Part shown: positions 1 through 50,053 of the stretch, piece after piece | How the letters are laid out: each line of letters starts with the position of its first letter | How positions within the stretch are numbered: the stretch's first letter is position 1 | Assembly (NCBI GenBank): GCA_021161425.1 | Contig: JAGHAQ010000041.1 | Span: 1 to 50,053 of the forward strand | DNA: 50,053 bases | Source: Candidatus Tharpella sp. | GTDB taxonomy: Bacteria; Desulfobacterota; Anaeroferrophillalia; Anaeroferrophillales; Tharpellaceae | Direction of reading: 5' to 3' | Translations under genes and position numbers: made by a program | Notes under the pieces: generated by a model | Database searches by the model: none | Seen by the model: the letters and a program-made list of their open reading frames with translations, nothing else | Told to the model about the DNA's origin: nothing

Positions 1-108
1 GGTAAGGTCAAACTTTTTAGTTTCTTTGTCGGACAGGTGATGAAAAAGACCAAGGGTCAGGCCAATCCCCAGGTGGTCAACCGCCTGCTCAAAGAGAAGA
101 TAGGCTGA
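1..108 (+). CDS. gatB: Asp/Glu-tRNA amidotransferase subunit B, 3' end (partial)
   Basis: Frame 1 reads [35 protein letters not shown], matching the GatB/YqeY C-terminal [12 protein letters not shown] motif. Not in the ORF track. Confidence 0.9.
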
Positions 109-147
109 AACGATAACTTTAAGTTATTGAGATGAGGTGTGACCAGT

Positions 148-168
148 CCGTCCCACCTTTTGAGACGG
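148..168. promoter_or_regulatory. Candidate upstream activator site for a sigma54 enhancer-binding protein
   Basis: Near-perfect dyad CCGTCCCA-CCTTT-TGAGACGG about 100 bp upstream of the -24/-12 element. Confidence 0.45.
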
Positions 169-269
169 TTTTGTCTCGGTTACTGCTGTTTTTTTCTCTT
201 GAGTACGTTTTAGATTGCGTAACTGTATGTTTTTATTTGCAGATTGTTGATATTGTATAAGTTTTAGTG

Positions 270-286
270 TTGGCCCGAATAATGCA
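270..286 (+). promoter_or_regulatory. sigma54 (-24/-12) promoter of lpxC
   Basis: TTGGCCCGAATAATGCA has GG(272-273)-N10-GC(284-285), the exact sigma54 spacing. An IHF-like CAGATTGTTGATA lies at 240-252. Confidence 0.6.
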
Positions 287-386
287 GTAATATATCGTCG
301 AATTAAGCATTATGAAAATTAAAGCAAAAGCTTAACGGTACCAGTAGTAAGCCGTTAATTATAGTCAGAGGTGTTTTCCGCAAACT

Positions 387-1328
387 ATGTTTTTTCAAAG
401 AACATTAAAAAAAGAGATTTCATGTGTTGGCATAGGCCTGCATTCGGGAATCAAGGTAAAGCTTGTTTTGAAACCGGCCCCAGCCGGCCACGGTATCAAG
501 CTACAGCGTATCGACGAGGGCCGGGTTATGACAACAATCCCGGCCTCCTCCGATTTTGTTGTTGATACCTCACTGGCTACGACCCTGGGGTGTGACGGTT
601 TTGTCATCGGAACTGTGGAGCATCTGCTCTCTGCTTTTTCCGGTCTCGGGGTCGATAATGCTCTGATTGAAGTTCACGGGCCTGAAGTTCCGATTATGGA
701 TGGCAGTGCCAACCCTTTTGTCTACCTTATAAAGACGGCAGGTATTAAACGACAGGTCGAAGCCAAATGCTATATGCGTATGACCGGCACTGTGACCGTT
801 AATGATGGTGACAAATGGGCTCGCCTGGGGCCACAACCTCCCTCTTCAAACGCTTCCCTCTCAATTATCAGTCATATCGATTTTGATCATCCCATGATCG
901 GTTCCCAGAGTTTTAACTTCTCTTTTGCCGATATCTCCTACGACCGTCAGATCAGCCGGGCCCGTACCTTTGGTTTTCTCCATGAAGTTGAATGGATGAA
1001 AGCCAACAACCTGGCTTTGGGTGGATCCTTGGATAATGCTATTGTCCTTGATGAATTTTCTGTTCTCAACGATGATGGACTGCGTTTTGCCGATGAGTTT
1101 GCCCGCCATAAGATTCTGGATTGTTTTGGTGATATCAGTCTCTTGGGTATGCCGCTGATCGGGGTGCTGGAAGCCAATAAGACCGGCCATGCTTTGAACC
1201 ATAAGCTGGTTCAAGCCGTACTTACTAAAACTGAGGCTTGGGAAAAGGTTACAACCGGCGAGTGGATTGATAGCTCATTGCCGACCTTTGCGGTTCCGCG
1301 CCTGGTCATGGGTGAGGCTTTGTTTTAG
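387..1328 (+). CDS. lpxC: UDP-3-O-acyl-N-acetylglucosamine deacetylase
   Basis: QRTL..G.GLHSG, TVEHLLSA, EVPIMDGSA, ARTFGF, GGSLDNA, HKILD and GHALN motifs. Confidence 0.97.
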   Translation: MFFQRTLKKEISCVGIGLHSGIKVKLVLKPAPAGHGIKLQRIDEGRVMTTIPASSDFVVDTSLATTLGCDGFVIGTVEHLLSAFSGLGVDNALIEVHGPEVPIMDGSANPFVYLIKTAGIKRQVEAKCYMRMTGTVTVNDGDKWARLGPQPPSSNASLSIISHIDFDHPMIGSQSFNFSFADISYDRQISRARTFGFLHEVEWMKANNLALGGSLDNAIVLDEFSVLNDDGLRFADEFARHKILDCFGDISLLGMPLIGVLEANKTGHALNHKLVQAVLTKTEAWEKVTTGEWIDSSLPTFAVPRLVMGEALF

Positions 1329-1356
1329 TGGTTTTCCCAGGCAAATAATACTTTAA

Positions 1357-1409
1357 CAGTAAACAAAAAAAGCCCCGCTTACAAAAGCGGGGCTTTTTTT
1401 TGTTTACTG
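1357..1409. terminator. Bidirectional intrinsic terminator between convergent lpxC and the acetoacetate-CoA ligase gene
   Basis: CAGTAAACAAAAAAAGCCCCGCTT-ACAA-AAGCGGGGCTTTTTTTTGTTTACTG: GC stem with A/T tracts on both sides. Confidence 0.9.
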
Positions 1410-1440
1410 AAGTCGACAGTATTTTTTTGATGATATTTTA

Positions 1441-3396
1441 TTAACTTTTCAGGGCTTCAAGATCCTTAAAGTTTTCCAGGGCTTCAGGGTTGGCCAGGGC
1501 ATCGCGGTTGGTGATCGGTAGGTTGTGAACCATGCGTTTGACTGCGAGTTCAACCTTTTTGCCGCTGATTGTATAAGGAATATCGTTAACCGCAATGATT
1601 TTGGCCGGGACGTGACGCGGGGTTGTGTTTTTACGAATAGTAGTTTTTATCTGTTTTTCGAATTCCGGGGTTAGCTCGACTCCATCATCGAGAACCACGA
1701 AAAGGACAACGCGAACGTCGCTATCTTCCCAATCCTGGCCGATGACGACACTGTCTTTGATGCCCGAGATGGTTTCAACCTGGCGGTAGATTTCGGCGGT
1801 ACCGATACGGACGCCACCGGGGTTCAAGGTAGCATCAGACCGGCCATAAATAATGACGCCACCGGTTTCGGTGATCATGATATAGTCACCGTGGCACCAG
1901 ATATTGTTGTAACGATCGAAATAGGCATCATGGTATTTCTGGTTATCAGGATCATTCCAGAAATAGATCGGCATTGAGGGGAAAGCGGTTGTGCAGACGA
2001 GTTCACCCTTCTCACCGTAAACCGGCTGACCAAAATCATCAAAGGCTTCAACACTCATTCCTAAGCCCCGGCACTGCAGTTCTTCAATATAGACTGGCAG
2101 AATTGGGTTGCCGAGAGCGAAACAAGAGACAATGTCGGTGCCTCCAGAGATCGAAGCGAGATCGACATCTTTTTTGATGTCGCGGTAGACATACTCAAAG
2201 CTTTCGGCTGACAGGGGAGAACCGGTCGAACAGATCGCTTTAATCGCACTTAAATCAAAAGCGGTGCCCGGTTTAAGGCCTGACTGCTGAACTGCAGCAA
2301 TAAATTTGGCGCTGGTACCGTAGACTGAGATTTTCTCATCCTGAGCCAGTTTAAAAGTAGCGCCGCCGTCGGGGTAGAAGGGGGAGCCGTCAAAAAGGAT
2401 GGTGGTTGCGCCAACCGCCAGAGCACTGACGAGCCAGTTCCACATCATCCAGCCGCAGGTTGTAAAGTAGTAGATGCGGTCTTCGCGTTTCAAATCAACA
2501 TGGAAGAGATGTTCTTTTAAATGCTGAATCAGGGTGCCGCCGGTGCCGTGGACAATGCACTTCGGAGTGCCGGTGGTGCCTGATGAGTACATGATGTAGA
2601 GCGGATGATCAAAGGGAAGCTGTTCAAATTCAATCTCGAGATTATCATCTTTTTTGAGAAAATCCTGGTAATGAACAGCGTTGCCGATGGCGCTGATATC
2701 AGCTTTTTCTTCGGTGTAGGGAATCACCACGACTTTCTCGATAGAAGGCAGCGAGCCTAAAATTTCACCGATTTTTTCAAGGGAGCTGAATTTTTTGCCG
2801 TTGTAGGAGTAGCCATTGGCGGTAAAGAGAATTTTGGGTTCGATCTGGCCAAAACGATCAAGAACGCCCTTGATGCCGAAATCAGGCGAACAGGATGACC
2901 AGATAGCGCCGATACTGGTTGCCGCCAGCATGGCGACCACGGTTTCAATCATATTGGGAACAAAACCGGCAACCCGGTCGCCGCATTGAACTCCGGTCTC
3001 GCGTAAAGCCGCCGCCAGACGGGCAACCTGATCATATAATTCAGCGTAACTGATACGGGTTGCGTCCTGATCTTCGCCCTTGAAGACCAGGGCTTCGCGA
3101 TCGTCGCGAAAACGTAAAAGATTTTCGGCGAAATTGAGGCGGGCCCCAGTGAACCATTTGGCTCCCGGCATCTTGTCGCCATCAACCATTATTTCATCGT
3201 AACCCTTGCTGGCGATGATTCCGCCGTATTCCCAGACACTCTCCCAGAAAGCCGCCCGATCATCAACCGACCATTTGTAGAGTTCGTCATAAGAGGCAAA
3301 TTCAAGGCCTTTTTTCTCTTTCAATTGAGCCATTAGACAACTTAAGTTGGAGTTTTTGATACGCTCGGCGGAGGGTTGCCAGAGTGGTGTCTTCAT
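1441..3396 (-). CDS. Acetoacetate--CoA ligase (acetoacetyl-CoA synthetase)
   Basis: LW.PS start, WF.GARLNFAENLL, SSCSPDFG, YSSGTTG.PKCIVH, WMMWNW, SISGGTD, GRSDATLNPGGVRIGTAEIY and SGKKVE motifs. Confidence 0.93.
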   Translation of the reverse strand: MKTPLWQPSAERIKNSNLSCLMAQLKEKKGLEFASYDELYKWSVDDRAAFWESVWEYGGIIASKGYDEIMVDGDKMPGAKWFTGARLNFAENLLRFRDDREALVFKGEDQDATRISYAELYDQVARLAAALRETGVQCGDRVAGFVPNMIETVVAMLAATSIGAIWSSCSPDFGIKGVLDRFGQIEPKILFTANGYSYNGKKFSSLEKIGEILGSLPSIEKVVVIPYTEEKADISAIGNAVHYQDFLKKDDNLEIEFEQLPFDHPLYIMYSSGTTGTPKCIVHGTGGTLIQHLKEHLFHVDLKREDRIYYFTTCGWMMWNWLVSALAVGATTILFDGSPFYPDGGATFKLAQDEKISVYGTSAKFIAAVQQSGLKPGTAFDLSAIKAICSTGSPLSAESFEYVYRDIKKDVDLASISGGTDIVSCFALGNPILPVYIEELQCRGLGMSVEAFDDFGQPVYGEKGELVCTTAFPSMPIYFWNDPDNQKYHDAYFDRYNNIWCHGDYIMITETGGVIIYGRSDATLNPGGVRIGTAEIYRQVETISGIKDSVVIGQDWEDSDVRVVLFVVLDDGVELTPEFEKQIKTTIRKNTTPRHVPAKIIAVNDIPYTISGKKVELAVKRMVHNLPITNRDALANPEALENFKDLEALKS

Positions 3397-3478
3397 GGTT
3401 GTCTCTCCCTAGATCTTGTAGATGGTTGAAAATATTTTGTGGCAGTCTATGTTTTTACCTGAATACTTCATTTTTTAC

Positions 3479-3494
3479 CACTTAACGTTAACTG
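3479..3494. promoter_or_regulatory. Palindromic operator, copy 1
   Basis: CACTTAACGTTAACTG, 1 mismatch to CAGTTAACGTTAACTG, in the divergent region upstream of the ligase and the MCP. Confidence 0.6.
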
Positions 3495-3757
3495 TCGGAT
3501 GTGGGGCAAAAAATGAAATTTCATCGGCCCCTTTAACCGATTCAGAGGCGCTTGTCAACTTGAAATCAGATCGCTTACGATGACCCCTCCAAAATAAGGT
3601 TGTGTTTTTTTGAACTTTAAAAACTGGAAATCAGTTGATCGGTATGTTATGTTAACGAAAAACAGAGCTATCGGTAGGCTGGGGAATTTTTTTCAGCTGA
3701 GTCGGGGTCGGTTGTAACTGAATTTACTGTACCCGAAATTTTTGAGGAGGATGTAAA

Positions 3758-5431
3758 ATGCGTTTGAAACTCAGTCGGCAGATTTTTTTAGGGTTTACTG
3801 TGATTGGATCCCTGCTCGTGGTTTTAGGTCTGGTTTCGCACTTCGGCATTGATACTATGAATAAAAAGATCGAAGAGGCTGTGTCTGCGAAAAATCTGGT
3901 CGTCGAATTGCAGAAGATGGAGATCGATTATCATGAATGGGCCGAGAAGGTGGAGCAGACACTTTTACGAGACTATACCCCGGGATTGTTGGTTGAGGTT
4001 GAAACGGATGATCGTAAGAGTGGTTTTGGTAAGTGGTTTTATAGCCCATCGCGTAAAGCTCTGGAAATCCGTTATCCCCAACTGGTGCCGATCCTGAAAA
4101 AATTCGAGGTTCCGCATCATGCGTTGCATGAGTCGATTAAGGATGTCAATCTTAATTTGAGTGAGGCCGAAGATCTAGAAGGGGCCAAGGGTGATTACAA
4201 TGCGGTCACGCGACTGGCTTTGGTCGAGGTGCTAAAGGTTTTTCATGAACTCGAAGGGGCTTTGTCCGAGATTGAGATGGTGGCAGAACAAGTGGCAGAG
4301 GCCAAGGTTTCGCAAACTGAAACCTTAGTTATGGTGGTGGCTCTATTGGGTGTTCTGGTTGGTCTAGTGGTTATCTTCTGGGTGCGGGCCAGTTTCTCTC
4401 GGATAATGGGTGGCGAACCCGAAGATATGAACGATATCCTTAAAAAAATCGCCGATGGCGATTTGACGGTCGCTATTGATGCCGGGGCTCGGCCGGGCAG
4501 TATGTTGGCAGCGCTGGGTGAGACCAAGCAGGGGTTGGTCTCAATTGCCGGAGATATTTTCAGCGGGGTTGAATCTTTGACCCTTGCATCGGCTGAGCTT
4601 GCCGCAGTTTCCGAACGACTAGGTGATGCTGCCGGTAATGCCTCGGGTAAAAGTAATACTGTGGCTGCAGCGGCTGAGGAGATGAGTGTCAATATGAACT
4701 CGGTTTCAACGGCTTCCGAGGGTACCGCCGAGAATGTCAATATGGTGGCAGCCGCAGCCGAAGAGATGACCTCGACGGTAGGCGAGATTGCACAAAATAC
4801 GGAAAAAACCCGCGCCATCAGCTTAGCTGCGGTGGAACGGACGCGCCAGGCGTCGGAAAAAATCGATGAACTCGGTCGGGCCGCGCAAGAGGTTGGGAAA
4901 GTGACGGCAGTTATCAACGAGATCTCTGAGCAGACCAATCTTTTGGCTTTGAATGCCACTATCGAGGCGGCCCGAGCTGGTGAAGCCGGTAAAGGTTTTG
5001 CCGTGGTTGCCAATGAGATTAAGGAACTGGCCCGCCAGACGGCTGAAGCGACTCAGGATATTCGCCAGATTATTGAGGAGATTCAGGCATCGACCGGGGC
5101 GACGGTTGAGGAGGTCCGCGAAGTTACCTCGGTTATTGAAGAGGTTAGTGAGTTGATTACGACGGTGGCCGCCGCCATTGAAGAGCAGTCGGCGACTACC
5201 AGAGAAATTGCCGGCAGTGTTGCTCAAGCTTCTCAGGGGATTTCTGAGATCAATGAAAATATTTCCCAGAGTTCGGCTGTGGCAGGTGAGATTTCAGCTG
5301 ATATCTCCGAGGTCAGTGCTATCGCCGGTGAACTTAGTGACAGTAGTTCGCAGGTCAATAATAATGCCGGTGATCTTGGTGGGCTTAGTGAGCGCTTAAA
5401 GAGTATTGTTTTGCGTTTTAAACTAGAGTAA
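3758..5431 (+). CDS. Methyl-accepting chemotaxis protein with a periplasmic CZB-like domain
   Basis: Two TM helices, the signalling motif [34 protein letters not shown], and GAGGAGG RBS upstream. Confidence 0.95.
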
Positions 5432-5630
5432 GAAGGCGGACTCGTCCCCTTCGACCTTGGTTTATTCGGGTCCTGAGGTTGGCGACTTGATGCTCTGGAC
5501 ATCCAGTTTTGAGAACGGTGTCAGTGAATTTGACAACCAACATCACCGGCTCGTCGATTTTGTCAACGAGCTTTATAAAGGCGTCGACCGCAAATGCGGT
5601 TCGTTTTTTAATGGTAAGGGAGTTTATTAG
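5427..5630 (+). pseudogene. Truncated bacteriohemerythrin domain, probably once fused to the MCP
   Basis: Frame +1 to the MCP reads [52 protein letters not shown]...*, matching the hemerythrin W..S...G...D.QH..L...N.L motif. It stops before the remaining iron ligands. Confidence 0.7.
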
Positions 5631-5642
5631 AGAATGAAATAT

Positions 5643-5676
5643 AAAAAAAGGCAGGCCTGAGGCCTGCCTTTTTTTT
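5643..5676. terminator. Intrinsic terminator
   Basis: AAAAAAAGGCAGGCC-TGA-GGCCTGCCTTTTTTTT. Confidence 0.85.
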
Positions 5677-5981
5677 GTGATCTTTGGGCCGTTGTCAAAG
5701 TTTAATGTTTCTTCGTATGAAGTATACAGTTTGTCGCTTGACAAAGGTCTCGTGCTTATGTTAACAAGCTCAGCGAGTTCACTTAATGTGAGCGGTTATT
5801 CACTTTTGTCGGACCTTTAAGGGTATCCCGGCCGAGAGTTTTTAGTTAGTTGTAAGTTGTTGTTTTTATAGTTTATTGTTGAATTGTGTAGGGGTGGTCT
5901 TTTGCCGTTGATGGTTACCGTCCCAACACTTCTGTACTTGTCAGGTTCCCGGTTCTTGCCGGGGTAGGGGAATGAAAGGCT

Positions 5982-7961
5982 ATGCTGAATTCACTTGATG
6001 TACTGATCATAGGCTTAAGTTTGGCACTTCTGCTCTATGGGAGTTTCAGAAAAATTGCGCGTTGGCGGGTCGGTGAACCCGAAGTTAGGAGTGGCGATGC
6101 CGGCAAACGCTTTGCCTCAATGTTTGCGTCGGTTGTCGGGCACGATCGGATTCTTGAAGAGGCTTGGCCTGGTTATATGCACATCTTCCTCTTCTTTGGT
6201 TTTCTTACCCCCTTTGTCTTTGTCGTTTTTGCCCAACTTCATATCGTGACTTTGACTCCGGCCGCCGCCGGTGGTATTTCTTTGGTTCTCGATCTGATCG
6301 GTGGTTTTGCTCTGGTCGGGCTTATGATAGCTATCTGCCGTCGTTATGTGGTTGAGCCTGAACGTCTTGATGAGCGTGGTAGAGAGGATGGTTTGCTTTT
6401 GGTCTGGCTGCTCTTTATCTTCTTAAGCGGTTTTGTCGTTGAAGGATTGCGTTTGGCGGTAACGACTCCCGAAGGCACTTGGTTTGCCCCCTTGGGTTCA
6501 CTGGTTGCTTTTGCTCTGGCTCCATTAAGTCCCGAAATTGATGCTCAAGTTATTCGTTGGGTCTGGCGCCTGCACTTTTACGCCATCCTGTTGTTGGTCG
6601 GGACCATGCCTTATAACAAACTCTTTCATGTTATTTCCGGCACTCTTAATAACTATTATCGTTCGACCAACCCCAAAGGGGTGGTCAACCTGCTCGATAT
6701 CGAAAACTCCGAGACCTTCGGGGTTGCTCATGTTCATCAATTTACCTGGAAACAGCTGATGGACAGCGATGCTTGTATTCGTTGTGGTCGCTGTCAGGAT
6801 AATTGTCCAGCCTATCTTACAGGTAAACCTTTGACCCCTAAAAAGATGGTTCAGGATATCCGCGAGTGTCTTTATGACAAGAGTGCGATCATCGCCAAAT
6901 GCAAGGCCGAGGGTGAAGATATTACTTGGGGTCTTCCTGATGAGGAGAAACCTTTGTTCGGCGGCTACTTGGCTGAGGATGAGATTTGGGCTTGTACTAC
7001 CTGTCGTGCATGCATGGAGGTTTGCCCAATGTACGTCGAGCATGTTGACAAGATCGTTGATTTGCGGCGTAATCTGGTTCTCATGGAGAGTAGCTTTCCG
7101 TCTGAAGTCCAGCTTGTCTTTAAAAATTTTGAAAATAACAGTAATCCCTGGGGGCTGGGTTGGGCTGATCGTGGTAACTGGGCCAATGATTTAGGGGTTA
7201 CAACCATGGCTGAAAATAGCGATGTCGAACTCCTGCTCTGGATCGGTTGTTCAGGTTCCTTTGATGATCGTTACAAGAAGGTTTCAACCTCTTTTGTCAA
7301 GGTTCTTAAAGCAGCTGGGGTCTCTTTCTCAATTTTGGGTAAGGAGGAAAAGTGTTGCGGCGATTCGGCGCGCAAGCTGGGTAACGAGTATCTCTATCAG
7401 ACGTTGGCCATGGAGAACATTGAGACCCTGAATGGCTACGGCGTCAAAAATATTGTCGTCATGTGTCCGCATGGTTACAATACTTTAAAAAAAGACTATC
7501 AGCAGTTGGGTGGTAACTACAATGTCATGCACCATACCGAGTATCTGGCCCAGCTCATAGCCGATGGCCGGATTAACTTAAAGCGTCCTCTGGTCGCTAA
7601 AGCCGTCTATCATGATTCCTGTTATCTCGGTCGTTACAATGAAATTTACGACCAGCCTCGGGCGATCTTAAATGAAATACCGGGGCTTGAGCTGGTCGAG
7701 ATGGAGCGTCATCATAAACGTGGTTTCTGCTGCGGAGCCGGTGGCGGCCGGATGTGGATGGAGGAGGACATAGGTACTAAGATTAATGACAATCGGGTCG
7801 CACAGGCGCTTGAGAAAGAGCCCGAAATTGCGGTTACGGCTTGTCCTTTCTGTATGGTTATGTTTGAGGATGGTCTTAAATTTCATAATCGGGAAAGTGA
7901 TGTTAAAGTCAAGGATGTGGTTGAACTGGTTGCTGAAGCCCTGGAGGTTGGGGATGTCTAG
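5982..7961 (+). CDS. Membrane Fe-S oxidoreductase, FadF/HdrD-like (probable ETF:menaquinone oxidoreductase, EMO type)
   Basis: NarI-like TM region with His residues, CIRCGRCQDNCP and CTTCRACMEVCP 4Fe-4S motifs, and two CCG domains (EKCCG, YHDSC...FCCGAGGG, TACPFC). Confidence 0.88.
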   Translation: MLNSLDVLIIGLSLALLLYGSFRKIARWRVGEPEVRSGDAGKRFASMFASVVGHDRILEEAWPGYMHIFLFFGFLTPFVFVVFAQLHIVTLTPAAAGGISLVLDLIGGFALVGLMIAICRRYVVEPERLDERGREDGLLLVWLLFIFLSGFVVEGLRLAVTTPEGTWFAPLGSLVAFALAPLSPEIDAQVIRWVWRLHFYAILLLVGTMPYNKLFHVISGTLNNYYRSTNPKGVVNLLDIENSETFGVAHVHQFTWKQLMDSDACIRCGRCQDNCPAYLTGKPLTPKKMVQDIRECLYDKSAIIAKCKAEGEDITWGLPDEEKPLFGGYLAEDEIWACTTCRACMEVCPMYVEHVDKIVDLRRNLVLMESSFPSEVQLVFKNFENNSNPWGLGWADRGNWANDLGVTTMAENSDVELLLWIGCSGSFDDRYKKVSTSFVKVLKAAGVSFSILGKEEKCCGDSARKLGNEYLYQTLAMENIETLNGYGVKNIVVMCPHGYNTLKKDYQQLGGNYNVMHHTEYLAQLIADGRINLKRPLVAKAVYHDSCYLGRYNEIYDQPRAILNEIPGLELVEMERHHKRGFCCGAGGGRMWMEEDIGTKINDNRVAQALEKEPEIAVTACPFCMVMFEDGLKFHNRESDVKVKDVVELVAEALEVGDV

Positions 7962-7962
7962 G

Positions 7963-9030
7963 ATGTCTGAAAAACAAGTTTTTTCCGCGTTGGTTCGGCG
8001 TTTCTGCGGGAGATGGATGTTCTGCCTGTTGTTGGGGGTCGGGTTTCTGATTTTCGTTGGTGACGTTCAGGCGACTATTCCTGAAAATGTAACCCCTGGT
8101 GCCGTAACCACGACGGTGGTTCCGGTGATTCCGGCTGTTACCACCACCGACGGTTTGCTACCGATTCCGGTCGAAGTGCCGAAACCGCGAACCAATGAAG
8201 AGTGTATGAAGTGTCATAAAGAGCCGCACTTGACTTCCGGGCGTCTCGATGGCTCTCTGGCGGTACTGCAGGTTGAGCTTGAACCCTATAAAAAGACTTT
8301 GCACGGTATGAAACTGGAGTGTATCGACTGTCATGAAGATGCCGCCTCAGCCCGCCATTGTCGTAGTGGTTTTCAGAAAGTCAATTGCCTCGCCTGTCAC
8401 TCGAAAATTGAAAATCTTTTTCCTTTCGGTGCCCACGAGCGATTGAAAAAAAAGAATATCAGGATTCCAAAAAGAAAGATGGTTGGTGACAGCTATTATA
8501 AGAGTAAACATGGTAAAGCTTTGCTTGAGGGTAAGGATAACGCCCCCAATTGCTACCATTGCCATACCCGACACTATGTGTTCGGGGCCAAATATAAGCA
8601 GGCAACGGTCAATCGTGCCAATTTGACCGAGACCTGTGGTAGTTGTCATAAGGAACGTCAGATTTCGACCCTGCTTGAGCATGTGACGACTTTTCGTCTT
8701 GAAGCTCACCGTAAGGGTGACATGAGTTTCGATTATGACCGTGGTAATTGTATCGACTGTCATCAGGGTGAAGCTGTGCATGGTCTTAAAGTCAACGAGG
8801 CTCCTTGCGCCCGTTGTCATGATACGAAAATTAAAGTTAAAGGTGTTGCCTTGGTTGGTTTAGGGCCGTTTCACCTCTATCCGAATTATGAAAATCAGTA
8901 TTCGGTTTGGTGTCTGCGCAATTTTTACGGGGTATTAGTGTTACTCCTATTGGTCGGAGCGGGATGTGTTCTCTTTCTCTATATTATGAGACGCTCCGCT
9001 GATCATTATCGTAAAGAAGGGGGCGAGTGA
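7963..9030 (+). CDS. Heptaheme cytochrome c with N-terminal signal and C-terminal membrane anchor
   Basis: Seven CxxCH motifs (CMKCH, CIDCH, CLACH, CYHCH, CGSCH, CIDCH, CARCH). Start moved to ATG 7963, just after the upstream stop. Confidence 0.88.
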   Translation: MSEKQVFSALVRRFCGRWMFCLLLGVGFLIFVGDVQATIPENVTPGAVTTTVVPVIPAVTTTDGLLPIPVEVPKPRTNEECMKCHKEPHLTSGRLDGSLAVLQVELEPYKKTLHGMKLECIDCHEDAASARHCRSGFQKVNCLACHSKIENLFPFGAHERLKKKNIRIPKRKMVGDSYYKSKHGKALLEGKDNAPNCYHCHTRHYVFGAKYKQATVNRANLTETCGSCHKERQISTLLEHVTTFRLEAHRKGDMSFDYDRGNCIDCHQGEAVHGLKVNEAPCARCHDTKIKVKGVALVGLGPFHLYPNYENQYSVWCLRNFYGVLVLLLLVGAGCVLFLYIMRRSADHYRKEGGE

Positions 9031-9665
9031 GTAGGGCTATGTCCAATCCGCATAAAACTAAAAATAAAGATCTGCCTCGTTGGGGGATGGTCATCGATCT
9101 CAATCGCTGTGTTGGTTGTCACACCTGTGAGATTGCCTGCAAGAATGAGAATGATGTTCCTTTAGGGATCTGGCGTAGTTGGGTCAAAGAGATTGAAAAG
9201 GGTAAATACCCCAATGTTGTGCGGGCCTTCAGGCCGACCCTTTGTAATCATTGTGAAAATCCTATTTGTGTCAAGGTGTGTCCGGTCAGTGCCGCTTGGC
9301 AGCGTGAGGATGGAATAGTTATGGTTAATCCACACCTTTGTGTTGGTTGCCGTTACTGTATGTCGGCCTGTCCTTACGAGGTCAGATATATTCACCCCCA
9401 AAAAGGGATGATTGATAAATGTGATTTTTGTAGTGCTCGGGTAGATGCCGGTCTTCAACCGAGTTGTGTTGAGGCCTGTCCAACTAGTGCCCGAATCTTT
9501 GGTGATCTTAACGATTCAAAAAGTGAAGTGGCCAGACTTGTGGCGACCAAGCCGGTTTCAACATTGAAGCCTGAGATGGGTACGGAGCCGAGAGTCTATT
9601 ATATCGGTCTCGATGTTGCGACTTTGGAGATTAGGCGGGAGGCTAAACTGGTATGGGAAAAGTAG
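9027..9665 (+). CDS. 4x[4Fe-4S] electron-transfer subunit, NrfC/PsrB/TtrB family
   Basis: GMVIDL.RCVGCHTCEIAC, CNHCENPICVKVCP, CVGCRYCMSACPY, KCDFC...PSCVEACP and T.PRVYY motifs. Alternative start is ATG 9039. Confidence 0.93.
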   Translation: MSRAMSNPHKTKNKDLPRWGMVIDLNRCVGCHTCEIACKNENDVPLGIWRSWVKEIEKGKYPNVVRAFRPTLCNHCENPICVKVCPVSAAWQREDGIVMVNPHLCVGCRYCMSACPYEVRYIHPQKGMIDKCDFCSARVDAGLQPSCVEACPTSARIFGDLNDSKSEVARLVATKPVSTLKPEMGTEPRVYYIGLDVATLEIRREAKLVWEK

Positions 9666-10552
9666 TTTTTGATGTTCATTATCAGACGACGCTGGCCTTT
9701 CTGATTTCGTACTATTTCTATTTTACGGGGTTAAGTGCCGGATCTTTTATGATCTCCACTCTCTCATATGGTTTTGGCTTGGAAAAATTTAAGCCAGCCA
9801 GTAAAATGGGAGTTGTTGCTGCGGTTTTGTTGCTTCTTATAGCACCACAGTGTCTCTTGATGCAGGTAGCTTGGCCGGTGAAATCTCTCTGGCACAATTT
9901 TCTCTTTCTTAATCCGATCTCAGCCATCTCCTACGGTTCTTTTCTTTTGATTCTCTACCCATTAAACTCCATTATCTATGGTGTGTTTATGTTTAAGGAG
10001 AATAAAAAGTGGACCAAGCTTTTTGGACTTATTGGTATCCCCTTGGCTTTAGCTGTACATGGATATACCGGTTGGATACTTGCTTTAGGCGTGGCTCGGG
10101 ATTATTGGAATACCGGTTTGATGCCGATCGTGTTCCTCTTTTCGGCCATGGTCTCCGGGATCTCAATGATGATCCTTTTTATTATGATCCGTGACCGTTT
10201 CTTTACAAAAGAAAAAGTTATTAATGATGATCTCATTCGCAGTCTTGCCAAGATATTAGGTTGGTTGTTGGTGGTTGACCTCTTCCTGGTTTTTTGTGAT
10301 TACTCAATTTTGCTTTACTCCAAACTTGAAGGTCAGGAAGTTGCGCATTTTATGCTTTTTGGCAAAATGTCGTTCTGGTTTGTGATAGTCGAAAATCTGG
10401 TTGGTAAAGTGATCCCGATGATTATCGTTTTTATTCCGGGGTTGCGTCGTAGTTATTTCTGGCTGATAGTGGCGTCACTGATGAATATGGTTGGTATCCT
10501 GGCGATGCGAATAGTTACAGTTTACGGTGGTCAGGCCTTACCCTTGATGTAG
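9653..10552 (+). CDS. NrfD/PsrC-family integral membrane subunit (about 8 TM)
   Basis: Y.YFTGLSAGSF, HGYTG..L, W...LMP..FLFSA..SG and terminal R....GGQ motifs. Confidence 0.9.
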   Translation: MGKVVFDVHYQTTLAFLISYYFYFTGLSAGSFMISTLSYGFGLEKFKPASKMGVVAAVLLLLIAPQCLLMQVAWPVKSLWHNFLFLNPISAISYGSFLLILYPLNSIIYGVFMFKENKKWTKLFGLIGIPLALAVHGYTGWILALGVARDYWNTGLMPIVFLFSAMVSGISMMILFIMIRDRFFTKEKVINDDLIRSLAKILGWLLVVDLFLVFCDYSILLYSKLEGQEVAHFMLFGKMSFWFVIVENLVGKVIPMIIVFIPGLRRSYFWLIVASLMNMVGILAMRIVTVYGGQALPLM

Positions 10553-10578
10553 ATCGGCTTTGCAAAAGGACTATAAAG

Positions 10579-12882
10579 ATGAAACTAGATCGTAGAAATT
10601 TTATAAAATTAGGAGCCGTTAGCAGTGGGGCTTTGGCTTTGCCGGATCCGATGAAGTTAGCCAAAAAAAAACGTAAGCCATGGAACCGGCAACAGGCTCG
10701 AACTTTAAGAAAATTTCATAACCCTATACCAACGACCTGTGGTTTATGTGAAAACCATTGCGGGCTGATCTCTTATCGGGATGGTGATCGCATCGTAATG
10801 TTACACGGTAATCCGGATCATCCTGTAAATCAGGGCAAACTTTGCGCTCGGGCTTATGGTCAGCTTGACCGGCTTTATGATCCTGACCGGATTCTTACGC
10901 CAAAGCTTCGAGACGGTGAACGTGGTAGTGGTAAGTGGCAGGATATCAGTTGGGCTAAGGCCTATGAAATTATCGCCGAAAAACTTGCTCCTTATGTTGA
11001 AAAACAGGGAGCCGGCCTGACCATTATACAGGGTCGTCAAGAATTACTCAGCGATTCCCTTTTAGAACTTTTTCCTGAATCTCTTGCGGTTGAGGATGGG
11101 TTTGCTCTGAAAGTTAATAGTCTACGTCGGAAACTTTATGGTGTTACCGGATGTCGACGCGATTTTGCCAACAGTCGTTATGTCTTGAATTTTGCTGCAG
11201 ACCCCTACATTAAAGGTGAGGATCTGTTATCTGACATGCGCGAATTGATAAAAGGCCGAATTGAGAATGGTGCCCGCCTGGTAACGGTCGCGGCCCGGTT
11301 AAATAATACAGCGGGACGCAGTGATTCATGGATACCTGTGGCGCCGGCCGATTATGGTACCTTTGCAAGGTCTCTCTCATACTTTATTTTAGACTCTGGA
11401 CTTTACAGTAAAAGTGCTTTGTCAGAGCAAGGTTTAAAGGTTGTTGAATTAAAAGCTTTGTTGCAGAAATATGCACCTGAAAAGGTTGCCAAAGAGATTG
11501 GGGTTGACCCTGAAACGATCAGGAAAATTGCCTCGGATATGGTACGTCGTCCGCAAGCTTTGGCAGTCTATGATGATGAGTTGATTTTAGCACCCGATGG
11601 TTATCAGAGCGCGGCTGCAGTCGAGTTGTTAAATTTGCTTTTAGGCGCAATCGGGCATCCCGGTGGAGTCTATTACTATAGTGAAGATGGTGCTCTGGCT
11701 GACGTAGCAACTTTACTTGACAGCCAAAAAGGGCGTCAGCGGGTTACCTTGGATTGGTTTGCAAACTGGCTTGCTGATAGTGGTAACCGGAGTGCGGTGA
11801 TAAATTATGCTGCAAATCCGGTATTTACGACTTTTAGTGGCCCTTATCCTCATTCAATCTGGCAGAAGTCTCATAAAATTCCGTTCCATCTGGCGATTGA
11901 TACATATTTTAGTGAAACCTCTATTTATGCTGACCTGATTTTGCCGGCAGCAACCGAGCTTGAGACCTTTGCTCTTGCTGATGCTCAGTTAGCCGATGGA
12001 CATAGTGTGATCTCCTTAAGACAACCTGTTTCAGGGCTTGTTGATGAAATTTTTCTTCTGCGTAAGGCCAAGGCGAAGAACTTAGACCTTTTTGCAACTA
12101 AGCGTGAACCGGCATCTGAGTCACGTGATTTCAATCAGATAGTTTTAGAACTGCAACAGCTATTGGCTGGCAAGACTCCGGATTCTGCGTCTCGGGTCAG
12201 CACTTGGCTTAAAGCTAAAATTGCTGGATCTACTTTTGTTAAGGCTGGTATCAGCTGGCAGAAGTTGCAAAAAGATGGTTTCCAAATCTATAAAAAATCA
12301 TCAGACAGTTCGAGATTAAAATTTTCGGTAACCTGCGCAAATTTTGCTCCATTAAATGAAAAATCAGCGGTTCCTGCTCATGATTCGTTTACTCTGGTGC
12401 CATATAGATTACATACTCTTGATAATCTGACCGCCAACAGCAAATATTTAGCTGAATTCAGGCATGATAATCCGCTCTGGATTCATCCTGGGAGAGCTTT
12501 GCGACTCGGCATTAAAGAAGGTGATAAGGTACGGATAGAGACAGCCGTAGGCTCGGTGACGGCTAAAGCCTGGATTACCGAAGCTGTTCATCCTCAATGT
12601 GTGGCCATTGCTTTAGGGTTCGGACATACTGGATTGGGTCGGGTTGCCAAAGCTCAAACAATTGCTAAAAGTGATCCAATGACTAGGTCGTTGCTTTTCC
12701 ACAATCTGTTTTACTTCACTCCTTTTTCTTTGCGGTTAAATTCATGGGATCCTAAGGAACCGGTTTGGTGGCATGAACAGGGCAATGGTGTAGATATAAG
12801 ACGTATATTTAAAGCGACCGCAGATACCCAAAACGCCGGTATATCTAATATTGATACTACTGTGCGGTTGCAGAAGGTCTGA
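10579..12882 (+). CDS. Divergent molybdopterin-oxidoreductase-family subunit (PsrA/TtrA/ArrA-like fold)
   Basis: DRRNFIK twin-arginine motif, CGLCENHC...GNPDHP.NQGKLCAR Fe-S motif, DTYFSET...ADLILPA, and C-terminal LWIHP..A..LGIKEGD.V domain IV. Confidence 0.85.
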   Translation: MKLDRRNFIKLGAVSSGALALPDPMKLAKKKRKPWNRQQARTLRKFHNPIPTTCGLCENHCGLISYRDGDRIVMLHGNPDHPVNQGKLCARAYGQLDRLYDPDRILTPKLRDGERGSGKWQDISWAKAYEIIAEKLAPYVEKQGAGLTIIQGRQELLSDSLLELFPESLAVEDGFALKVNSLRRKLYGVTGCRRDFANSRYVLNFAADPYIKGEDLLSDMRELIKGRIENGARLVTVAARLNNTAGRSDSWIPVAPADYGTFARSLSYFILDSGLYSKSALSEQGLKVVELKALLQKYAPEKVAKEIGVDPETIRKIASDMVRRPQALAVYDDELILAPDGYQSAAAVELLNLLLGAIGHPGGVYYYSEDGALADVATLLDSQKGRQRVTLDWFANWLADSGNRSAVINYAANPVFTTFSGPYPHSIWQKSHKIPFHLAIDTYFSETSIYADLILPAATELETFALADAQLADGHSVISLRQPVSGLVDEIFLLRKAKAKNLDLFATKREPASESRDFNQIVLELQQLLAGKTPDSASRVSTWLKAKIAGSTFVKAGISWQKLQKDGFQIYKKSSDSSRLKFSVTCANFAPLNEKSAVPAHDSFTLVPYRLHTLDNLTANSKYLAEFRHDNPLWIHPGRALRLGIKEGDKVRIETAVGSVTAKAWITEAVHPQCVAIALGFGHTGLGRVAKAQTIAKSDPMTRSLLFHNLFYFTPFSLRLNSWDPKEPVWWHEQGNGVDIRRIFKATADTQNAGISNIDTTVRLQKV

Positions 12883-12904
12883 AAGAATTTTTATTTTAAG
12901 GTGA

Positions 12905-13564
12905 ATGGGTATGAAGATAGACTTTAATTTTATTAAGGATCTGCCTGGCTGGCTGAAAACAAGTCTGGTGATCGGTATTACTATTTCAGTGCTCGTCGGT
13001 TTTTTTGCGTTTGCCCGCTACACTGACAAGGATGATGCCCTTTGCCGATCATGTCATCCTAGCATTCATGAAATGTGGCAAACGTCAAAAACCCACCCAT
13101 CTGACAAGGTGACATGCTATGAGTGTCATACTAAATACATAGAAGCCTTTCCAGAGGCTGGAGAGAGTTTGTATATTCACTATCGAGACAAGATCATTCC
13201 GGAAAATTTTAACAGTGGCAGGAAAGTACTAAATGGAAATTGTCTTCGTTGCCACGAAGATATTCCTAAGTTTAAAGAGGTTAAGAACACTCGAATAGTC
13301 AAAATATCACATGAAAAACACTATAAATCCGAGAAGGTGAAAATTGATGATTGCATGGTCTGTCATAATTCTCTTGCTCATGACAAATATGCGATTGAAA
13401 CCAATCGGCCGCGAATGCAGGGCTGTTTCTTAGGCGAATGTCACAAAGCCGACATCAAAGAGGATCGTTGTGAGTTGTGTCATTTTGTCAAGTTGGTAGA
13501 GGAAGAAAAAGTACTTGAAAAAATTGAAGAAGAAAAAGTACTTGAAAAAATAACTGATAACTAG
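12905..13564 (+). CDS. Membrane-anchored multiheme cytochrome c (NapC/NirT-like N-terminus)
   Basis: N-terminal TM helix, five CxxCH motifs (CRSCH, CYECH, CLRCH, CMVCH, CELCH) and one CX4CH (CFLGECH). Confidence 0.85.
   Translation: MGMKIDFNFIKDLPGWLKTSLVIGITISVLVGFFAFARYTDKDDALCRSCHPSIHEMWQTSKTHPSDKVTCYECHTKYIEAFPEAGESLYIHYRDKIIPENFNSGRKVLNGNCLRCHEDIPKFKEVKNTRIVKISHEKHYKSEKVKIDDCMVCHNSLAHDKYAIETNRPRMQGCFLGECHKADIKEDRCELCHFVKLVEEEKVLEKIEEEKVLEKITDN
13499..13552 (+). repeat. 27-bp in-frame tandem duplication (EEEKVLEKI x2)
   Basis: gaggaagaaaaagtacttgaaaaaatt / gaagaagaaaaagtacttgaaaaaata. Confidence 0.9.
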
Positions 13565-13571
13565 TAGGGCG

Positions 13572-13604
13572 ACGGGGTCGTGTGATTGCATGGCCCCGTT
13601 TTTT
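13572..13604 (+). terminator. Intrinsic terminator closing the redox operon
   Basis: ACGGGGTCGTG-TGATTG-CATGGCCCCGT stem with G-U pairs, followed by a T tract. Confidence 0.7.
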
Positions 13605-13617
13605 AAGAGGTATTTAA

Positions 13618-13633
13618 CAGTTGACGTTAACTG
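13618..13633. promoter_or_regulatory. Palindromic operator, copy 2
   Basis: CAGTTGACGTTAACTG, 1 mismatch, 21 bp upstream of the CoA-transferase start. Confidence 0.65.
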
Positions 13634-13654
13634 ATTGAGCAGGAACGTAGTCAG

Positions 13655-14845
13655 ATGTTGAAAAATCAACAATATGATCTCCTGAAAGGCCTTAAGGTGT
13701 TGGATCTTAGCCGTCTGTTACCAGGGCCTTTTTGCAGTATGGTGCTGGCTGATTACGGGGCTGAGATTTTAAAGATCGAAGCTCCGGGAGAAGGTGACTA
13801 TCTGCGTAGTTGGGCCCCTCTGGTTGATGGGGTCAGCGCTTTTTTTCTGGCTGTTAACCGTAATAAACGTTCTTTGACCCTTAACCTCAAAGAGGAAGAG
13901 GGGCGGGAACTTTTTAAAAAACTTCTGCTTGAGTATGATGTCGTTCTTGAAAGTTTCCGTCCGGGAGTTATGGAGCGGCTTGGTTGTGGTTATCAAGAGC
14001 TTGCGGCGCTCAAACCAAATCTGATCTATTGCTCAATCAGCGGTTATGGGCAATCCGGGCCCCAGGCCTTAAAGGCCGGTCATGATATTAACTATATGGC
14101 CGAATCCGGGGTTTTAAATACGACCTCAAGTCGTGAGATTTCAGCTATTTCCGGGATCCAGGTCGCCGATGTGGCAGGCGGCGCTCTTTATGCTGTCAGC
14201 GCCGTACTGGCAGCCTATGTCAAGGTCTTGAAAGGGGGACGGGGGGCCTGTCTTGATATTTCGATGACTGATGGTTTGGTTAGTATGTTGCCCCTGCTTT
14301 CGGCCTATCACTATACTCTGGGTTTGGAACCCGGTCCCGATACGACGATGTTCAATGGTCAGTTGGCCTGTTACCATATCTATCGGACTCGCGATGGTCG
14401 GGAGATTGCTTTAGGTGCTCTTGAGAAGAAATTCTGGCAGAATTTCTGTCGAGTTGTTGAACGTGATGATCTTCTTAACGGCGATCATCATGATCTGGCC
14501 CGCCAGGATGAACTTAAAAAAGAGCTTGCGGTAATTTTTGCGGCTCGTGATGCTGATCAGTGGCCGACTCTGCTGGCTGGTCACGATACCTGTTGTGAAG
14601 TGCTTAGAAATATGACTGAAGTCCACGCTGATCCTCATTTTCAGGAGCGTGGCATGTTCTGGCGACTGCCTCTTGAAAATGGCGGTGATCTTCTGCAGAC
14701 TAACTGTGCGGTTATGGTAGATGAGAATAAACCGACTCAGCATCGGGCTGCACCAAAACTTGGTCAGCATACCGACCAGATACTTAATGATTTGGGGTAT
14801 GATCAGAATACAATTTCGGACCTGCGAGAGCGTGGAGTGATTTGA
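13655..14845 (+). CDS. Family III CoA-transferase (CaiB/BaiF, AMACR-like branch)
   Basis: LDLSRLLPGPFC...LAD.GAE..KIE.P..GD, NRNKRS, E.FRPGV..RLG and GHDINY motifs. Confidence 0.92.
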   Translation: MLKNQQYDLLKGLKVLDLSRLLPGPFCSMVLADYGAEILKIEAPGEGDYLRSWAPLVDGVSAFFLAVNRNKRSLTLNLKEEEGRELFKKLLLEYDVVLESFRPGVMERLGCGYQELAALKPNLIYCSISGYGQSGPQALKAGHDINYMAESGVLNTTSSREISAISGIQVADVAGGALYAVSAVLAAYVKVLKGGRGACLDISMTDGLVSMLPLLSAYHYTLGLEPGPDTTMFNGQLACYHIYRTRDGREIALGALEKKFWQNFCRVVERDDLLNGDHHDLARQDELKKELAVIFAARDADQWPTLLAGHDTCCEVLRNMTEVHADPHFQERGMFWRLPLENGGDLLQTNCAVMVDENKPTQHRAAPKLGQHTDQILNDLGYDQNTISDLRERGVI

Positions 14846-14881
14846 AAAAAATTTAATTCGAAAGAACCGTAAATATTTATT

Positions 14882-14935
14882 AAATTACGAAAGACGCGAA
14901 AAAACCTTTAGCGTCTTTTACCTCTTTCGTAGTTT
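14882..14935. repeat. Small intergenic inverted-repeat element (related copy at 31696-31739)
   Basis: AAATTACGAAAG...CTTTCGTAGTTT with inner AAAGACGC/GCGTCTTT. The core CGCGAAAAAAC is shared with the 31.7 kb copy. Confidence 0.45.
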
Positions 14936-15004
14936 AAAAGAAAAGTCTGGAAAAGTTTTGATAACCCGCTTGCTTCCGGCTACGCTGGATTAAGGATGGA
15001 GCTT

Positions 15005-16189
15005 ATGTGTAAAGAAGTTGTAATAGTCAGTGCTTTGCGAACTGCAATTGGTAATTTTCAGGGAGGTCTCTCCTCTCTTACGGCTACTGAACTTGGTGGT
15101 CTGGCAATCAACGGAGCGATCGAGAGGGCGGGCATCGACAAAGCTATGGTCGATGAAGTGCTTATGGGTAATGTGTTGCCCATCGGTTTGGGTCAGAATC
15201 CCGGCCGTCAAGCCATGATTAAGGCCGGTTTGCCGATGGCCGTCGGGGCTATAACCGTTAACAAGGTTTGTGGATCCGGACTTAAAACGGTGATGTTGGC
15301 GGAACAGGCGATAAAATCCGGTGATGCTGAGATCATTGTTGCCGGCGGTATGGAAAGCATGAGCAATGTTCCTTACTACATGCCTGGTGCCCGAGGTGGT
15401 ATGCGCATGGGCAACGGCCCGATGGTTGACGGTATGGTACATGACGGACTCTGGGATGTGGTTAACGATTACCATATGGGTTATACGGCCGAATTGGTCA
15501 GCAAAAAATTCTCTATTACCCGCGAAGTGATGGATCGCTTTTCCGTTGCTTCCAATGAAAAAGCTCTGGCCGCGATCGAAAATGATTATTTCGCCGATGA
15601 GATTATGCCGGTATCTATAACCCCACGGCGGGGTGATCCTTATGATTTTAAGGTTGATGAAGGGCCCCGAGCTGCCACCATGGAGGCATTGGCCAAATTG
15701 CGGCCGGCTTTTGACCGGAATGGTATTGTGACCGCCGGTAATGCTTCAAAAATCAGTGATGGTGCCAGTTGTCTGTTGGTGATGTCGGCAGCTAGAGCTG
15801 CCGAACTTAAACTTGAGCCTTTGGCCAGGATTGTGGCTCAGGGGGCGGCCGGTGTGGCTCTTGAAGATGTGCTGGTAGCGCCGATAGACTCGATTCCGAA
15901 AGTCTTGGCCAAAGCCGGTTTAAAGATAAATGATATCGATCTGCATGAGATTAATGAAGCTTTTGCAACCTCTAGTGTGGCTATTATCAAGGAGCTTGGG
16001 ATTGATCCGGAAAGGGTTAATCTGAACGGTGGAGCTGTGGCTCTTGGTCATCCGATTGGTTGTTCCGGAGCCCGGGTGTTGACGACTTTGATCTATGCTC
16101 TGCGTCGTCAGGACAAACGTTACGGTATGGCTTCACTCTGTCTTGGCGGTGGTGAAGCGGTTTCAATGATTATTGAGAGCCTGGCTTAG
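15005..16189 (+). CDS. Acetyl-CoA C-acetyltransferase (thiolase) 1
   Basis: NKVCGSG, TAGNAS.ISDGA, INEAFA, GHPIG.SG and LCLGGG motifs. ATG 15005 follows GGAG; the ORF track starts at 14996. Confidence 0.95.
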   Translation: MCKEVVIVSALRTAIGNFQGGLSSLTATELGGLAINGAIERAGIDKAMVDEVLMGNVLPIGLGQNPGRQAMIKAGLPMAVGAITVNKVCGSGLKTVMLAEQAIKSGDAEIIVAGGMESMSNVPYYMPGARGGMRMGNGPMVDGMVHDGLWDVVNDYHMGYTAELVSKKFSITREVMDRFSVASNEKALAAIENDYFADEIMPVSITPRRGDPYDFKVDEGPRAATMEALAKLRPAFDRNGIVTAGNASKISDGASCLLVMSAARAAELKLEPLARIVAQGAAGVALEDVLVAPIDSIPKVLAKAGLKINDIDLHEINEAFATSSVAIIKELGIDPERVNLNGGAVALGHPIGCSGARVLTTLIYALRRQDKRYGMASLCLGGGEAVSMIIESLA

Positions 16190-16238
16190 GTTAAGAGAAG
16201 AATAATATTATTTCAGTCTATACTTTAAGGAGAGGAAC

Positions 16239-17519
16239 ATGCGTGAAGTAGCTATTGTCAGTGCCACCCGGACCGCAATTGGGACCTATGGTGGAAGTTT
16301 AAAGGATATCCCGGTGGTTGAAATGGGCGCCACGGTAATTCGCAATGTAATGGAAAGAGCTGGTTGTCGGCCGGTAATGAACAAAGCAGTCGTCGCTGCC
16401 GGTCCTGAAGCTCTTAAGGATAAAGGATGTCCGGTCGAGGAGAAATACAGCAATTGGGACAGCTCCCTGACCGAACTTCAGGTTGATGAAGTGGTTATGG
16501 GAAATGTCGTCGGGGCTGGTCAAGGGCAGAATGTGGCTCGACAGGCGATGATTCATGCCGGTATTCCGCGTGAGGCCGGTGGTTACACCATAAATAAGGT
16601 TTGTGCATCAGGTATGAAAGCGGTGGCCTTGGCAGCTCAATCAATTGCCCTTGGTGAAGCCGAAGTGATGATCGCCGGGGGCATGGAGAATATGAGTCGG
16701 GTTCCCTATGCGATGTCGTCGGCGCGTTGGGGTGCTCGTATGGGTAATGTCGATGTGGTCGATCTGATGGTTCATGATGGGCTCTGGGAAATCTTCTATG
16801 GTTATCATATGGGTTTGACAGCTGAAAATATTGCCGACCTTTATGGTATTTCCCGGCTTGAACAGGATGAACTCGGAGCTTTGAGTCATCAGCGCGCCCG
16901 CAAGGCGATTGCTGATGGCATATTTGCCAAAGAAATTGTCCCGGTCATGATTCCCCAGCGTAAAAAAGATCCGATCGCTTTTGCGATTGATGAACGGCCG
17001 ATGGATACGTCGGTCGAAAAGATGGGGAAATTACGTCCGGCTTTCAAAAAAGATGGAACTGTAACCGCTGGTAACGCTTCCGGTATTAATGATGCGGCCG
17101 CAGCTCTGTTGCTTATGACGCCGGAAAAAGCGGCGGCTATGGGACTTAAAGTAAAAGCTGTCATCAAAGGTTTCCAGGCGGGGGGACTTGACCCGGCTTA
17201 TATGGGGTTAGGACCGATTCCATCCATTAAACGATTGCTTAAGCGTCTTGATATGGGGCTTAATGCAATTGACTATTTTGAATTAAATGAAGCTTTTGCC
17301 TCGCAGGCTATCGCCTGTGTGCGGGAATTGAAAATTGATATGGAGCGTACCAATATTTATGGTAGCGGTATCTCTTTAGGACATCCTATCGGATGTTCTG
17401 GAGCCCGGATTCTGGTTACCCTGCTGAACGTATTGGAACAAAATGATGCCGAACGTGGTCTTGCCTCTCTCTGTATCGGTGGTGGTCAGGGTGCGGCAAT
17501 GGTTATTGAAAGACGGTAG
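16239..17519 (+). CDS. Acetyl-CoA C-acetyltransferase (thiolase) 2, with N-terminal insertion
   Basis: NKVCASG, TAGNASGINDAA, LNEAFA, GHPIG and LCIGGG motifs. Confidence 0.95.
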   Translation: MREVAIVSATRTAIGTYGGSLKDIPVVEMGATVIRNVMERAGCRPVMNKAVVAAGPEALKDKGCPVEEKYSNWDSSLTELQVDEVVMGNVVGAGQGQNVARQAMIHAGIPREAGGYTINKVCASGMKAVALAAQSIALGEAEVMIAGGMENMSRVPYAMSSARWGARMGNVDVVDLMVHDGLWEIFYGYHMGLTAENIADLYGISRLEQDELGALSHQRARKAIADGIFAKEIVPVMIPQRKKDPIAFAIDERPMDTSVEKMGKLRPAFKKDGTVTAGNASGINDAAAALLLMTPEKAAAMGLKVKAVIKGFQAGGLDPAYMGLGPIPSIKRLLKRLDMGLNAIDYFELNEAFASQAIACVRELKIDMERTNIYGSGISLGHPIGCSGARILVTLLNVLEQNDAERGLASLCIGGGQGAAMVIERR

Positions 17520-17550
17520 TATTATCATTATTTAATTAGTTAGGAGATCG

Positions 17551-18408
17551 ATGATTATGGAGATCAAAAAATTCGGAGTGGTTGGTGCCGGTCAGATGGG
17601 TAACGGGATTGCTCAGGTTGCAGCACAAGCCGGTTTGCAGGTGGTAATGCACGATATCGCCGAGAAGTTTGTTGAGTACGGTATGTCGGTAATTAAGAAA
17701 AATTTGCAGCGTTCGGTTGATAAGGGTCGGATGGAACAGGCTGATATGGACGCGGTTCTCGGTCGAATTACGACAACGACTGAGCTGGCCGCCATGAAGG
17801 ATGTTGATATCGTTGTCGAAGCGGCAACCGAGAATGAGAAAATTAAACTCGATATCTTTGCTCAGCTTGATGCAATTTGTCCTAAAGATGCCATTTTGGC
17901 CTCCAACACTTCTTCTATTTCGATTACTAAGATTGCAGCGGCAACCAAGCGTCCGGAAAAGATGATCGGTATGCATTTCATGAATCCGGTTCCGGTTATG
18001 AAACTGGTTGAAGTGATCAAAGGGTTGGCGACTAATGATGAAACCTATGACACGGTTGTCGAACTCTCGAAAAAACTTGGTAAAATCCCTTGTCAAGCCA
18101 ATGATTTTCCAGGCTTTATTGCCAATCGTATTCTTTTGCCGATGATCAATGAAGCCGTCTATTGCCTCTTTGAAGGGGTCGGTAAGCCGGAAGATATTGA
18201 TAACGTAATGAAACTTGGCATGAATCATCCGATGGGGCCCCTGGCCCTGGCCGATCTGATCGGGCTTGATACCTGCTTGGCGATTATGAATGTTCTGCAT
18301 GAGGGCTTAGGCGATTCCAAATATCGTCCCTGTCCTTTGTTGAAAAAATATGTCGATGCCGGTTTTTTTGGGCGCAAGAGCGGTCGTGGGTTCTACGATT
18401 ACAGTTAA
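17551..18408 (+). CDS. hbd: 3-hydroxybutyryl-CoA dehydrogenase
   Basis: GAGQMG.GIA, SNTSS, GMHFMNP, GFIANR and NHPMGPL.LAD.IGLD motifs. Confidence 0.95.
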
Positions 18409-18429
18409 TAGATTTGAGGGAGAAGAATT

Positions 18430-19569
18430 ATGGAATTTGTATATACTGATGAAGAGAGAATGATGTTACAGATGGCCCGGAATTTTGCCGAAAAAGAGGT
18501 GAAACCGATAGCCAAAGAGGTTGATAAAGAGCATAAGTTCCCAGCCGATAACGTTAAAAAGATGGGTGAACTCGGTCTGATGGGAGTCAGTGTCCCGGTT
18601 GATTATGAAGGTTCCGGGATGAGCAATATCTGCTATGCCATTGCCATGGAAGAGATCTCTCGTCACTGTGCTTCAACTGGGGTTATTATGTCGGTGAATA
18701 ACTCTCTGGCTTGTGATCCCGTAAAGATTTTTGGTAACGAAGAGCAGAAAAAGAAATATCTGGCCGATATGGCCAGTGGCCGAAAATTGGGTTGTTTGGG
18801 ATTGACCGAATCCAATGCCGGATCCGATGCTGCTAATCTTGCCACCACCGCCGTTCTTGATGGTGATGAGTGGATCATTAATGGCCGTAAAATATTTATT
18901 ACCAATGGTAATGAAGCTGACTACTGTGTGCTTATCGCTGCAACTGATAAGAGTCAAGGACATCGAGGTATCAGCGCCTTTATTGTCGATCTCGATAACC
19001 CCGGATTCAGCGTCGGTACATTGGAAGACAAGCTTGGAATTAGAGGCAGCTCAACTGCAGAGTTGGTTTTTGAAGATTGCCGCATACCTAAGGAGAATCT
19101 TCTCGGTGAGGTTGGAAAGGGTTTTAAGGTTGCCTTGACAACGCTCGATGGCGGTCGTATCGGGATCGCTTCACAAGCTTTGGGAATCGCCCGGGCTTCG
19201 ATTGAAGATGCTGCAGCCTACGCCAAGGAGAGGGTTCAGTTCGGCAAGCCGATTGCCAAACTGCAGGCGATTCAGTGGATGCTGGCTGATCTTTCGACTC
19301 ATTATGAAGCCGCCAGATTGCTTACTCACCGAGCCGCTTATCTTAAAGATCAGGGCCAGCCTTTTGGTAAAGAAGCGGCTATGGCAAAATTGATGGCAGC
19401 CGAAACCGCCATGAAAGCCGCCACTCAGGGGATTCAGATTCTCGGTGGTTATGGCTATACTACGGATTATCCGTTGGAACGCTATTTCCGGGATGCCAAG
19501 ATTACCGAAATCTACGAAGGTACCAGTGAAATTATGCGGTTGGTTATTGCAACTAATATTTTAAAGTAG
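18430..19569 (+). CDS. Short-chain (butyryl-CoA type) acyl-CoA dehydrogenase
   Basis: LTE..AGSD, K.FITNG, KLGIRGS.T, LDGGRIGIA, ERVQFG and IYEGTSEI (catalytic Glu). Confidence 0.95.
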   Translation: MEFVYTDEERMMLQMARNFAEKEVKPIAKEVDKEHKFPADNVKKMGELGLMGVSVPVDYEGSGMSNICYAIAMEEISRHCASTGVIMSVNNSLACDPVKIFGNEEQKKKYLADMASGRKLGCLGLTESNAGSDAANLATTAVLDGDEWIINGRKIFITNGNEADYCVLIAATDKSQGHRGISAFIVDLDNPGFSVGTLEDKLGIRGSSTAELVFEDCRIPKENLLGEVGKGFKVALTTLDGGRIGIASQALGIARASIEDAAAYAKERVQFGKPIAKLQAIQWMLADLSTHYEAARLLTHRAAYLKDQGQPFGKEAAMAKLMAAETAMKAATQGIQILGGYGYTTDYPLERYFRDAKITEIYEGTSEIMRLVIATNILK

Positions 19570-19605
19570 TTGATAGATGTTAATTTTTATTAGGAGGGAA
19601 GTATT

Positions 19606-20385
19606 GTGAAGATTGTTGCCTGTATCAAACAGACTTTTGACACCGAAGCCAAGATTGTCGTTGGTGGTGATGGTCAGATCTCTGATGAAGGGGTTAACCT
19701 GATCGTTAATCCTTACGACGAGTATGCCGTCGAAGAGGCGATCCGGACCAAAGAGAAAGATGGTGGTGAGGTCGTGGTTGTAACTGTCGGTGGAGATAAG
19801 GCTCAGGAAGCCCTGCGTTATTGTCTGGCTATGGGTGCTGACCGTGCTGTTCTGATTAATGATCCGGCTCTGGCCGGAGCTGATAGCCGTGCGGTTTCTG
19901 TCGCCTTGGCAAAATTGTTGAGCGAAAAGGAAGCCGGTTTTGACATCATCTTTACAGGTAAAGAGTCGGTTGATGATGGTGTGGGCCAAGTTCCTTCCCG
20001 GCTCGCAGAAAAATTAGACTTGGCTCAGGCCAATGTTGTGACCGCTTTCGAATTAAGTGACGGTAAAGCGACAGCAACCCGTGAAATTGATGGTGGCAGT
20101 GAAACCTTAGAACTTGTGCTGCCGGCTCTGATCAGTGCCCAGAAAGGTCTCAATGAGGTTCGTTATCCCTCTCTGCCCGGTATTATGAAAGCCAAACGCA
20201 AACCGCTTGAGGTTCTTGCTCTTGGCGATTTGGGATTGAGTGTTGACGATGTCGCCTCTAAAGTTGAGTTGGTAGCAGCCGAATTGCCGCCGGCCCGTAA
20301 AGCCGGACAGCGCTTGACCGGTGAGGTTGATGAAGTGGTTGCCAAATTGGTTCAGTTGTTACAAGATGAAGCCAAAGTTATCTAA
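19606..20385 (+). CDS. etfB: Electron transfer flavoprotein beta subunit
   Basis: KQT.DT, NPYDEYAVEEA, LAMGAD.A and N..RYPSL.GIMKAK.KP motifs. Confidence 0.95.
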   Translation: MKIVACIKQTFDTEAKIVVGGDGQISDEGVNLIVNPYDEYAVEEAIRTKEKDGGEVVVVTVGGDKAQEALRYCLAMGADRAVLINDPALAGADSRAVSVALAKLLSEKEAGFDIIFTGKESVDDGVGQVPSRLAEKLDLAQANVVTAFELSDGKATATREIDGGSETLELVLPALISAQKGLNEVRYPSLPGIMKAKRKPLEVLALGDLGLSVDDVASKVELVAAELPPARKAGQRLTGEVDEVVAKLVQLLQDEAKVI

Positions 20386-20400
20386 GGGGAGATTATTAAA

Positions 20401-21363
20401 ATGAGTATTGTAGTATGCGTTGAACAGCGCGATGGAAAATTGCGCAAGATCACCTTTGAAGCTTTGAGTGAAGGCAAGCGCCTGGCTACAGCTTCCGGTG
20501 AAACTTTGAAAGCTCTGTTGATTGGTAGCGGGATTGCTGGTCTGGCCGATGAATTGAAAAAATATGGCGTCGATGAGGTTGCCGTGGTCGACAACGAAGC
20601 CCTGGCCGCTTATACCTCTGACGTTTATGCCGCTGTCCTGGCCGCCTACATAGCCCAGGAAAATCCAGCCTTGGTTTTGTTTGGTCATAGTGCTGTGGGT
20701 AAAGAGCTGGCACCGCGGACTGCGGCCAAGGTTGACTGTGGTCTGGTCAGTGATTGTCTTGCTGTAACCTTTGCTGATGGCGACTATCTCTTCAGTCATC
20801 CGGTATATGCCGGTAAAGCGATTGGTAGTTACAAGGTTGTCGGGCCGGTACGCATGGCGACCCTGCGCCCCAATGTTTTTGCTGTGGCTGAAAGTGAAGG
20901 GGCTGGTGCTGTAGTTGACTTCGCTCCGGAAATTCCAGCCGCGAAAGTTACTATTACCGGTGTTGATATGGCGTCCTCTGATCGTCCGGAGTTGACCGAA
21001 GCTGATATTATCTGTTCCGGTGGTCGTGGACTTGGCGGCCCGGAAGGGTTTGCGTTGATCGAAGGTTTAGCTGATGTTTTGGGAGCTGCCGTGGGTTCGT
21101 CTCGTGCCGCAGTTGATGCCGGTTGGCGTGAGCATGCCGCTCAGGTTGGACAGACCGGGAAAGTGGTAAGCCCCAATCTTTATGTTGCTTCTGGTATCTC
21201 CGGTGCGATTCAGCATCTGGCCGGTATGGGCTCTTCCAAGGTTATTGTTGGCATCAATAAGGATGGTGAAGCCAATATCTTTAATGTCGCCGACTACGGT
21301 ATTGAAGGTGATCTCAATAAAGTGATCCCGGCTCTGATTGAGAAACTCAAAGAACTGCAGTAA
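20401..21363 (+). CDS. etfA: Electron transfer flavoprotein alpha subunit
   Basis: SGGRG, SRAAVDAGW, QVGQTGK.V.P.LY and GISGAIQH.AGM motifs. Confidence 0.95.
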   Translation: MSIVVCVEQRDGKLRKITFEALSEGKRLATASGETLKALLIGSGIAGLADELKKYGVDEVAVVDNEALAAYTSDVYAAVLAAYIAQENPALVLFGHSAVGKELAPRTAAKVDCGLVSDCLAVTFADGDYLFSHPVYAGKAIGSYKVVGPVRMATLRPNVFAVAESEGAGAVVDFAPEIPAAKVTITGVDMASSDRPELTEADIICSGGRGLGGPEGFALIEGLADVLGAAVGSSRAAVDAGWREHAAQVGQTGKVVSPNLYVASGISGAIQHLAGMGSSKVIVGINKDGEANIFNVADYGIEGDLNKVIPALIEKLKELQ

Positions 21364-21396
21364 GTAAAACCTGTTTTTAAAAGTGAAGATCAATTG

Positions 21397-21436
21397 CCCC
21401 CCGTTGTCTGCCAAATGGCTGCTGCGGGGGTTTTTT
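21397..21436 (+). terminator. Probable intrinsic terminator after etfA
   Basis: CCCCCG...CGGGGG stem followed by TTTTTT. Confidence 0.55.
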
Positions 21437-21470
21437 ATGCCTTTATTTGTTGACATTAAGCCCTTTTTGC

Positions 21471-21486
21471 CAGCTCACGTTAACTG
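21471..21486. promoter_or_regulatory. Palindromic operator, copy 3
   Basis: CAGCTCACGTTAACTG, 2 mismatches, flanked by TTGACA hexamers at 21450 and 21494, upstream of the second acyl-CoA dehydrogenase and icmAB. Confidence 0.55.
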
Positions 21487-21622
21487 TTTTTAGTTGACAA
21501 GAAATATGATTTGGTGTACGCAAGACCACGTTTCGTCTATGGATTTATATGCTCTTGGGTTTGTTTGATTAAAAGTTTTTGTTTGCTTCCGGCATCGCCG
21601 GGTCAGGGAATTGGTGGGGAAA

Positions 21623-22771
21623 ATGGATTTTTTTCTTAATAACGATGAATTGATGATTCAGGAAGTGGTCCGGGATTTTGCTCAGAGCGAGCTCAAGCCC
21701 AACGCTGCTATTCTGGACAAAGAACACCGGATGGACCTCGGCAATCTTAAGAAAATGGCCGATCTGGGTTTTATGGGTATGAATATCTCGGAAACCTATG
21801 GTGGGGCAGAGGTCGGAGTTTTACCATACAGTCTTGGCATGATAGAGGTTGCCCGAGCTTGTGCGGCGACTGCGGTAACCATGTCGGTGACCAATATGGT
21901 GGCCGAGGTTATTTGTGCTTTTGGTAATGAAGAGCAGAAACAAAAATATGTCCCTCGAATCTGCAGTGGTGAATATTCGGCCGGAGCTTTTGGTTTGACC
22001 GAATCGATGGCGGGTTCCGACCCTGGCGGCATGAAGACGACAGCGGTTAGAGAGGGTGATCATTATCGTCTCAACGGCAGTAAAATTTTTATTACCAGTG
22101 CTGAATATGCTGGTGTTTTTGTGGTCTGGGCGGTGACCGACAAAGAGGCACCCCGCAGTCAGCGGATCAGTGCTTTTCTGGTTGAGAAGGGTACCCCGGG
22201 CTTTACTGTCAGTAAGGCCGAAGAAAAAATGGGTCAGTGCGGTTCATGTACCAACGAGATAGTTTTTGAGGATTGTCTGATTCCGTCCGAGAATCTTCTT
22301 GGTGAAGAGGGCTTCGGGCTGAAGATTGCTTTTATGGCTCTTGACGGCGGCCGCATCGGGATCGCATCTCTGGCCTTGGGGGTTGGCCTGGAAGCTATCG
22401 ATTATGCTGCTGAATATGCCAAAGAGAGGGAGCAATTCGGTCGTCCAATTGCTACTTTTCAAGGTCTGCAATGGCGCTTTGCCGATACCTATACCGAACT
22501 TGAAGCGGCTCGTTTGCTGGTCATGCAGGCGGCTTTTCTGAAACAGCAGAAAAAGCCTTTTACGACTGAGGCTTCAATGGCTAAACTCTATGCCTCCGAG
22601 GCTGCCAACCGAGCCTGTTATCAAGCGGTTCAGGTTTTGGGTGGTAATGGTTATACGGCTGAGTATCCGGTCGAAAGACTTTATCGCGATGTGCGGGTTA
22701 CAACTATCTATGAAGGTACTTCAGAGATTCAACGCCTGGTTATTGCCCAGCAGATATTGGGTCGATTGTAG
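21623..22771 (+). CDS. Acyl-CoA dehydrogenase 2
   Basis: FGLTE..AGSD, KMGQ, LDGGRIGI, EREQFG and IYEGTSEIQR. ATG 21623 preferred over TTG 21611. Confidence 0.93.
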   Translation: MDFFLNNDELMIQEVVRDFAQSELKPNAAILDKEHRMDLGNLKKMADLGFMGMNISETYGGAEVGVLPYSLGMIEVARACAATAVTMSVTNMVAEVICAFGNEEQKQKYVPRICSGEYSAGAFGLTESMAGSDPGGMKTTAVREGDHYRLNGSKIFITSAEYAGVFVVWAVTDKEAPRSQRISAFLVEKGTPGFTVSKAEEKMGQCGSCTNEIVFEDCLIPSENLLGEEGFGLKIAFMALDGGRIGIASLALGVGLEAIDYAAEYAKEREQFGRPIATFQGLQWRFADTYTELEAARLLVMQAAFLKQQKKPFTTEASMAKLYASEAANRACYQAVQVLGGNGYTAEYPVERLYRDVRVTTIYEGTSEIQRLVIAQQILGRL

Positions 22772-22848
22772 TTGTCAGTGGTCAGCTGCCAGTGTTTTTT
22801 ATTGACCACGACTTTATTACCGGTTAAACCGGTTCAGGGAGAGATTAG

Positions 22849-24525
22849 ATGTTTACAAAAGAAACTGTAGAAAGGGTCGCGGAACGCCATCAGGAGTGGG
22901 AAAAACTCTTGGCGAAAAGCTTGGCGAAAGCTCCGGAACGCCTTGAGCGTTTTTCCACGATCTCCGATGAAGAGATTAAAAATATTTATACCCCGGAAGA
23001 TGTTGATGAACTCGATTATGATAAAGACCTTGGTTTCCCCGGCCAGTTTCCCTATACCCGAGGCGTGCAGGCGAGTATGCATCGGGGTCGCCTCTGGACG
23101 ATGCGCCAGTTTGCCGGTATGGGTGGGGCTGAAGAGACCAATGCCCGTTTCCATTATCTGATGGATCATGGCGAGACCGGTTTAAGCACGGCATTTGATA
23201 TGCCGACCTTGATGGGTTATGATTCTGATAACCCGATATCTCTGGGCGAAGTCGGGAAGTGCGGCGTCGCGATTGATACCTTAGCTGACATGGAGATCCT
23301 TTTTGAAGGTATCCCCATGGATAAGGTTACAACCTCGATGACGATCAATCCTCCAGCCGCAATTCTTCTGGCCATGTATATCGCCGTCGCTGAGAAGAAA
23401 GGGGTGGGTCGTGATAAGATCGGTGGGACCATCCAGAACGATATGCTCAAGGAGTTTATTGCCCAGAAGACCTTCATGTTGCCGCCTGAACCTTCAATGC
23501 GGATTATTGTCGATACGGTTGAGTTCTGTACTAAAGAGGTACCACGCTGGAATTCGATCAGTATCAGTGGTTATCATATTCGTGAAGCCGGTTCGACGGC
23601 AGTCCAGGAACTTGCTTTTACGATAGCTGATGGTGTCGGTTATGTCCAGGCCTGTGTTGATCGCGGGATGGATGTTGATGATTTTGCTCCGCGCCTCTCC
23701 TATTTTTTTAACGCGCATGTTGATTTCTTTGAAGAGATTGCCAAATATCGGGCGGCTCGTCGGATGTGGGCTCGTATAATGCGTGATCGCTTCGGGGCCA
23801 AGAATCCCAAATCCTTGCTTTTGCGTTTTCATACCCAGACAGCGGGTTGTTCCCTGACCGCCCAGCAGCCCTACAACAATGTTGTCAGGACCTCTTTTCA
23901 GGCCCTCTCTTCGGTTCTTGGCGGGACTCAATCGTTACACACTAACTCTCTTGATGAAACGCTCTCTCTGCCGACTGAGCATGCTGTGACCATCGCCTTG
24001 CGGACCCAGCAGATTATCGGTGAGGAAATTGGTGTTACCAATACCATCGATCCTTTGGCTGGTTCCTATTTTATTGAGTCGTTGACCAATGAGATGGAGA
24101 GTAAAGCCCTTGATTATATTCAGAAAATAGATGATATGGGTGGCATACTCAAAGCCATTGATGTCGGTTTTCCGCAAAAAGAGATCGCCGATGCCGCCTA
24201 TAACTATCAGCGTCAGGTAGATGAAGGTGAAAAGACCATTGTTGGGGTCAATAAGTACCAGATGGATGAGACCTTGAAGGTCGATCTGCTGACTATCGAT
24301 CCGGTGGTTGAGCGGCGCCAGCATCAGCGCCTTGCCAAGATTAAGGAGACCCGTGATGCGGCCAAGGTTGAAGCCTGTCTCAAGGCTATTGAGAATGCCT
24401 CACGGGGCACCGATAATCTGATGCCGCACCTTATTGAAGCCGTAAAATCTTATGTCAGTGTCCAGGAGATTTGTGACTGTTGGCGTAAGGTTTATGGCCG
24501 CTACACTGACCCTGGCATGTTTTAA
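22849..24525 (+). CDS. icmA: B12-dependent acyl-CoA mutase large subunit, isobutyryl-CoA mutase type
   Basis: MCM-family motifs ([31 protein letters not shown]) with TMRQFAG and FIAQK specificity residues. Confidence 0.8.
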
Positions 24526-24569
24526 TTTTACGAAAAAATCAAGTTTTAATGAGATAAAGGATTTGACCA

Positions 24570-24965
24570 ATGAGCGATAAAAAAATTAAAGTATTGATTG
24601 CCAAGCCCGGTCTTGATGGTCACGATCGTGGAGCCAAGATTATCGCCCGCGGATTGCGGGATGCAGGGTTTGAGGTGGTTTACACTGGACTGCATCAGAC
24701 TCCCGAAGAGATAGTTGCAACTTCGATTCAGGAAGATGTCGATGTTATCGGGGTCAGCAGTCTGGCTGGTGCCCATATGTATCTTTTCCCCAGAATTATT
24801 GAGCTCTTGGTTGAAAAGGGAGCTGATGATATTCCGGTGTTTGGCGGCGGTATCATTCCCGAAGATGATATTCCTGTATTGCTGAAAGCCGGGATCAAAG
24901 CGGTCTTTACGCCCGGCAGTCCGGTTGATGAGACGATTAACTGGATTCGTGAAAATGTAGTTTAA
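24570..24965 (+). CDS. icmB: Acyl-CoA mutase small subunit, B12-binding
   Basis: [23 protein letters not shown] and F.PG motifs. Confidence 0.85.
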
Positions 24966-25004
24966 TGTCGTCAGTCGGCAGAAGTTGCTGGCTCCTGTTA
25001 TGAT

Positions 25005-25051
25005 ACTAACAAAAAAAACCGAGCTTTTCCGGCTCGGTTTTTTTTGTTAGT
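25005..25051. terminator. Bidirectional-type intrinsic terminator (perfect 20-bp inverted repeat)
   Basis: ACTAACAAAAAAAACCGAGC-TTTTCCG-GCTCGGTTTTTTTTGTTAGT. Confidence 0.9.
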
Positions 25052-25257
25052 CGTGTGTCGGAATAGATGGTTGCTTAGCGGACTATTACTGAGCCGAGTG
25101 TGATGGCGATCTTTTATTCATGTATCGGAATAAATAAAGCTTGAGTTTTTCTATCTCATTTGTTAACTGTCTCCACATTCTTTGTTGGTAAATATTTTTG
25201 TTGAAATTTTTGCTGGAATGCTTCTTTCGGTTTTGGGTCTGAGAGTGTAATATTCGG

Positions 25258-25482
25258 ATGAGTAAAAAAGATAAGGTTTTTACAGTTAAGGTGCGCCGTG
25301 ATTTCTGTAAGGGTTGCGGTTTATGTATAGAGTTTTGTAAAAAAGAGGTCTTAGGGACCTCTGCAAAGCTAAATCGTATGGGTTATAATCCGGCCGAGCC
25401 GGTTAAGCCCGAGGCTTGCATCGGTTGTATGATGTGTACCCAGGTGTGTCCAGATCTGGCGATAGAGGTGTATAGTGGATAA
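25258..25482 (+). CDS. 2x[4Fe-4S] ferredoxin (delta subunit of 2-oxoacid oxidoreductase)
   Basis: CKGCGLCIEFC and CIGCMMCTQVCPD.AI motifs. Confidence 0.92.
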   Translation: MSKKDKVFTVKVRRDFCKGCGLCIEFCKKEVLGTSAKLNRMGYNPAEPVKPEACIGCMMCTQVCPDLAIEVYSG

Positions 25483-26536
25483 AGTCTTTATGAGCGGTAA
25501 CCATTGTATCGCAGAGGCGGCGATACGGGCGGGCTGCAGATGTTATTTTGGTTATCCAATTACTCCCCAGAATGAATTAGGCGAGTATATGGCGGCAAAT
25601 ATACGCAAGGTCGGTGGTGTCTTTTTACAATCGGAAAGTGAGACGGCGGCGATCAATATGGTGATTGGCGCAGCCTCTGTCGGTACCCGGGTGATGACCT
25701 CATCTTCCAGTCCCGGGATCAGTCTTAAGCAAGAAGGTCTCTCTTTTCTTGCCGGTTTCGAGTTCCCGGCGGTGATTGTCAATATGATGCGTGGTGGCCC
25801 CGGTCTTGGTAATATAGCTCCGGCTCAAGGTGACTATTTCCAATCCACTCGAGGTGGTGGTCATGGTGACTACCGGACTCCGGTTCTAGCGCCGGCATCG
25901 GTGCAGGAACTTGCCGATTTGACGGTCAAAGCCTTTGCCTTGGCGGACGAGTATCGAACCCCGATTCTGTTACTTGGTGACGGGATGATGGGCCAGATGA
26001 AAGAGCCGGTGGTTTTTCCCGAACCGCTTTCCGAGTTACCTGAGAAACCGTGGGCTTTGAAAGGGCGTGGCGATGGTGCGAGCCGTTATCAAGCCTCTCT
26101 GATTCTCGATGGTTTGGCAATGGAGCGTCACAACTGGAAATTGGTGCGTAAATATAAGGAGATGGCGGAGAAAGAGACTCTTTGTGAACTCTATATGATG
26201 GATGATGCCGATTTTGCTGTTGTCGCCTATGGTACTACTGCCAGGATTGCTAAAGGGGCCATCAAACGAGCTCGTAAAGAGGGACTAAAAGTCGGTTTGG
26301 TGCGACCTGTTACCCTCTTTCCTTTTCCTGATAAAATCTTACAGAAAGTCGCTCATCAGGTTAAAAGTTTCCTGGTTTTTGAGATGAGTACCGGACAGAT
26401 GGTCGAAGATGTGAGACTGGCACTTTGTGAGTCGCAGGTCGAAGTCTCTTTTCACGGCCGTCCCGGTGGAGTTATCCCTACACCGATAGAGTTTTCCCGG
26501 GTTATTCATCGTTATTACCGGCGGATGCATAAGTAA
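25475..26536 (+). CDS. vorB: 2-oxoacid:ferredoxin oxidoreductase alpha subunit, VorB-like (2-oxoisovalerate type)
   Basis: FGYPITPQ, Q.ESE.AAINM, TSSSSPGISLKQE and RGGPGLG.I.PAQ.DY.Q.TRGGGHGDY motifs. Confidence 0.85.
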   Translation: MDKVFMSGNHCIAEAAIRAGCRCYFGYPITPQNELGEYMAANIRKVGGVFLQSESETAAINMVIGAASVGTRVMTSSSSPGISLKQEGLSFLAGFEFPAVIVNMMRGGPGLGNIAPAQGDYFQSTRGGGHGDYRTPVLAPASVQELADLTVKAFALADEYRTPILLLGDGMMGQMKEPVVFPEPLSELPEKPWALKGRGDGASRYQASLILDGLAMERHNWKLVRKYKEMAEKETLCELYMMDDADFAVVAYGTTARIAKGAIKRARKEGLKVGLVRPVTLFPFPDKILQKVAHQVKSFLVFEMSTGQMVEDVRLALCESQVEVSFHGRPGGVIPTPIEFSRVIHRYYRRMHK

Positions 26537-26622
26537 TCATGGTTCAGCACATAGATCTTCCGCCTCAGGGTGTTGGCAGATCTTAAACTTGCTGATTGTC
26601 ACTTTTTTAACAGGTATTTTGT

Positions 26623-27390
26623 ATGGAACTTATTAATAATTGGCCGAAATATTATAAAAAAGATGTCGTTACCCACTACTGTCCTGGGTGTGGTCATGGG
26701 ATTGTCCACCGTATCATCGCTGAGCTGCTTGAAGAGATGGATCTTGGCAAACAGGCTTATCTGGTTTGCCCGGCCGGTTGCGCAGTGTTGGCTTATCACT
26801 ATTTCGATTTTGATGTTATCGAGTCGGCCCATGGTCGGGGAACAGCAATTGCGACCGGTGCCAAACGGGCTAAACCGGAACTCTTTGTTATCAGTTATCA
26901 GGGGGATGGTGACCTGTCGGCAATTGGTACGGCGGAGACCATCCATTCGGCCAATCGGGGCGAGAATATAAGTGTTGTTTTTATTAATAATGCAGTTTAC
27001 GGGATGACCGGCGGACAGATGGCACCGACCTCTATCCTCGGTCAGAGTACGACGACCTCACCGGATGGTCGAAATCCAGAAGTTGACGGTTATCCGCTGC
27101 ATATAACCGATGTGGTCGCGAATTTCCCCGGGGTTGCCTATGCTGAACGGGTTACGGTCGCGAGCCCGGCCGCTATCAAAAAGACCAAAAAAGCAATTCG
27201 TAACGCTTTTCAGACCCAGGTTGACGGCTTGGGATATTCGATTGTTGAGGTTCTTTCACCCTGTCCAACCAATTGGAAAATGACTCCTGTACAGTCTTGT
27301 AAATGGATTGAAGAGGAGATGGTGAAAGAGTATAAACCGGGATTATTGACCGATAAGCGTGAAGAGAGAAGGAAGGATAGAGCATGTTAG
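26623..27390 (+). CDS. 2-oxoacid:ferredoxin oxidoreductase beta subunit (TPP-binding)
   Basis: THYCPGCGHG, HGRG, YQGDGDL, NN..YGMTGGQ and CPTNW motifs. Confidence 0.92.
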   Translation: MELINNWPKYYKKDVVTHYCPGCGHGIVHRIIAELLEEMDLGKQAYLVCPAGCAVLAYHYFDFDVIESAHGRGTAIATGAKRAKPELFVISYQGDGDLSAIGTAETIHSANRGENISVVFINNAVYGMTGGQMAPTSILGQSTTTSPDGRNPEVDGYPLHITDVVANFPGVAYAERVTVASPAAIKKTKKAIRNAFQTQVDGLGYSIVEVLSPCPTNWKMTPVQSCKWIEEEMVKEYKPGLLTDKREERRKDRAC

Positions 27391-27917
27391 TAAAAACGCT
27401 TTGCGCCGGTGCCGGCGGCCAGGGGGTTATGACCCTCGCTAATATTATGGGCAACGCAGCTATGATTCAGGGTTTTCACGCTACCTATCTGCCCGCTTAT
27501 GGTGCGGCCATGCGGGGTGGTACTGCAAACTGTACGCTTACAATTGCTGACGAAGAGATCGCTTCACCGGTGGCTTCCGCTCCCGATATAGTGGTTGCCC
27601 TCAATCAACCGTCAGCGGTAGCGTTTATTAATCGCCTGGTGCCTGGTGGTAAGATGATTTATGATTCCTCGGTTGCCGAGGAGATTCCTGAGCGCCTTGA
27701 TGTCGATGTTTTTTCGATTCCGGCTAGTGACATGGCGATTGAATTGGGTAGTGTTCGGTCGGCTAATATGGTTATGCTGGGGGCTTTTGCCAAGTTGGCG
27801 GGAGTTCCTAGTCATGAGGCCATATTTGCCAGTTTGGAATATCTTATGGGGAAGAAGAAAGCGCTTGTCGAATTAAGTAGTCAGGCTGTCATTAAAGGTG
27901 CTGAATATTTCTCCTAG
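27384..27917 (+). CDS. 2-oxoacid:ferredoxin oxidoreductase gamma subunit
   Basis: G.GGQG, P.YG..MRGGTANC and ANMVMLGA motifs. Confidence 0.92.
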   Translation: MLVKTLCAGAGGQGVMTLANIMGNAAMIQGFHATYLPAYGAAMRGGTANCTLTIADEEIASPVASAPDIVVALNQPSAVAFINRLVPGGKMIYDSSVAEEIPERLDVDVFSIPASDMAIELGSVRSANMVMLGAFAKLAGVPSHEAIFASLEYLMGKKKALVELSSQAVIKGAEYFS

Positions 27918-27977
27918 ATTTTTTCTGGGAGTACGGTAGTATAAAAAAAATTAATATATCTTTAGTTGGAGTTTTTT

Positions 27978-28406
27978 ATGTCTGTAACGCAACTCTCAAT
28001 TGCTATTGATGATACGCCTGGTCGTCTCAATCAGATCTGTGAAATTTTAGAAAAAGAGCAGATTAATATCAAAGGTTTTATGGCTTGTTCTGAGCTTGAT
28101 CCGCATCGTTTTAAGGTTATTGTCGACACCCCGGAACAGGCCTATAATGTGCTGATGGCCAATGGTTTTGCCGTTCATAACAAAGAGGTAATTGCGGTCG
28201 GGGCACCGGATCATCCGGGGGGACTTAATGTTGTTTTACGGGCTTTAAAGGAAGCTCGGGTTAATGTTGAAACCCTTTATCCTTTTATCACCTTGAAAGG
28301 TGATGATGCAATTTTGATCATAGAAGTTGACGAGATTCAGAAGGCCAAAGAGATATTGCGCAGCCAGTGGATTAAAACCTACGGCGCTGAGATCTATCAA
28401 TTTTGA
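27978..28406 (+). CDS. Tandem ACT-domain protein
   Basis: QLSI..D.PGRL...L....INI and PD.PGGL..VL..L....VNVE..Y motifs. ATG 27978 follows GGAG. Confidence 0.85.
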   Translation: MSVTQLSIAIDDTPGRLNQICEILEKEQINIKGFMACSELDPHRFKVIVDTPEQAYNVLMANGFAVHNKEVIAVGAPDHPGGLNVVLRALKEARVNVETLYPFITLKGDDAILIIEVDEIQKAKEILRSQWIKTYGAEIYQF

Positions 28407-28436
28407 TTTAAATGATTGCAATTGTTATAACTCGTG

Positions 28437-28465
28437 GGGACACTGTTTTGGCGGTGTCCCTTTTT
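28437..28465 (+). terminator. Intrinsic terminator
   Basis: GGGACACTG-TTTTGG-CGGTGTCCC-TTTTT. Confidence 0.75.
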
Positions 28466-28550
28466 ACGATTATTGCTGTTCTTGTGAAAGTTTAGTATTT
28501 CGGTCGGTTGACTTCTTTTACTGGCTGGCAGTTTGTTTCAGGAGAAAAAA

Positions 28551-29732
28551 TTGAGCAAAAAACTTAACATCGAGTATGCTGAGAGAATAAAACAGTTACC
28601 GCCCTACCTTTTTGCCGCCATCGATGCGAAAAAGGCGGAGGTTCAGGCTCAGGGGATCGATGTGATCGATCTTGGTGTCGGTGATCCGGATATGCCTACC
28701 CCGGCTCATATTGTTCAATCTTTGCAGATTGCGGCAGCTAAAGGTGAGAATCATCAATACCCGTCGTATGTTGGTATGCTTTCGTATCGACAGGCTGCAG
28801 CGGATTGGTTTGCGCGTCGTTTTGGGGTCACTTTTGATCCGGTTAGCGAGGTGGTTTCGCTGATCGGATCAAAAGAGGGGATTGCTCATATGCCGCTGGC
28901 CTTTGTCGATCCCGGAGATTATGTTCTGGTTCCCGATCCCGGTTATCCGGTTTACGCCATTGCCACAAGCTTTGCCGGTGGGGTGCCGTACATGATGCCG
29001 CTTAAGGCAGAGAATGGTTTTTTGCCTGATCTTGACTCTATTCCTGAAGAGGTCGCTGAAAAAGCTAAGTTGATGTTTATCAACTATCCCAATAATCCTA
29101 CTGGCGCTGTTGCTGACTCCGACTTCTATCTTAAAGTAGTTGAATTTGCGGCCCGTCACAATATCGTTGTTTGTCACGATGCCGCCTATACCGAGATGGC
29201 TTATGATGGCTATAAGCCTTTAAGTTTTCTTGAAGTTCCCGGGGCAAAAGATGTTGGTATAGAGTTTCATTCACTTTCCAAAACATATAATATGACTGGG
29301 TGGCGGATCGGTTTTGCGATCGGTAACCGAGAGCTGGTCGCCGGACTTGGCAAAGTCAAGACCAATATCGATTCCGGAGTCTTTCAGGCTATTCAGGAGG
29401 CGGCGATTACAGCGTTGGCCGCAGATCAACAATGTGTTAGGGAGATGTGTAATATCTACCGCAAACGTCGTGATCTGATGGTCTCTTTCCTGACTAAAGC
29501 CGGTTTTACTCTTGTATCTCCCAAGGCGACCTTTTATCTCTGGATTAATAATCCCGCAGGGATGACCTCGGCTGAGGTTTCCTCAATGTTTCTCGAAAAA
29601 GCCGGTGTTGTCGTGACCCCCGGTAATGGTTTCGGTGATGCCGGAGAAGGCTATTTTCGGATCTCTTTGACGGTTTCCGAAGAGCGTCTTAATGAGGCCG
29701 GCGAGCGGATTGTCAAGGTTTTGAGTGTTTAG
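28551..29732 (+). CDS. dapL: LL-diaminopimelate aminotransferase (class I PLP enzyme)
   Basis: [44 protein letters not shown] and KTNIDSG motifs. TTG 28551 follows AGGAG. Confidence 0.85.
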
Positions 29733-29762
29733 TAACATTATCGTTAAGGTTAGTTGAGGGGA

Positions 29763-30545
29763 ATGAAAAACATACGTTTTATAAAGGAATATGCAGCCGG
29801 ACAATGGGCTGTTTTACCCCTGACTCTTATCTTATGTCTATTGTTTTTCGGAGTTTGCACGGCTCATGCGGCCACTTTAGATAGTGCTTTTGCGATCCTT
29901 TTTGAAAAACTAAATGCCAATATCTCAGCAAACGGAGAGGTGGTGGCCCTCCTGCCGGAGAAGAATGAGGTAATTATTGAGTTCTCCGGGGATCTGGTTC
30001 CGTCATATGGGGCTGAATTGTTGGTTTTTGGTGAGTCGGCTGAAGCTTCTCAGGAAAGTTCTGAGGGCGGAGGTGAGAATCGCTCGGTTAAGGTCTATCG
30101 TGGTTCAGTAACTGTCAGTGAGTCGGCCGGACACCTTAATTGTGCCATAGCTGACGAAGGGCGAGACCAGTTTATCGAGGGCGATCAGGTTTTTTTGCCC
30201 TCACCGGTACTTTTATATGTTACTCCAGTAAAAAACCTGACTCCCAACCCGTATTTTACCGGTCAGGCTACCCGCGCTGTAAGCAGCCTGCTCAGCACTT
30301 TTTCAGGTCTGCAGGTTTTCAGCCTGCCCGCCTCCAATCAGAAAACAATCGATTTTTTAAAGCAGAAATGTCGCAATGAGGGACGTTACGGGTTGGTTTT
30401 ACAACCTTTTGTGATTATTCAGAATGGCCGTAGTAAAGCTCAGCTAAGATTGATTTCGCTATTCAGTGGCCAATCACTTAGGGTTCTGGAGGACGAGTTC
30501 ACGGCCTTTGCCGCACCACCGCAAAACTTTCGCCGTCTTCGATAA
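29763..30545 (+). CDS. Hypothetical exported protein
   Basis: Long ORF co-oriented with dapL, with a hydrophobic h-region ending in A-H-A. No family recognised. Confidence 0.7.
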   Translation: MKNIRFIKEYAAGQWAVLPLTLILCLLFFGVCTAHAATLDSAFAILFEKLNANISANGEVVALLPEKNEVIIEFSGDLVPSYGAELLVFGESAEASQESSEGGGENRSVKVYRGSVTVSESAGHLNCAIADEGRDQFIEGDQVFLPSPVLLYVTPVKNLTPNPYFTGQATRAVSSLLSTFSGLQVFSLPASNQKTIDFLKQKCRNEGRYGLVLQPFVIIQNGRSKAQLRLISLFSGQSLRVLEDEFTAFAAPPQNFRRLR

Positions 30546-30717
30546 ACTCTAACCCGGTTTGACCGAAAGCAAGCAGGTGCTTTTTTGCGTGATACTTTAT
30601 TGACAAATAACTAACTCCGGCTCTTTTCTTCACCCCGTATAATTTCATTTATTCAAAAAGGTCAAAATATTTAATCCAATTAATTTGGTCCCGGTTCATC
30701 TGGGTTGGGGAGCTTTT

Positions 30718-31569
30718 ATGAAAATTGATGCGCATGTCCATATCTTTCCTCCGGAAATCAGAGAGCGGCGAGAGAAATTTTTTGTTGGTGAACCTGATTT
30801 TGAACTTCTCTATGCTTCACCCAAATCTCGTCTCGTGGGTGCCGAAGAGTTGCTGGCAACGATGGTTGAGGATGGGGTTGACCGTTCTGTCGTTTTTGGG
30901 TTTCCCTGGCGTGATGCCGGGATCTCCAGGCTTTGCAATGATTATGTGATCGAACAGGTCAAAAACCATCCTGAACATCTTTTGGGACTTGCCTGTTTTG
31001 GCTTTGCTGATCCTGAAGTGGCTGCTTTAGAGAGTGATAGGTGTCTTAGTCAAGGTCTGCATGGAGTTGGTGAACTTGCTTTTTATGTTGAAGGCTTTAG
31101 TGAAAAGGTGGTGGATCAATTTGTTCCGGTTATTGAGGTTTTGCGTCATTACAAGAAAGTTCTGAATCTACATACCAACGAACCGGTAGGTCATAATTAT
31201 CCGGGAAAGAGTGATGTCAAGCTTCGTAATCTTTACCGATTTCTTAAACTGTATGGCGATGTGCCGACCATTTTCGCTCACTGGGGAGGGGGGTTCCCTT
31301 TCTATCACCTGTTGAAAAAAGAGTTTTCCGAGGTTGTGCAAAATCTTTATTATGATACAGCCGCAACCCCATACCTCTTTAAAAATGATATCTATCGTCT
31401 GGGCGGAGAGATGGCTGGTTTTGACCGGATTCTCTTTGGCAGTGATTTTCCTTTACTGCGTCCGCGCCGTTATTTTAAGGATATTGCCGAGGCCCAGCTT
31501 GATGAGAAGCAGAGTGAAATGATCTGTGGAGGTAATGCAGCCCGTCTTTTTGGTATCCAGACATCATAG
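30718..31569 (+). CDS. Amidohydrolase family protein (Amidohydro_2)
   Basis: IDAHVH, GVGEL, HTNEPVGH.YPGK, AHWGGG, YYDTAA and FGSDFP motifs. Confidence 0.9.
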   Translation: MKIDAHVHIFPPEIRERREKFFVGEPDFELLYASPKSRLVGAEELLATMVEDGVDRSVVFGFPWRDAGISRLCNDYVIEQVKNHPEHLLGLACFGFADPEVAALESDRCLSQGLHGVGELAFYVEGFSEKVVDQFVPVIEVLRHYKKVLNLHTNEPVGHNYPGKSDVKLRNLYRFLKLYGDVPTIFAHWGGGFPFYHLLKKEFSEVVQNLYYDTAATPYLFKNDIYRLGGEMAGFDRILFGSDFPLLRPRRYFKDIAEAQLDEKQSEMICGGNAARLFGIQTS

Positions 31570-31778
31570 TAATGAGTTCAATGAACTGAGAGATTTTTTT
31601 AAGAAAATTCAATGTTGTTTGTCCTCTGTTGATAGAATTTTTACCCGTTGATTAATGATGTCGAAATCAAAGTAGCCGAAATATTTTTTTAGTTTACAAA
31701 ATATGCAAAAAGCGCGAAAAAACTTTTGCTGTATTTTGTCAGCCTGTTTGGTTCAGGCCATGCCGGGTTAGAAGAGAA

Positions 31779-32669
31779 TCAACCAATCTCTTTTTGCCAG
31801 GCTTCAATCTCTAAATCAGGCATTTTTTTGAAACGTCCCTGGGCTTTCAGGTAATCTTTGACCGGGATTGAATTTTCTGGTTTCAAGGTTTGTCGAAGCA
31901 GGCCGTTATCATCCATCTCGAGGAGCGGGAAAACCCCGCTGTCGACGGCCATTCGGGTAATCTTGAGGGCATCTTGGGAATCGATTTTCCAGCCCGAAGG
32001 GCAGGCTGCCAGCAGATGTATAAATCGGAAACCGGAGGCGGCTTTGGCTTTTTTGAGTTTTAAATAGAAATCTTCCGGATAGGCGATCGTCGCACTGGCC
32101 AGATAACTCGGGTTATGGGCTTTGATGATCGCCATAATATCTTTTTTGGCGTACTGGAACTCTTTGCCGCCCGGCGTGGTCGTCGTCCAGGCACCATGCG
32201 GGGTCGCCGATGATTGTTGGATTCCGGTGTTCATGTAGGCTTCGTTGTCGTAGCAAATATAGATTATATCTTCATGCCGTTCAGCCGCTCCGGAAATGCC
32301 TTGAAGGCCGATATCAAAAGTGCCGCCGTCACCGGCCCAGGCGAGAACTTCGACACCCGTTTTTCCTTGGGCGGTCAGAGATCGCCGAACGCCGCTGGCT
32401 GCCGCCGCCGCCACTGCAAACGGGGTGTGGAGAAGGGGAACCGAGAGGGCTGTGGTCGGTTGGCCGCCGGCAATAATCGCCCAGCAGCAGGCCGGCATGA
32501 CAACTATGGTTTGCGGCCCCAAGATCTTCAAGGTGTGGCGCATACTTAAGGCGGCACCACAACCAGGGCAGGCCATGTGGCCGCTCTCCATATATTCAGC
32601 CTTGGTGATTTGCCAAGCTGTATTCTTGCTGAAGCTATTTTCAGTTGGAGATATATTTGTATTGTTCAT
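31779..32669 (-). CDS. 2-oxoacid:acceptor oxidoreductase beta subunit (PorB-like)
   Basis: GH.ACPGCG, ACC, AGDGGTFDIG, DNEAYMNTGIQ and CPSGW motifs. Confidence 0.9.
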   Translation of the reverse strand: MNNTNISPTENSFSKNTAWQITKAEYMESGHMACPGCGAALSMRHTLKILGPQTIVVMPACCWAIIAGGQPTTALSVPLLHTPFAVAAAAASGVRRSLTAQGKTGVEVLAWAGDGGTFDIGLQGISGAAERHEDIIYICYDNEAYMNTGIQQSSATPHGAWTTTTPGGKEFQYAKKDIMAIIKAHNPSYLASATIAYPEDFYLKLKKAKAASGFRFIHLLAACPSGWKIDSQDALKITRMAVDSGVFPLLEMDDNGLLRQTLKPENSIPVKDYLKAQGRFKKMPDLEIEAWQKEIG

Positions 32670-32687
32670 GCTTGTCTCTTTTTTACG

Positions 32688-33842
32688 TTAGCTGTCAAGC
32701 CAGTTACACTCAACACTTGACAGTTGTTCCCGGTTTTCAACCACTTCTGTGATAGTCTCGGGAAAGACCTCTTTGCCGCCAAGACTGATCATGACATCAT
32801 TAATCAGAGGTCTTTGCGGCAGATTGTAGAGGGCGGCGCGAACCTCCTGGCTCAGGGTTCCGCCGACCCCGTAGGAGCAGGCCCGGTTCAAGACTATAAC
32901 CTGTTTTTTATCTTTTAACGCTTCACACAGTTCCCGATTGGGAAAGGGGCGCAGAAGACGTAATTTAATGAGGTCTGTCGGAGTACCGTTCTTGTTCAAT
33001 TCGGCAACCGCTACGCGAACGGTTCCGGTCATCGCTCCACAGCAAAGCAACGCTGTGTTGCTCTTCTCATCTCCCTCTGGACAACGCATAACCGGCTGGT
33101 AGCAACGACCAAATTTTTGCGCAAACTCTTCTTGACATTGGTCAAGAACCGTTAGGGCTTCGGTCATGGTTTCGGAGAATGTTTTTTTCAGCTCATAGAA
33201 GAGATCGGGATGGGCTGCGGCACCAAAGGTCAACGAATTGTCGGGATCGAGCCGGTACGGTGCTTTGTAGGCCGGCAGATAGTCATCGACTATCTGCTGG
33301 TCGGGAACCAGAAGTCGTTCCATCGTGTGAGAGAGGATAAAGCCGTCAATCATCACCATGATCGGTAGCATCAACTGCTCGCTGGCTTTGTAGGCTATGA
33401 TGATCGTATCGAGAGCCTCTTGTGAGGTTTCGCAATAGATCTGTAGCCAACCGGTGTCGCGCTGGGAAAAACTGTCACTTTGGTCACTCCAGATATTCCA
33501 GGGAGCGCCTAAGGCGCGGTTGGCATTGACCAGAACCAAGGGCAAGCGAGCTCCGGCAACCCAGTGCAGGATCTCATGCATCATTGCCAGACCCTGTGAA
33601 CTGCTGGCTGTAAAAGAGCGGCTGCCGGTCGAAACCGAGCCTAAAACCGCAGCAATTGCCGACATCTCCGACTCGACTTTGATATATTGACTTTTTAGTT
33701 CGCCGCTGTCGACCATCTCGGAGAGGGTCTCGATAATATGGGTCTGGGGGGTTATAGGATAGGCTGAGATTACTTCCGGACGGCTCAGCCTGACTCCATG
33801 CGCGATCGCATCGCTGCCCAGTAGGATGGCTTGTTTGTGCAT
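32688..33842 (-). CDS. 2-oxoacid:acceptor oxidoreductase alpha subunit (PorA-like)
   Basis: AYPITPQT, VESE.SA, TASSSQGL..MHE and NRAL..PWNI..D..D motifs. Start placed at ATG 33842. Confidence 0.9.
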   Translation of the reverse strand: MHKQAILLGSDAIAHGVRLSRPEVISAYPITPQTHIIETLSEMVDSGELKSQYIKVESEMSAIAAVLGSVSTGSRSFTASSSQGLAMMHEILHWVAGARLPLVLVNANRALGAPWNIWSDQSDSFSQRDTGWLQIYCETSQEALDTIIIAYKASEQLMLPIMVMIDGFILSHTMERLLVPDQQIVDDYLPAYKAPYRLDPDNSLTFGAAAHPDLFYELKKTFSETMTEALTVLDQCQEEFAQKFGRCYQPVMRCPEGDEKSNTALLCCGAMTGTVRVAVAELNKNGTPTDLIKLRLLRPFPNRELCEALKDKKQVIVLNRACSYGVGGTLSQEVRAALYNLPQRPLINDVMISLGGKEVFPETITEVVENREQLSSVECNWLDS

Positions 33843-33843
33843 G

Positions 33844-35457
33844 TTAATGATCCTCCTCCATCTCAATCACCCCACGCGGACAGATCGCGGCACACTGACC
33901 ACAGCCTTTACAGTGATCATAATCAAAGAGTACCCTTTTGTCAGGGTTACTTTCCTCTAGGTCGATAGCAATTGCAACGTCAGGACAGAAGAACCAGCAG
34001 ATGCCGCAGGCGGTACAGCTACCGCAATGAAAACAGCGTTCAATCTCGCTTTTCATCTGCTCTTCACTTAAGGCTTGTCGAATCTCGGAAAAATTCTCTT
34101 TTCTGATTCGGCTGTCGAGTTCCGGGACGCTGACGGCCGGTTTTTTGCTGTAGTATTCGAGATGAAGTTGATCATTCTCGACAATGACCGGGTTTTCCGA
34201 ACCTTCGTTGACATCTATCGATGGAGTTATCTCTAATTGCTTAAGGATATTTTCGGCCGCCCGGCGCCCGGAAGCTAGAGCTTCGGCTACCGAGGCTGCA
34301 CCATGGTCAAAATCTCCCGCCTTGATGACCGAATCATTATTATCAAAGGCAAGATCGCTTTCCTGGCCGATGGCCGCGATCAAGTAGTCGGTTTCAATCG
34401 TCTTTAGAAAAGTTCCGGCATTGATCCGGCCGGCGTTGTTTTGGGTCTGGTGGATGTTGAGTTGCAAAGTGTTGGCAACGGTCTCTATCTTTTCAACGAC
34501 TTCCTCTTCATTGATTAACAGCCCCTCTTCAAGGGCTTGCTTTTTTTCCTCTTCATAAGCCGGCATTTCGGCAATTGTCCGTCGGTAAACGATTTCGACC
34601 TGTTTGCCCAGCCGCAAGAGAGAGCGGGCTGTATCGAGGGCTGCATTGCCACCGCCGACAACAATGAAACGCTGACCGTCAATATTTTCGCCCCGGTTGA
34701 TTGCCGCCAGTATTTCCAGAGCACCTTTTATTTGTGGGATAGTGCGCCACGGGGTCGGCAGGCTGGAGTGTTGCAGGCCCGGAGCCCAGATAATGTTATG
34801 ATACTCTTTTTTAAGTTGCAGCAGTTCTGATGCTTCAATATTGCGATTGCACTGCAAATCAATATTGAAGCTTGTGAGTAGATTGTCTATCTCCTGATCA
34901 AGAATAGAGCGCGGCAAACGGTAGGCGGGGATACCGTAACGTAAAAGTCCACCAGCCGTCGGGGCTTTTTCGAAGATAGTTACCTTGAGACCTTGGCGGG
35001 CGAGAAAAAAAGCAGCGCTTAAACCCGCCGGTCCGGCACCGATGATGGCGATCTTTTCAGTTTTTTTTTCGGCGCTTGCGGGATGTGGATACTCTAGCCC
35101 CAGATCTCCGAGATAGCGTTCCAAGTCACCGATTAAAACCGCTTCATCAAATTCTTGGCGATTGCAGGCGCTCTGACAGAAATGCGGGCAGACGCGGCCG
35201 GTGACGGCCGGCATCGGGTTGGTGTCGCGCAAGAGATCCAGAGCTTCCAAAGGTTTGCCGGAAGAGAGTTTGTCAAGGTAGGTGGCAATTGGAATATTTA
35301 AAGGACAAGCCTGACGACAAGGGGAGTCTTTGGCAACCAGGTGGGGGCGAAAAAATTTCCAGTTTCCGGTCAGGTTGATCGCAGTTGAGGTTGCCGATAT
35401 CGGCAGACCTCTGAAATCACCGTTTTGAATGGCTTTTACGTGTTTTAGTTTGGTCAT
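33844..35457 (-). CDS. PorD-like delta subunit with an inserted GltD-type FAD/NAD(P)H oxidoreductase
   Basis: N-terminal TGNW...RP, PC..ACP and GRVCPHFC..AC, GAGPAG, GGGN.A.D, YRR, and C-terminal CTACGICWFFCP plus CKGCGQCAAICP. Confidence 0.85.
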   Translation of the reverse strand: MTKLKHVKAIQNGDFRGLPISATSTAINLTGNWKFFRPHLVAKDSPCRQACPLNIPIATYLDKLSSGKPLEALDLLRDTNPMPAVTGRVCPHFCQSACNRQEFDEAVLIGDLERYLGDLGLEYPHPASAEKKTEKIAIIGAGPAGLSAAFFLARQGLKVTIFEKAPTAGGLLRYGIPAYRLPRSILDQEIDNLLTSFNIDLQCNRNIEASELLQLKKEYHNIIWAPGLQHSSLPTPWRTIPQIKGALEILAAINRGENIDGQRFIVVGGGNAALDTARSLLRLGKQVEIVYRRTIAEMPAYEEEKKQALEEGLLINEEEVVEKIETVANTLQLNIHQTQNNAGRINAGTFLKTIETDYLIAAIGQESDLAFDNNDSVIKAGDFDHGAASVAEALASGRRAAENILKQLEITPSIDVNEGSENPVIVENDQLHLEYYSKKPAVSVPELDSRIRKENFSEIRQALSEEQMKSEIERCFHCGSCTACGICWFFCPDVAIAIDLEESNPDKRVLFDYDHCKGCGQCAAICPRGVIEMEEDH

Positions 35458-35464
35458 AATCAAT

Positions 35465-36040
35465 TTATGGGTTGATAACGGTTTCGTAGGCTTGGCGCAA
35501 TGCTTTCTCATTGTCAGCAAGGCGGGCGGGGATGAAGCTGGGAAGAGCCTGGATCAGACTCTCCGGTTTGACCAGGCCGCTGACTTTAGCCAAAGCTCCA
35601 AGCACCGGGGCGTTGATCAAGGGCATGATTTTATTGCCCAGTTTGTGTTCCAGAGCAATACGATTGAGATTTATGGTGATAATTTGATATGGTGGCGGCG
35701 ATTTGGATTGAGTTGCCGAACCGAGATTGAAACTATCGGCCGGCTGGTCGCTGTTGATGAGGATGAGACCGCCCTTTTTGAGGCCGTCGGTGACCGCCAC
35801 GGACTCAATCAGGCGGGCCGCCATGACGATCACATAGTCGGGTTTAGTAACGCGGCTGCGGATGTTGATAAAAGTGTCGTCGGCCCGCACGAAGGCGGCC
35901 ACCGGTGCTCCCCGTCGTTCAGCTCCGAAGGTTGGAAAAGACTGGGCGTAACGACCTTCAAGAAAGAGCGCCTGGGCCAGAATTCGGGATGCGATAACGG
36001 CACCCTGGCCGCCGCGGCCATGAAAACGAATCTCCTGCAT
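35465..36040 (-). CDS. 2-oxoacid:acceptor oxidoreductase gamma subunit (PorC-like)
   Basis: MQEIRFHGRGGQG, FP.FGAERRGAPV.AF.R and N...LGA motifs. Start at ATG 36040. Confidence 0.92.
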   Translation of the reverse strand: MQEIRFHGRGGQGAVIASRILAQALFLEGRYAQSFPTFGAERRGAPVAAFVRADDTFINIRSRVTKPDYVIVMAARLIESVAVTDGLKKGGLILINSDQPADSFNLGSATQSKSPPPYQIITINLNRIALEHKLGNKIMPLINAPVLGALAKVSGLVKPESLIQALPSFIPARLADNEKALRQAYETVINP

Positions 36041-36276
36041 AATAAATAGTTGCTTGTTGAATATTAATTTATAGATATATCTGTTGTTGGTAAAGACGAC
36101 CTTCTGTTTAGACTTGGCAAAAAAGAATGTCAAGTTTTAAAGTAACTTTTCAGTTTGGTCTAGGCTATTTCCCCATAAATTTCAGCGATGTCGGCTTATT
36201 TAACCCGGTTTACTATTATTTTTTGACTTATATCCGGTGTTAATCATTTGTGGTTTGAACAACCATGATGTTTCTG

Positions 36277-36306
36277 TTGACAACGCATCCTATTTAAAAC
36301 TATTCT
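36277..36306 (+). promoter_or_regulatory. Candidate sigma70 promoter of the helicase operon
   Basis: TTGACA-N18-TATTCT, ending 38 bp before the GTG start. Confidence 0.45.
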
Positions 36307-36343
36307 GTAAGAAATTAGTAGATTATATTGTCCGGGGGATCGA

Positions 36344-39194
36344 GTGAATACAGTTAATACCATAGCGCCGGGTGCCAGGGTCGTAATTCGGGATGCCGAA
36401 TGGCTGGTGCGGAAGATGGACAGGACCTCAACCGGCGGATTTGCCCTGACTGTGGTCGGCATTTCGGAACTGGTTAAGGATAAAGAGGCAATTTTTCTTG
36501 ATGAGATTGACACAAATATCGAGGTTCTTGATCCCGTAGATACCAAACTGGTGCCCGACACCTCCAGCTCCTATCAGGGTTCTCTACTTTACATGGAAAG
36601 CCTGTTGCGACAAATTCCTCCAACAGACGAAAAACTCTACGTCGGCCATAAAGCCGCCATGGATCACGTACCCTATCAGCTTGACCCGGCAATTCAAGCC
36701 TTGGAGCAACCCCGACAACGCATATTAATTGCCGATGCCGTTGGCCTTGGTAAGACTTTGGCCTGCGGCATTCTGGTCAGCGAGTTGATTCGCCGAGGCA
36801 AAGGTAAGCGTATTCTGGTACTGGCTGTAAAAAGCATGCTGACCCAGTTCCAGAAAGAAATGTGGTCGCGCTTCACCATTCCTCTAGTTCGCCTTGATTC
36901 GGTCGGCATTCATCGGGTTCGTTCCAAAATCCCCACCAATCACAACCCTTTTTACTATTACGACAAAACCATTGTCTCTATCGACACGCTGAAGCAAGAC
37001 ACCGAATATCGCAACTATCTGGAAAACGCCTATTGGGACATCATCGTTATCGATGAAGCTCACAATGTCGCCCAGCGTGGCAAAGGTTCTTCGCAACGCG
37101 CCAAACTGGCCAAACTTCTCTCCGGACGATCCGATACTTTGATCATGCTATCAGCAACCCCGCATGACGGCCGGGCGCGAAGTTTTGCCAGTTTAATGAA
37201 TATGCTTGATCCCACAGCCATCGCCAACCCGGACAACTATGGGCCGGAGGATATCAAAGGTTTATGTATCCGCCGTTTTAAAAAGGATATTCAGGATCAG
37301 GTGCAGAGCGCCTTTAAAGCCAGAGAGATCAGCAAGGCCTACTGTCAGGCGACCAATGTCGAAGAGGTTGCATATGATATTCTGTCTGAAATGCAATTTG
37401 CCAAGTTGGACCAACACAAAGGTGCCGGACAACTCTTTAAAACTACCCTGGAAAAAGCGTTGTTCTCCAGTCCTGCGGCCTGTCTTTTAACAATTTCTAA
37501 CCGGATCCAGCGTCTTAAAAAAGATGATTCCCCGGAAGCCTTACAAGATATTGAACGCCTTTCGGAACTTGCCGTAGCAGTATTCGACATCACCCCTGTC
37601 AATTTTTCCAAATATCAGAAACTTCTCTTCGTTATCTCCGACAAAAAACATGGCTATGGCTGGACCGGAAAATATAAGCATGACCGTCTCGTCATTTTCA
37701 CTGAACGCATCGAAACCTTACGTTTTCTGGAAATGCATCTTACCAAAGACCTCAAATTGAAAAATAATCAAGTCGCTATCCTGCATGGTACCATGCCTGA
37801 TGTGGAACAACAAAAAATCGTCGAGGATTTCGGCAAGGAAGAGGCCCCGGTGCGCCTGCTAATTGCTTCTGATGTCGCTTCTGAGGGTATCAACCTACAT
37901 TACTTAAGTCATCGACTTATTCATTTTGACATCCCCTGGTCACTCATGGTTTTTCAGCAACGAAATGGACGGGTTGATCGTTATGGTCAGGAGCACACTC
38001 CCTATATTCTCTATCTAGTTAACCAAAGCGTAAACGACAAAATCAAAGGCGACATGCGTATTCTTGAGCTCCTCATCGCCAAGGATGAAGAGGCCGTAAA
38101 AAATATCGGCGACCCCTCCGCCCTCATGGGTGTCTATGACATTGATGAAGAGGAGCGGATAACTGCCAAAGCCATTGAAACCGGTATCAGCAGCTTGGCT
38201 TTTGAACAGAAATTAAACCAAAATAGTGATGAGGCTTTCGACCCGCTCGCCCTTTTAATGGGTGGGAATGAGTCCGACAACAAACCACCAGCAGCCGAAA
38301 ACCGTTTAAGCTCCATGCCCACCCTCTACAATGATGATTTCTCCTACCTTAAAGAAGCCATTGAGCACTTAAGGCAAGCGGAGACCCTTACAGGCCGATT
38401 TTGATGACGACCTACAACAGATATCCCTAACCGCCACCAAAGACCTTAAACATCGACTTAAATTCACTTTGCCCAGCGAGGTCTGGCCGGATGACGAAAT
38501 CTTTGTTCTATCTGCCGATCCTGATGTGATTCAGAAAGAGATCAAACGCAGTCGTAAGGATGAAAATGCATGGCCAAACATCCACTACCTCTGGCAGCAC
38601 AACCCGATCCTTGCCTGGATTAACGATAAGGTTGTTGCTGAATTCGGTCGGCATGAAGCACCAGTATTAACTCTTTTCAGTACTTTGGCTCAGGGCGAAA
38701 CAGTCTTCATTATTTCCGCCCTGATCCCTAACCGCAAAGGCCACCCTCTGGTTCATCGCTGGTTTGGCGTCACAGTTAAGCAAGATGATTTCCAGCAAAT
38801 TGAAAAGTTCAAACCTCTGCTAAATAGAACCGGTCTCGGCAAAAATCGATTCCCCAGCAAAGAGACCCAACTTGACCTTGATTCTCTGCGACGTCTTTTG
38901 CCCGAAGCTGTACAGCAGGCCAAAATCTATATGAGTGAGCAACGGCAAACCTTTGAAGATATGATCAACCCCAAACTCCAGGAACAGCTTGATAAATTAG
39001 AGCGACTTAAAGGCAAACAATACAAACAGCTTGAACTCTTCTATATGGAGAAAAAGCAAATCAACAAGAAAGAGCAGGAAAAGCGCGAAATCGAGCGCAA
39101 ATTTGATGAATTCATCGATTGGGTTGAAGAGACCATGACGACTGAAGACAAGCCCTTTATTCAGGTTGTTGCCGTTTTGCAGGGGGCTCAATAA
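36344..39194 (+). pseudogene. SNF2-family (DrmD-like) helicase interrupted by a +1 frameshift near 38385-38390 (ORFs 36344-38404 and 38469-39194)
   Basis: PG..V..RD.EW.V start, LIADAVGLGKT, DEAH, LSATP, SEGINL and QRNGRVDRYGQ motifs. The downstream frame is open from 38373, and removing one base gives one ORF of about 949 aa. Confidence 0.8.
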
Positions 39195-42100
39195 TGGCCG
39201 GTTTCCTTCAAGATCCGATCTCAATAATCAATCTTATCTCTGACAATCTCCGCGATCGTTACAGCAGATTTCAAGTTTTAAAGGAAATCATTCAAAATGC
39301 TGATGATGCAGGGAAAGGCAACCTAAATATCCACTTAGAATATGGTATTGTCAACGGTTTATCCTCCGCTGAGCACCCACTTCTCCAAGGACCAGCTCTA
39401 TTCTTTCTTAATGATGGTACGTTCTCTGATTCTGATGAAAAAGCTATACGTTCATTCGGTCTGAACCAAAAAGCAGAGGATGCAGCCTCTATTGGAAAAT
39501 TTGGCTTAGGCATGAAGAGTGTTTTTCACTTCTGCGAAGCCTTTTTCTTCTTGGCGCAAGATAATAATAAATCTTATTCAAATATTCTCAACCCTTGGTC
39601 GGGAAGTGATGATTTTAAATCAGTGCATGAAGATTGGGAAGGGTTTACGAAGAGTGATGCTGAGCTGATAAGAAATCGCTTGACCCGAGTTTTTGATAAC
39701 TTGGAAGAAAAGCGAGAATCCTACTTTCTAATATGGCTTCCACTACGTATGAGAAAGCATCTCCAAGTTGATGAAACTGAAGTTGGTAGTATTGTTTCAG
39801 AATTTCCCGGTGATGATGCCCGCCAACTAGCTTTTCTGGATGAAAATATATTACCACAAAAACTTGCTGCCCTGCTCCCTTTACTACGTTGCCTGGAAGG
39901 TATAAGATATTGGCGTGAACAAGAAACTGGCGATCTTGAACCGGCCTTTCACATTCTTCTAAAAGATTATTCCGCACGGATTAAAGGTTTTAAAGAGGAA
40001 AACTGCAGTTTCTCTTTTAGCGGTGAAGTCGAATATTTTGTTGGCAACGACAAGCCATCGTTGCAATCATATCACGGTAAAGAGAGTTTTTTACAATCTA
40101 AAACCCTCTCCTCACTTAAAAAATCCGACTTATGGCCCAAAAGCTACGTGCGTGACGAAAATGGTATTAGCCAAGAAGCCCCCGACAAAGCCAAGCCCCA
40201 TTGCGCCGTATTTTTTTCGCGTTCACCAACCATACAGAAAAGTGAATTAAGACTACGCTGGGCCGTTTTCCTGCCGGTCAAAGCGGGAGAAGAAAATATT
40301 CAGTGTAAAGGTGATATTTCTTTTCGTTTGTTTTTACACGGCTATTTTTTTGTTGATGCAGGCAGGACGGATATTGACGGATTACAAGATAATTCATCAT
40401 CAATAACTTTAAACGGCCAGCTAAAAAACGAAGCTGATCTTCGTAAAACTTGGAATATCTATTTGGCCGAAAAAGGTATCTTAAGGTTGATTTTGCCAGC
40501 CTTGGGCGAATTTACAAGAAAATCGAGACTTTCCTTTCTTGAAATCTATAATCTCTGCACAGCACTTAAAGAAACAAATCTTTTTTGCGAAAAAAGAGAG
40601 CTTATTTGCAATTCATATCAGTGGCTGTGTACTATTACGCCCACCAAACAAGTGTGGAAACTTGTCCCCAGAGACAAAAAAATCCTTCCTTTGCCAACAC
40701 CTCCTAAATCAGTATCTGAGAGACCATGGCAAACATTTACAAAACTTCAACACTTAGACAATGATGTTGTCTTTATTTTAACTAATGTACCGCATTTGAT
40801 GTGCTCTCGTTTACCTCAATGGGATGAAACCGACCTTGAAATATTTCTTGATTCTACTGTTGTAAAAAATTTCAACGACCAGGGCCGTTTGGAATATATG
40901 TTAGATTTTTTGTTCAGTAACGGCGTTAGACCTTTTCTTAAACTACCATCTTTACAAAACAAACTACAGGAACTTCTCCGACAGGCTTTCATCGAATTTG
41001 GTGATGACCTCCGTCAATATCGTCAAAAGATTCATCAATATGTTTCTCTAATTCTACCGGAAAGAAGATATGTTATTAATAATGTTGACCAGAAAATATT
41101 TTGCCAACTCCAAAAAAGTCGAACTGATTGTCTTGTCCTGAATAACTATTTTGATGCAACGGAAAATCCTGGCAAAGCTGATCTCTCTTACGAAGACAGT
41201 CTAAAACTTTTTCATCAACTAAACGATTTAATTCTCAAATACAGCAATACTGAAGATCAAGAAATTGTAAATTCATGCCGAGTGATCATTCGGAAAATAT
41301 TGCAATCCATCAAAGAGGAAGATCGCCATAGACTGCTTAATAGTTCGGCAACCACTTTAAAATTATTAGAAGGGTACGATTGCCAAAACGACACCCTTAA
41401 GTCTCTTTCTGCCGAGGAAATTCGGAAATGTATGAATGATGGTTTATTATTTATTTACTCCTCGGGTATAAATGACCGGCAAAAACATGGACTGGCACCA
41501 AAGTTACAAAAAGTAGTCAAAGGTCGAGTTTTACTGATTCCTAGCGAAACGGGCAAATTACTTTTTGGTTCAAACCATAGTTTATTACCTTGTCATTCAA
41601 ACAGTATACTTAATTGTCTTGGATCGCGAGAACAACGATTGCAATCAATAGAAAACCGGCTAAATTTACTGGCAGATGTTGCCGGTGCTGATCTTCTATC
41701 AGAACAACGTGTACGAGGATTGCGGTACCTTCTCCACGGTACTGAAGACCGATTTTACGATTGTTCTACACTATGGGTTTCCGGACATGAACAAAGTCCT
41801 GTTTGGATAAAACTCTGGCAACAGGTTAAAGAAACCGAAAAAGATAACTGGAATTTACTGGAGAGAACACTGGTCGGTAAAATTCCATCAGATAAATGGA
41901 CAGATCTATCAATCCGAGAAATCAAACCTGAAGGAATTCTGGGTGAGCTTAGAAATAAGGGTACAGATGTTTTAACAGGTAATCTTTTCAACCTGGACGA
42001 GCGTAATGCTGTTCTAAAAGAACTTATCAGTGATGAGCAGCTTTGGAAACAGTTACCGTTTCATGAAACGGTAAGCGGATGCTTGGTCAGCATAACAGAA

Positions 42101-45100
42101 AAGTCTTATCTCGAAACAGGTATTTACCTGCCCGATGAATTGCAAGACCATGTCAACATAATCAAACCTTCAGATGACTTTACCATCAGTAGACAACAAC
42201 GTGATTGGCTTATCCCTCTTTCCAAGCAAGACGTAATCAAAACGGCTTTAAAATATGATCAGGCTGTAAATTTCTGGCAACTGATAATGGACAACCTTGA
42301 GCACCCCAGTTTGGACGCCGACCTAAACTATTTGTTGCGTAATGCCGCTTGGATACCCGACGTCAATTACAATCCTGTAAAGCCATCAGAGGTAATCTAT
42401 CTTGAAAGTATGCAGGATGAGGTAGACAGATTGTTGGTGGCTGCTCGTAACATTTTCTGGTCACCCAGCAAACTGCACAAAAAAGTGCAAAACCACCCAT
42501 CCTTTGCAATGCTTAAGGAATCCTATTTTGCAAAAGATCACGAGGGGCTTGAGCAATTTGGTCTACTGTTGGGCGAAACAGAAGAATATCATATCGGCAA
42601 CTTTGGCAAAGGGGATAATTTCAAACGAGTACTCACTGTATGCTCCCGTATTCCCTTGAACCTGAACCTTCCAGGGTGGACGTTGCTATCCAATGCTTCT
42701 AAAATTTACTCGTTGGATATAATTGAAGAACACCTTTTGCCGGAAATGTTAAAAACAGTCAGCATGGGGAAGATCTTCAACACATTAAAATGGTTGCAAA
42801 ATGAGCACGTCAGAACCGGCCAAAGTGAAAAGAAAAATGTTTTAGTTGCTTTTAACGCATATCTTTCTGCCTTTGTTAATGAGGGTGGAAGCAATCAAGA
42901 TCTTTTCCAATTTCACTTGTTGAACCATGAAGAAAGATGGAAACCAACCAATCAACTTTGTGTCGAGGTCCAAGGTGTTTCGGAAGCCTTTTTGTTGGAT
43001 TCTGTTCAAAGAAAAATTTTATCTAAAATTATTTTTTCAGGTGATCAACATTTCCAAAATAATGTTATTCAACTGAATGCCAGAATTGATGACACTAAAG
43101 AATCTCCAAAACACATTAAGCAGTACTTTTCTCTCTGGAAAGGACTTGTAGCTGATGAAGTGATTTGTGCATTCATTACCCTGCTTGGAGATGACACGGA
43201 AATCTGCTCCCTGGCTAAACAATACCAAGGAAGGCATTCTGTCGATTGGATACGACATGAAATCCCCTGGAACCCAAGCAATTATTGGAGCATTAGCAAA
43301 CAGGAAGCATTTGCAAAACACAGAGTCGTCGTTAAAATTCACGATGACACAGTTGTTAAGACATATTCAATACGTGGTGATAAAATTGAGCTACCTGTAA
43401 GTAAAAATATTGATTCACTGTTTATAAATTGTGTTTTCGGTCTTTCTGCTGGAAGTTATAGAGTCTCAAAATTCAATTTAAGGAATTTTCACCCTGGAGA
43501 GAAAACGAGTGCTGAACTGACAAAACTTCTCAAATCTTCAGCTGAAATCATCTTGAAAGGTGCTTTCAAACAGGAAAACTATAATCTTGATTTGCTATGG
43601 CAAAAATTGGATAAATCAGAGCAACTTGACATTAAAGTAGCCCAAAGCCTCATTCTCAATCATATGCCATTTTATTTGAGACAATTGGGAATACATAAAC
43701 ACCCCATATTGCAGAACCTACTACATCAATGGCACGATGCCTGTTGTAGACAAGAAGAATATTATGATTCACCAAATAAAAGACAAAAATATGAGGATGA
43801 AAAAAGGATGCATTTGCAAAAGATACGTGATCTTTTGCTAAATGATGGGGCGGCTCAAAAGATTGTTTTGAATGCTGTTCGTGCAAAGATTAAAGACTTT
43901 CAGTATACGCCTGCCAGCATTCCTTTTGAATTATTTCAAAATGCTGATGATTCTATGGCAGAACTCGTAGAAATAAAATCACATCAAAATACTGTTCCAA
44001 GGAATGTTAAACGATTCTTGATCCTTGATGATGGTAAATCAATGACTTTCATCCATTGGGGAAGAGCTATCAATGCGGATGGTGGTGCCGGGTTTCCAGG
44101 ACGTAAAAGAGGATTCCATTATGATCTAGAAAAAATGTTGGTACTATCTTCTTCTGATAAATCTGAAAACAACAGGGTCACCGGAAAATTTGGCTTGGGT
44201 TTCAAAAGTGTTTTATTGGCTAGCGATAAACCAAAATTGATTAGTGGTCGCTTGTCAGTAGAAATTATTGCTGGTCTCTGTCCGATACTTCTTAAAAATA
44301 CAGGAGAGCTACGCCAAAAGTTACATGAACATTCACCAAGTAAACAATATCAGGGCACACTTGTAGAAATGCCATTAACCGAAGCATCATCATTAGATGT
44401 AATGGCGTTTTTTCCTGACCTGGCTGGTATCATGACCATCTTTGCTAAACAGATTCGCCAAATTGATATTCATGGGAAGCAAAGCCATTCCTGGGAATGG
44501 ATACCTGACATAATACCTTTATCAGATACAACTTGTCTTGAAATCGGTGAATTGAGCCTGCCAGGTAGTTCAAGACAAAAAGAATTGTTACTTTATTTCA
44601 GGATTGACAAAAGTGGGGTCTTGGTGGCTTTGGGGCCGAAAGGATTTCGACCTCTTCCAAATGAATTACCAGCGGTGTGGGTGGTTGCGCCAACGGGGGG
44701 GCAAGGTCCTGGTTTTTCCATTAATGGTTCCTTTGAACTTGATGCTGGGCGGGCCAACCTTTCCAGTAGCAGTGCTGGCAACCAGGAAATGGCTAAAAAT
44801 CTTGGACAATCTTTTGGAAAACTGCTCTCGGAACTCTACAACTTGACCGAAGATCAAAATCAGTGGGAAGGTATAAAGGGTAAATGTCGTTTAGAAAAAG
44901 ATCTTACTCCCTACCTCTTCTGGTCAAGTTTATGGGAAGTATTAGGTAGGGGATTGTCTTTCACAGGGGGAAATGAAGCAGTTCGCTTGGTTATAACGCA
45001 AGTATTAACTGAAGAAAGTGGCCTCGGCTATCTACTTAGACATTCCGATGCAATGCCGAATGGGCTATGGGGTAAATTTCAGGCCTTAACCAATCCGAAA

Positions 45101-46750
45101 AAGATCAAGACAGTTCTCAAGGGTTGTTTGGAACGGGAAACAGTTTTCAAAGGACTTTCAAGCTGGGAACCGTTAAAAAACATACTGACAGATCCAGGCT
45201 CTACAATTTCTGAATATACATACAATGTCGCAAGAAAGATTACATCAGATATAGGTCTAACAACTGATCAATGGCGTTTCGTACACCTTGATGATCTACT
45301 TAATGACTTCACATCAAGTGGCGGAGAACTAACACCTGAAGCGGCAACCGTGCTTGGAGGAACGCTCAACCATAGAAGCTTAGATCAGGATGAATTTAAG
45401 AAGGAAAAAGAGCAAATCATCAGGGCGTTAAGATCTTTTTCCTTCAAAGCCTTGGACGGTTCTCGGCAGCCATCCAGTAAGCTTCTGTTTCAAAACACTC
45501 ATAAGCGGGCAAATCCCGATGAAGCAAAGCGGGCGGCCTTTGCCCCGGACAGATATATTCTGTCTCCTGAATATGAAGCCAACTGTCTGGATCTCTTTTT
45601 TATCTGTCGCGAGAAGATCGCTATTCCGGCAGATGAAATGGTAACCTGGTTGCTTGACGCCTCGAACGATACAAAGAGAGAAAAAGGATTGAGCTATCTG
45701 CTGGAAGGTGAACATGGAAGAAGTACGGCAAAATCTTTGAGAGGACGCGGTTTACGTGGTACGTGGTTAGACGAGCTAAGTCCGACATCAACACTTCTCG
45801 CAGACTGGGCAGCAGATGATCGTATTGATCTGATTTGCAGAGATCTCAAATCGACAGATGAACTTCGCCAATTTGAATTTTCGGATGAAGAAGATTACTC
45901 TTTACTCGAAAATGAATTAGGCGGATATGCCCCCAAAGAGGTTTTACAGAAAATTTATTGCTGGTGGGCTGCCAACAAAAGTAAATATCTGTTCAAATAT
46001 GAACGCAAAACATATCCTGCAAATATCTCCATTACCTTCTTAGAAGATGATGTTGGCCGCATCGACAGAAAATCATGGTTGACATTGTTCAGTCTCTCCC
46101 ACTTTCATACAATTGGTCGCCAGAGAGACGTACAGCATAAAGGTTTTATTGATAAGTGTATAAGTAGGGGGTGGTGGGATACTTTTTCTAAAGAGCAACC
46201 AGATGAGAGATCTGATGAATGGATGAAGGTTTTGGAAGATTATATCAATGAACAGGTTGATGTAAGCGAGTATGAACTCTGGATGAATCATTTTCCAGCT
46301 ATCTATAAATTTGCTCGGTGGATGGAAGACTATAAAGAGGCATTTCTTTGTATCGAACGTATGGACACTTTAGATTCAAATACAATCGCTGGGATATTAA
46401 GGCCAAAAACAAATACCCAATTTCAGGGTGGCGGAATAAATGCCCCACCCAATGAAAAAAGTTTGGGAATCGGAGTGTGTTTTGTCCTGCGTGAACTAAA
46501 AAGAAAAAAAATCATTAATAATGACCTGGTTATCCCATACTGCTATGTCCCGACCAAAAGTATTCGGGATTTTTGTAACTTACTTGGCTGTAACGTGCTA
46601 TCGGAAAATGGCGGAATTTATAATTCCAAAAAGATTTATGATTTTCTTTACCAGCATTTAGATGAACAAGCTACATTCCTTGATTGTTACGATATACCAT
46701 TACGATTTGTAGCAAATGACCCCGATCTCCTTAAATCAATTTTGAATTAG
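39194..46750 (+). CDS. 2518-aa protein with two sacsin-type GHKL/HSP90-like ATPase modules
   Basis: Module 1: KEIIQNADDA, NDG.F, IGKFGLGMKSVF, HGYFFVDAGR. Module 2 (from about aa 1575): FELFQNADDS, HWG, TGKFGLGFKSV, NGSFELDAGR. The start overlaps the upstream stop (TAATG). Confidence 0.85.
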   Translation: MAGFLQDPISIINLISDNLRDRYSRFQVLKEIIQNADDAGKGNLNIHLEYGIVNGLSSAEHPLLQGPALFFLNDGTFSDSDEKAIRSFGLNQKAEDAASIGKFGLGMKSVFHFCEAFFFLAQDNNKSYSNILNPWSGSDDFKSVHEDWEGFTKSDAELIRNRLTRVFDNLEEKRESYFLIWLPLRMRKHLQVDETEVGSIVSEFPGDDARQLAFLDENILPQKLAALLPLLRCLEGIRYWREQETGDLEPAFHILLKDYSARIKGFKEENCSFSFSGEVEYFVGNDKPSLQSYHGKESFLQSKTLSSLKKSDLWPKSYVRDENGISQEAPDKAKPHCAVFFSRSPTIQKSELRLRWAVFLPVKAGEENIQCKGDISFRLFLHGYFFVDAGRTDIDGLQDNSSSITLNGQLKNEADLRKTWNIYLAEKGILRLILPALGEFTRKSRLSFLEIYNLCTALKETNLFCEKRELICNSYQWLCTITPTKQVWKLVPRDKKILPLPTPPKSVSERPWQTFTKLQHLDNDVVFILTNVPHLMCSRLPQWDETDLEIFLDSTVVKNFNDQGRLEYMLDFLFSNGVRPFLKLPSLQNKLQELLRQAFIEFGDDLRQYRQKIHQYVSLILPERRYVINNVDQKIFCQLQKSRTDCLVLNNYFDATENPGKADLSYEDSLKLFHQLNDLILKYSNTEDQEIVNSCRVIIRKILQSIKEEDRHRLLNSSATTLKLLEGYDCQNDTLKSLSAEEIRKCMNDGLLFIYSSGINDRQKHGLAPKLQKVVKGRVLLIPSETGKLLFGSNHSLLPCHSNSILNCLGSREQRLQSIENRLNLLADVAGADLLSEQRVRGLRYLLHGTEDRFYDCSTLWVSGHEQSPVWIKLWQQVKETEKDNWNLLERTLVGKIPSDKWTDLSIREIKPEGILGELRNKGTDVLTGNLFNLDERNAVLKELISDEQLWKQLPFHETVSGCLVSITEKSYLETGIYLPDELQDHVNIIKPSDDFTISRQQRDWLIPLSKQDVIKTALKYDQAVNFWQLIMDNLEHPSLDADLNYLLRNAAWIPDVNYNPVKPSEVIYLESMQDEVDRLLVAARNIFWSPSKLHKKVQNHPSFAMLKESYFAKDHEGLEQFGLLLGETEEYHIGNFGKGDNFKRVLTVCSRIPLNLNLPGWTLLSNASKIYSLDIIEEHLLPEMLKTVSMGKIFNTLKWLQNEHVRTGQSEKKNVLVAFNAYLSAFVNEGGSNQDLFQFHLLNHEERWKPTNQLCVEVQGVSEAFLLDSVQRKILSKIIFSGDQHFQNNVIQLNARIDDTKESPKHIKQYFSLWKGLVADEVICAFITLLGDDTEICSLAKQYQGRHSVDWIRHEIPWNPSNYWSISKQEAFAKHRVVVKIHDDTVVKTYSIRGDKIELPVSKNIDSLFINCVFGLSAGSYRVSKFNLRNFHPGEKTSAELTKLLKSSAEIILKGAFKQENYNLDLLWQKLDKSEQLDIKVAQSLILNHMPFYLRQLGIHKHPILQNLLHQWHDACCRQEEYYDSPNKRQKYEDEKRMHLQKIRDLLLNDGAAQKIVLNAVRAKIKDFQYTPASIPFELFQNADDSMAELVEIKSHQNTVPRNVKRFLILDDGKSMTFIHWGRAINADGGAGFPGRKRGFHYDLEKMLVLSSSDKSENNRVTGKFGLGFKSVLLASDKPKLISGRLSVEIIAGLCPILLKNTGELRQKLHEHSPSKQYQGTLVEMPLTEASSLDVMAFFPDLAGIMTIFAKQIRQIDIHGKQSHSWEWIPDIIPLSDTTCLEIGELSLPGSSRQKELLLYFRIDKSGVLVALGPKGFRPLPNELPAVWVVAPTGGQGPGFSINGSFELDAGRANLSSSSAGNQEMAKNLGQSFGKLLSELYNLTEDQNQWEGIKGKCRLEKDLTPYLFWSSLWEVLGRGLSFTGGNEAVRLVITQVLTEESGLGYLLRHSDAMPNGLWGKFQALTNPKKIKTVLKGCLERETVFKGLSSWEPLKNILTDPGSTISEYTYNVARKITSDIGLTTDQWRFVHLDDLLNDFTSSGGELTPEAATVLGGTLNHRSLDQDEFKKEKEQIIRALRSFSFKALDGSRQPSSKLLFQNTHKRANPDEAKRAAFAPDRYILSPEYEANCLDLFFICREKIAIPADEMVTWLLDASNDTKREKGLSYLLEGEHGRSTAKSLRGRGLRGTWLDELSPTSTLLADWAADDRIDLICRDLKSTDELRQFEFSDEEDYSLLENELGGYAPKEVLQKIYCWWAANKSKYLFKYERKTYPANISITFLEDDVGRIDRKSWLTLFSLSHFHTIGRQRDVQHKGFIDKCISRGWWDTFSKEQPDERSDEWMKVLEDYINEQVDVSEYELWMNHFPAIYKFARWMEDYKEAFLCIERMDTLDSNTIAGILRPKTNTQFQGGGINAPPNEKSLGIGVCFVLRELKRKKIINNDLVIPYCYVPTKSIRDFCNLLGCNVLSENGGIYNSKKIYDFLYQHLDEQATFLDCYDIPLRFVANDPDLLKSILN

Positions 46751-46759
46751 AGAGAAATT

Positions 46760-49429
46760 ATGCTTAAATTTTCCGCCGGACAAACCGTCTTTCATACTCA
46801 ATTCGGTACCGGACATGTTGAGTTCAATAAAGAAGAAACAGTTATTGTTCGCTTCGATCATGGTTTGGAAGAGTGTATTGCCGGGTCGCTGGAAATAAAG
46901 TCAGATATTGCTGAAAACATTGACAGAGGGAAGCTTTCATCGCCTACTGAAACGGCCTCCCGCGTTTTAGCTGAAGCTATTATTTCGGTAAATGATAATT
47001 GGGGGGTTTTTTCAAAATCAAGAATTGCCCTGCTTCCCCATCAGCTTTGGGTTTGTCACCGAGTTCTTCGGCAATGGCCGGCTCATTATCTGGTTGCTGA
47101 TGACGTCGGGCTTGGCAAAACCATTGAAGCTGGCCTTATTTTATGGCCTTTGTTGGCAAAAGGGCTGGTCAAACGTCTTCTGGTTATAAGCCCAGCCTCA
47201 CTGGTCGAACAGTGGCAATTTAGATTACGGGATATGTTTGATATCCGTCTAACCCGTTATCTTCCTGAGGCGGATACCGCCCGTTCAGATTTCTGGAACA
47301 CTCAAAACCAGATTGTTGTCTCTCTACAAACCCTGCGGGATGATCACAAGGGCCGTCATCAACGCCTGCTTGAGGCCGAGCCCTGGGATCTGCTTATTGT
47401 CGATGAGGCCCATCATCTAAATGCAGACAAAGATTCCGGAGCTACCCTGGGTTATCGCCTGGTAGATAATCTGGTTCGAAAAAATCTGACCAAATCCAGA
47501 ATATTTTTCACCGGCACACCCCATAAAGGCAAAGATTTCGGTTTCTTTGCCCTTCTGAAATTATTGCGACCTGATCGGTTCTCTCCAAACAAACCAATAC
47601 ATCAACAACTTCCCCACCTTCGTGACGTAATTATCCGCAATAATAAACAGAACGTTACGGACATGGAAGGTAAAAAGATTTTCAAACCGATAACGGTAAG
47701 CTCTGAAACCTATTCTTACACCGAAGAAGAAACATCCTTTTATAATATTTTAACAGACTTCATCACTTCAGGGAAAACATACGCTTCCTCCCTTTCCAGC
47801 AATGATCAGCGGGCGGTTATGCTTGTCTTAATCTCCATGCAAAAGCTTGCCTCAAGTTCAGTTGCCGCAATCAGAAAAGCTTTAACCGGACGCCTGTCAC
47901 GCTTAAAAGAAGCGGGTAACAATTTGCAACAGGCCCAGAAACGACAACAGGTTATCCGAGAAATTTTATCCCGTGCTGACGAATCAACCGTTTCATCTTT
48001 GACCGACGAATTGCAGAAACAAGATGAACTGGTTGCCGGATTATCATCGTCCCTGCCGTTGATGAAAGATGAAATCCCCTTATTGGAAATATTAGTAGAC
48101 GCAGCTGACAACATAACATACGAAACAAAAATCAAGAAAATTATCGAAATACTTGAAACTCGCTACCGTAATCGCGCAGTTCTTTTATTTACAGAATATA
48201 AAGCAACCCAGGCATTGTTGATGTCTGAACTAATGCAAAAGTTCGGCGATAATAGCGTTACTTTCATTAACGGTGACCATAGAGCTGAGAATGTAGCTGG
48301 TTCTGACGGTAAACTTCGGACAATCTCTCTCAAAAGAAATGACGCAGCCGATCTCTTCAATGATGGCAAGGTTCGTTTTCTGGTCTCTACTGAGGCCGCT
48401 GGTGAAGGTATTGACCTTCAGGAATCATGTTTTTCTCTTATTCATGTTGATCTGCCATGGAACCCGATGCGGCTTCATCAACGTGTAGGCCGTTTGAACC
48501 GGTATGGTCAAAAACATCCGGTTGAAGTCATTAACTTGCGTAATCCAGACACGGTTGAATCCCGTATCTGGGACAAATTGAATGAAAAAATCAGTAGCAT
48601 CATGCAGGCCCTGGGCAGTGCTATGGATGAACCTGAAGATCTGTTGCAACTGGTTTTAGGAATGGCGTCCCCTTCTTTATTTACAGAGCTTTTTACAGAT
48701 GGAGCAACTGTTCCGGCCGACCGGTTGGACAACTGGTTTGACACCAAGTCAAAAACATTCGGTGGAAATGATGCTATTGAAACCGTCCAGAACCTGATTG
48801 GCAACTGTTCCCGATTCGACTACCAGGATCTCAAAAGAATCCCAAAAAAAGACCTCGAAGACCTCCAACCTTTTTTTGAAACCATGCTCCTTTTGAACAA
48901 ACGGCGAGTATTACATGAGGATTCAGGTTTGTTATTTAAAACCCCGGATGAATGGTTGAAAGATGCCGGAGTCAGAAGGCGTTATGAAGACTTGGTTTTT
49001 TCTCGAGACTTAAAAGGGAAAGATGCGGCTCTGCGAGTTGTCGGCGTGGGACATAAAGTGTTTGATCAAGCTTTAATGCAAGCCGGCGGATACGATGCCT
49101 GCCTCACACAATTTTCCGACCTAGAAGAGCCATTGGTAATCTTTAAAATATTTGACCGAGTCACGTCCCAGGATGGTAATGTTCGACAAGTTATAATCGG
49201 CATTAAGGGTAATAAAGATGAAATATTGCAGGATTGGCAGCTGATAGATCTGATAAATCAATTGTTAAAGTCAAAAAAACCAAGTTCTGAAAGTGAAAAT
49301 CGTCTCGAATCACAGGCATTACATAGTATTATTAAAAACTCAGAAAATACCCTCAAGCAGCATATAGAAAGTTTGAATCTTCCCTTTAGCGTACCTGAGA
49401 TTAAACCTTTGGCCCTGTTCATACCTTAA
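46760..49429 (+). CDS. SNF2-family (RapA-like) helicase/translocase
   Basis: LLPHQ, LVADDVGLGKTIE, DEAHH, FTGTPH, TEAAGEGIDLQ and LPWNPMRLHQRVGRLNRYGQ motifs, with an N-terminal G..V.H..FG.G.V small domain. Confidence 0.92.
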   Translation: MLKFSAGQTVFHTQFGTGHVEFNKEETVIVRFDHGLEECIAGSLEIKSDIAENIDRGKLSSPTETASRVLAEAIISVNDNWGVFSKSRIALLPHQLWVCHRVLRQWPAHYLVADDVGLGKTIEAGLILWPLLAKGLVKRLLVISPASLVEQWQFRLRDMFDIRLTRYLPEADTARSDFWNTQNQIVVSLQTLRDDHKGRHQRLLEAEPWDLLIVDEAHHLNADKDSGATLGYRLVDNLVRKNLTKSRIFFTGTPHKGKDFGFFALLKLLRPDRFSPNKPIHQQLPHLRDVIIRNNKQNVTDMEGKKIFKPITVSSETYSYTEEETSFYNILTDFITSGKTYASSLSSNDQRAVMLVLISMQKLASSSVAAIRKALTGRLSRLKEAGNNLQQAQKRQQVIREILSRADESTVSSLTDELQKQDELVAGLSSSLPLMKDEIPLLEILVDAADNITYETKIKKIIEILETRYRNRAVLLFTEYKATQALLMSELMQKFGDNSVTFINGDHRAENVAGSDGKLRTISLKRNDAADLFNDGKVRFLVSTEAAGEGIDLQESCFSLIHVDLPWNPMRLHQRVGRLNRYGQKHPVEVINLRNPDTVESRIWDKLNEKISSIMQALGSAMDEPEDLLQLVLGMASPSLFTELFTDGATVPADRLDNWFDTKSKTFGGNDAIETVQNLIGNCSRFDYQDLKRIPKKDLEDLQPFFETMLLLNKRRVLHEDSGLLFKTPDEWLKDAGVRRRYEDLVFSRDLKGKDAALRVVGVGHKVFDQALMQAGGYDACLTQFSDLEEPLVIFKIFDRVTSQDGNVRQVIIGIKGNKDEILQDWQLIDLINQLLKSKKPSSESENRLESQALHSIIKNSENTLKQHIESLNLPFSVPEIKPLALFIP

Positions 49430-49464
49430 AATCAGGGCGAATCAATTATTTATAGTTGAAAATT

Positions 49465-50053
49465 ATGGCCATCGATATTACCGGCATCAACAACGAGAAC
49501 GAGTTTTACACCCATCATTATCTCTCCGCTATCCTGGAAAATGATTTGAAGGATGTCTTTGCGGAGTGGAAACGGCGGGATGAAAAGGATGGGGTTGTCC
49601 AACCTTATGTAACTCTCAGAAGTTTGCGAAAAAGTTTTTTCGTCACCCAAGACCTTCTCAGCCGAGAGCGAAAAAACCGTGAGCGGCTTGCGCTGCAAAA
49701 AGATTTACTGGCCGGGTTTCTCTCCGCTCTGGGTTATGAATGGCAAAATGAACTGGTCACTATGGATGATGGTTCTGTTATTCCTTTAATTGGCGGTATC
49801 AATAAAGCCGATGGCTCGCCAGATCTGTGGATTATTCAGGCCCTGGATATTTTTGCTGAGGAGGCTGATCCTCTGGAATTGCGGCTCGTTCCTGAACAAT
49901 ATCCAGACGGTGTTGAAGCAGAGAAGGTTCTTGATCTCCCTTTTACCGAGATTATCAGCAAAAATATCTTCAGCCGCAGTGAACCTCCCCGCTGGTTGAT
50001 TCTTATCAGCAGCACCCAACTTCTTCTCATTGACCGAACCAAATGGAATGAGA
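49465..50053 (+). CDS. Probable large restriction-modification-type DNA methyltransferase (DrmMI/Eco57I-like), 5' partial
   Basis: Open from ATG 49465 to the window end: MAIDITGINNENEFYTHHYL...EPPRWLILISSTQLLLIDRTKWNE. I recognise this N-terminus from MTases that follow DrmD-like helicases. Catalytic motifs lie beyond the window, so the product is inferred. Confidence 0.65.
   Translation, partial: MAIDITGINNENEFYTHHYLSAILENDLKDVFAEWKRRDEKDGVVQPYVTLRSLRKSFFVTQDLLSRERKNRERLALQKDLLAGFLSALGYEWQNELVTMDDGSVIPLIGGINKADGSPDLWIIQALDIFAEEADPLELRLVPEQYPDGVEAEKVLDLPFTEIISKNIFSRSEPPRWLILISSTQLLLIDRTKWNE

Follow-up and report, generated by a model that had tools for sequence, protein, structure and literature searches.

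The exit of electrons from acyl-CoA dehydrogenases is settled for one syntroph, in which EMO passes them to a membrane formate dehydrogenase, and not for fatty-acid oxidisers that do not reduce sulfate; for the Tharpellota clade the electron acceptor is stated as unknown (PMC9213671). EMO/EtfD proteins, such as those of S. aciditrophicus (SYN_02638) and M. smegmatis (9OJN), combine NarI-like, cubane and non-cubane domains, carry three histidine heme ligands and a CPHG motif, and are linked to genes for ETF and acyl-CoA dehydrogenase. The available portion of its description reports that the characterised EMO reduces methylmenaquinone and that its distal heme site faces the periplasm. EMO is also reversible: S. 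aciditrophicus growing on crotonate uses it in the backward direction (PMC8805022). QrcABCD, as presented in the accessible text of PMC6303296 and PMC13059093, brings together NrfD, a four-cluster ferredoxin, a Mo-family subunit lacking the catalytic ligand and a membrane-anchored penta- or hexaheme cytochrome, and connects quinone to cytochrome. Alternative complex III contains ActB, in which Mo-like and FeS domains are fused, and both ActC and ActF.

The window analysed here, a stretch of 50,053 nucleotides from Candidatus Tharpella sp., contains six open reading frames on the + strand that encode an EMO/FadF-type ETF:quinone oxidoreductase (5982..7961), a heptaheme cytochrome c (CytA, 7954..9030), an NrfC/TtrB-like ferredoxin subunit (FeS, 9027..9665), a short NrfD/PsrC-type quinone-reactive membrane subunit (9653..10552), a Mo/W-bisPGD-family subunit (10579..12882) and a hexaheme cytochrome c (CytB, 12905..13564). 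An earlier note, made from the sequence alone, had described six tightly packed genes between two terminators. This description holds: the intergenic spacings are, from 5' to 3', -8, -4, -13, +26 and +22 nt, and both terminator-like hairpins fold, one 5' of the module (5643..5675, no strand assigned, T runs on both sides; z -5.15) and one at its 3' end (13571..13600, + strand, with a T run after it; z -4.26), with 0 of 200 shuffles folding equally well in either case. A consensus scan for terminators returned the first hairpin and not the second, and in a promoter scan 32 sites turned up where 23.5 were expected, none of them usable. The same note had the genes for acyl-CoA dehydrogenase and ETF follow the module directly, which needs correcting. 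The acyl-CoA genes linked to the module, here and in relatives, occupy 13655..24965 on the + strand and encode a CoA-transferase III, two thiolases, a 3-hydroxybutyryl-CoA dehydrogenase, an acyl-CoA dehydrogenase (Acd), EtfB, EtfA, a second Acd and the two subunits of a B12 acyl-CoA mutase; the first four of these genes (13655-18408) and the 3' hairpin, which in this genome stands between the module and the ETF genes, intervene before the first Acd at 18430, so that the Acd/ETF genes begin 4.9 kb past the module. A divergent acetoacetate-CoA ligase gene (1441..3396, - strand) is often found 5' of the module in relatives as well. A metatranscriptome (n=1, word share 0.07) yielded 51 scattered contigs, none of them 99% alike and none of those listed spanning module genes.

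The EMO has the domain set of the EMO/EtfD family, with a NarI-like membrane domain, two cubane (Fer4) and two CCG cluster domains, and the genomic tie to ETF and acyl-CoA dehydrogenase. The protein matches 9OJN best in the PDB (E 1e-114) and retains the CPHG motif of the S. aciditrophicus EMO. His67, His198 and His216, which we equate with the published heme ligands through their order and spacing, are invariant in 23 of 23 sequences. CytA contains seven CxxCH motifs and has a hydrophobic stretch at its N terminus and a membrane helix at its C terminus; its longest reading frame opens at 7786, and the likelier start is the ATG at 7954, preceded by GGAGG, or else 7963. It gave no match in the PDB and fell into generic c7/c3 clusters only in the Atlas. 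Of 20 distant loci, 19 have CytA beside EMO; ETF genes are present at 18 of them and the NrfD module at only 1, and at one locus (L146) it is fused ahead of EMO through its C-terminal helix. In its gene associations CytA goes with EMO, and not with the NrfD module. These associations, and the periplasm-facing distal heme reported in the accessible description of EMO, favour a reading in which EMO reduces CytA directly, as an ETF:cytochrome c oxidoreductase, within a supercomplex of CytA, CytB and the NrfD module in which NrfD feeds or drains the quinone pool in the manner of Qrc. We regard this arrangement as unlikely: the EMO here has the same histidine ligands as the characterised enzyme, which according to that description reduces methylmenaquinone, and that CytA touches the NrfD module is a supposition. 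A complex prediction for CytA and the EMO membrane domain scored 0.00, in a run in which the controls also failed to fold, and speaks for neither side.

The synteny search across Desulfobacterota proposed in the earlier note finds the operon in two orders. In its own order, 14 of 27 genomes carry all six genes in the same order on a single contig, 12 carry compatible pieces broken by contig ends, and one (G015) carries none. In Deferrisomatales all six genes lie in order in 11 of 21 genomes, one of them with frameshifts (G417), mostly between Acd-EtfB-EtfA and Acd-mutase genes; among the carriers is the cultured iron reducer Deferrisoma camini (G046), which makes the operon directly testable. 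The note had also made the conservation of the EMO linkage elsewhere decisive for its proposal, and the linkage is conserved throughout its own order and in Deferrisomatales. The FeS-NrfD-Mo-CytB core is found without EMO in other families. The operon is made of two joined inheritance units, EMO+CytA and FeS-NrfD-Mo-CytB. Speth et al. report a molybdopterin complex in at most 3 of 8 Tharpellota MAGs (PMC9213671), a count that, should those MAGs belong to this family, does not fit the nearly universal occurrence found here.

Within the second unit, FeS has four Cys clusters and no twin-arginine motif of its own. NrfD is 299 residues long, and its S90 and R286 are invariant across the order; the hydropathy scan gave six helices at the threshold used, and the figure of eight helices comes from length and alignment. 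CytB, the constant neighbour of FeS-NrfD-Mo, has an N-terminal anchor, five CxxCH motifs and a sixth, CFLGECH, of the CX4CH form. The description of this protein as a '5+1-heme' cytochrome is borne out, as CFLGECH aligns with a canonical CxxCH in three of four aligned relatives not linked to EMO and in four of four aligned QrcA/ActA-like sequences. Its only PDB match, to PsaD, was judged spurious.

The Mo-family subunit keeps its Tat and FS0 motifs and is eroded in its cofactor domains. The residues R5, R6 and F8 of the Tat motif and the FS0 cysteines C54, C57, C61 and C89 are invariant in 19 of 19 sequences, and the Deferrisomatales subunits have all four of these cysteines. The Mo-ligating His-x3-Cys loop found in PhsA, Arr-like and Ttr-like proteins is absent from 11 of 11 subunits of the order, from 5 of 5 EMO-linked subunits of Deferrisomatales and from 5 further sequences, and the ligand cysteines of PsrA and ArrA align with residues other than cysteine. 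The missing cysteine alone is no proof of cofactor loss, because AioA and IdrA bind Mo-bisPGD without a protein ligand (PMC10100899). Over 61 columns outside the FS0 domain that are conserved among ligand-bearing enzymes, the order retains 54%, Deferrisomatales 61% and QrcB 71%; conserved columns of the FS0 domain are 90% retained. In other Cys-less relatives retention of the conserved columns reaches 85%, and the wider family may therefore still bind the cofactor. The order scored lowest in five of five leave-one-family-out runs (0.47-0.52); held-out Ttr reached just 0.57, so general divergence accounts for part of the erosion. Changes also affect the DPR, PGTD and domain IV motifs and differ from genome to genome, and the subunit is the fastest-evolving of the three compared, with a mean identity of 55% against 80% for FeS and 86% for NrfD. 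A TorD chaperone is absent from the locus and was found in just 8 of 27 genomes. On the other side of the balance, 24 of the 27, this one among them, carry moaA. One operon (G210) reads EMO-CytA-FeS-NrfD-CytB, with a 21-bp gap at the expected site of the Mo gene; that genome also has a paralog encoded on its own, which lacks the Cys, bears a Tat motif and could act in trans. From these sequence features we infer that the subunit has likely lost its pterin cofactor and serves as a scaffold.

Could it still be an active, ligand-less molybdoenzyme, that is, a Psr/Ttr-like terminal reductase that acts on a sulfur compound and receives its electrons from EMO by way of quinol? Its closest structures are PsrA (2VPW) and ArrA (6CZ7), at a TM of 0.71, FS0 and the Tat motif are intact, Moco synthesis is present, ligand-less Mo enzymes exist, and the available text of bioRxiv 2021.03.22.436540 predicts sulfur-compound respiration for the class. 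We nonetheless consider this very improbable, as the cofactor-domain residues are eroded beyond those of QrcB, the motifs vary by genome, the G210 operon lacks the Mo gene, and a terminal reductase would have no need of CytB downstream. In the phylogeny, whose Arr-like and Ttr-like references are the best HMM matches under curated cut-offs and whose PhsA is an annotated record, the subunit lies outside the Phs/Psr, Ttr-like and Arr-like clades. It scores far below the cut-offs for PhsA (232 against 694), ArrA (135 against 1600) and TtrA (97 against 1750), and a search for the PhsA family at E 1e-190 gave no match in 251 genomes. The outcome that would have undone the earlier proposal, nesting within Psr/Ttr/Arr with an intact active site, was thus not found: the clade is separate and the ligand site absent.

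We favour, as somewhat the more probable account, that the operon is the electron outlet of acyl-CoA oxidation. Reduced ETF would pass electrons through EMO to menaquinone, and the FeS-NrfD pair would reoxidise the quinol and hand the electrons over to CytB, the anchored hexaheme cytochrome, from where they would reach periplasmic acceptors. The Mo-family subunit, as a scaffold without Mo-ligating cysteine or cofactor, would be part of a wire and not a terminal reductase; it would carry the signal-less FeS outward, since of these two proteins it alone bears a Tat motif. Such hitchhiker export is known for DmsAB and Hyd-2. FS0 may have been kept as a relay or as a docking site for CytB, and CytA probably lies at the periplasmic face of EMO, where it would provide another outlet or connect the two halves of the operon through its hemes. 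The conduit to periplasmic cytochromes that the earlier note had proposed gains support, with a putative quinone intermediate, a proposed outward direction and a presumed complex. The hairpin between the module and the ETF genes and the count of Speth et al. weigh against this account. The genome has a match to the menaquinone pathway, and its decaheme plus MtrB-type porin and its Rieske/cytochrome b/octaheme cluster are possible acceptors. The direction is a matter of inference because EMO is reversible. In the opposite, inward sense, electrons from periplasmic donors would run through CytB, NrfD and menaquinone to EMO/ETF and enoyl-CoA, in enoyl-CoA respiration or chain elongation; the functional analogue Qrc works inward, according to the accessible part of PMC6303296, and EMO does run backward on crotonate. 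We think inward flow decidedly unlikely here, given that the neighbouring genes make up a set for activation and beta-oxidation that includes an acyl-CoA mutase, and that Deferrisoma reduces Fe(III), as the available text of PMC10052568 has it, which requires an outward route. A more far-reaching possibility, which we hold to be doubtful, is that EMO+CytA constitutes an ETF:cytochrome c oxidoreductase not described before and common across Desulfobacterota. In two orders it would be wired directly to an NrfD module whose basis is another, independent loss of the Mo cofactor, making a transmembrane wire that raises acyl-CoA electrons to periplasmic and extracellular acceptors (Fe(III), sulfur or partner cells). 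The outward electron outlet that we prefer offers a concrete candidate route for high-potential acyl-CoA electrons.

A description of the six-gene operon was not found in the openly accessible literature. The operon shares with QrcABCD all four of its kinds of component, the Mo-family subunit without a catalytic ligand among them, and, probably, its quinone-to-cytochrome function, and it differs in being tied to EMO, CytA and ETF genes. The claim that its gene order is unlike those of Qrc and alternative complex III and resembles ttrBCA is correct: the order is FeS-NrfD-Mo-cytochrome here and cytochrome-Mo-FeS-NrfD in Qrc (qrcA-B-C-D), and true qrc order was seen at two other loci (L047, L052). 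NrfD is shorter than QrcD (299 against 406-407 residues), branches outside QrcD/HybB, is not of the 10-helix QrcD type and scores 50.6 with the QrcD HMM (cut-off 570); the Mo subunit scores 202.8 bits with that of QrcB (cut-off 440), which no protein of the 27 genomes of the order exceeds. An AU test on 24 of 77 rows (LG+G4) rejects a tree in which the subunit, QrcB and a QrcB/ActB-like row form one clade (p=1.08e-6). HMM scores, AU test, short NrfD and gene order together rule out that the module is Qrc; the sequence comparisons indicate that the resemblance is convergent and not one of membership, and the loss of the Mo site points to an event separate from that in QrcB. As QrcB exceeds its cut-off in none of the 27 genomes, the 'Qrc' and 'Psr' calls for Anaeroferrophillalia in the accessible text of bioRxiv 2021.03.22.436540 may in part be this FeS-NrfD-Mo module.

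Where alternative complex III has the ActB fusion and ActC plus ActF, the operon encodes its FeS and Mo subunits separately and has a single short NrfD, in a comparison for which the tree held no characterised ActB. PsrABC, TtrBCA and ArrAB(C) share with it the closest folds, a short NrfD, the ttrBCA-like order, the Tat motif and FS0; the present system differs from them in the absent Mo-ligating cysteine, its separate clade, its extra cytochromes and a locus without TorD. ArxA likewise has a cysteine ligand to Mo (PMC10100899), which the subunit here lacks. Within the same large clade of Mo subunits (SH-aLRT 100) lie uncharacterised Cys-bearing FeS-NrfD-Mo-TorD operons, such as that on a plasmid of Azoarcus sp. 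KH32C (L172), which have the same core gene order and, unlike the operon described here, keep His-x3-Cys and TorD and lack EMO and CytB; an 'Arx-like' label for this sister group has been dropped. The EMO itself resembles the EMO/EtfD proteins in domains, heme ligands, CPHG motif and gene linkage. It differs from that of S. aciditrophicus in that it is encoded with an NrfD module, and not connected to a membrane formate dehydrogenase, and in its dedicated heptaheme neighbour; the accessible part of the EMO preprint makes no mention of such a cytochrome, and CytA adds a partner for EMO.

Checks of open reading frames, domains and heme motifs bear out the six tightly spaced genes and the heme counts that the earlier note had claimed for the operon (5982..13564, +), which runs from an ETF:quinone oxidoreductase (EMO) and a heptaheme cytochrome (CytA) through FeS, NrfD and Mo/W-bisPGD-family (Mo) subunits to a hexaheme cytochrome (CytB). 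Terminator-like hairpins are present at both ends, as claimed, each being better than 200/200 shuffles. CytA most likely starts at 7954 or 7963. The claim that the operon lies directly upstream of acyl-CoA dehydrogenase (Acd) and ETF genes was mistaken: these start 4.9 kb downstream, beyond a CoA-transferase, two thiolases and a 3-hydroxybutyryl-CoA dehydrogenase (Hbd). Another Acd comes after them, as does a B12 acyl-CoA mutase. The CytB C-terminus (13500-13556) has a 9-residue tandem duplication that is missing in most relatives. The chemoreceptor gene at 3758-5620 encodes 557 aa, against about 710 aa in several relatives; one frame past its stop resembles the start of a putative hemerythrin domain, which would suggest recent truncation. 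At 36344-49429, two helicase-like ORFs and the 2518-aa protein between them resemble an inserted defence or mobile island, and two apparent 2-oxoacid:ferredoxin oxidoreductase gene sets lie at 25475-27917 (+) and 31779-36133 (-), one with a putative 558-aa flavoprotein-ferredoxin fusion.

The linkage of the six genes extends beyond the window. Counting genomes that include kin, and so represent effectively two orders and a few families, we find the six in order on one contig in 14 of the 27 genomes of the window's own order, Anaeroferrophillales, among whose NrfD proteins one is named Ca. Anaeroferrophillus wilburensis and others Ca. Tharpellaceae. Twelve have compatible pieces ended by contig ends, G015 has none of the operon, G008 has the complete operon twice, and no conflicting arrangement was seen among the 27. 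A profile search of 401 genomes of the phylum identified a second order, Deferrisomatales, with a match in 18 of 21 genomes and all six genes in order in 11 (one of them, in G417, frameshifted); four more loci end at contig ends, and five genomes were left out of the whole-locus view. The cluster of G046, whose proteins carry the name Deferrisoma camini, reads Thl-Hbd-(gap)-Acd-EtfB-EtfA-EMO-CytA-FeS-NrfD-Mo-CytB-Acd-mutase, and in G175 NrfD, Mo and CytB accompany a fused CytA-EMO gene, after which come ETF, Acd and mutase genes.

CytA homologs occur in 49 of the 401 genomes. Among 20 stretches retrieved from the 24 weakest listed matches, EMO adjoins CytA in 19, the remaining one being cut; 18 of the stretches carry ETF genes, but just one the NrfD module. 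FeS-NrfD-Mo-CytB is found without the EMO-CytA pair in families f4, f12, f25, f29, f38 and f104; f38 genomes have both sets at separate loci, and in f46 and one f12 genome split NarI/HdrD-like genes follow FeS-NrfD-Mo-CytB. Because CytA is tied to EMO and ETF, and FeS-NrfD-Mo-CytB is found without them, gene arrangement indicates that the operon is an EMO-CytA unit joined to a quinone:cytochrome unit. The constancy of the pair would suit a direct route in which EMO passes electrons to CytA as a wire; EMO retains the architecture and ligands of the Syntrophus aciditrophicus enzyme, which uses the proton-motive force to drive ETF electrons to methylmenaquinone on the periplasmic side (bioRxiv 10.64898/2026.08.18.745454), and we regard the direct route as rather unlikely. 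A second EMO-CytA type, ordered EtfA-CytA-EMO-EtfB (stretches L136, L221, L231, L232, L234), adjoins large flavin-oxidoreductase-like genes in several families. An EMO gene also lies just downstream of a Mo-FeS-NrfD operon that is Cys-less and Arr-related (L170:6579-13689 in G260:C14), possibly an independent pairing of the same kind.

The Mo subunit is the fastest-evolving of the operon. Its model, a confident one (pLDDT 80.6), is closest to PsrA and ArrA (TM 0.71). The Tat motif and the four cysteines of the FeS cluster FS0 are invariant, and the His-x3-Cys loop is missing in all EMO-linked Mo subunits aligned; of 26 ligand-bearing references, 25 have the loop Cys, the exception being DmsA with Ser. 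Conserved cofactor-domain columns are retained at 54% in the own order and 61% in Deferrisomatales, 71% in QrcB (three proteins over the curated cut-off), 85% in other Cys-less modules and, circularly, 88% in the defining set; leaving out one family at a time, retention is 0.47-0.52 for the own order, 0.57-0.77 for held-out families and 0.60-0.67 for QrcB. The operon of G210 has no Mo gene. That so eroded a subunit is an active molybdoenzyme seems very improbable; against loss of the Mo cofactor count the presence of moaA, the existence of Mo enzymes without a protein ligand to Mo (PMC10100899) and a stand-alone Mo-subunit paralog in G210. Deferrisomatales have stand-alone, Tat-bearing, Cys-less paralogs (L152, L153, L169, L185:8787-11261), beside which no FeS or NrfD neighbour was detected. 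A wider FeS-NrfD-Mo-CytB family without the Cys ligand (L043, L086-L101, e.g. L088:10513-12744), some of whose modules adjoin 12- or 16-heme cytochromes, may comprise ligand-less Mo enzymes, given the 85% retention. Mo-family subunits without either ligand or FS0 cysteines (L045:5462-11365, L104:7817-10234, L142, L143), which include one beside a gene that we take to resemble cytochrome cd1, are a possible further loss inside the same clade.

Quinol/quinone redox exchange is usually the task of an NrfD-ferredoxin pair and, with the large subunit probably lacking a catalytic site, the anchored hexaheme CytB would be the natural electron exit. The FeS subunit, which lacks a twin-arginine motif, would require the Mo subunit for its export, by analogy with known cases. 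Candidate acceptors in the window's genome (an assembly 63% complete) would be octaheme proteins and a GSU2203-family decaheme with a GSU2204/MtrB-type porin (L240:797-3725 in G000:C2, both over curated cut-offs), the latter pair being one that might conduct electrons out of the cell in this lineage. Complex I is encoded in the genome too, as is a Rieske/cytochrome b/octaheme cluster; both are likewise reported for Tharpellota (PMC9213671), the family to which we infer that the genome belongs. Deferrisoma is described as an Fe(III) reducer (PMC10052568). We lean towards an operon that works outward and is quinone-mediated; inward operation, which would run through the same carriers, appears quite unlikely.

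A mixture-model tree of 50 of the 77 Mo-subunit rows, which calls for caution, being quick, with long branches and several rows of odd composition, groups the two orders together (SH-aLRT 96) within a clade (SH-aLRT 100) shared with Cys-bearing enzymes that are uncharacterised, and places QrcB and its relatives with Arr-like proteins (SH-aLRT 100). The Mo subunit is separate there from Ttr-like and Phs/Psr proteins. The operon's NrfD, a short one, does not branch with QrcD/HybB. Joining the Mo subunit with QrcB was rejected by an AU test (24 rows). By alignment column, not published numbering, the operon NrfD shares a Ser and an Arg with QrcD and E. coli NrfD (PMC8076601). Whereas the cofactor-less QrcB and ActB go with 10-helix NrfD proteins (Duarte et al., PMC6303296), here a Cys-less Mo subunit is paired with a short NrfD, which is consistent with a loss of the Mo site separate from that in QrcB/ActB. 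An open-access literature search found neither the operon nor a heptaheme EMO partner described, and the accessible part of Hao et al., on an FeS oxidoreductase-EtfAB cluster, does not mention such a cytochrome (PMC7082340). Since all its parts belong to known families, the operon is a variant rather than wholly new; to judge from its genes, it would function like Qrc or alternative complex III while being a member of neither.

Follow-up and report, generated by a model that had tools for sequence, protein, structure and literature searches.

A giant twin-sacsin GHKL ATPase paired with an SNF2 translocase: a strictly linked two-gene cassette and candidate defence module

Tiamat is said to have been first reported by Millman et al. 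in 2022. This single-module relative of the giant protein considered here is reported to be an ATPase-dependent anti-phage protein that stands alone, although a helicase lies beside 14-33% of its homologues; its relatives adjoin helicases and methyltransferases, the latter being nearby only where a helicase is present, and in the GHKL tree the Tiamat/sacsin clade is separate from MORC/paraMORC (preprint 10.64898/2026.09.30.754977). The MORC and paraMORC GHKL ATPases of prokaryotes share restriction-modification-like operons with SWI2/SNF2 helicases; these operons usually encode a nuclease, and a role in the ATP-driven reorganisation of DNA-protein complexes has been proposed for them (PMC2292703; Iyer, Abhiman and Aravind 2008). 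PMC3710099 characterises the sacsin of eukaryotes as a chaperone. An earlier, sequence-only reading of the DNA analysed here knew of no named system that combines a giant GHKL protein with an SNF2 ATPase. A literature search found no published description of the pair, and to that extent the statement stands, but the theme of a sacsin/Tiamat-type or MORC-type GHKL ATPase coupled with an SF2/SNF2 helicase, in many cases together with a methyltransferase, has already been published.

The window (the whole 50,053-nucleotide stretch of Candidatus Tharpella sp. DNA that was analysed) contains the pair within a co-directional block (Table 1). The ORF coordinates confirm that the twin-module gene of 2518 codons is followed, after a gap of 9 nt, by an intact SNF2 gene. 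The giant gene had been described as visibly more AT-rich than the host genes; its GC content of 0.396, compared with 0.475 for positions 1-36043 of the window and 0.486 for the genome mean, was the lowest of any 7.5-kb stretch of the genome (0 of 868 windows as low). Immediately upstream lies a second SNF2 gene, SNF#1, in two reading frames that overlap at 38373-38404. The first ORF scored 333 bits with PADLOC DrmD model PDLC02621 and 349 bits with NCBIfam DISARM_DrmD, below the cut-off of 610, and aligned to residues 6-686 of a 961-aa protein at a related locus (L018) with 64% identity. Contigs from runs X1, X2 and X3 are one base short at 38388-38390 relative to the window, which would fuse both ORFs, and the stop codon of the second ORF overlaps the ATG of the giant gene (TAATG). 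The contig ends 624 nt after the SNF2 partner, within a methyltransferase gene whose remainder is absent from the MAG. The 199-aa fragment is 74% identical to the N terminus of the gene that follows the pair in the nearest relative, L003, and 39-41% identical to those in L012 and L018; the L012 protein scored 965 bits with PADLOC REase_MTase_IIG and 179 bits with DrmMI. No terminator-like site was detected in the plus-strand intergenic gaps from 36344 to the contig end. In the window, the pair is probably transcribed together with a methyltransferase-based locus comprising the DrmD-like gene upstream and the type IIG/DrmMI-like gene downstream.

Table 1. Features of the co-directional block, in window coordinates
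Feature	Position	Strand	Remarks
Promoter-like site (best)	36277..36306	+	TTGACA-18-TATTCT, ~40 nt before first gene of the block; consensus match only
SNF#1, DrmD-like SNF2 helicase, N-terminal 686 aa	36344..38404	+	Neighbour, outside the conserved pair
SNF#1, C-terminal part	38469..39194	+	241-aa ORF in another frame; aligns to aa 717-958 of the 961-aa L018 protein
Giant gene	39194..46750	+	ORF, 2518 aa
Giant protein, module 1 (aa 1-440)	39194..40513	+	Sacsin/Hsp90-type GHKL ATP-binding domain and transducer-like part
Giant protein, linker (aa 441-1540)	40514..43813	+	Conserved mixed alpha/beta and helical scaffold between modules
Giant protein, module 2 (aa 1541-1900)	43814..44893	+	Second GHKL domain and transducer-like part
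Giant protein, aa 1901-2234	44894..45895	+	Alpha/beta then helical; partly under long Hsp90 middle-domain alignments
Giant protein, C-terminal all-helical domain (aa 2235-2518 and stop)	45896..46750	+	Family-specific
SNF2 partner gene	46760..49429	+	ORF, 889 aa, intact
SNF2 partner, N-terminal small domain (aa 1-85)	46760..47014	+	G16, G18 and F32 invariant
SNF2 partner, ATPase/translocase core (aa 87-621)	47018..48622	+	Walker A and DEAH motifs intact
SNF2 partner, conserved C-terminal domain (aa 622-889 and stop)	48623..49429	+	No Pfam match
Type IIG R-M/DrmMI-like methyltransferase, first 199 aa	49456..50053	+	Cut by contig end; neighbour, outside the conserved pair

The presence of two sacsin-type modules, each with E..QNADD, GKFGLG.KS and ..DAGR motifs, was borne out by profile searches. 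Pfam SACS PF25794 (E 3.7e-32) and NCBIfam P_loop_sacsin each matched two stretches of the giant protein, and the motifs were retained in 55-67 of 67 full-length homologues. HATPase_c_3 reached 32.9 bits when summed over the protein, with no single stretch passing alone. The ATP-binding parts of the two modules are 24% identical (E 0.002), and the modules' catalytic and ATP-lid residues were retained in 60-67 of the 67 homologues (the E, N and R residues in 65-67). In module 1 these residues are E31, N35, D37-D38, G101-G106 and K108, with H382..DAGR391 in the transducer-like part; E31, N35, D38 and R391 were kept in 65-67 homologues (E31 in 65). The equivalents in module 2 are E1579, N1583, D1585-D1586, G1664-G1669 and K1671, with F1847..D.GR1853, and E1579, N1583, D1586 and R1853 were kept in all 67. 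When an AF2 model covering module 2 (pLDDT 90.8) was compared with solved structures using Foldseek, the best matches were the N-terminal and middle domains of Hsp90/TRAP1 chaperones (E 2.4e-7), with GyrB only at rank 47; sequence matches to the sacsin SRR1 structures 5v44-5v47 were also obtained. That the fold is a chaperone's was counted against a defence reading.

The SNF2 partner matched Pfam SNF2-rel_dom and Helicase_C. Mean column identity among 30 partners was 58%, and Walker A (G117-T121, with G117, G119, K120 and T121) together with D215, E216, H218 and H219 was invariant in all 30. This conservation shows strong constraint on the SNF2 motor motifs and on the active sites of both GHKL modules. 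PADLOC DrmD model PDLC02634 covered the partner from model position 4 to 895 of 900 (1076 bits). The NCBIfam models DISARM_DrmD and DrmD_b gave 308 bits (cut-off 610) and 178 bits (cut-off 950), respectively, and the partner is only 25% identical to SNF#1, its DrmD-like neighbour in the window. The N-terminal small domain may be a Tudor/CarD-TRCF-RID-like barrel, as at the N terminus of RapA; weak CarD_TRCF_RID matches were obtained for 2 of the 30 partners (E 0.015). The C-terminal domain looks RapA_C-like from a language-model lead (Atlas score 0.96), with RapA_C annotated in 11-22% of near-cluster members. The nearest solved protein to the partner is RapA (E 3.9e-48), a housekeeping RNA polymerase-recycling factor, and this too was counted against a defence reading.

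The two genes, which had been proposed to work as one module, always occurred together at the evaluable loci, whichever gene served as the anchor. With the giant gene as anchor, an orthologous SNF2 gene (>40% identity) was found downstream in 72 of 72 evaluable genome loci, in 64 of them within 200 nt on the same strand. Conversely, the best 80 of 533 SNF2 relatives (51-76% identity) were used as anchors in metagenomes, and the C terminus of the giant gene was directly upstream in all 68 evaluable loci. In a first gene map, in which 57 loci were placed, the downstream gene commonly started 4 nt inside the upstream gene. Pairwise identities of the giant and SNF2 proteins were correlated (r = 0.66; 1891 pairs from 62 loci), a value reached by 0 of 999 permutations. 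The two genes thus form a strict cassette, and their proteins evolve together. This large cassette is both well conserved and widespread: at E<=0.001 the giant protein family numbers 484 proteins, of which over 100 are full-length, and the pair was found at 351 genome loci, representing at least 17 phylum-level lineages, and in hundreds of sequence clusters.

Within this broad range, the distribution is patchy. Among 60 relatives, just 2 carried the pair; the 16 same-genus genomes in this set contributed one of them. Decayed copies also exist (L071 and G041). Housekeeping functions do not usually show such a distribution. Together with the foreign base composition, the plasmid copies described below and the variable, defence-rich flanks, these observations argue against a cellular maintenance machine, in which a chaperone or remodeller of the Hsp90/sacsin type would act on RNA polymerase or nucleoid complexes together with a motor like RapA, for example under stress. 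Such a role would be in keeping with the Hsp90/TRAP1 fold matches, the relationship of the partner to RapA, the RapA-like leads at both of its ends, the failure to find a nuclease or toxin domain, and the chaperone role ascribed to eukaryotic sacsin in PMC3710099; we consider it very unlikely.

Seven plasmid records, including large plasmids, carry the pair, and two of these were typed as conjugative. On conjugative plasmid C of Trichormus variabilis, an integrase is encoded ~9 kb upstream. In the window, contigs from four metagenome runs diverge from the sequence at 36043, the left edge of the block. Along with the foreign composition, these features are compatible with a pair that serves the mobile element itself, through plasmid or island maintenance, exclusion of competitors or an addiction-like module, or that travels as a passenger of defence islands. 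Against this, most loci are on chromosomal contigs with no obvious mobility genes in the 10-kb flanks (loci viewed non-systematically), and no match was found among 50,697 phage records. A primary service to the element therefore seems improbable to us, at about the same low level as cellular maintenance, and it overlaps the preferred explanation, because exclusion of competitors is in practice a defence function.

That preferred explanation, which we hold with moderate confidence, is that the two genes are a self-contained, horizontally mobile cassette, most likely acting against phages or other invading DNA. In our view the pair varies the Tiamat/sacsin GHL theme in a new way, through its link to a helicase, and it is probably an autonomous defence module. 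It is a good anti-phage candidate because it is strictly paired, unnamed and located in mobile defence islands of many phyla.

The flanks of the pair change between loci and contain many defence genes, including BrxL, OLD/GajA, type I/IIG R-M, PDC-S68, DruE-like and DISARM genes. When 9 neighbour proteins from recurrent clusters were scanned with PADLOC, every one matched a model of defence type. In Desulfosarcina variabilis, for example, the pair has BrxL/REase-like genes on one side and OLD/GajA-like genes on the other; 4 of the 9 flanking ORFs at this locus had no PADLOC match, as was the case for many flanking ORFs elsewhere. The suggestion that the pair resides in defence islands thus agrees with the variable, defence-rich surroundings at the loci examined, and given that recurrent or selected neighbours were scanned, this context is qualitative.

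The same neighbourhoods bear on whether the pair is an accessory that works only alongside a self-marking methyltransferase, as part of a methylation-based system (class 1 DISARM, for instance, or an R-M system of the type IIG/BREX-like kind). The sequence-only reading had seen a DISARM-like system around the pair and had offered an accessory role as an option. A DrmD-like SNF2 gene upstream and a type IIG/DrmMI-like fragment downstream were indeed found, and the pair sits between them in a tight co-directional block; DrmA, DrmB (DUF1998) and DrmC (PLD) were not visible in the window, and PF09369 had no match in the 63%-complete MAG. The L003 locus repeats the order of partner then methyltransferase, and in L012, L018, L038, L068, L009, L069 and L079 the pair again has a DrmD-like gene, a large methyltransferase or both close by, in varied order. 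PADLOC files the partner under DrmD, and Tiamat-like loci have methyltransferases only alongside a helicase, as noted above. The pair on Trichormus plasmid C is ~7 kb from a full class 1 DISARM, but that system includes a drmD of its own and is oriented in the opposite direction. BLAST with the Trichormus DrmA, DrmB, DrmC and DrmMI proteins, a search of limited sensitivity, detected DrmA/B/C in only 2 of 160 related loci (L011 and L111) and DrmMI-like genes in 8, so that an accessory role, although it fits the gene order of the window, is matched by DISARM-type genes at just ~10 of the 160 loci. Nearest-neighbour families were heterogeneous, none occurring in more than 4 of 104 cases and DrmMI/IIG in 2, and the partner falls below the NCBIfam DrmD cut-offs. 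Moreover, the order of the pair, the DrmD-like gene and the methyltransferase gene is permuted among loci, as expected of independent modules. Dependence on a methylation-based system is consequently judged unlikely, although somewhat less so than the two alternatives considered above.

The ~1100 aa between the modules were confirmed (aa ~440-1540), and the region is conserved over its whole length with few gaps. It had been credited with repeated W/K..P..L/I motifs, a claim that did not hold: [WK]..P..[LI] occurred once, against 0.78 expected from shuffled sequences, and no significant internal repeats were found by BLAST. The linker had no Pfam match and 0 matches in a PDB profile search. 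An AF2 model of aa 430-1560 (pLDDT 90.0) gave no PDB fold match at E<=0.001, with only weak matches to HEAT/ARM-type solenoids (E>=0.004). Profile comparison of the linker with the C-terminal half detected just their 20-aa overlap; no likeness was detectable between the regions that follow the two modules.

In the AF2 model that also covers module 2 (mean pLDDT 90.8), the last 284 aa are entirely helical. Conserved features include a G-R-x4-Q-H-R motif (R2309, kept in 53 of 65 homologues, and H2315, kept in 54 of 65), a QGGGI.APP loop and an invariant R2433-E2434. A profile search of 1.84 billion representatives returned 1041 matches at E<=0.001, 741 of them at E<=1e-30; in all 150 matches listed, from proteins of 256-2875 aa, the domain was at the protein end. 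Pfam gave weak matches only, with E above 0.1 (DUF488-N3a, E 0.14). This domain is a candidate effector or partner-binding domain, and its conserved R-x5-H raises the weak possibility of a HEPN-like RNase. Pfam-level searches recognised no nuclease or other known effector domain in either protein, an observation that was counted against a defence reading.

In the mechanism proposed here, gene 1 would supply a 2518-aa scaffold with two sacsin repeats, the ~1100-aa conserved region between them and a family-specific helical end, and gene 2 a dedicated RapA/DrmD-like SNF2 translocase of double-strand DNA. The two proteins would form one machine, in which the SNF2 motor might track along or remodel DNA, or the transcribing polymerase as RapA does, while the giant ATPase might be a sensor or clamp, gated by ATP, that determines the outcome. 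With no recognisable nuclease domain, the effector step would have to lie in the C-terminal helical domain, in ATP-driven remodelling, or in neighbouring or host nucleases. A more specific version, which we regard as speculative and unlikely to hold in full, is a new autonomous immune system with a bacterial two-repeat sacsin as its sensor-effector. Its two unlike GHKL modules would close within one chain as an ATP-gated clamp, in line with the intramolecular pseudo-dimer suggested from the sequence alone, and the dedicated RapA-like SNF2 protein would load or drive this clamp. Invaders would be stopped by pure remodelling or by the family-specific helical C-terminal domain, with no classical nuclease involved; that domain might be a HEPN-like RNase, in parallel with the repeats-plus-HEPN arrangement of animal sacsin. 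Bacterial multi-repeat proteins of this type would then be a prokaryotic counterpart of the eukaryotic multi-repeat sacsins.

Compared with Tiamat (TmtA), the giant protein has the same kind of sacsin/Hsp90-clade GHKL head with the same catalytic motifs, followed by a long helical region, and both are found in defence islands and have links to methyltransferases and to SF2 helicases, Swi/Snf among them. PADLOC TmtA models matched both modules (best 83.7 bits) over ~100 positions of 1302-1782. The giant protein differs in having two ATPase modules in 2518 aa rather than one in ~1300 aa, and an obligatory SNF2 partner of a DrmD/RapA-like family without a fused nuclease. Neither DUF3684, the central region of Tiamat (no match at E<=1 in five pieces of the giant protein), nor its C-terminal NOV_C/DUF3883 PD-(D/E)xK nuclease (no Pfam match) was detected. 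The expectation that no PADLOC model exists is accordingly correct for the giant protein beyond its Tiamat-like ATPase head (~100 aa), but not for the partner, which is covered at full length by the DrmD model.

Like DrmD of class 1 DISARM, the partner is an SNF2/RapA-like translocase, spans PDLC02634 and has DISARM parts nearby in the window and on Trichormus plasmid C; it differs in scoring below the NCBIfam DrmD cut-offs and in having the giant ATPase, rather than DrmA/B/C/MI, as its constant companion. The eukaryotic sacsins (human, with three repeats, and Arabidopsis AT5G23110) similarly combine tandem Hsp90-like ATPase and helical repeats in one giant chain and end in a non-repeat C-terminal domain. 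By comparison with human sacsin, the giant protein has two repeats, is bacterial and is operon-coupled to an SNF2 motor; UBL, J, HEPN and zinc-finger domains had no Pfam match in it. The MORC/paraMORC systems share a GHKL ATPase encoded with an SF2/SNF2 helicase, frequent proximity of methyltransferases and lateral mobility, but the best folds for the giant protein are those of Hsp90 and not MutL/MORC, it appears to belong to another GHKL clade, and no nuclease is recognisable. Finally, Hma (helicase, methylase, ATPase) is a trio of SNF2 helicase, ATPase and methyltransferase whose HmaA model matched the partner with 234 bits (DrmD, 1076). HmaC, however, is a DUF499 AAA+ ATPase and not a GHKL protein, with no PADLOC match to the giant protein, and HmaA carries a DUF3883 nuclease.

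If the cassette is an immune system, it would be a new two-gene type in which a double GHKL ATPase works with an SNF2 motor and without a recognisable nuclease. It would then bear on the workings of Tiamat, MORC and DISARM-type motors, and would provide a tractable bacterial model for tandem sacsin repeats such as those of human sacsin (affected in the ataxia ARSACS) and its plant relatives. A practical consequence concerns annotation. What PADLOC DrmD model PDLC02634 captures appears to be the SNF2 partner in the twin-sacsin cassette rather than a DISARM component, and 'DrmD' calls made with this model therefore need careful reading. In one annotated record, the cassette is labelled 'hypothetical protein' and 'DEAD/DEAH box helicase'.

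The giant gene (P0001), encoding two sacsin-type GHKL modules, and the SNF2 gene that follows it (P0002) form a real two-gene cassette that is strictly paired, widespread, mobile and set in surroundings rich in defence genes. Among 5.8 billion proteins, 484 were related to P0001, and over 100 of these were full-length (~2400-2800 aa, 29-51% identity). A scan that took a single genome for each species detected 351 giant-gene loci. By record title, the carriers belong to Desulfobacterota, Gamma- and Betaproteobacteria, Bacteroidota, Planctomycetota, Hydrogenedentota, Actinomycetota, Chloroflexota, Acidobacteriota, Poribacteria, Binatia, Verrucomicrobiota, Cyanobacteria, Bacillota, Gemmatimonadota and Marinimicrobia; the protein was found in Deinococcus through the plasmid search. 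Culturable carriers include Pseudomonas sp. GM18 (L025), Marinobacterium lutimaris (L038) and Amphritea (L011, L032).

Pairing was counted in the best 80 of the 351 loci. Seventy-two of these were evaluable, containing the 3' end of the giant gene and at least 1 kb beyond it; those left out were seven contig ends and one decayed locus, L071. A P0002 orthologue (>40% identity) lay downstream of the giant gene in 72/72 evaluable loci. It was on the same strand and at most 200 nt away in 64, lay behind a gap of 201-1458 nt in seven (L012, L014, L018, L021, L039, L070 and L074), and was on the other strand in one (L080). According to the first gene map, a small ORF occupies the gap in L014, L021, L070 and L074. 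The reverse search, performed with a profile of 30 partners, gave 533 partner relatives in metagenome contigs. Among the best 80 of these (51-76% identity), 68 had at least 600 nt of upstream sequence, and the C-terminus of the giant protein was encoded directly upstream on the same strand in all 68. In these loci, the co-occurrence that the sequence-only reading proposed to check holds from either gene. Mean pairwise identity was 52% for the partner vs 32% for the giant protein, and the two sets of identities correlate (r = 0.66, reached in 0 of 999 permutations), as would be expected of genes travelling together.

Decayed and split copies were also observed. In L071 the giant gene lies in two ORFs, cut at ~aa 2201, and the SNF2 partner is lost; the flanks match those of L043 and L055. 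A decayed copy with a TGA within the C-terminal domain is present in a relative genome (G041:C1:495335-496174), and further copies are split at differing places in L005, L028, L030, L064, L080 and Trichormus variabilis plasmid C. The opposite-strand partner of L080 (17357-20023, 56% identity) comes right after the split giant gene and is followed by UvrD/GajB-like and DruE-like genes, an arrangement that could reflect rearrangement or misassembly.

The host MAG comprises 1.6 Mb in 123 contigs and is 63% complete; the window is the entire contig C108 (50,053 nt), filled from position 36,344 to its end by five close-packed ORFs on the + strand.

Features of the window at and directly ahead of the island
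Feature	Position	Strand	Size or remark
Host genes: 2-oxoacid:ferredoxin oxidoreductase (TPP-binding and POR_N/PFOR_II subunits), pyridine-nucleotide-disulphide oxidoreductase with 4Fe-4S domains	31779-35520	-	directly ahead of island
ORF ahead of island	35429-36049	+	
Stretch of contig divergence	36003-36049		just behind 36043
DrmD-like ORF, N-terminal part	36344-38404	+	686 aa
DrmD-like ORF, C-terminal part	38469-39194	+	241 aa
P0001 giant gene	39194-46750	+	2518 aa
P0002 SNF2 gene	46760-49429	+	889 aa
Last ORF, type IIG/DrmMI-like methyltransferase N-terminus	49456-50052	+	199 aa, open at contig end

The stop codon of the 241-aa ORF overlaps the start of the giant gene (TAATG), and the SNF2 gene, intact as had been read from the DNA, begins after a spacing of 9 nt. 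In a consensus scan only, the top + strand promoter-like site was located ~40 nt upstream of the first ORF, and no terminator-like site was seen in the gaps between the five ORFs. The GC content of the giant gene is 0.396 vs 0.475 for the first 36 kb and 0.486 for the genome mean, and none of 868 equal-length genome windows is as low, in keeping with the earlier remark that the gene is more AT-rich than host genes. Some contigs in all four public metagenome runs compared (X1-X4) diverge from the window at the end of the ORF ahead of the island. An island that varies between strains and begins with the DrmD-like gene may have its left edge here. The sign of the GC skew switches near 36 kb.

P0001 has two matches each to Pfam SACS (PF25794) and to NCBIfam P_loop_sacsin, around aa 19-187 and aa 1570-1686; Pfam and NCBIfam revealed no other domain, also when the protein was searched as five pieces at E ≤ 1. 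The ATP-binding parts of modules 1 and 2 share 24% identity, and their DAGR segments pair too. In both modules the catalytic Glu, the Asn, the Asp-Asp pair, the GxxGxG lid with Lys-Ser and the DAGR Arg are kept in 60-67 of 67 full-length homologues (65-67 for the Glu, Asn and Arg), which bears out the two-module architecture first read from the sequence. Because these active-site residues are kept, both GHKL sites look catalytically competent. For the putative intramolecular clamp, a complex prediction performed without controls on module 1 (aa 1-440), module 2 (aa 1541-1940), two ATP and two Mg weighs in neither direction: both scores were 0.00, the mark being 0.32, in a setup that cannot tell hetero- from homo-dimers.

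The repeated W/K..P..L/I motifs previously ascribed to the linker did not hold up, the pattern occurring once vs 0.78 times expected. Windowed BLAST found nothing beyond the resemblance of the two modules to each other (E 2e-4), and no significant repeat inside the linker. When aa 430-1560 were aligned with aa 1541-2518 by hhalign, only a trivial 20-aa overlap was returned; no homology between the two post-ATPase regions could be detected. AlphaFold2 models, resting on 65-66 homologues, had mean pLDDT values of 90.8 (aa 1541-2518) and 90.0 (aa 430-1560). The second half resembles full-length Hsp90/TRAP1 structures over the N-terminal and middle domains (best E 2.4e-7, Foldseek against PDB), and its profile matches crystal structures of the first repeat of sacsin in a PDB profile search. 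The inter-module region had no PDB fold match at E ≤ 0.001 and no PDB sequence match by profile search, and was weakly similar to HEAT/ARM-type solenoids. This similarity of the model agrees with the sacsin repeat of ATPase plus solenoid region described in the NOV preprint text. At position 42313, inside the giant gene, one X1 contig (depth 6.4) lacks two bases that are not missing in X2-X4, possibly as a broken variant or a contig error.

The last ~284 aa of P0001 are all-helical in the AlphaFold2 model and contain conserved polar residues, including G-R-x4-Q-H-R (Arg in 53 and His in 54 of 65 sequences). Searched as a profile against 1.84 billion proteins, this domain gave 1041 representatives; in each of the best 150 it lies at the end of a P0001-family protein or its fragment. 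Pfam yielded weak matches only, all above E 0.1; the PDB profile search of the second half matched the ATPase part only; and Foldseek searches of the second half against PDB and BFVD were dominated by Hsp90/GyrB-type matches. A weak Atlas lead, DUF6043, stayed below the recognition mark. Neither a nuclease nor a peptidase nor any other effector domain was recognised in P0001; the motif and the predicted helicity alone might suggest a HEPN domain. In BFVD, phage proteins align with the second half over 714-862 columns, among them an uncharacterised protein of Pseudomonas phage Zuri and a 'histidine kinase-like ATPase' of Vibrio phage 1.224.A; from these long alignments, phages may encode large Hsp90/GHKL-like proteins of their own.

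The partner contains SNF2-rel_dom and Helicase_C (Pfam), with Walker A and DEAH residues invariant in 30 of 30 partners, and its closest solved relative is RapA (E 3.9e-48). RapA_C is present in 11-22% of members of the Atlas clusters closest to P0002, and CarD_TRCF_RID matches weakly in 2 of 30 partners; both are weak leads to RapA-like end domains. P0002 scores under the NCBIfam DrmD cut-offs, and the PADLOC DrmD model PDLC02634 covers it end to end (1076 bits). PADLOC 2.0 holds no model for the giant protein, to which only the TmtA (Tiamat) models match, over ~100 residues per ATPase head (best 84 bits). The supposition that no PADLOC model exists is therefore correct for the giant protein and incorrect for its partner.

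In its available text, a preprint of October 2026 (10.64898/2026.09.30.754977) shows Tiamat to be an ATPase and ssDNase, groups it with sacsin, and describes Tiamat-like proteins that exchange the nuclease for other domains and whose genes often adjoin helicases, including Swi/Snf, and methyltransferases. That text mentions multiple ATPase domains for sacsin homologues only, and a bacterial protein with two modules and a DrmD-like partner was not found in it. Iyer et al. 2008 (PMC2292703) describe R-M-like operons in which GHKL ATPases of the MORC/paraMORC type are encoded along with SWI2/SNF2 helicases. Literature searches covering article text found no published description of this gene pair. 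The statement that no named system is known with this composition holds for the pair itself in the texts searched. The theme of helicase-linked Tiamat/sacsin-clade GHL ATPases is known; the pair extends that theme and is not a categorically new kind of system. Hma was ruled out as a matching system since its ATPase, HmaC, is a DUF499 protein in the text consulted, unlike the GHKL giant protein.

The flanks of the pair vary between loci. All nine neighbour proteins scanned from recurrent clusters match PADLOC defence models: type IIG R-M/DrmMI, PDC-S68, DruE-like, GajB/UvrD-like, Orf5/HEC-06, WYL, type II methyltransferase/mad2, type I REase and PbeA-like. From 137 nearest neighbours, 104 were compared: PDC-S68 was seen in four, DrmMI/IIG in two and DruE in two; there was no frequent family, and no further gene therefore accompanies the pair constantly. 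The Desulfosarcina variabilis copy of the pair is surrounded by BrxL, a REase-like gene and an OLD/GajA-like gene, and four of nine proteins in the flank scan had no PADLOC match. A non-defence function is considered quite improbable. We moderately favour an autonomous anti-phage or anti-plasmid module, the mechanism of which we infer.

The giant protein was encoded on 7 of 72,556 plasmid records and, by tblastn, on none of 50,697 phage records. A C-terminal-domain profile found the gene in 2 of 60 relatives of the host genome, comprising 1 of 16 same-genus genomes and 1 of 34 from other orders of the phylum. Trichormus variabilis ATCC 29413 carries the pair on its conjugative plasmid C, whose annotation divides the giant protein between two hypothetical CDS (828 and 1853 aa), followed by a 'DEAD/DEAH box helicase', with an integrase gene upstream of the pair. 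That the pair serves the mobile element is likewise considered quite improbable. A complete class 1 DISARM (drmD, methyltransferase, drmA, DUF1998 and drmC) ends ~7 kb from the pair in opposite orientation. This DISARM is interrupted by an ATP-binding/DUF4435 gene pair, and the stretch 252636-294546 of plasmid C (L161/L162), a compact defence island in a culturable model strain, also contains a 1012-aa hypothetical gene with a 1223-aa helicase-related gene, and a cytosine methyltransferase.

Both DrmD-like ORFs of the window correspond to one 961-aa DrmD-like protein from L018, the 686-aa ORF to its aa 6-686 and the 241-aa ORF to its aa 717-958. The frames of the two ORFs overlap at 38373-38404. 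In a comparison that used DNA contigs only, one base was missing at 38388-38390 in contigs of three public hydrothermal-vent runs, backed by depths of 8.57 of 8.57 (X1), 6.62 of 12.1 (X2) and 4.22 of 4.22 (X3); its removal would give a single ORF of ~950 aa. Given these contigs, the DrmD-like gene is probably intact, and the split in the window an assembly error or minority variant. Neither the rest of the methyltransferase nor any DrmA/B/C was found in the 63% complete MAG.

In the window the DrmD-like gene and the methyltransferase bracket the pair. L018 holds the same four genes reordered, with the pair followed by the DrmD-like gene and then the methyltransferase, and a few other loci, L012 and L068 among them, have comparable sets. 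BLAST, a method of limited sensitivity, was used to look for relatives of the Trichormus DISARM proteins, and DrmA/B/C were found in 2 and DrmMI-like genes in 8 of 160 related loci. The flanking genes agree with the suggestion that the pair is an accessory of a surrounding DISARM-like system, but the scarcity of DrmA/B/C does not, and an accessory role in a methylation-based system is considered unlikely. We read the pair and the DISARM-type genes as two modules, often neighbours, and not as one system. A further MAG contig, C56 (2953 nt), carries at its end (2299-2952) the 199-aa N-terminus of a DruE-like giant helicase (38% identity). In L008 and L012 a member of this family comes immediately after the pair, and the C56 gene could belong to the same island as the pair.

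Follow-up and report, generated by a model that had tools for sequence, protein, structure and literature searches.

A sacsin-like ATPase and SNF2 helicase cassette in the armA–armB junction of an ARMADA type II operon: a putative sensor of modified bases in incoming DNA

Background

In the portion of the ARMADA preprint drawn on here (10.1101/2025.09.15.676423), type II systems have a strict gene order: an SNF2 helicase (ArmA), a PglX-like methyltransferase (MTase) with GxG and NPPW motifs (ArmB), a fused YprA/DUF1998 helicase (ArmC) and a UvrD helicase with a RelE-like N-terminus (ArmD). Class I DISARM, in the part of its description used (10.1101/2021.12.28.474362), also places an SNF2 helicase before an N6-adenine MTase, and features drmA, a separate DUF1998 gene (drmB) and a PLD gene (drmC). 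Large sacsin-related GHKL ATPases with a swappable C-terminal domain characterize the Tiamat (TmtA) and Tiamat-like proteins, which, in the sections of that preprint relied on (10.64898/2026.09.30.754977), commonly have helicase neighbors, one type being embedded in a type I restriction-modification system. Two further families bear on the recognition of modified DNA, as presented in the respective excerpts. In the END nucleases (PMC12191111), which restrict hypermodified phages, an inactive C-terminal domain of the EndoIII/Ogg fold senses the hypermodified DNA; its fusion partner is a PLD or NucS-like nuclease or an McrB GTPase. Dag1 and Dag2 (10.1101/2025.10.29.685425) are stand-alone, active HhH-fold enzymes, which are unrecognizable by sequence, act on phages with modified guanine and need the HhH Lys; the excerpt of the Dag paper has no mention of fusion, ATPase or helicase.

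Here, we analyze a 50,053-nucleotide stretch from Candidatus Tharpella sp. (the window), which is the entire contig C108. As in ARMADA type II, its flanking genes are ArmA and the N-terminus of ArmB; it differs in the frameshift of its armA and in the 10.27-kb cassette that parts this gene from armB. Sacsin, GHKL and MutL do not occur in the main text of the ARMADA paper.

The host operon

The locus comprises five co-oriented ORFs (Table 1), the last of which is an open frame running to the contig end, behind a single candidate promoter, as the first-pass annotation had proposed; the scan returned three promoter-like sites against 1.0 ± 1.0 in shuffles. The co-orientation reported there stands, but its count of four genes does not, because a one-base frameshift splits the first helicase. 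The left border was also described correctly: the neighbors are four divergent 2-oxoacid:ferredoxin oxidoreductase-type genes, with no integrase or IS among them, and the window holds no tRNA.

Table 1. Coordinates of the features of the locus in the window
Feature	Position	Strand	Remarks
Candidate sigma-70-like promoter	36277..36306	+	TTGACA-18-TATTCT upstream of armA; 10/12 consensus match only
armA 5′ frame, 686 aa, SNF2/RapA-type helicase of ARMADA II	36344..38404	+	Walker A GLGKT, DEAH, motif VI
Extra base shifting the armA frame	38388..38390	+	Polymorphic among strains
armA 3′ frame	38406..39194 (listed ORF 38469-39194)	+	Stop overlaps next ATG (TAATG)
Left junction ATGGCC	39194..39199	+	Cassette starts exactly at the armB start-codon position
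Cassette gene 1, 2518-aa sacsin-like protein	39194..46750	+	PF25794 in two stretches; NF047352 above cut-off; GC 0.40
GHKL (Hsp90/sacsin) ATPase module 1	39194..40633	+	Motifs EIIQNADD, GKFGLG
GHKL ATPase module 2	43631..45043	+	Motifs ELFQNADD, GKFGLG
C-terminal domain, predicted HhH-GPD DNA glycosylase fold	45926..46747	+	~Residues 2245-2518 (~270 aa); two models
Cassette gene 2, 889-aa SNF2/RapA-type helicase	46760..49429	+	Intact motifs; no nuclease family detected
Spacer of 35 bp, cassette to armB	49430..49464	+	Left junction not convincingly duplicated here
armB, first 196 codons, N6-adenine MTase of ARMADA	49465..50053	+	Cut by contig end

Judged by its sequence features, the host operon is ARMADA type II and not class I DISARM, the label first given to it. 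The reference cluster (L026) carries all eight published ARMADA II residues (K136, D236, G605, N971, K110, D234, K266 and D454). The BrxHII-like SNF2 helicase that marks ArmA is present in the window, though in a frameshifted allele, and is 60% identical to the reference ArmA over 629 aa (residues 6-631), with a further 40% identity of its 3′ frame to residues 690-951. The N-terminus of ArmB is 33-42% identical to reference ArmB, and 23 of its 26 plasmid matches fall on annotated MTases. Since the window is a whole contig, the ArmB MTase motifs and the downstream genes lie outside it; a 1619-aa relative in locus L028 that is 88% identical displays EPAMGS and NPPW, and the motifs are also present in L029. 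In two genomes of the same genus (G007 and G016), a single helicase of ~2,100 aa includes a fused DUF1998 and is followed by UvrD, the layout of ARMADA type II; both genes are on contigs other than that of armB, and in other loci armC is linked to armB. The DUF1998/YprA-type helicase that the first-pass annotation sought downstream is seen in relatives, as the fused form, with no DUF1998 match in the window's own genome, an assembly 63% complete, in which tblastn recovered neither a further copy of armB nor armC or armD. The start of a YprA-like gene on contig C56 was rejected as ArmC, being only 37-43% identical to it and resembling L020 instead.

The DrmD profiles are the top matches in PADLOC and NCBIfam, and PDLC02634 (labelled DrmD in PADLOC) matches the cassette helicase over its full length with 1076 bits, yet both helicases are below the cut-off of the DrmD equivalog NF038317 (349 and 308 bits vs 610). 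Annotation tools mislabel the cassette helicase as DrmD. The drmA, drmB and drmC core of class I DISARM is absent from the relatives, the window itself ending upstream of that region. With the host operon already known, a claim of DISARM would add nothing new; the interest of the locus lies in the cassette.

A variable slot between armA and armB

Across metagenomes, armA and armB are neighbors in every one of the 71 loci that could be measured out of 73, approximately 45 of the 73 being near-identical enterobacterial copies. The comparison of homologous loci upholds the earlier proposal that the flanks are an SNF2 helicase and an adenine MTase that normally stand side by side, with an internal slot filled by the sacsin-like and SNF2 genes, and the two-gene insert has the size given for it (39194-49464, 10,271 bp). 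Within the genus, the slot may be empty or hold 0.4 kb, 3.2 kb or the cassette: it is empty in G013 and G022, contains one four-helix-bundle gene in G015 and three genes, including HTH-IrrE, in G007, and the cassette lies directly before armB in G016 and L028. The empty allele (G013 and a contig from run X6) runs from the ATG at which the cassette starts straight into armB. The start of the window's armB is 93% identical to that of the cassette-free G015 versus 77% to that of the cassette-bearing G016, with 79% for a housekeeping neighbor, and the cassette genes have a lower GC content (0.40 and 0.43) than armA (0.47) and the genome (0.48). No contig in the seven sequencing runs spans the whole locus; run X2 contains both the armA-cassette junction and, on a separate contig, a stretch of armA that is intact but otherwise identical. 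A junction whose genes are adjacent in nearly all relatives is, accordingly, an exchangeable slot in one genus, and the locus offers a natural series for how defense systems nest without recombinases.

A weak similarity between the two junctions had been read as a possible insertion scar. What they share is limited to 5-6 bp at the start codon, ATGGC(C), which is not a target-site duplication, and the second string starts at 49433, not 49434. The local score is reached by 40 of 889 gene-upstream regions of the genome with the start codon and by 14 of 889 without it (base-shuffle p 0.004, for a string picked post hoc). The CAG and TCAAT matches are absent from the orthologous spacers of L001 and L028, and none of the 20 largest families, out of 49 families of direct repeats, corresponds to the string. 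We found the resemblance weak and rejected the scar hypothesis.

The cassette as an independent pair

In all 22 genome loci, sacsin-like sequence stands next to the SNF2 helicase gene, with armB following in only one of them. Elsewhere, the neighbors of the pair include McrBC and OLD, DUF4007 with an MTase, PglZ-MTase-HerA, DUF1998-UvrD and DISARM, the last on one plasmid; in L031 it sits just upstream of armA, and four loci display housekeeping-type neighbors. The cassette is an independent two-gene unit, whose pairing is constant in unrelated contexts. It is also found on plasmids, has a patchy distribution, with 2 carriers among 400 further genomes sampled within the phylum, and has broken or split copies in three loci and one contig from run X1. 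It is widespread, its C-terminal domain occurring in 997 clusters at 50% identity, many of them fragments. Six peptide patterns recovered no relative of the cassette helicase from viral contigs. We did not find the cassette described in the literature searched, a scope to which the supplements of the ARMADA and Tiamat preprints do not belong, nor in the passages used of PMC3710099, PMC12839542 and 10.1101/2025.09.30.679545.

Architecture of the cassette proteins

The giant sacsin-like protein has 518 relatives at E<=1e-10. It shares the N-terminal Hsp90/sacsin-like ATPase feature of TmtA (PF25794, NF047352), here in two modules that are homologous to each other (hhalign 98.2%), the best solved relatives of the second being sacsin, Grp94 and HtpG. 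The TmtA profiles, however, reach no further than the ATPase motifs (best 84 bits), and it differs from Tiamat in its two ATPase modules, glycosylase-like tail, constant SNF2 partner and lack of a Pfam match to DUF3684 or DUF3883 (E<=0.1). The PD-(D/E)xK (DUF3883) C-terminal nuclease of Tiamat is absent; both models instead show a tail made of helices alone, with matches to HhH glycosylases, and the word glycosylase does not occur in the Tiamat preprint. Searches of Pfam, NCBIfam and PADLOC found no effector nuclease, the structure models leaving out residues ~480-1480 and ~1950-2150 (about 1,200). The partner helicase is only 25-27% identical to ArmA, on which ground we rejected its origin as an armA duplicate.

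The C-terminal domain of the giant protein is predicted to adopt an HhH-GPD fold. VIA-align of the two models to 3n0u gave Z 10.9 (rmsd 3.7 Å, 193 aligned) and Z 11.3 (rmsd 3.7 Å, 200 aligned), both below the Z of ~13 advised for helical proteins. Ranks 1-22 and 1-23, respectively, support the fold, the two models sharing 23 alignment rows and the assignment coming from one aligner; TAG and a DUF2419 hydrolase are among the matches. Foldseek against PDB and BFVD gave no match for the models, and a second-look alignment of its own matches supported only DUF2419 (Z 7.7-8.4). The ESM Atlas returned unnamed clusters and DUF6043 at 0.93-0.94, below the recognition mark. The domain has no match in Pfam and PDB sequence searches and no profile-profile match by hhalign to 18 housekeeping HhH-GPD proteins (1.4%). 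The canonical catalytic Lys/Asp pair is apparently lost: in a register assigned by eye from the GxGxKTA and VDxHVxR motifs and not by superposition, none of 248 sequences has Lys at 2429 or Asp at 2453 (Pro in 238). Of the features of active HhH-GPD glycosylases, the fold is recovered, as a VIA-align prediction, and the catalytic Asp after the HhH motif (with the Lys of bifunctional enzymes) is apparently missing. Other charged residues are invariant, namely R2433 and E2434 (248/248) and D2500 (247/248). The first-pass annotation had missed this glycosylase-like domain.

By its predicted fold, the domain may be likened to the inactive sensor domain of the END nucleases, from which the protein differs in carrying two GHKL ATPases with no nuclease found.

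Competing readings and a proposed mechanism

On balance, we lean toward the view that the ARMADA II operon holds, between armA and armB, an independent cassette that is likely an anti-phage module in its own right and a predicted sensor of modified bases in incoming DNA. The same architecture could instead carry an active, non-canonical glycosylase that is itself the effector, excising modified phage bases with the clamp and motor lending processivity. This we regard as unlikely. It would account for the invariant R2433, E2434 and D2500 and for the absence of another effector, and TAG and the DUF2419 hydrolase figure among the fold matches. In the excerpt of the Dag paper (10.1101/2025.10.29.685425), the essential Asp of Dag1 lies 66 residues past the HhH Lys, a nearer Asp being partly dispensable, and D2500, judging from spacing, is 71 past the equivalent position; that Lys, however, is needed by Dag1 and absent from the 248 sequences at the HhH position.

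HhH-GPD folds are mostly repair enzymes, and sacsin and Hsp90 are chaperones, so that these folds could point to a mobile DNA-repair or stress module, outside defense, in which a lesion reader, a chaperone-like clamp and a remodelling motor land in tolerant junctions. The missing nuclease and the loci without defense neighbors agree with such a module, but the patchy spread, plasmid occurrence, broken or split copies and frequent defense neighbors fit conflict genes better, and we hold it to be improbable. It is quite improbable, too, that the cassette serves the host system as an accessory, with a helicase that acts alongside or in place of ArmA in a hybrid ARMADA variant. The frameshifted armA, the position of the helicase immediately ahead of armB in the window, G016 and L028, the pair upstream of armA in L031, its place beside DISARM genes on a plasmid and the PADLOC assignment to DrmD could all be read that way. 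Against it stand the 21 of 22 genome loci without armB next, the low identity of the helicase to ArmA, the intact armA stretch of run X2 beside its armA-cassette junction and the unrelated genes in the same slot of G007 and G015. To a class I DISARM operon (drmD-drmMI-drmABC) interrupted by an insertion, with a target-site scar as its trace, we give hardly any credence: the SNF2 helicase does precede an adenine MTase, both gene types are common to ARMADA and DISARM in the sources as used here and DrmD profiles come out on top, but the DrmD scores are under the cut-off, the relatives feature the fused DUF1998 helicase with UvrD and the junction match is not conserved.

Returning to the cassette as a sensor module, we posit that its C-terminal domain would bind flipped-out modified bases, by analogy with the inactive EndoIII/Ogg domain of the END nucleases, upon which the two ATPase modules might close as an Hsp90-like clamp on the modified DNA, loaded or driven by the SNF2 motor. 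The phage genome would then be stalled, or handed to the nucleases of whichever system hosts the cassette; as no effector nuclease was found, this killing step is a guess. The cassette presumably lacks a recombinase and relies on the promoter of the operon and the TAATG coupling, and may pass from strain to strain through homologous recombination within armA and armB.

More tentatively, the cassette could represent a new class of modification-dependent anti-phage system without nuclease or methylase. Phage DNA with modified bases would be trapped or stripped by a dedicated SNF2 motor together with a twin-GHKL clamp, formed by one chain and bearing at its tip a reader of glycosylase fold (or a new kind of glycosylase). 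Its nesting in systems based on methylation, such as ARMADA, would follow from its catching precisely those phages that escape them via base modification. If it does defend against base-modified phages, the GHKL-clamp architecture would join the short list of modification-dependent defenses, and bacterial sacsin-like proteins would gain a testable function.

The armA allele

Contigs one base shorter at the frameshift site, i.e., intact alleles, occur in five runs (X1-X5). We rejected a mere assembly error, as one 129-nt contig from X3, a run that is perhaps not independent of the window, matches the frameshifted allele and carries the same base. The frameshift had been missed in the first-pass annotation. 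The 5′ frame is 93% identical to the intact 951-aa ArmA of G007, and the 3′ frame is 82-89% identical to G013 and G015.

A two-gene cassette within a type II ARMADA operon

The five reading frames that run in the same orientation to the contig end open an operon of ARMADA type II, an already known system with the gene order armA (SNF2 helicase), armB (N6-adenine methyltransferase, MTase), armC (YprA helicase with DUF1998) and armD (UvrD), and a 10.27-kb cassette of a giant sacsin-like gene and a second SNF2 helicase gene (inner helicase) is lodged at the armA-armB junction. The first-pass annotation had described four co-oriented genes behind a candidate promoter: the orientation and promoter stand, but there are five frames, the first helicase being split by a frameshift. 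Its left border free of tRNA and integrase also stands, with no tRNA in the window and four divergent oxoacid:ferredoxin oxidoreductase-type genes as the left neighbors. 3′ of such oxidoreductase genes in the same-genus genome G007 lies a ~120-bp element, possibly a small repeat element; over 20 similar copies of it are scattered through the window's genome.

Table. Coordinates of the features discussed, in the window and in comparison loci
Feature	Position	Strand	Description
Sigma-70-like site	36277-36306	+	promoter consensus match
armA, frames 1 and 2	from 36344		686 and 241 aa; extra base near 38388-38390
Sacsin-like gene	39194-46750		2518 aa
C-terminal region compared in ESM Atlas	45641-46747		glycosylase-like domain
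Inner helicase	46760-49429		889 aa, SNF2
armB, open frame	ATG 49465 to contig end		196 aa
Repeat-like element	L111:11656-11789		G007
G007 slot genes	L111:2197-5045		three genes
G015 slot gene	L112:2270-2718		four-helix bundle
AbiEi/AbiEii pair	L130 (G000:C56) 677-2953		window's genome
Pair upstream of armA	L031:3-10001		intact armA-armB follows
Shorter variant	L017:1339-6738		1799 aa, before helicase

The end frame, suspected earlier to be a MTase, proves to encode the N-terminal part of a large adenine MTase: of its 26 plasmid matches, 23 fall on annotated MTases, and the 88% identical MTase of locus L028 (1619 aa) displays the EPAMGS and NPPW motifs. Two annotated plasmid loci have the order SNF2, MTase, ~2,110-aa helicase and UvrD-type helicase. 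The E. coli locus L026 is, by its sequence, ARMADA type II, because the eight residues that the ARMADA paper mutated are all present at their published positions (10.1101/2025.09.15.676423); the window's ArmA is 60% identical to that of L026 across 629 residues (40% in the 3′ frame). While armC and armD were not found in the window's own assembly, which is 63% complete and of which the window covers contig C108 entirely, the DUF1998 helicase anticipated downstream was recovered in the same-genus genomes G007 and G016, fused within a helicase of ~2,100 aa with UvrD next in order, on contigs other than that of armB. The earlier class I DISARM label is accordingly withdrawn: that system requires drmA, a separate drmB and drmC (10.1101/2021.12.28.474362), whereas DUF1998 is fused in these relatives and UvrD comes after it, and both window helicases fall under the DrmD cut-off. 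Elsewhere in the window's genome, an AbiEi/AbiEii pair directly precedes the beginning of another YprA-type helicase, distinct from ArmC.

The first two frames constitute a single helicase gene, which is intact in G007 (951 aa, 93% identical). Among seven sequencing runs examined, X1-X5 have contigs with one base fewer at the frameshift, and X6 and X7 have no such row. The frameshift looks like a true strain allele, because a 129-nt contig in X3, a run possibly not independent of the window, is identical to the window at this point. As all four ARMADA genes are reported to be required (10.1101/2025.09.15.676423), the window allele with its split armA is probably inactive as ARMADA; the cassette genes are intact.

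The armA-armB junction as an exchangeable slot

The helicase and MTase are normally neighbors, as had been supposed: among 73 metagenome loci retrieved with the ArmB N-terminus (~45 of them near-identical enterobacterial copies), armA and armB lie within 200 bp of each other in 71/71 measurable ones, L028 (cassette helicase upstream instead) and L032 (too short) being excluded. Inserts between armB and armC are commoner (11/53 measurable loci). A recurrent 986-aa gene occupies that position in enterobacterial ARMADA loci L071, L080, L081, L089 and L098.

Within the window's genus, the ArmB N-terminus is matched in 5 of 16 other genomes, one of them distant (G014, 32%), and each of the remaining four has a different armA-armB junction: empty in G013; filled in G015 by a ~0.4-kb four-helix-bundle gene and in G007 by ~3.2 kb with three genes, one of them for an HTH-IrrE protein; and in G016, whose armA is on a separate contig, holding the cassette ahead of armB. 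The slot is also empty in G022, from the same order as the window. In the sequencing runs, an X1 contig departs at 39166 into G015-type sequence, and an X6 contig at 39199 runs directly into armB. The empty G013 allele and the X6 join bear out the earlier view that the sacsin-like and SNF2 genes occupy an internal slot; new here is the same-genus series, which reveals the junction to be an exchangeable slot.

The G015 gene (23S rRNA IVP) takes the place of armA's last codons and is flanked by short C-rich/G-rich complementary repeats. Besides the HTH-IrrE (Peptidase_M78) protein, the G007 slot encodes a 371-aa protein without a family match and one of 166 aa that seems PIN-like on visual inspection.

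Comparison with the empty allele places the first base of the cassette precisely at the ATG of armB, so that it takes over the TAATG overlap with armA; this exact placement at a start codon and the variation of the armA frameshift among strains are likewise new. The two cassette ends have only ATGGC(C) in common, a string that also opens 3 of the 9 sacsin-like relatives examined. Of 889 gene-upstream regions, 14 equal the longer junction resemblance, once thought a possible insertion scar, and neither L001 nor L028 conserves it, which argues against a scar. The armB start shows 93% identity to cassette-free G015, compared with 79% for a housekeeping neighbor and 77% for G016; this mosaic fits recombination in the flanks as the route of exchange.

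The sacsin-SNF2 pair in other contexts

Sacsin-like sequence adjoins the inner helicase in all 22 genome loci retrieved with that helicase, two of which are the same contig. Among them, one giant gene is split and lies downstream in inverted orientation, one copy is truncated and one helicase is present only as a fragment; armB comes next after the pair in just one locus. Other neighbors are McrBC with OLD nuclease, DUF4007 with MTase, DUF1998 with UvrD, a YprA-type helicase, PglZ with MTase and HerA (G138), or housekeeping genes, and in locus L031 the pair stands immediately upstream of an intact armA-armB, a second position beside ARMADA. Three of seven plasmid matches were inspected: the helicase is directly downstream in two, one beside DISARM genes, and the third, a distant match, is without it.

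Scoring of 7,976 candidates gave 518 relatives of the giant protein at E<=1e-10, but a sample of 400 other genomes from the phylum contains it in only 2; the GC of the cassette genes is 0.40 and 0.43, versus 0.48 for the genome. The inner helicase, 25-27% identical to ArmA, matches the PADLOC profile PDLC02634 (labelled DrmD) at 1076 bits, and automatic annotation will therefore name it DrmD. An X1 contig lacks two bases at window position 42313, within the sacsin-like gene, which suggests that a sister strain carries a disrupted copy.

Anatomy and predicted function of the giant protein

The protein contains two mutually homologous GHKL modules (hhalign 98.2%) with conserved motifs, whose nearest structures are sacsin and the Hsp90 family; of 151 full-length relatives, 136 carry the glycine motif twice and 102 match motif I strictly at two places. 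Beyond the ATPases, the last ~270 residues are the best-conserved stretch. A model of residues 2150-2518 (pLDDT 84, pTM 0.79), compared by VIA-align with 48,161 chains, places HhH-type glycosylases at ranks 1-22 (best 3n0u, Z 10.9, rmsd 3.7, 193 aligned; next unrelated row 4.9), and that of a 36%-identical relative (pLDDT 89, pTM 0.90) at ranks 1-23 (best Z 11.3), these Z values being below the level advised for helical proteins and the two models sharing an alignment. Each list includes, among these ranked rows, two entries for DUF2419, the queuine salvage hydrolase, which is probably akin to this fold. No support for the fold came from Foldseek, hhalign, Pfam or PDB sequence searches; on the models, the C-terminal domain is predicted to be an HhH glycosylase fold. 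It is present in 997 clusters at 50% identity and is C-terminal in the 247 sequences checked (median tail 10 residues). Profile search detected no nuclease or methylase family in either cassette gene, with ~1,200 residues outside the structure models.

The most likely reading is that the cassette is a stand-alone defense module reading modified bases, every functional step of which we infer. The bases would be recognized by a glycosylase fold with altered catalytic positions, in the way described for the catalytically inactive one of END nucleases (PMC12191111); the twin ATPases would act as a clamp and the SNF2 protein as a loader or motor, and the phage may be halted by stalling or by nucleases of neighboring systems. 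Judged by motif register, C, N or H stands in place of the catalytic Lys (0/248 K) and Pro in place of the catalytic Asp (0/248 D), and G2427, R2433 and E2434 (248/248) and D2500 (247) are invariant. The main rival, that the domain is an active, non-canonical glycosylase, draws on analogy with Dag1 (10.1101/2025.10.29.685425). We found no description of the cassette in the literature searched, which took in the main text of the ARMADA preprint and sections of the Tiamat preprint. For Tiamat, many swapped C-terminal domains and helicase neighbors are listed, but none in those sections combines two ATPase modules with a glycosylase fold, as the cassette protein is predicted to do (10.64898/2026.09.30.754977).

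A comparison by features in the ESM Atlas scored the glycosylase-like domain at 0.93-0.94 against small Bacteroidota proteins that stand alone, DUF6043 among them, a weak lead that DUF6043 might share the fold of the domain. The shorter variant in locus L017 has the C-terminal domain in common with the giant protein, and the second ATPase module weakly so.
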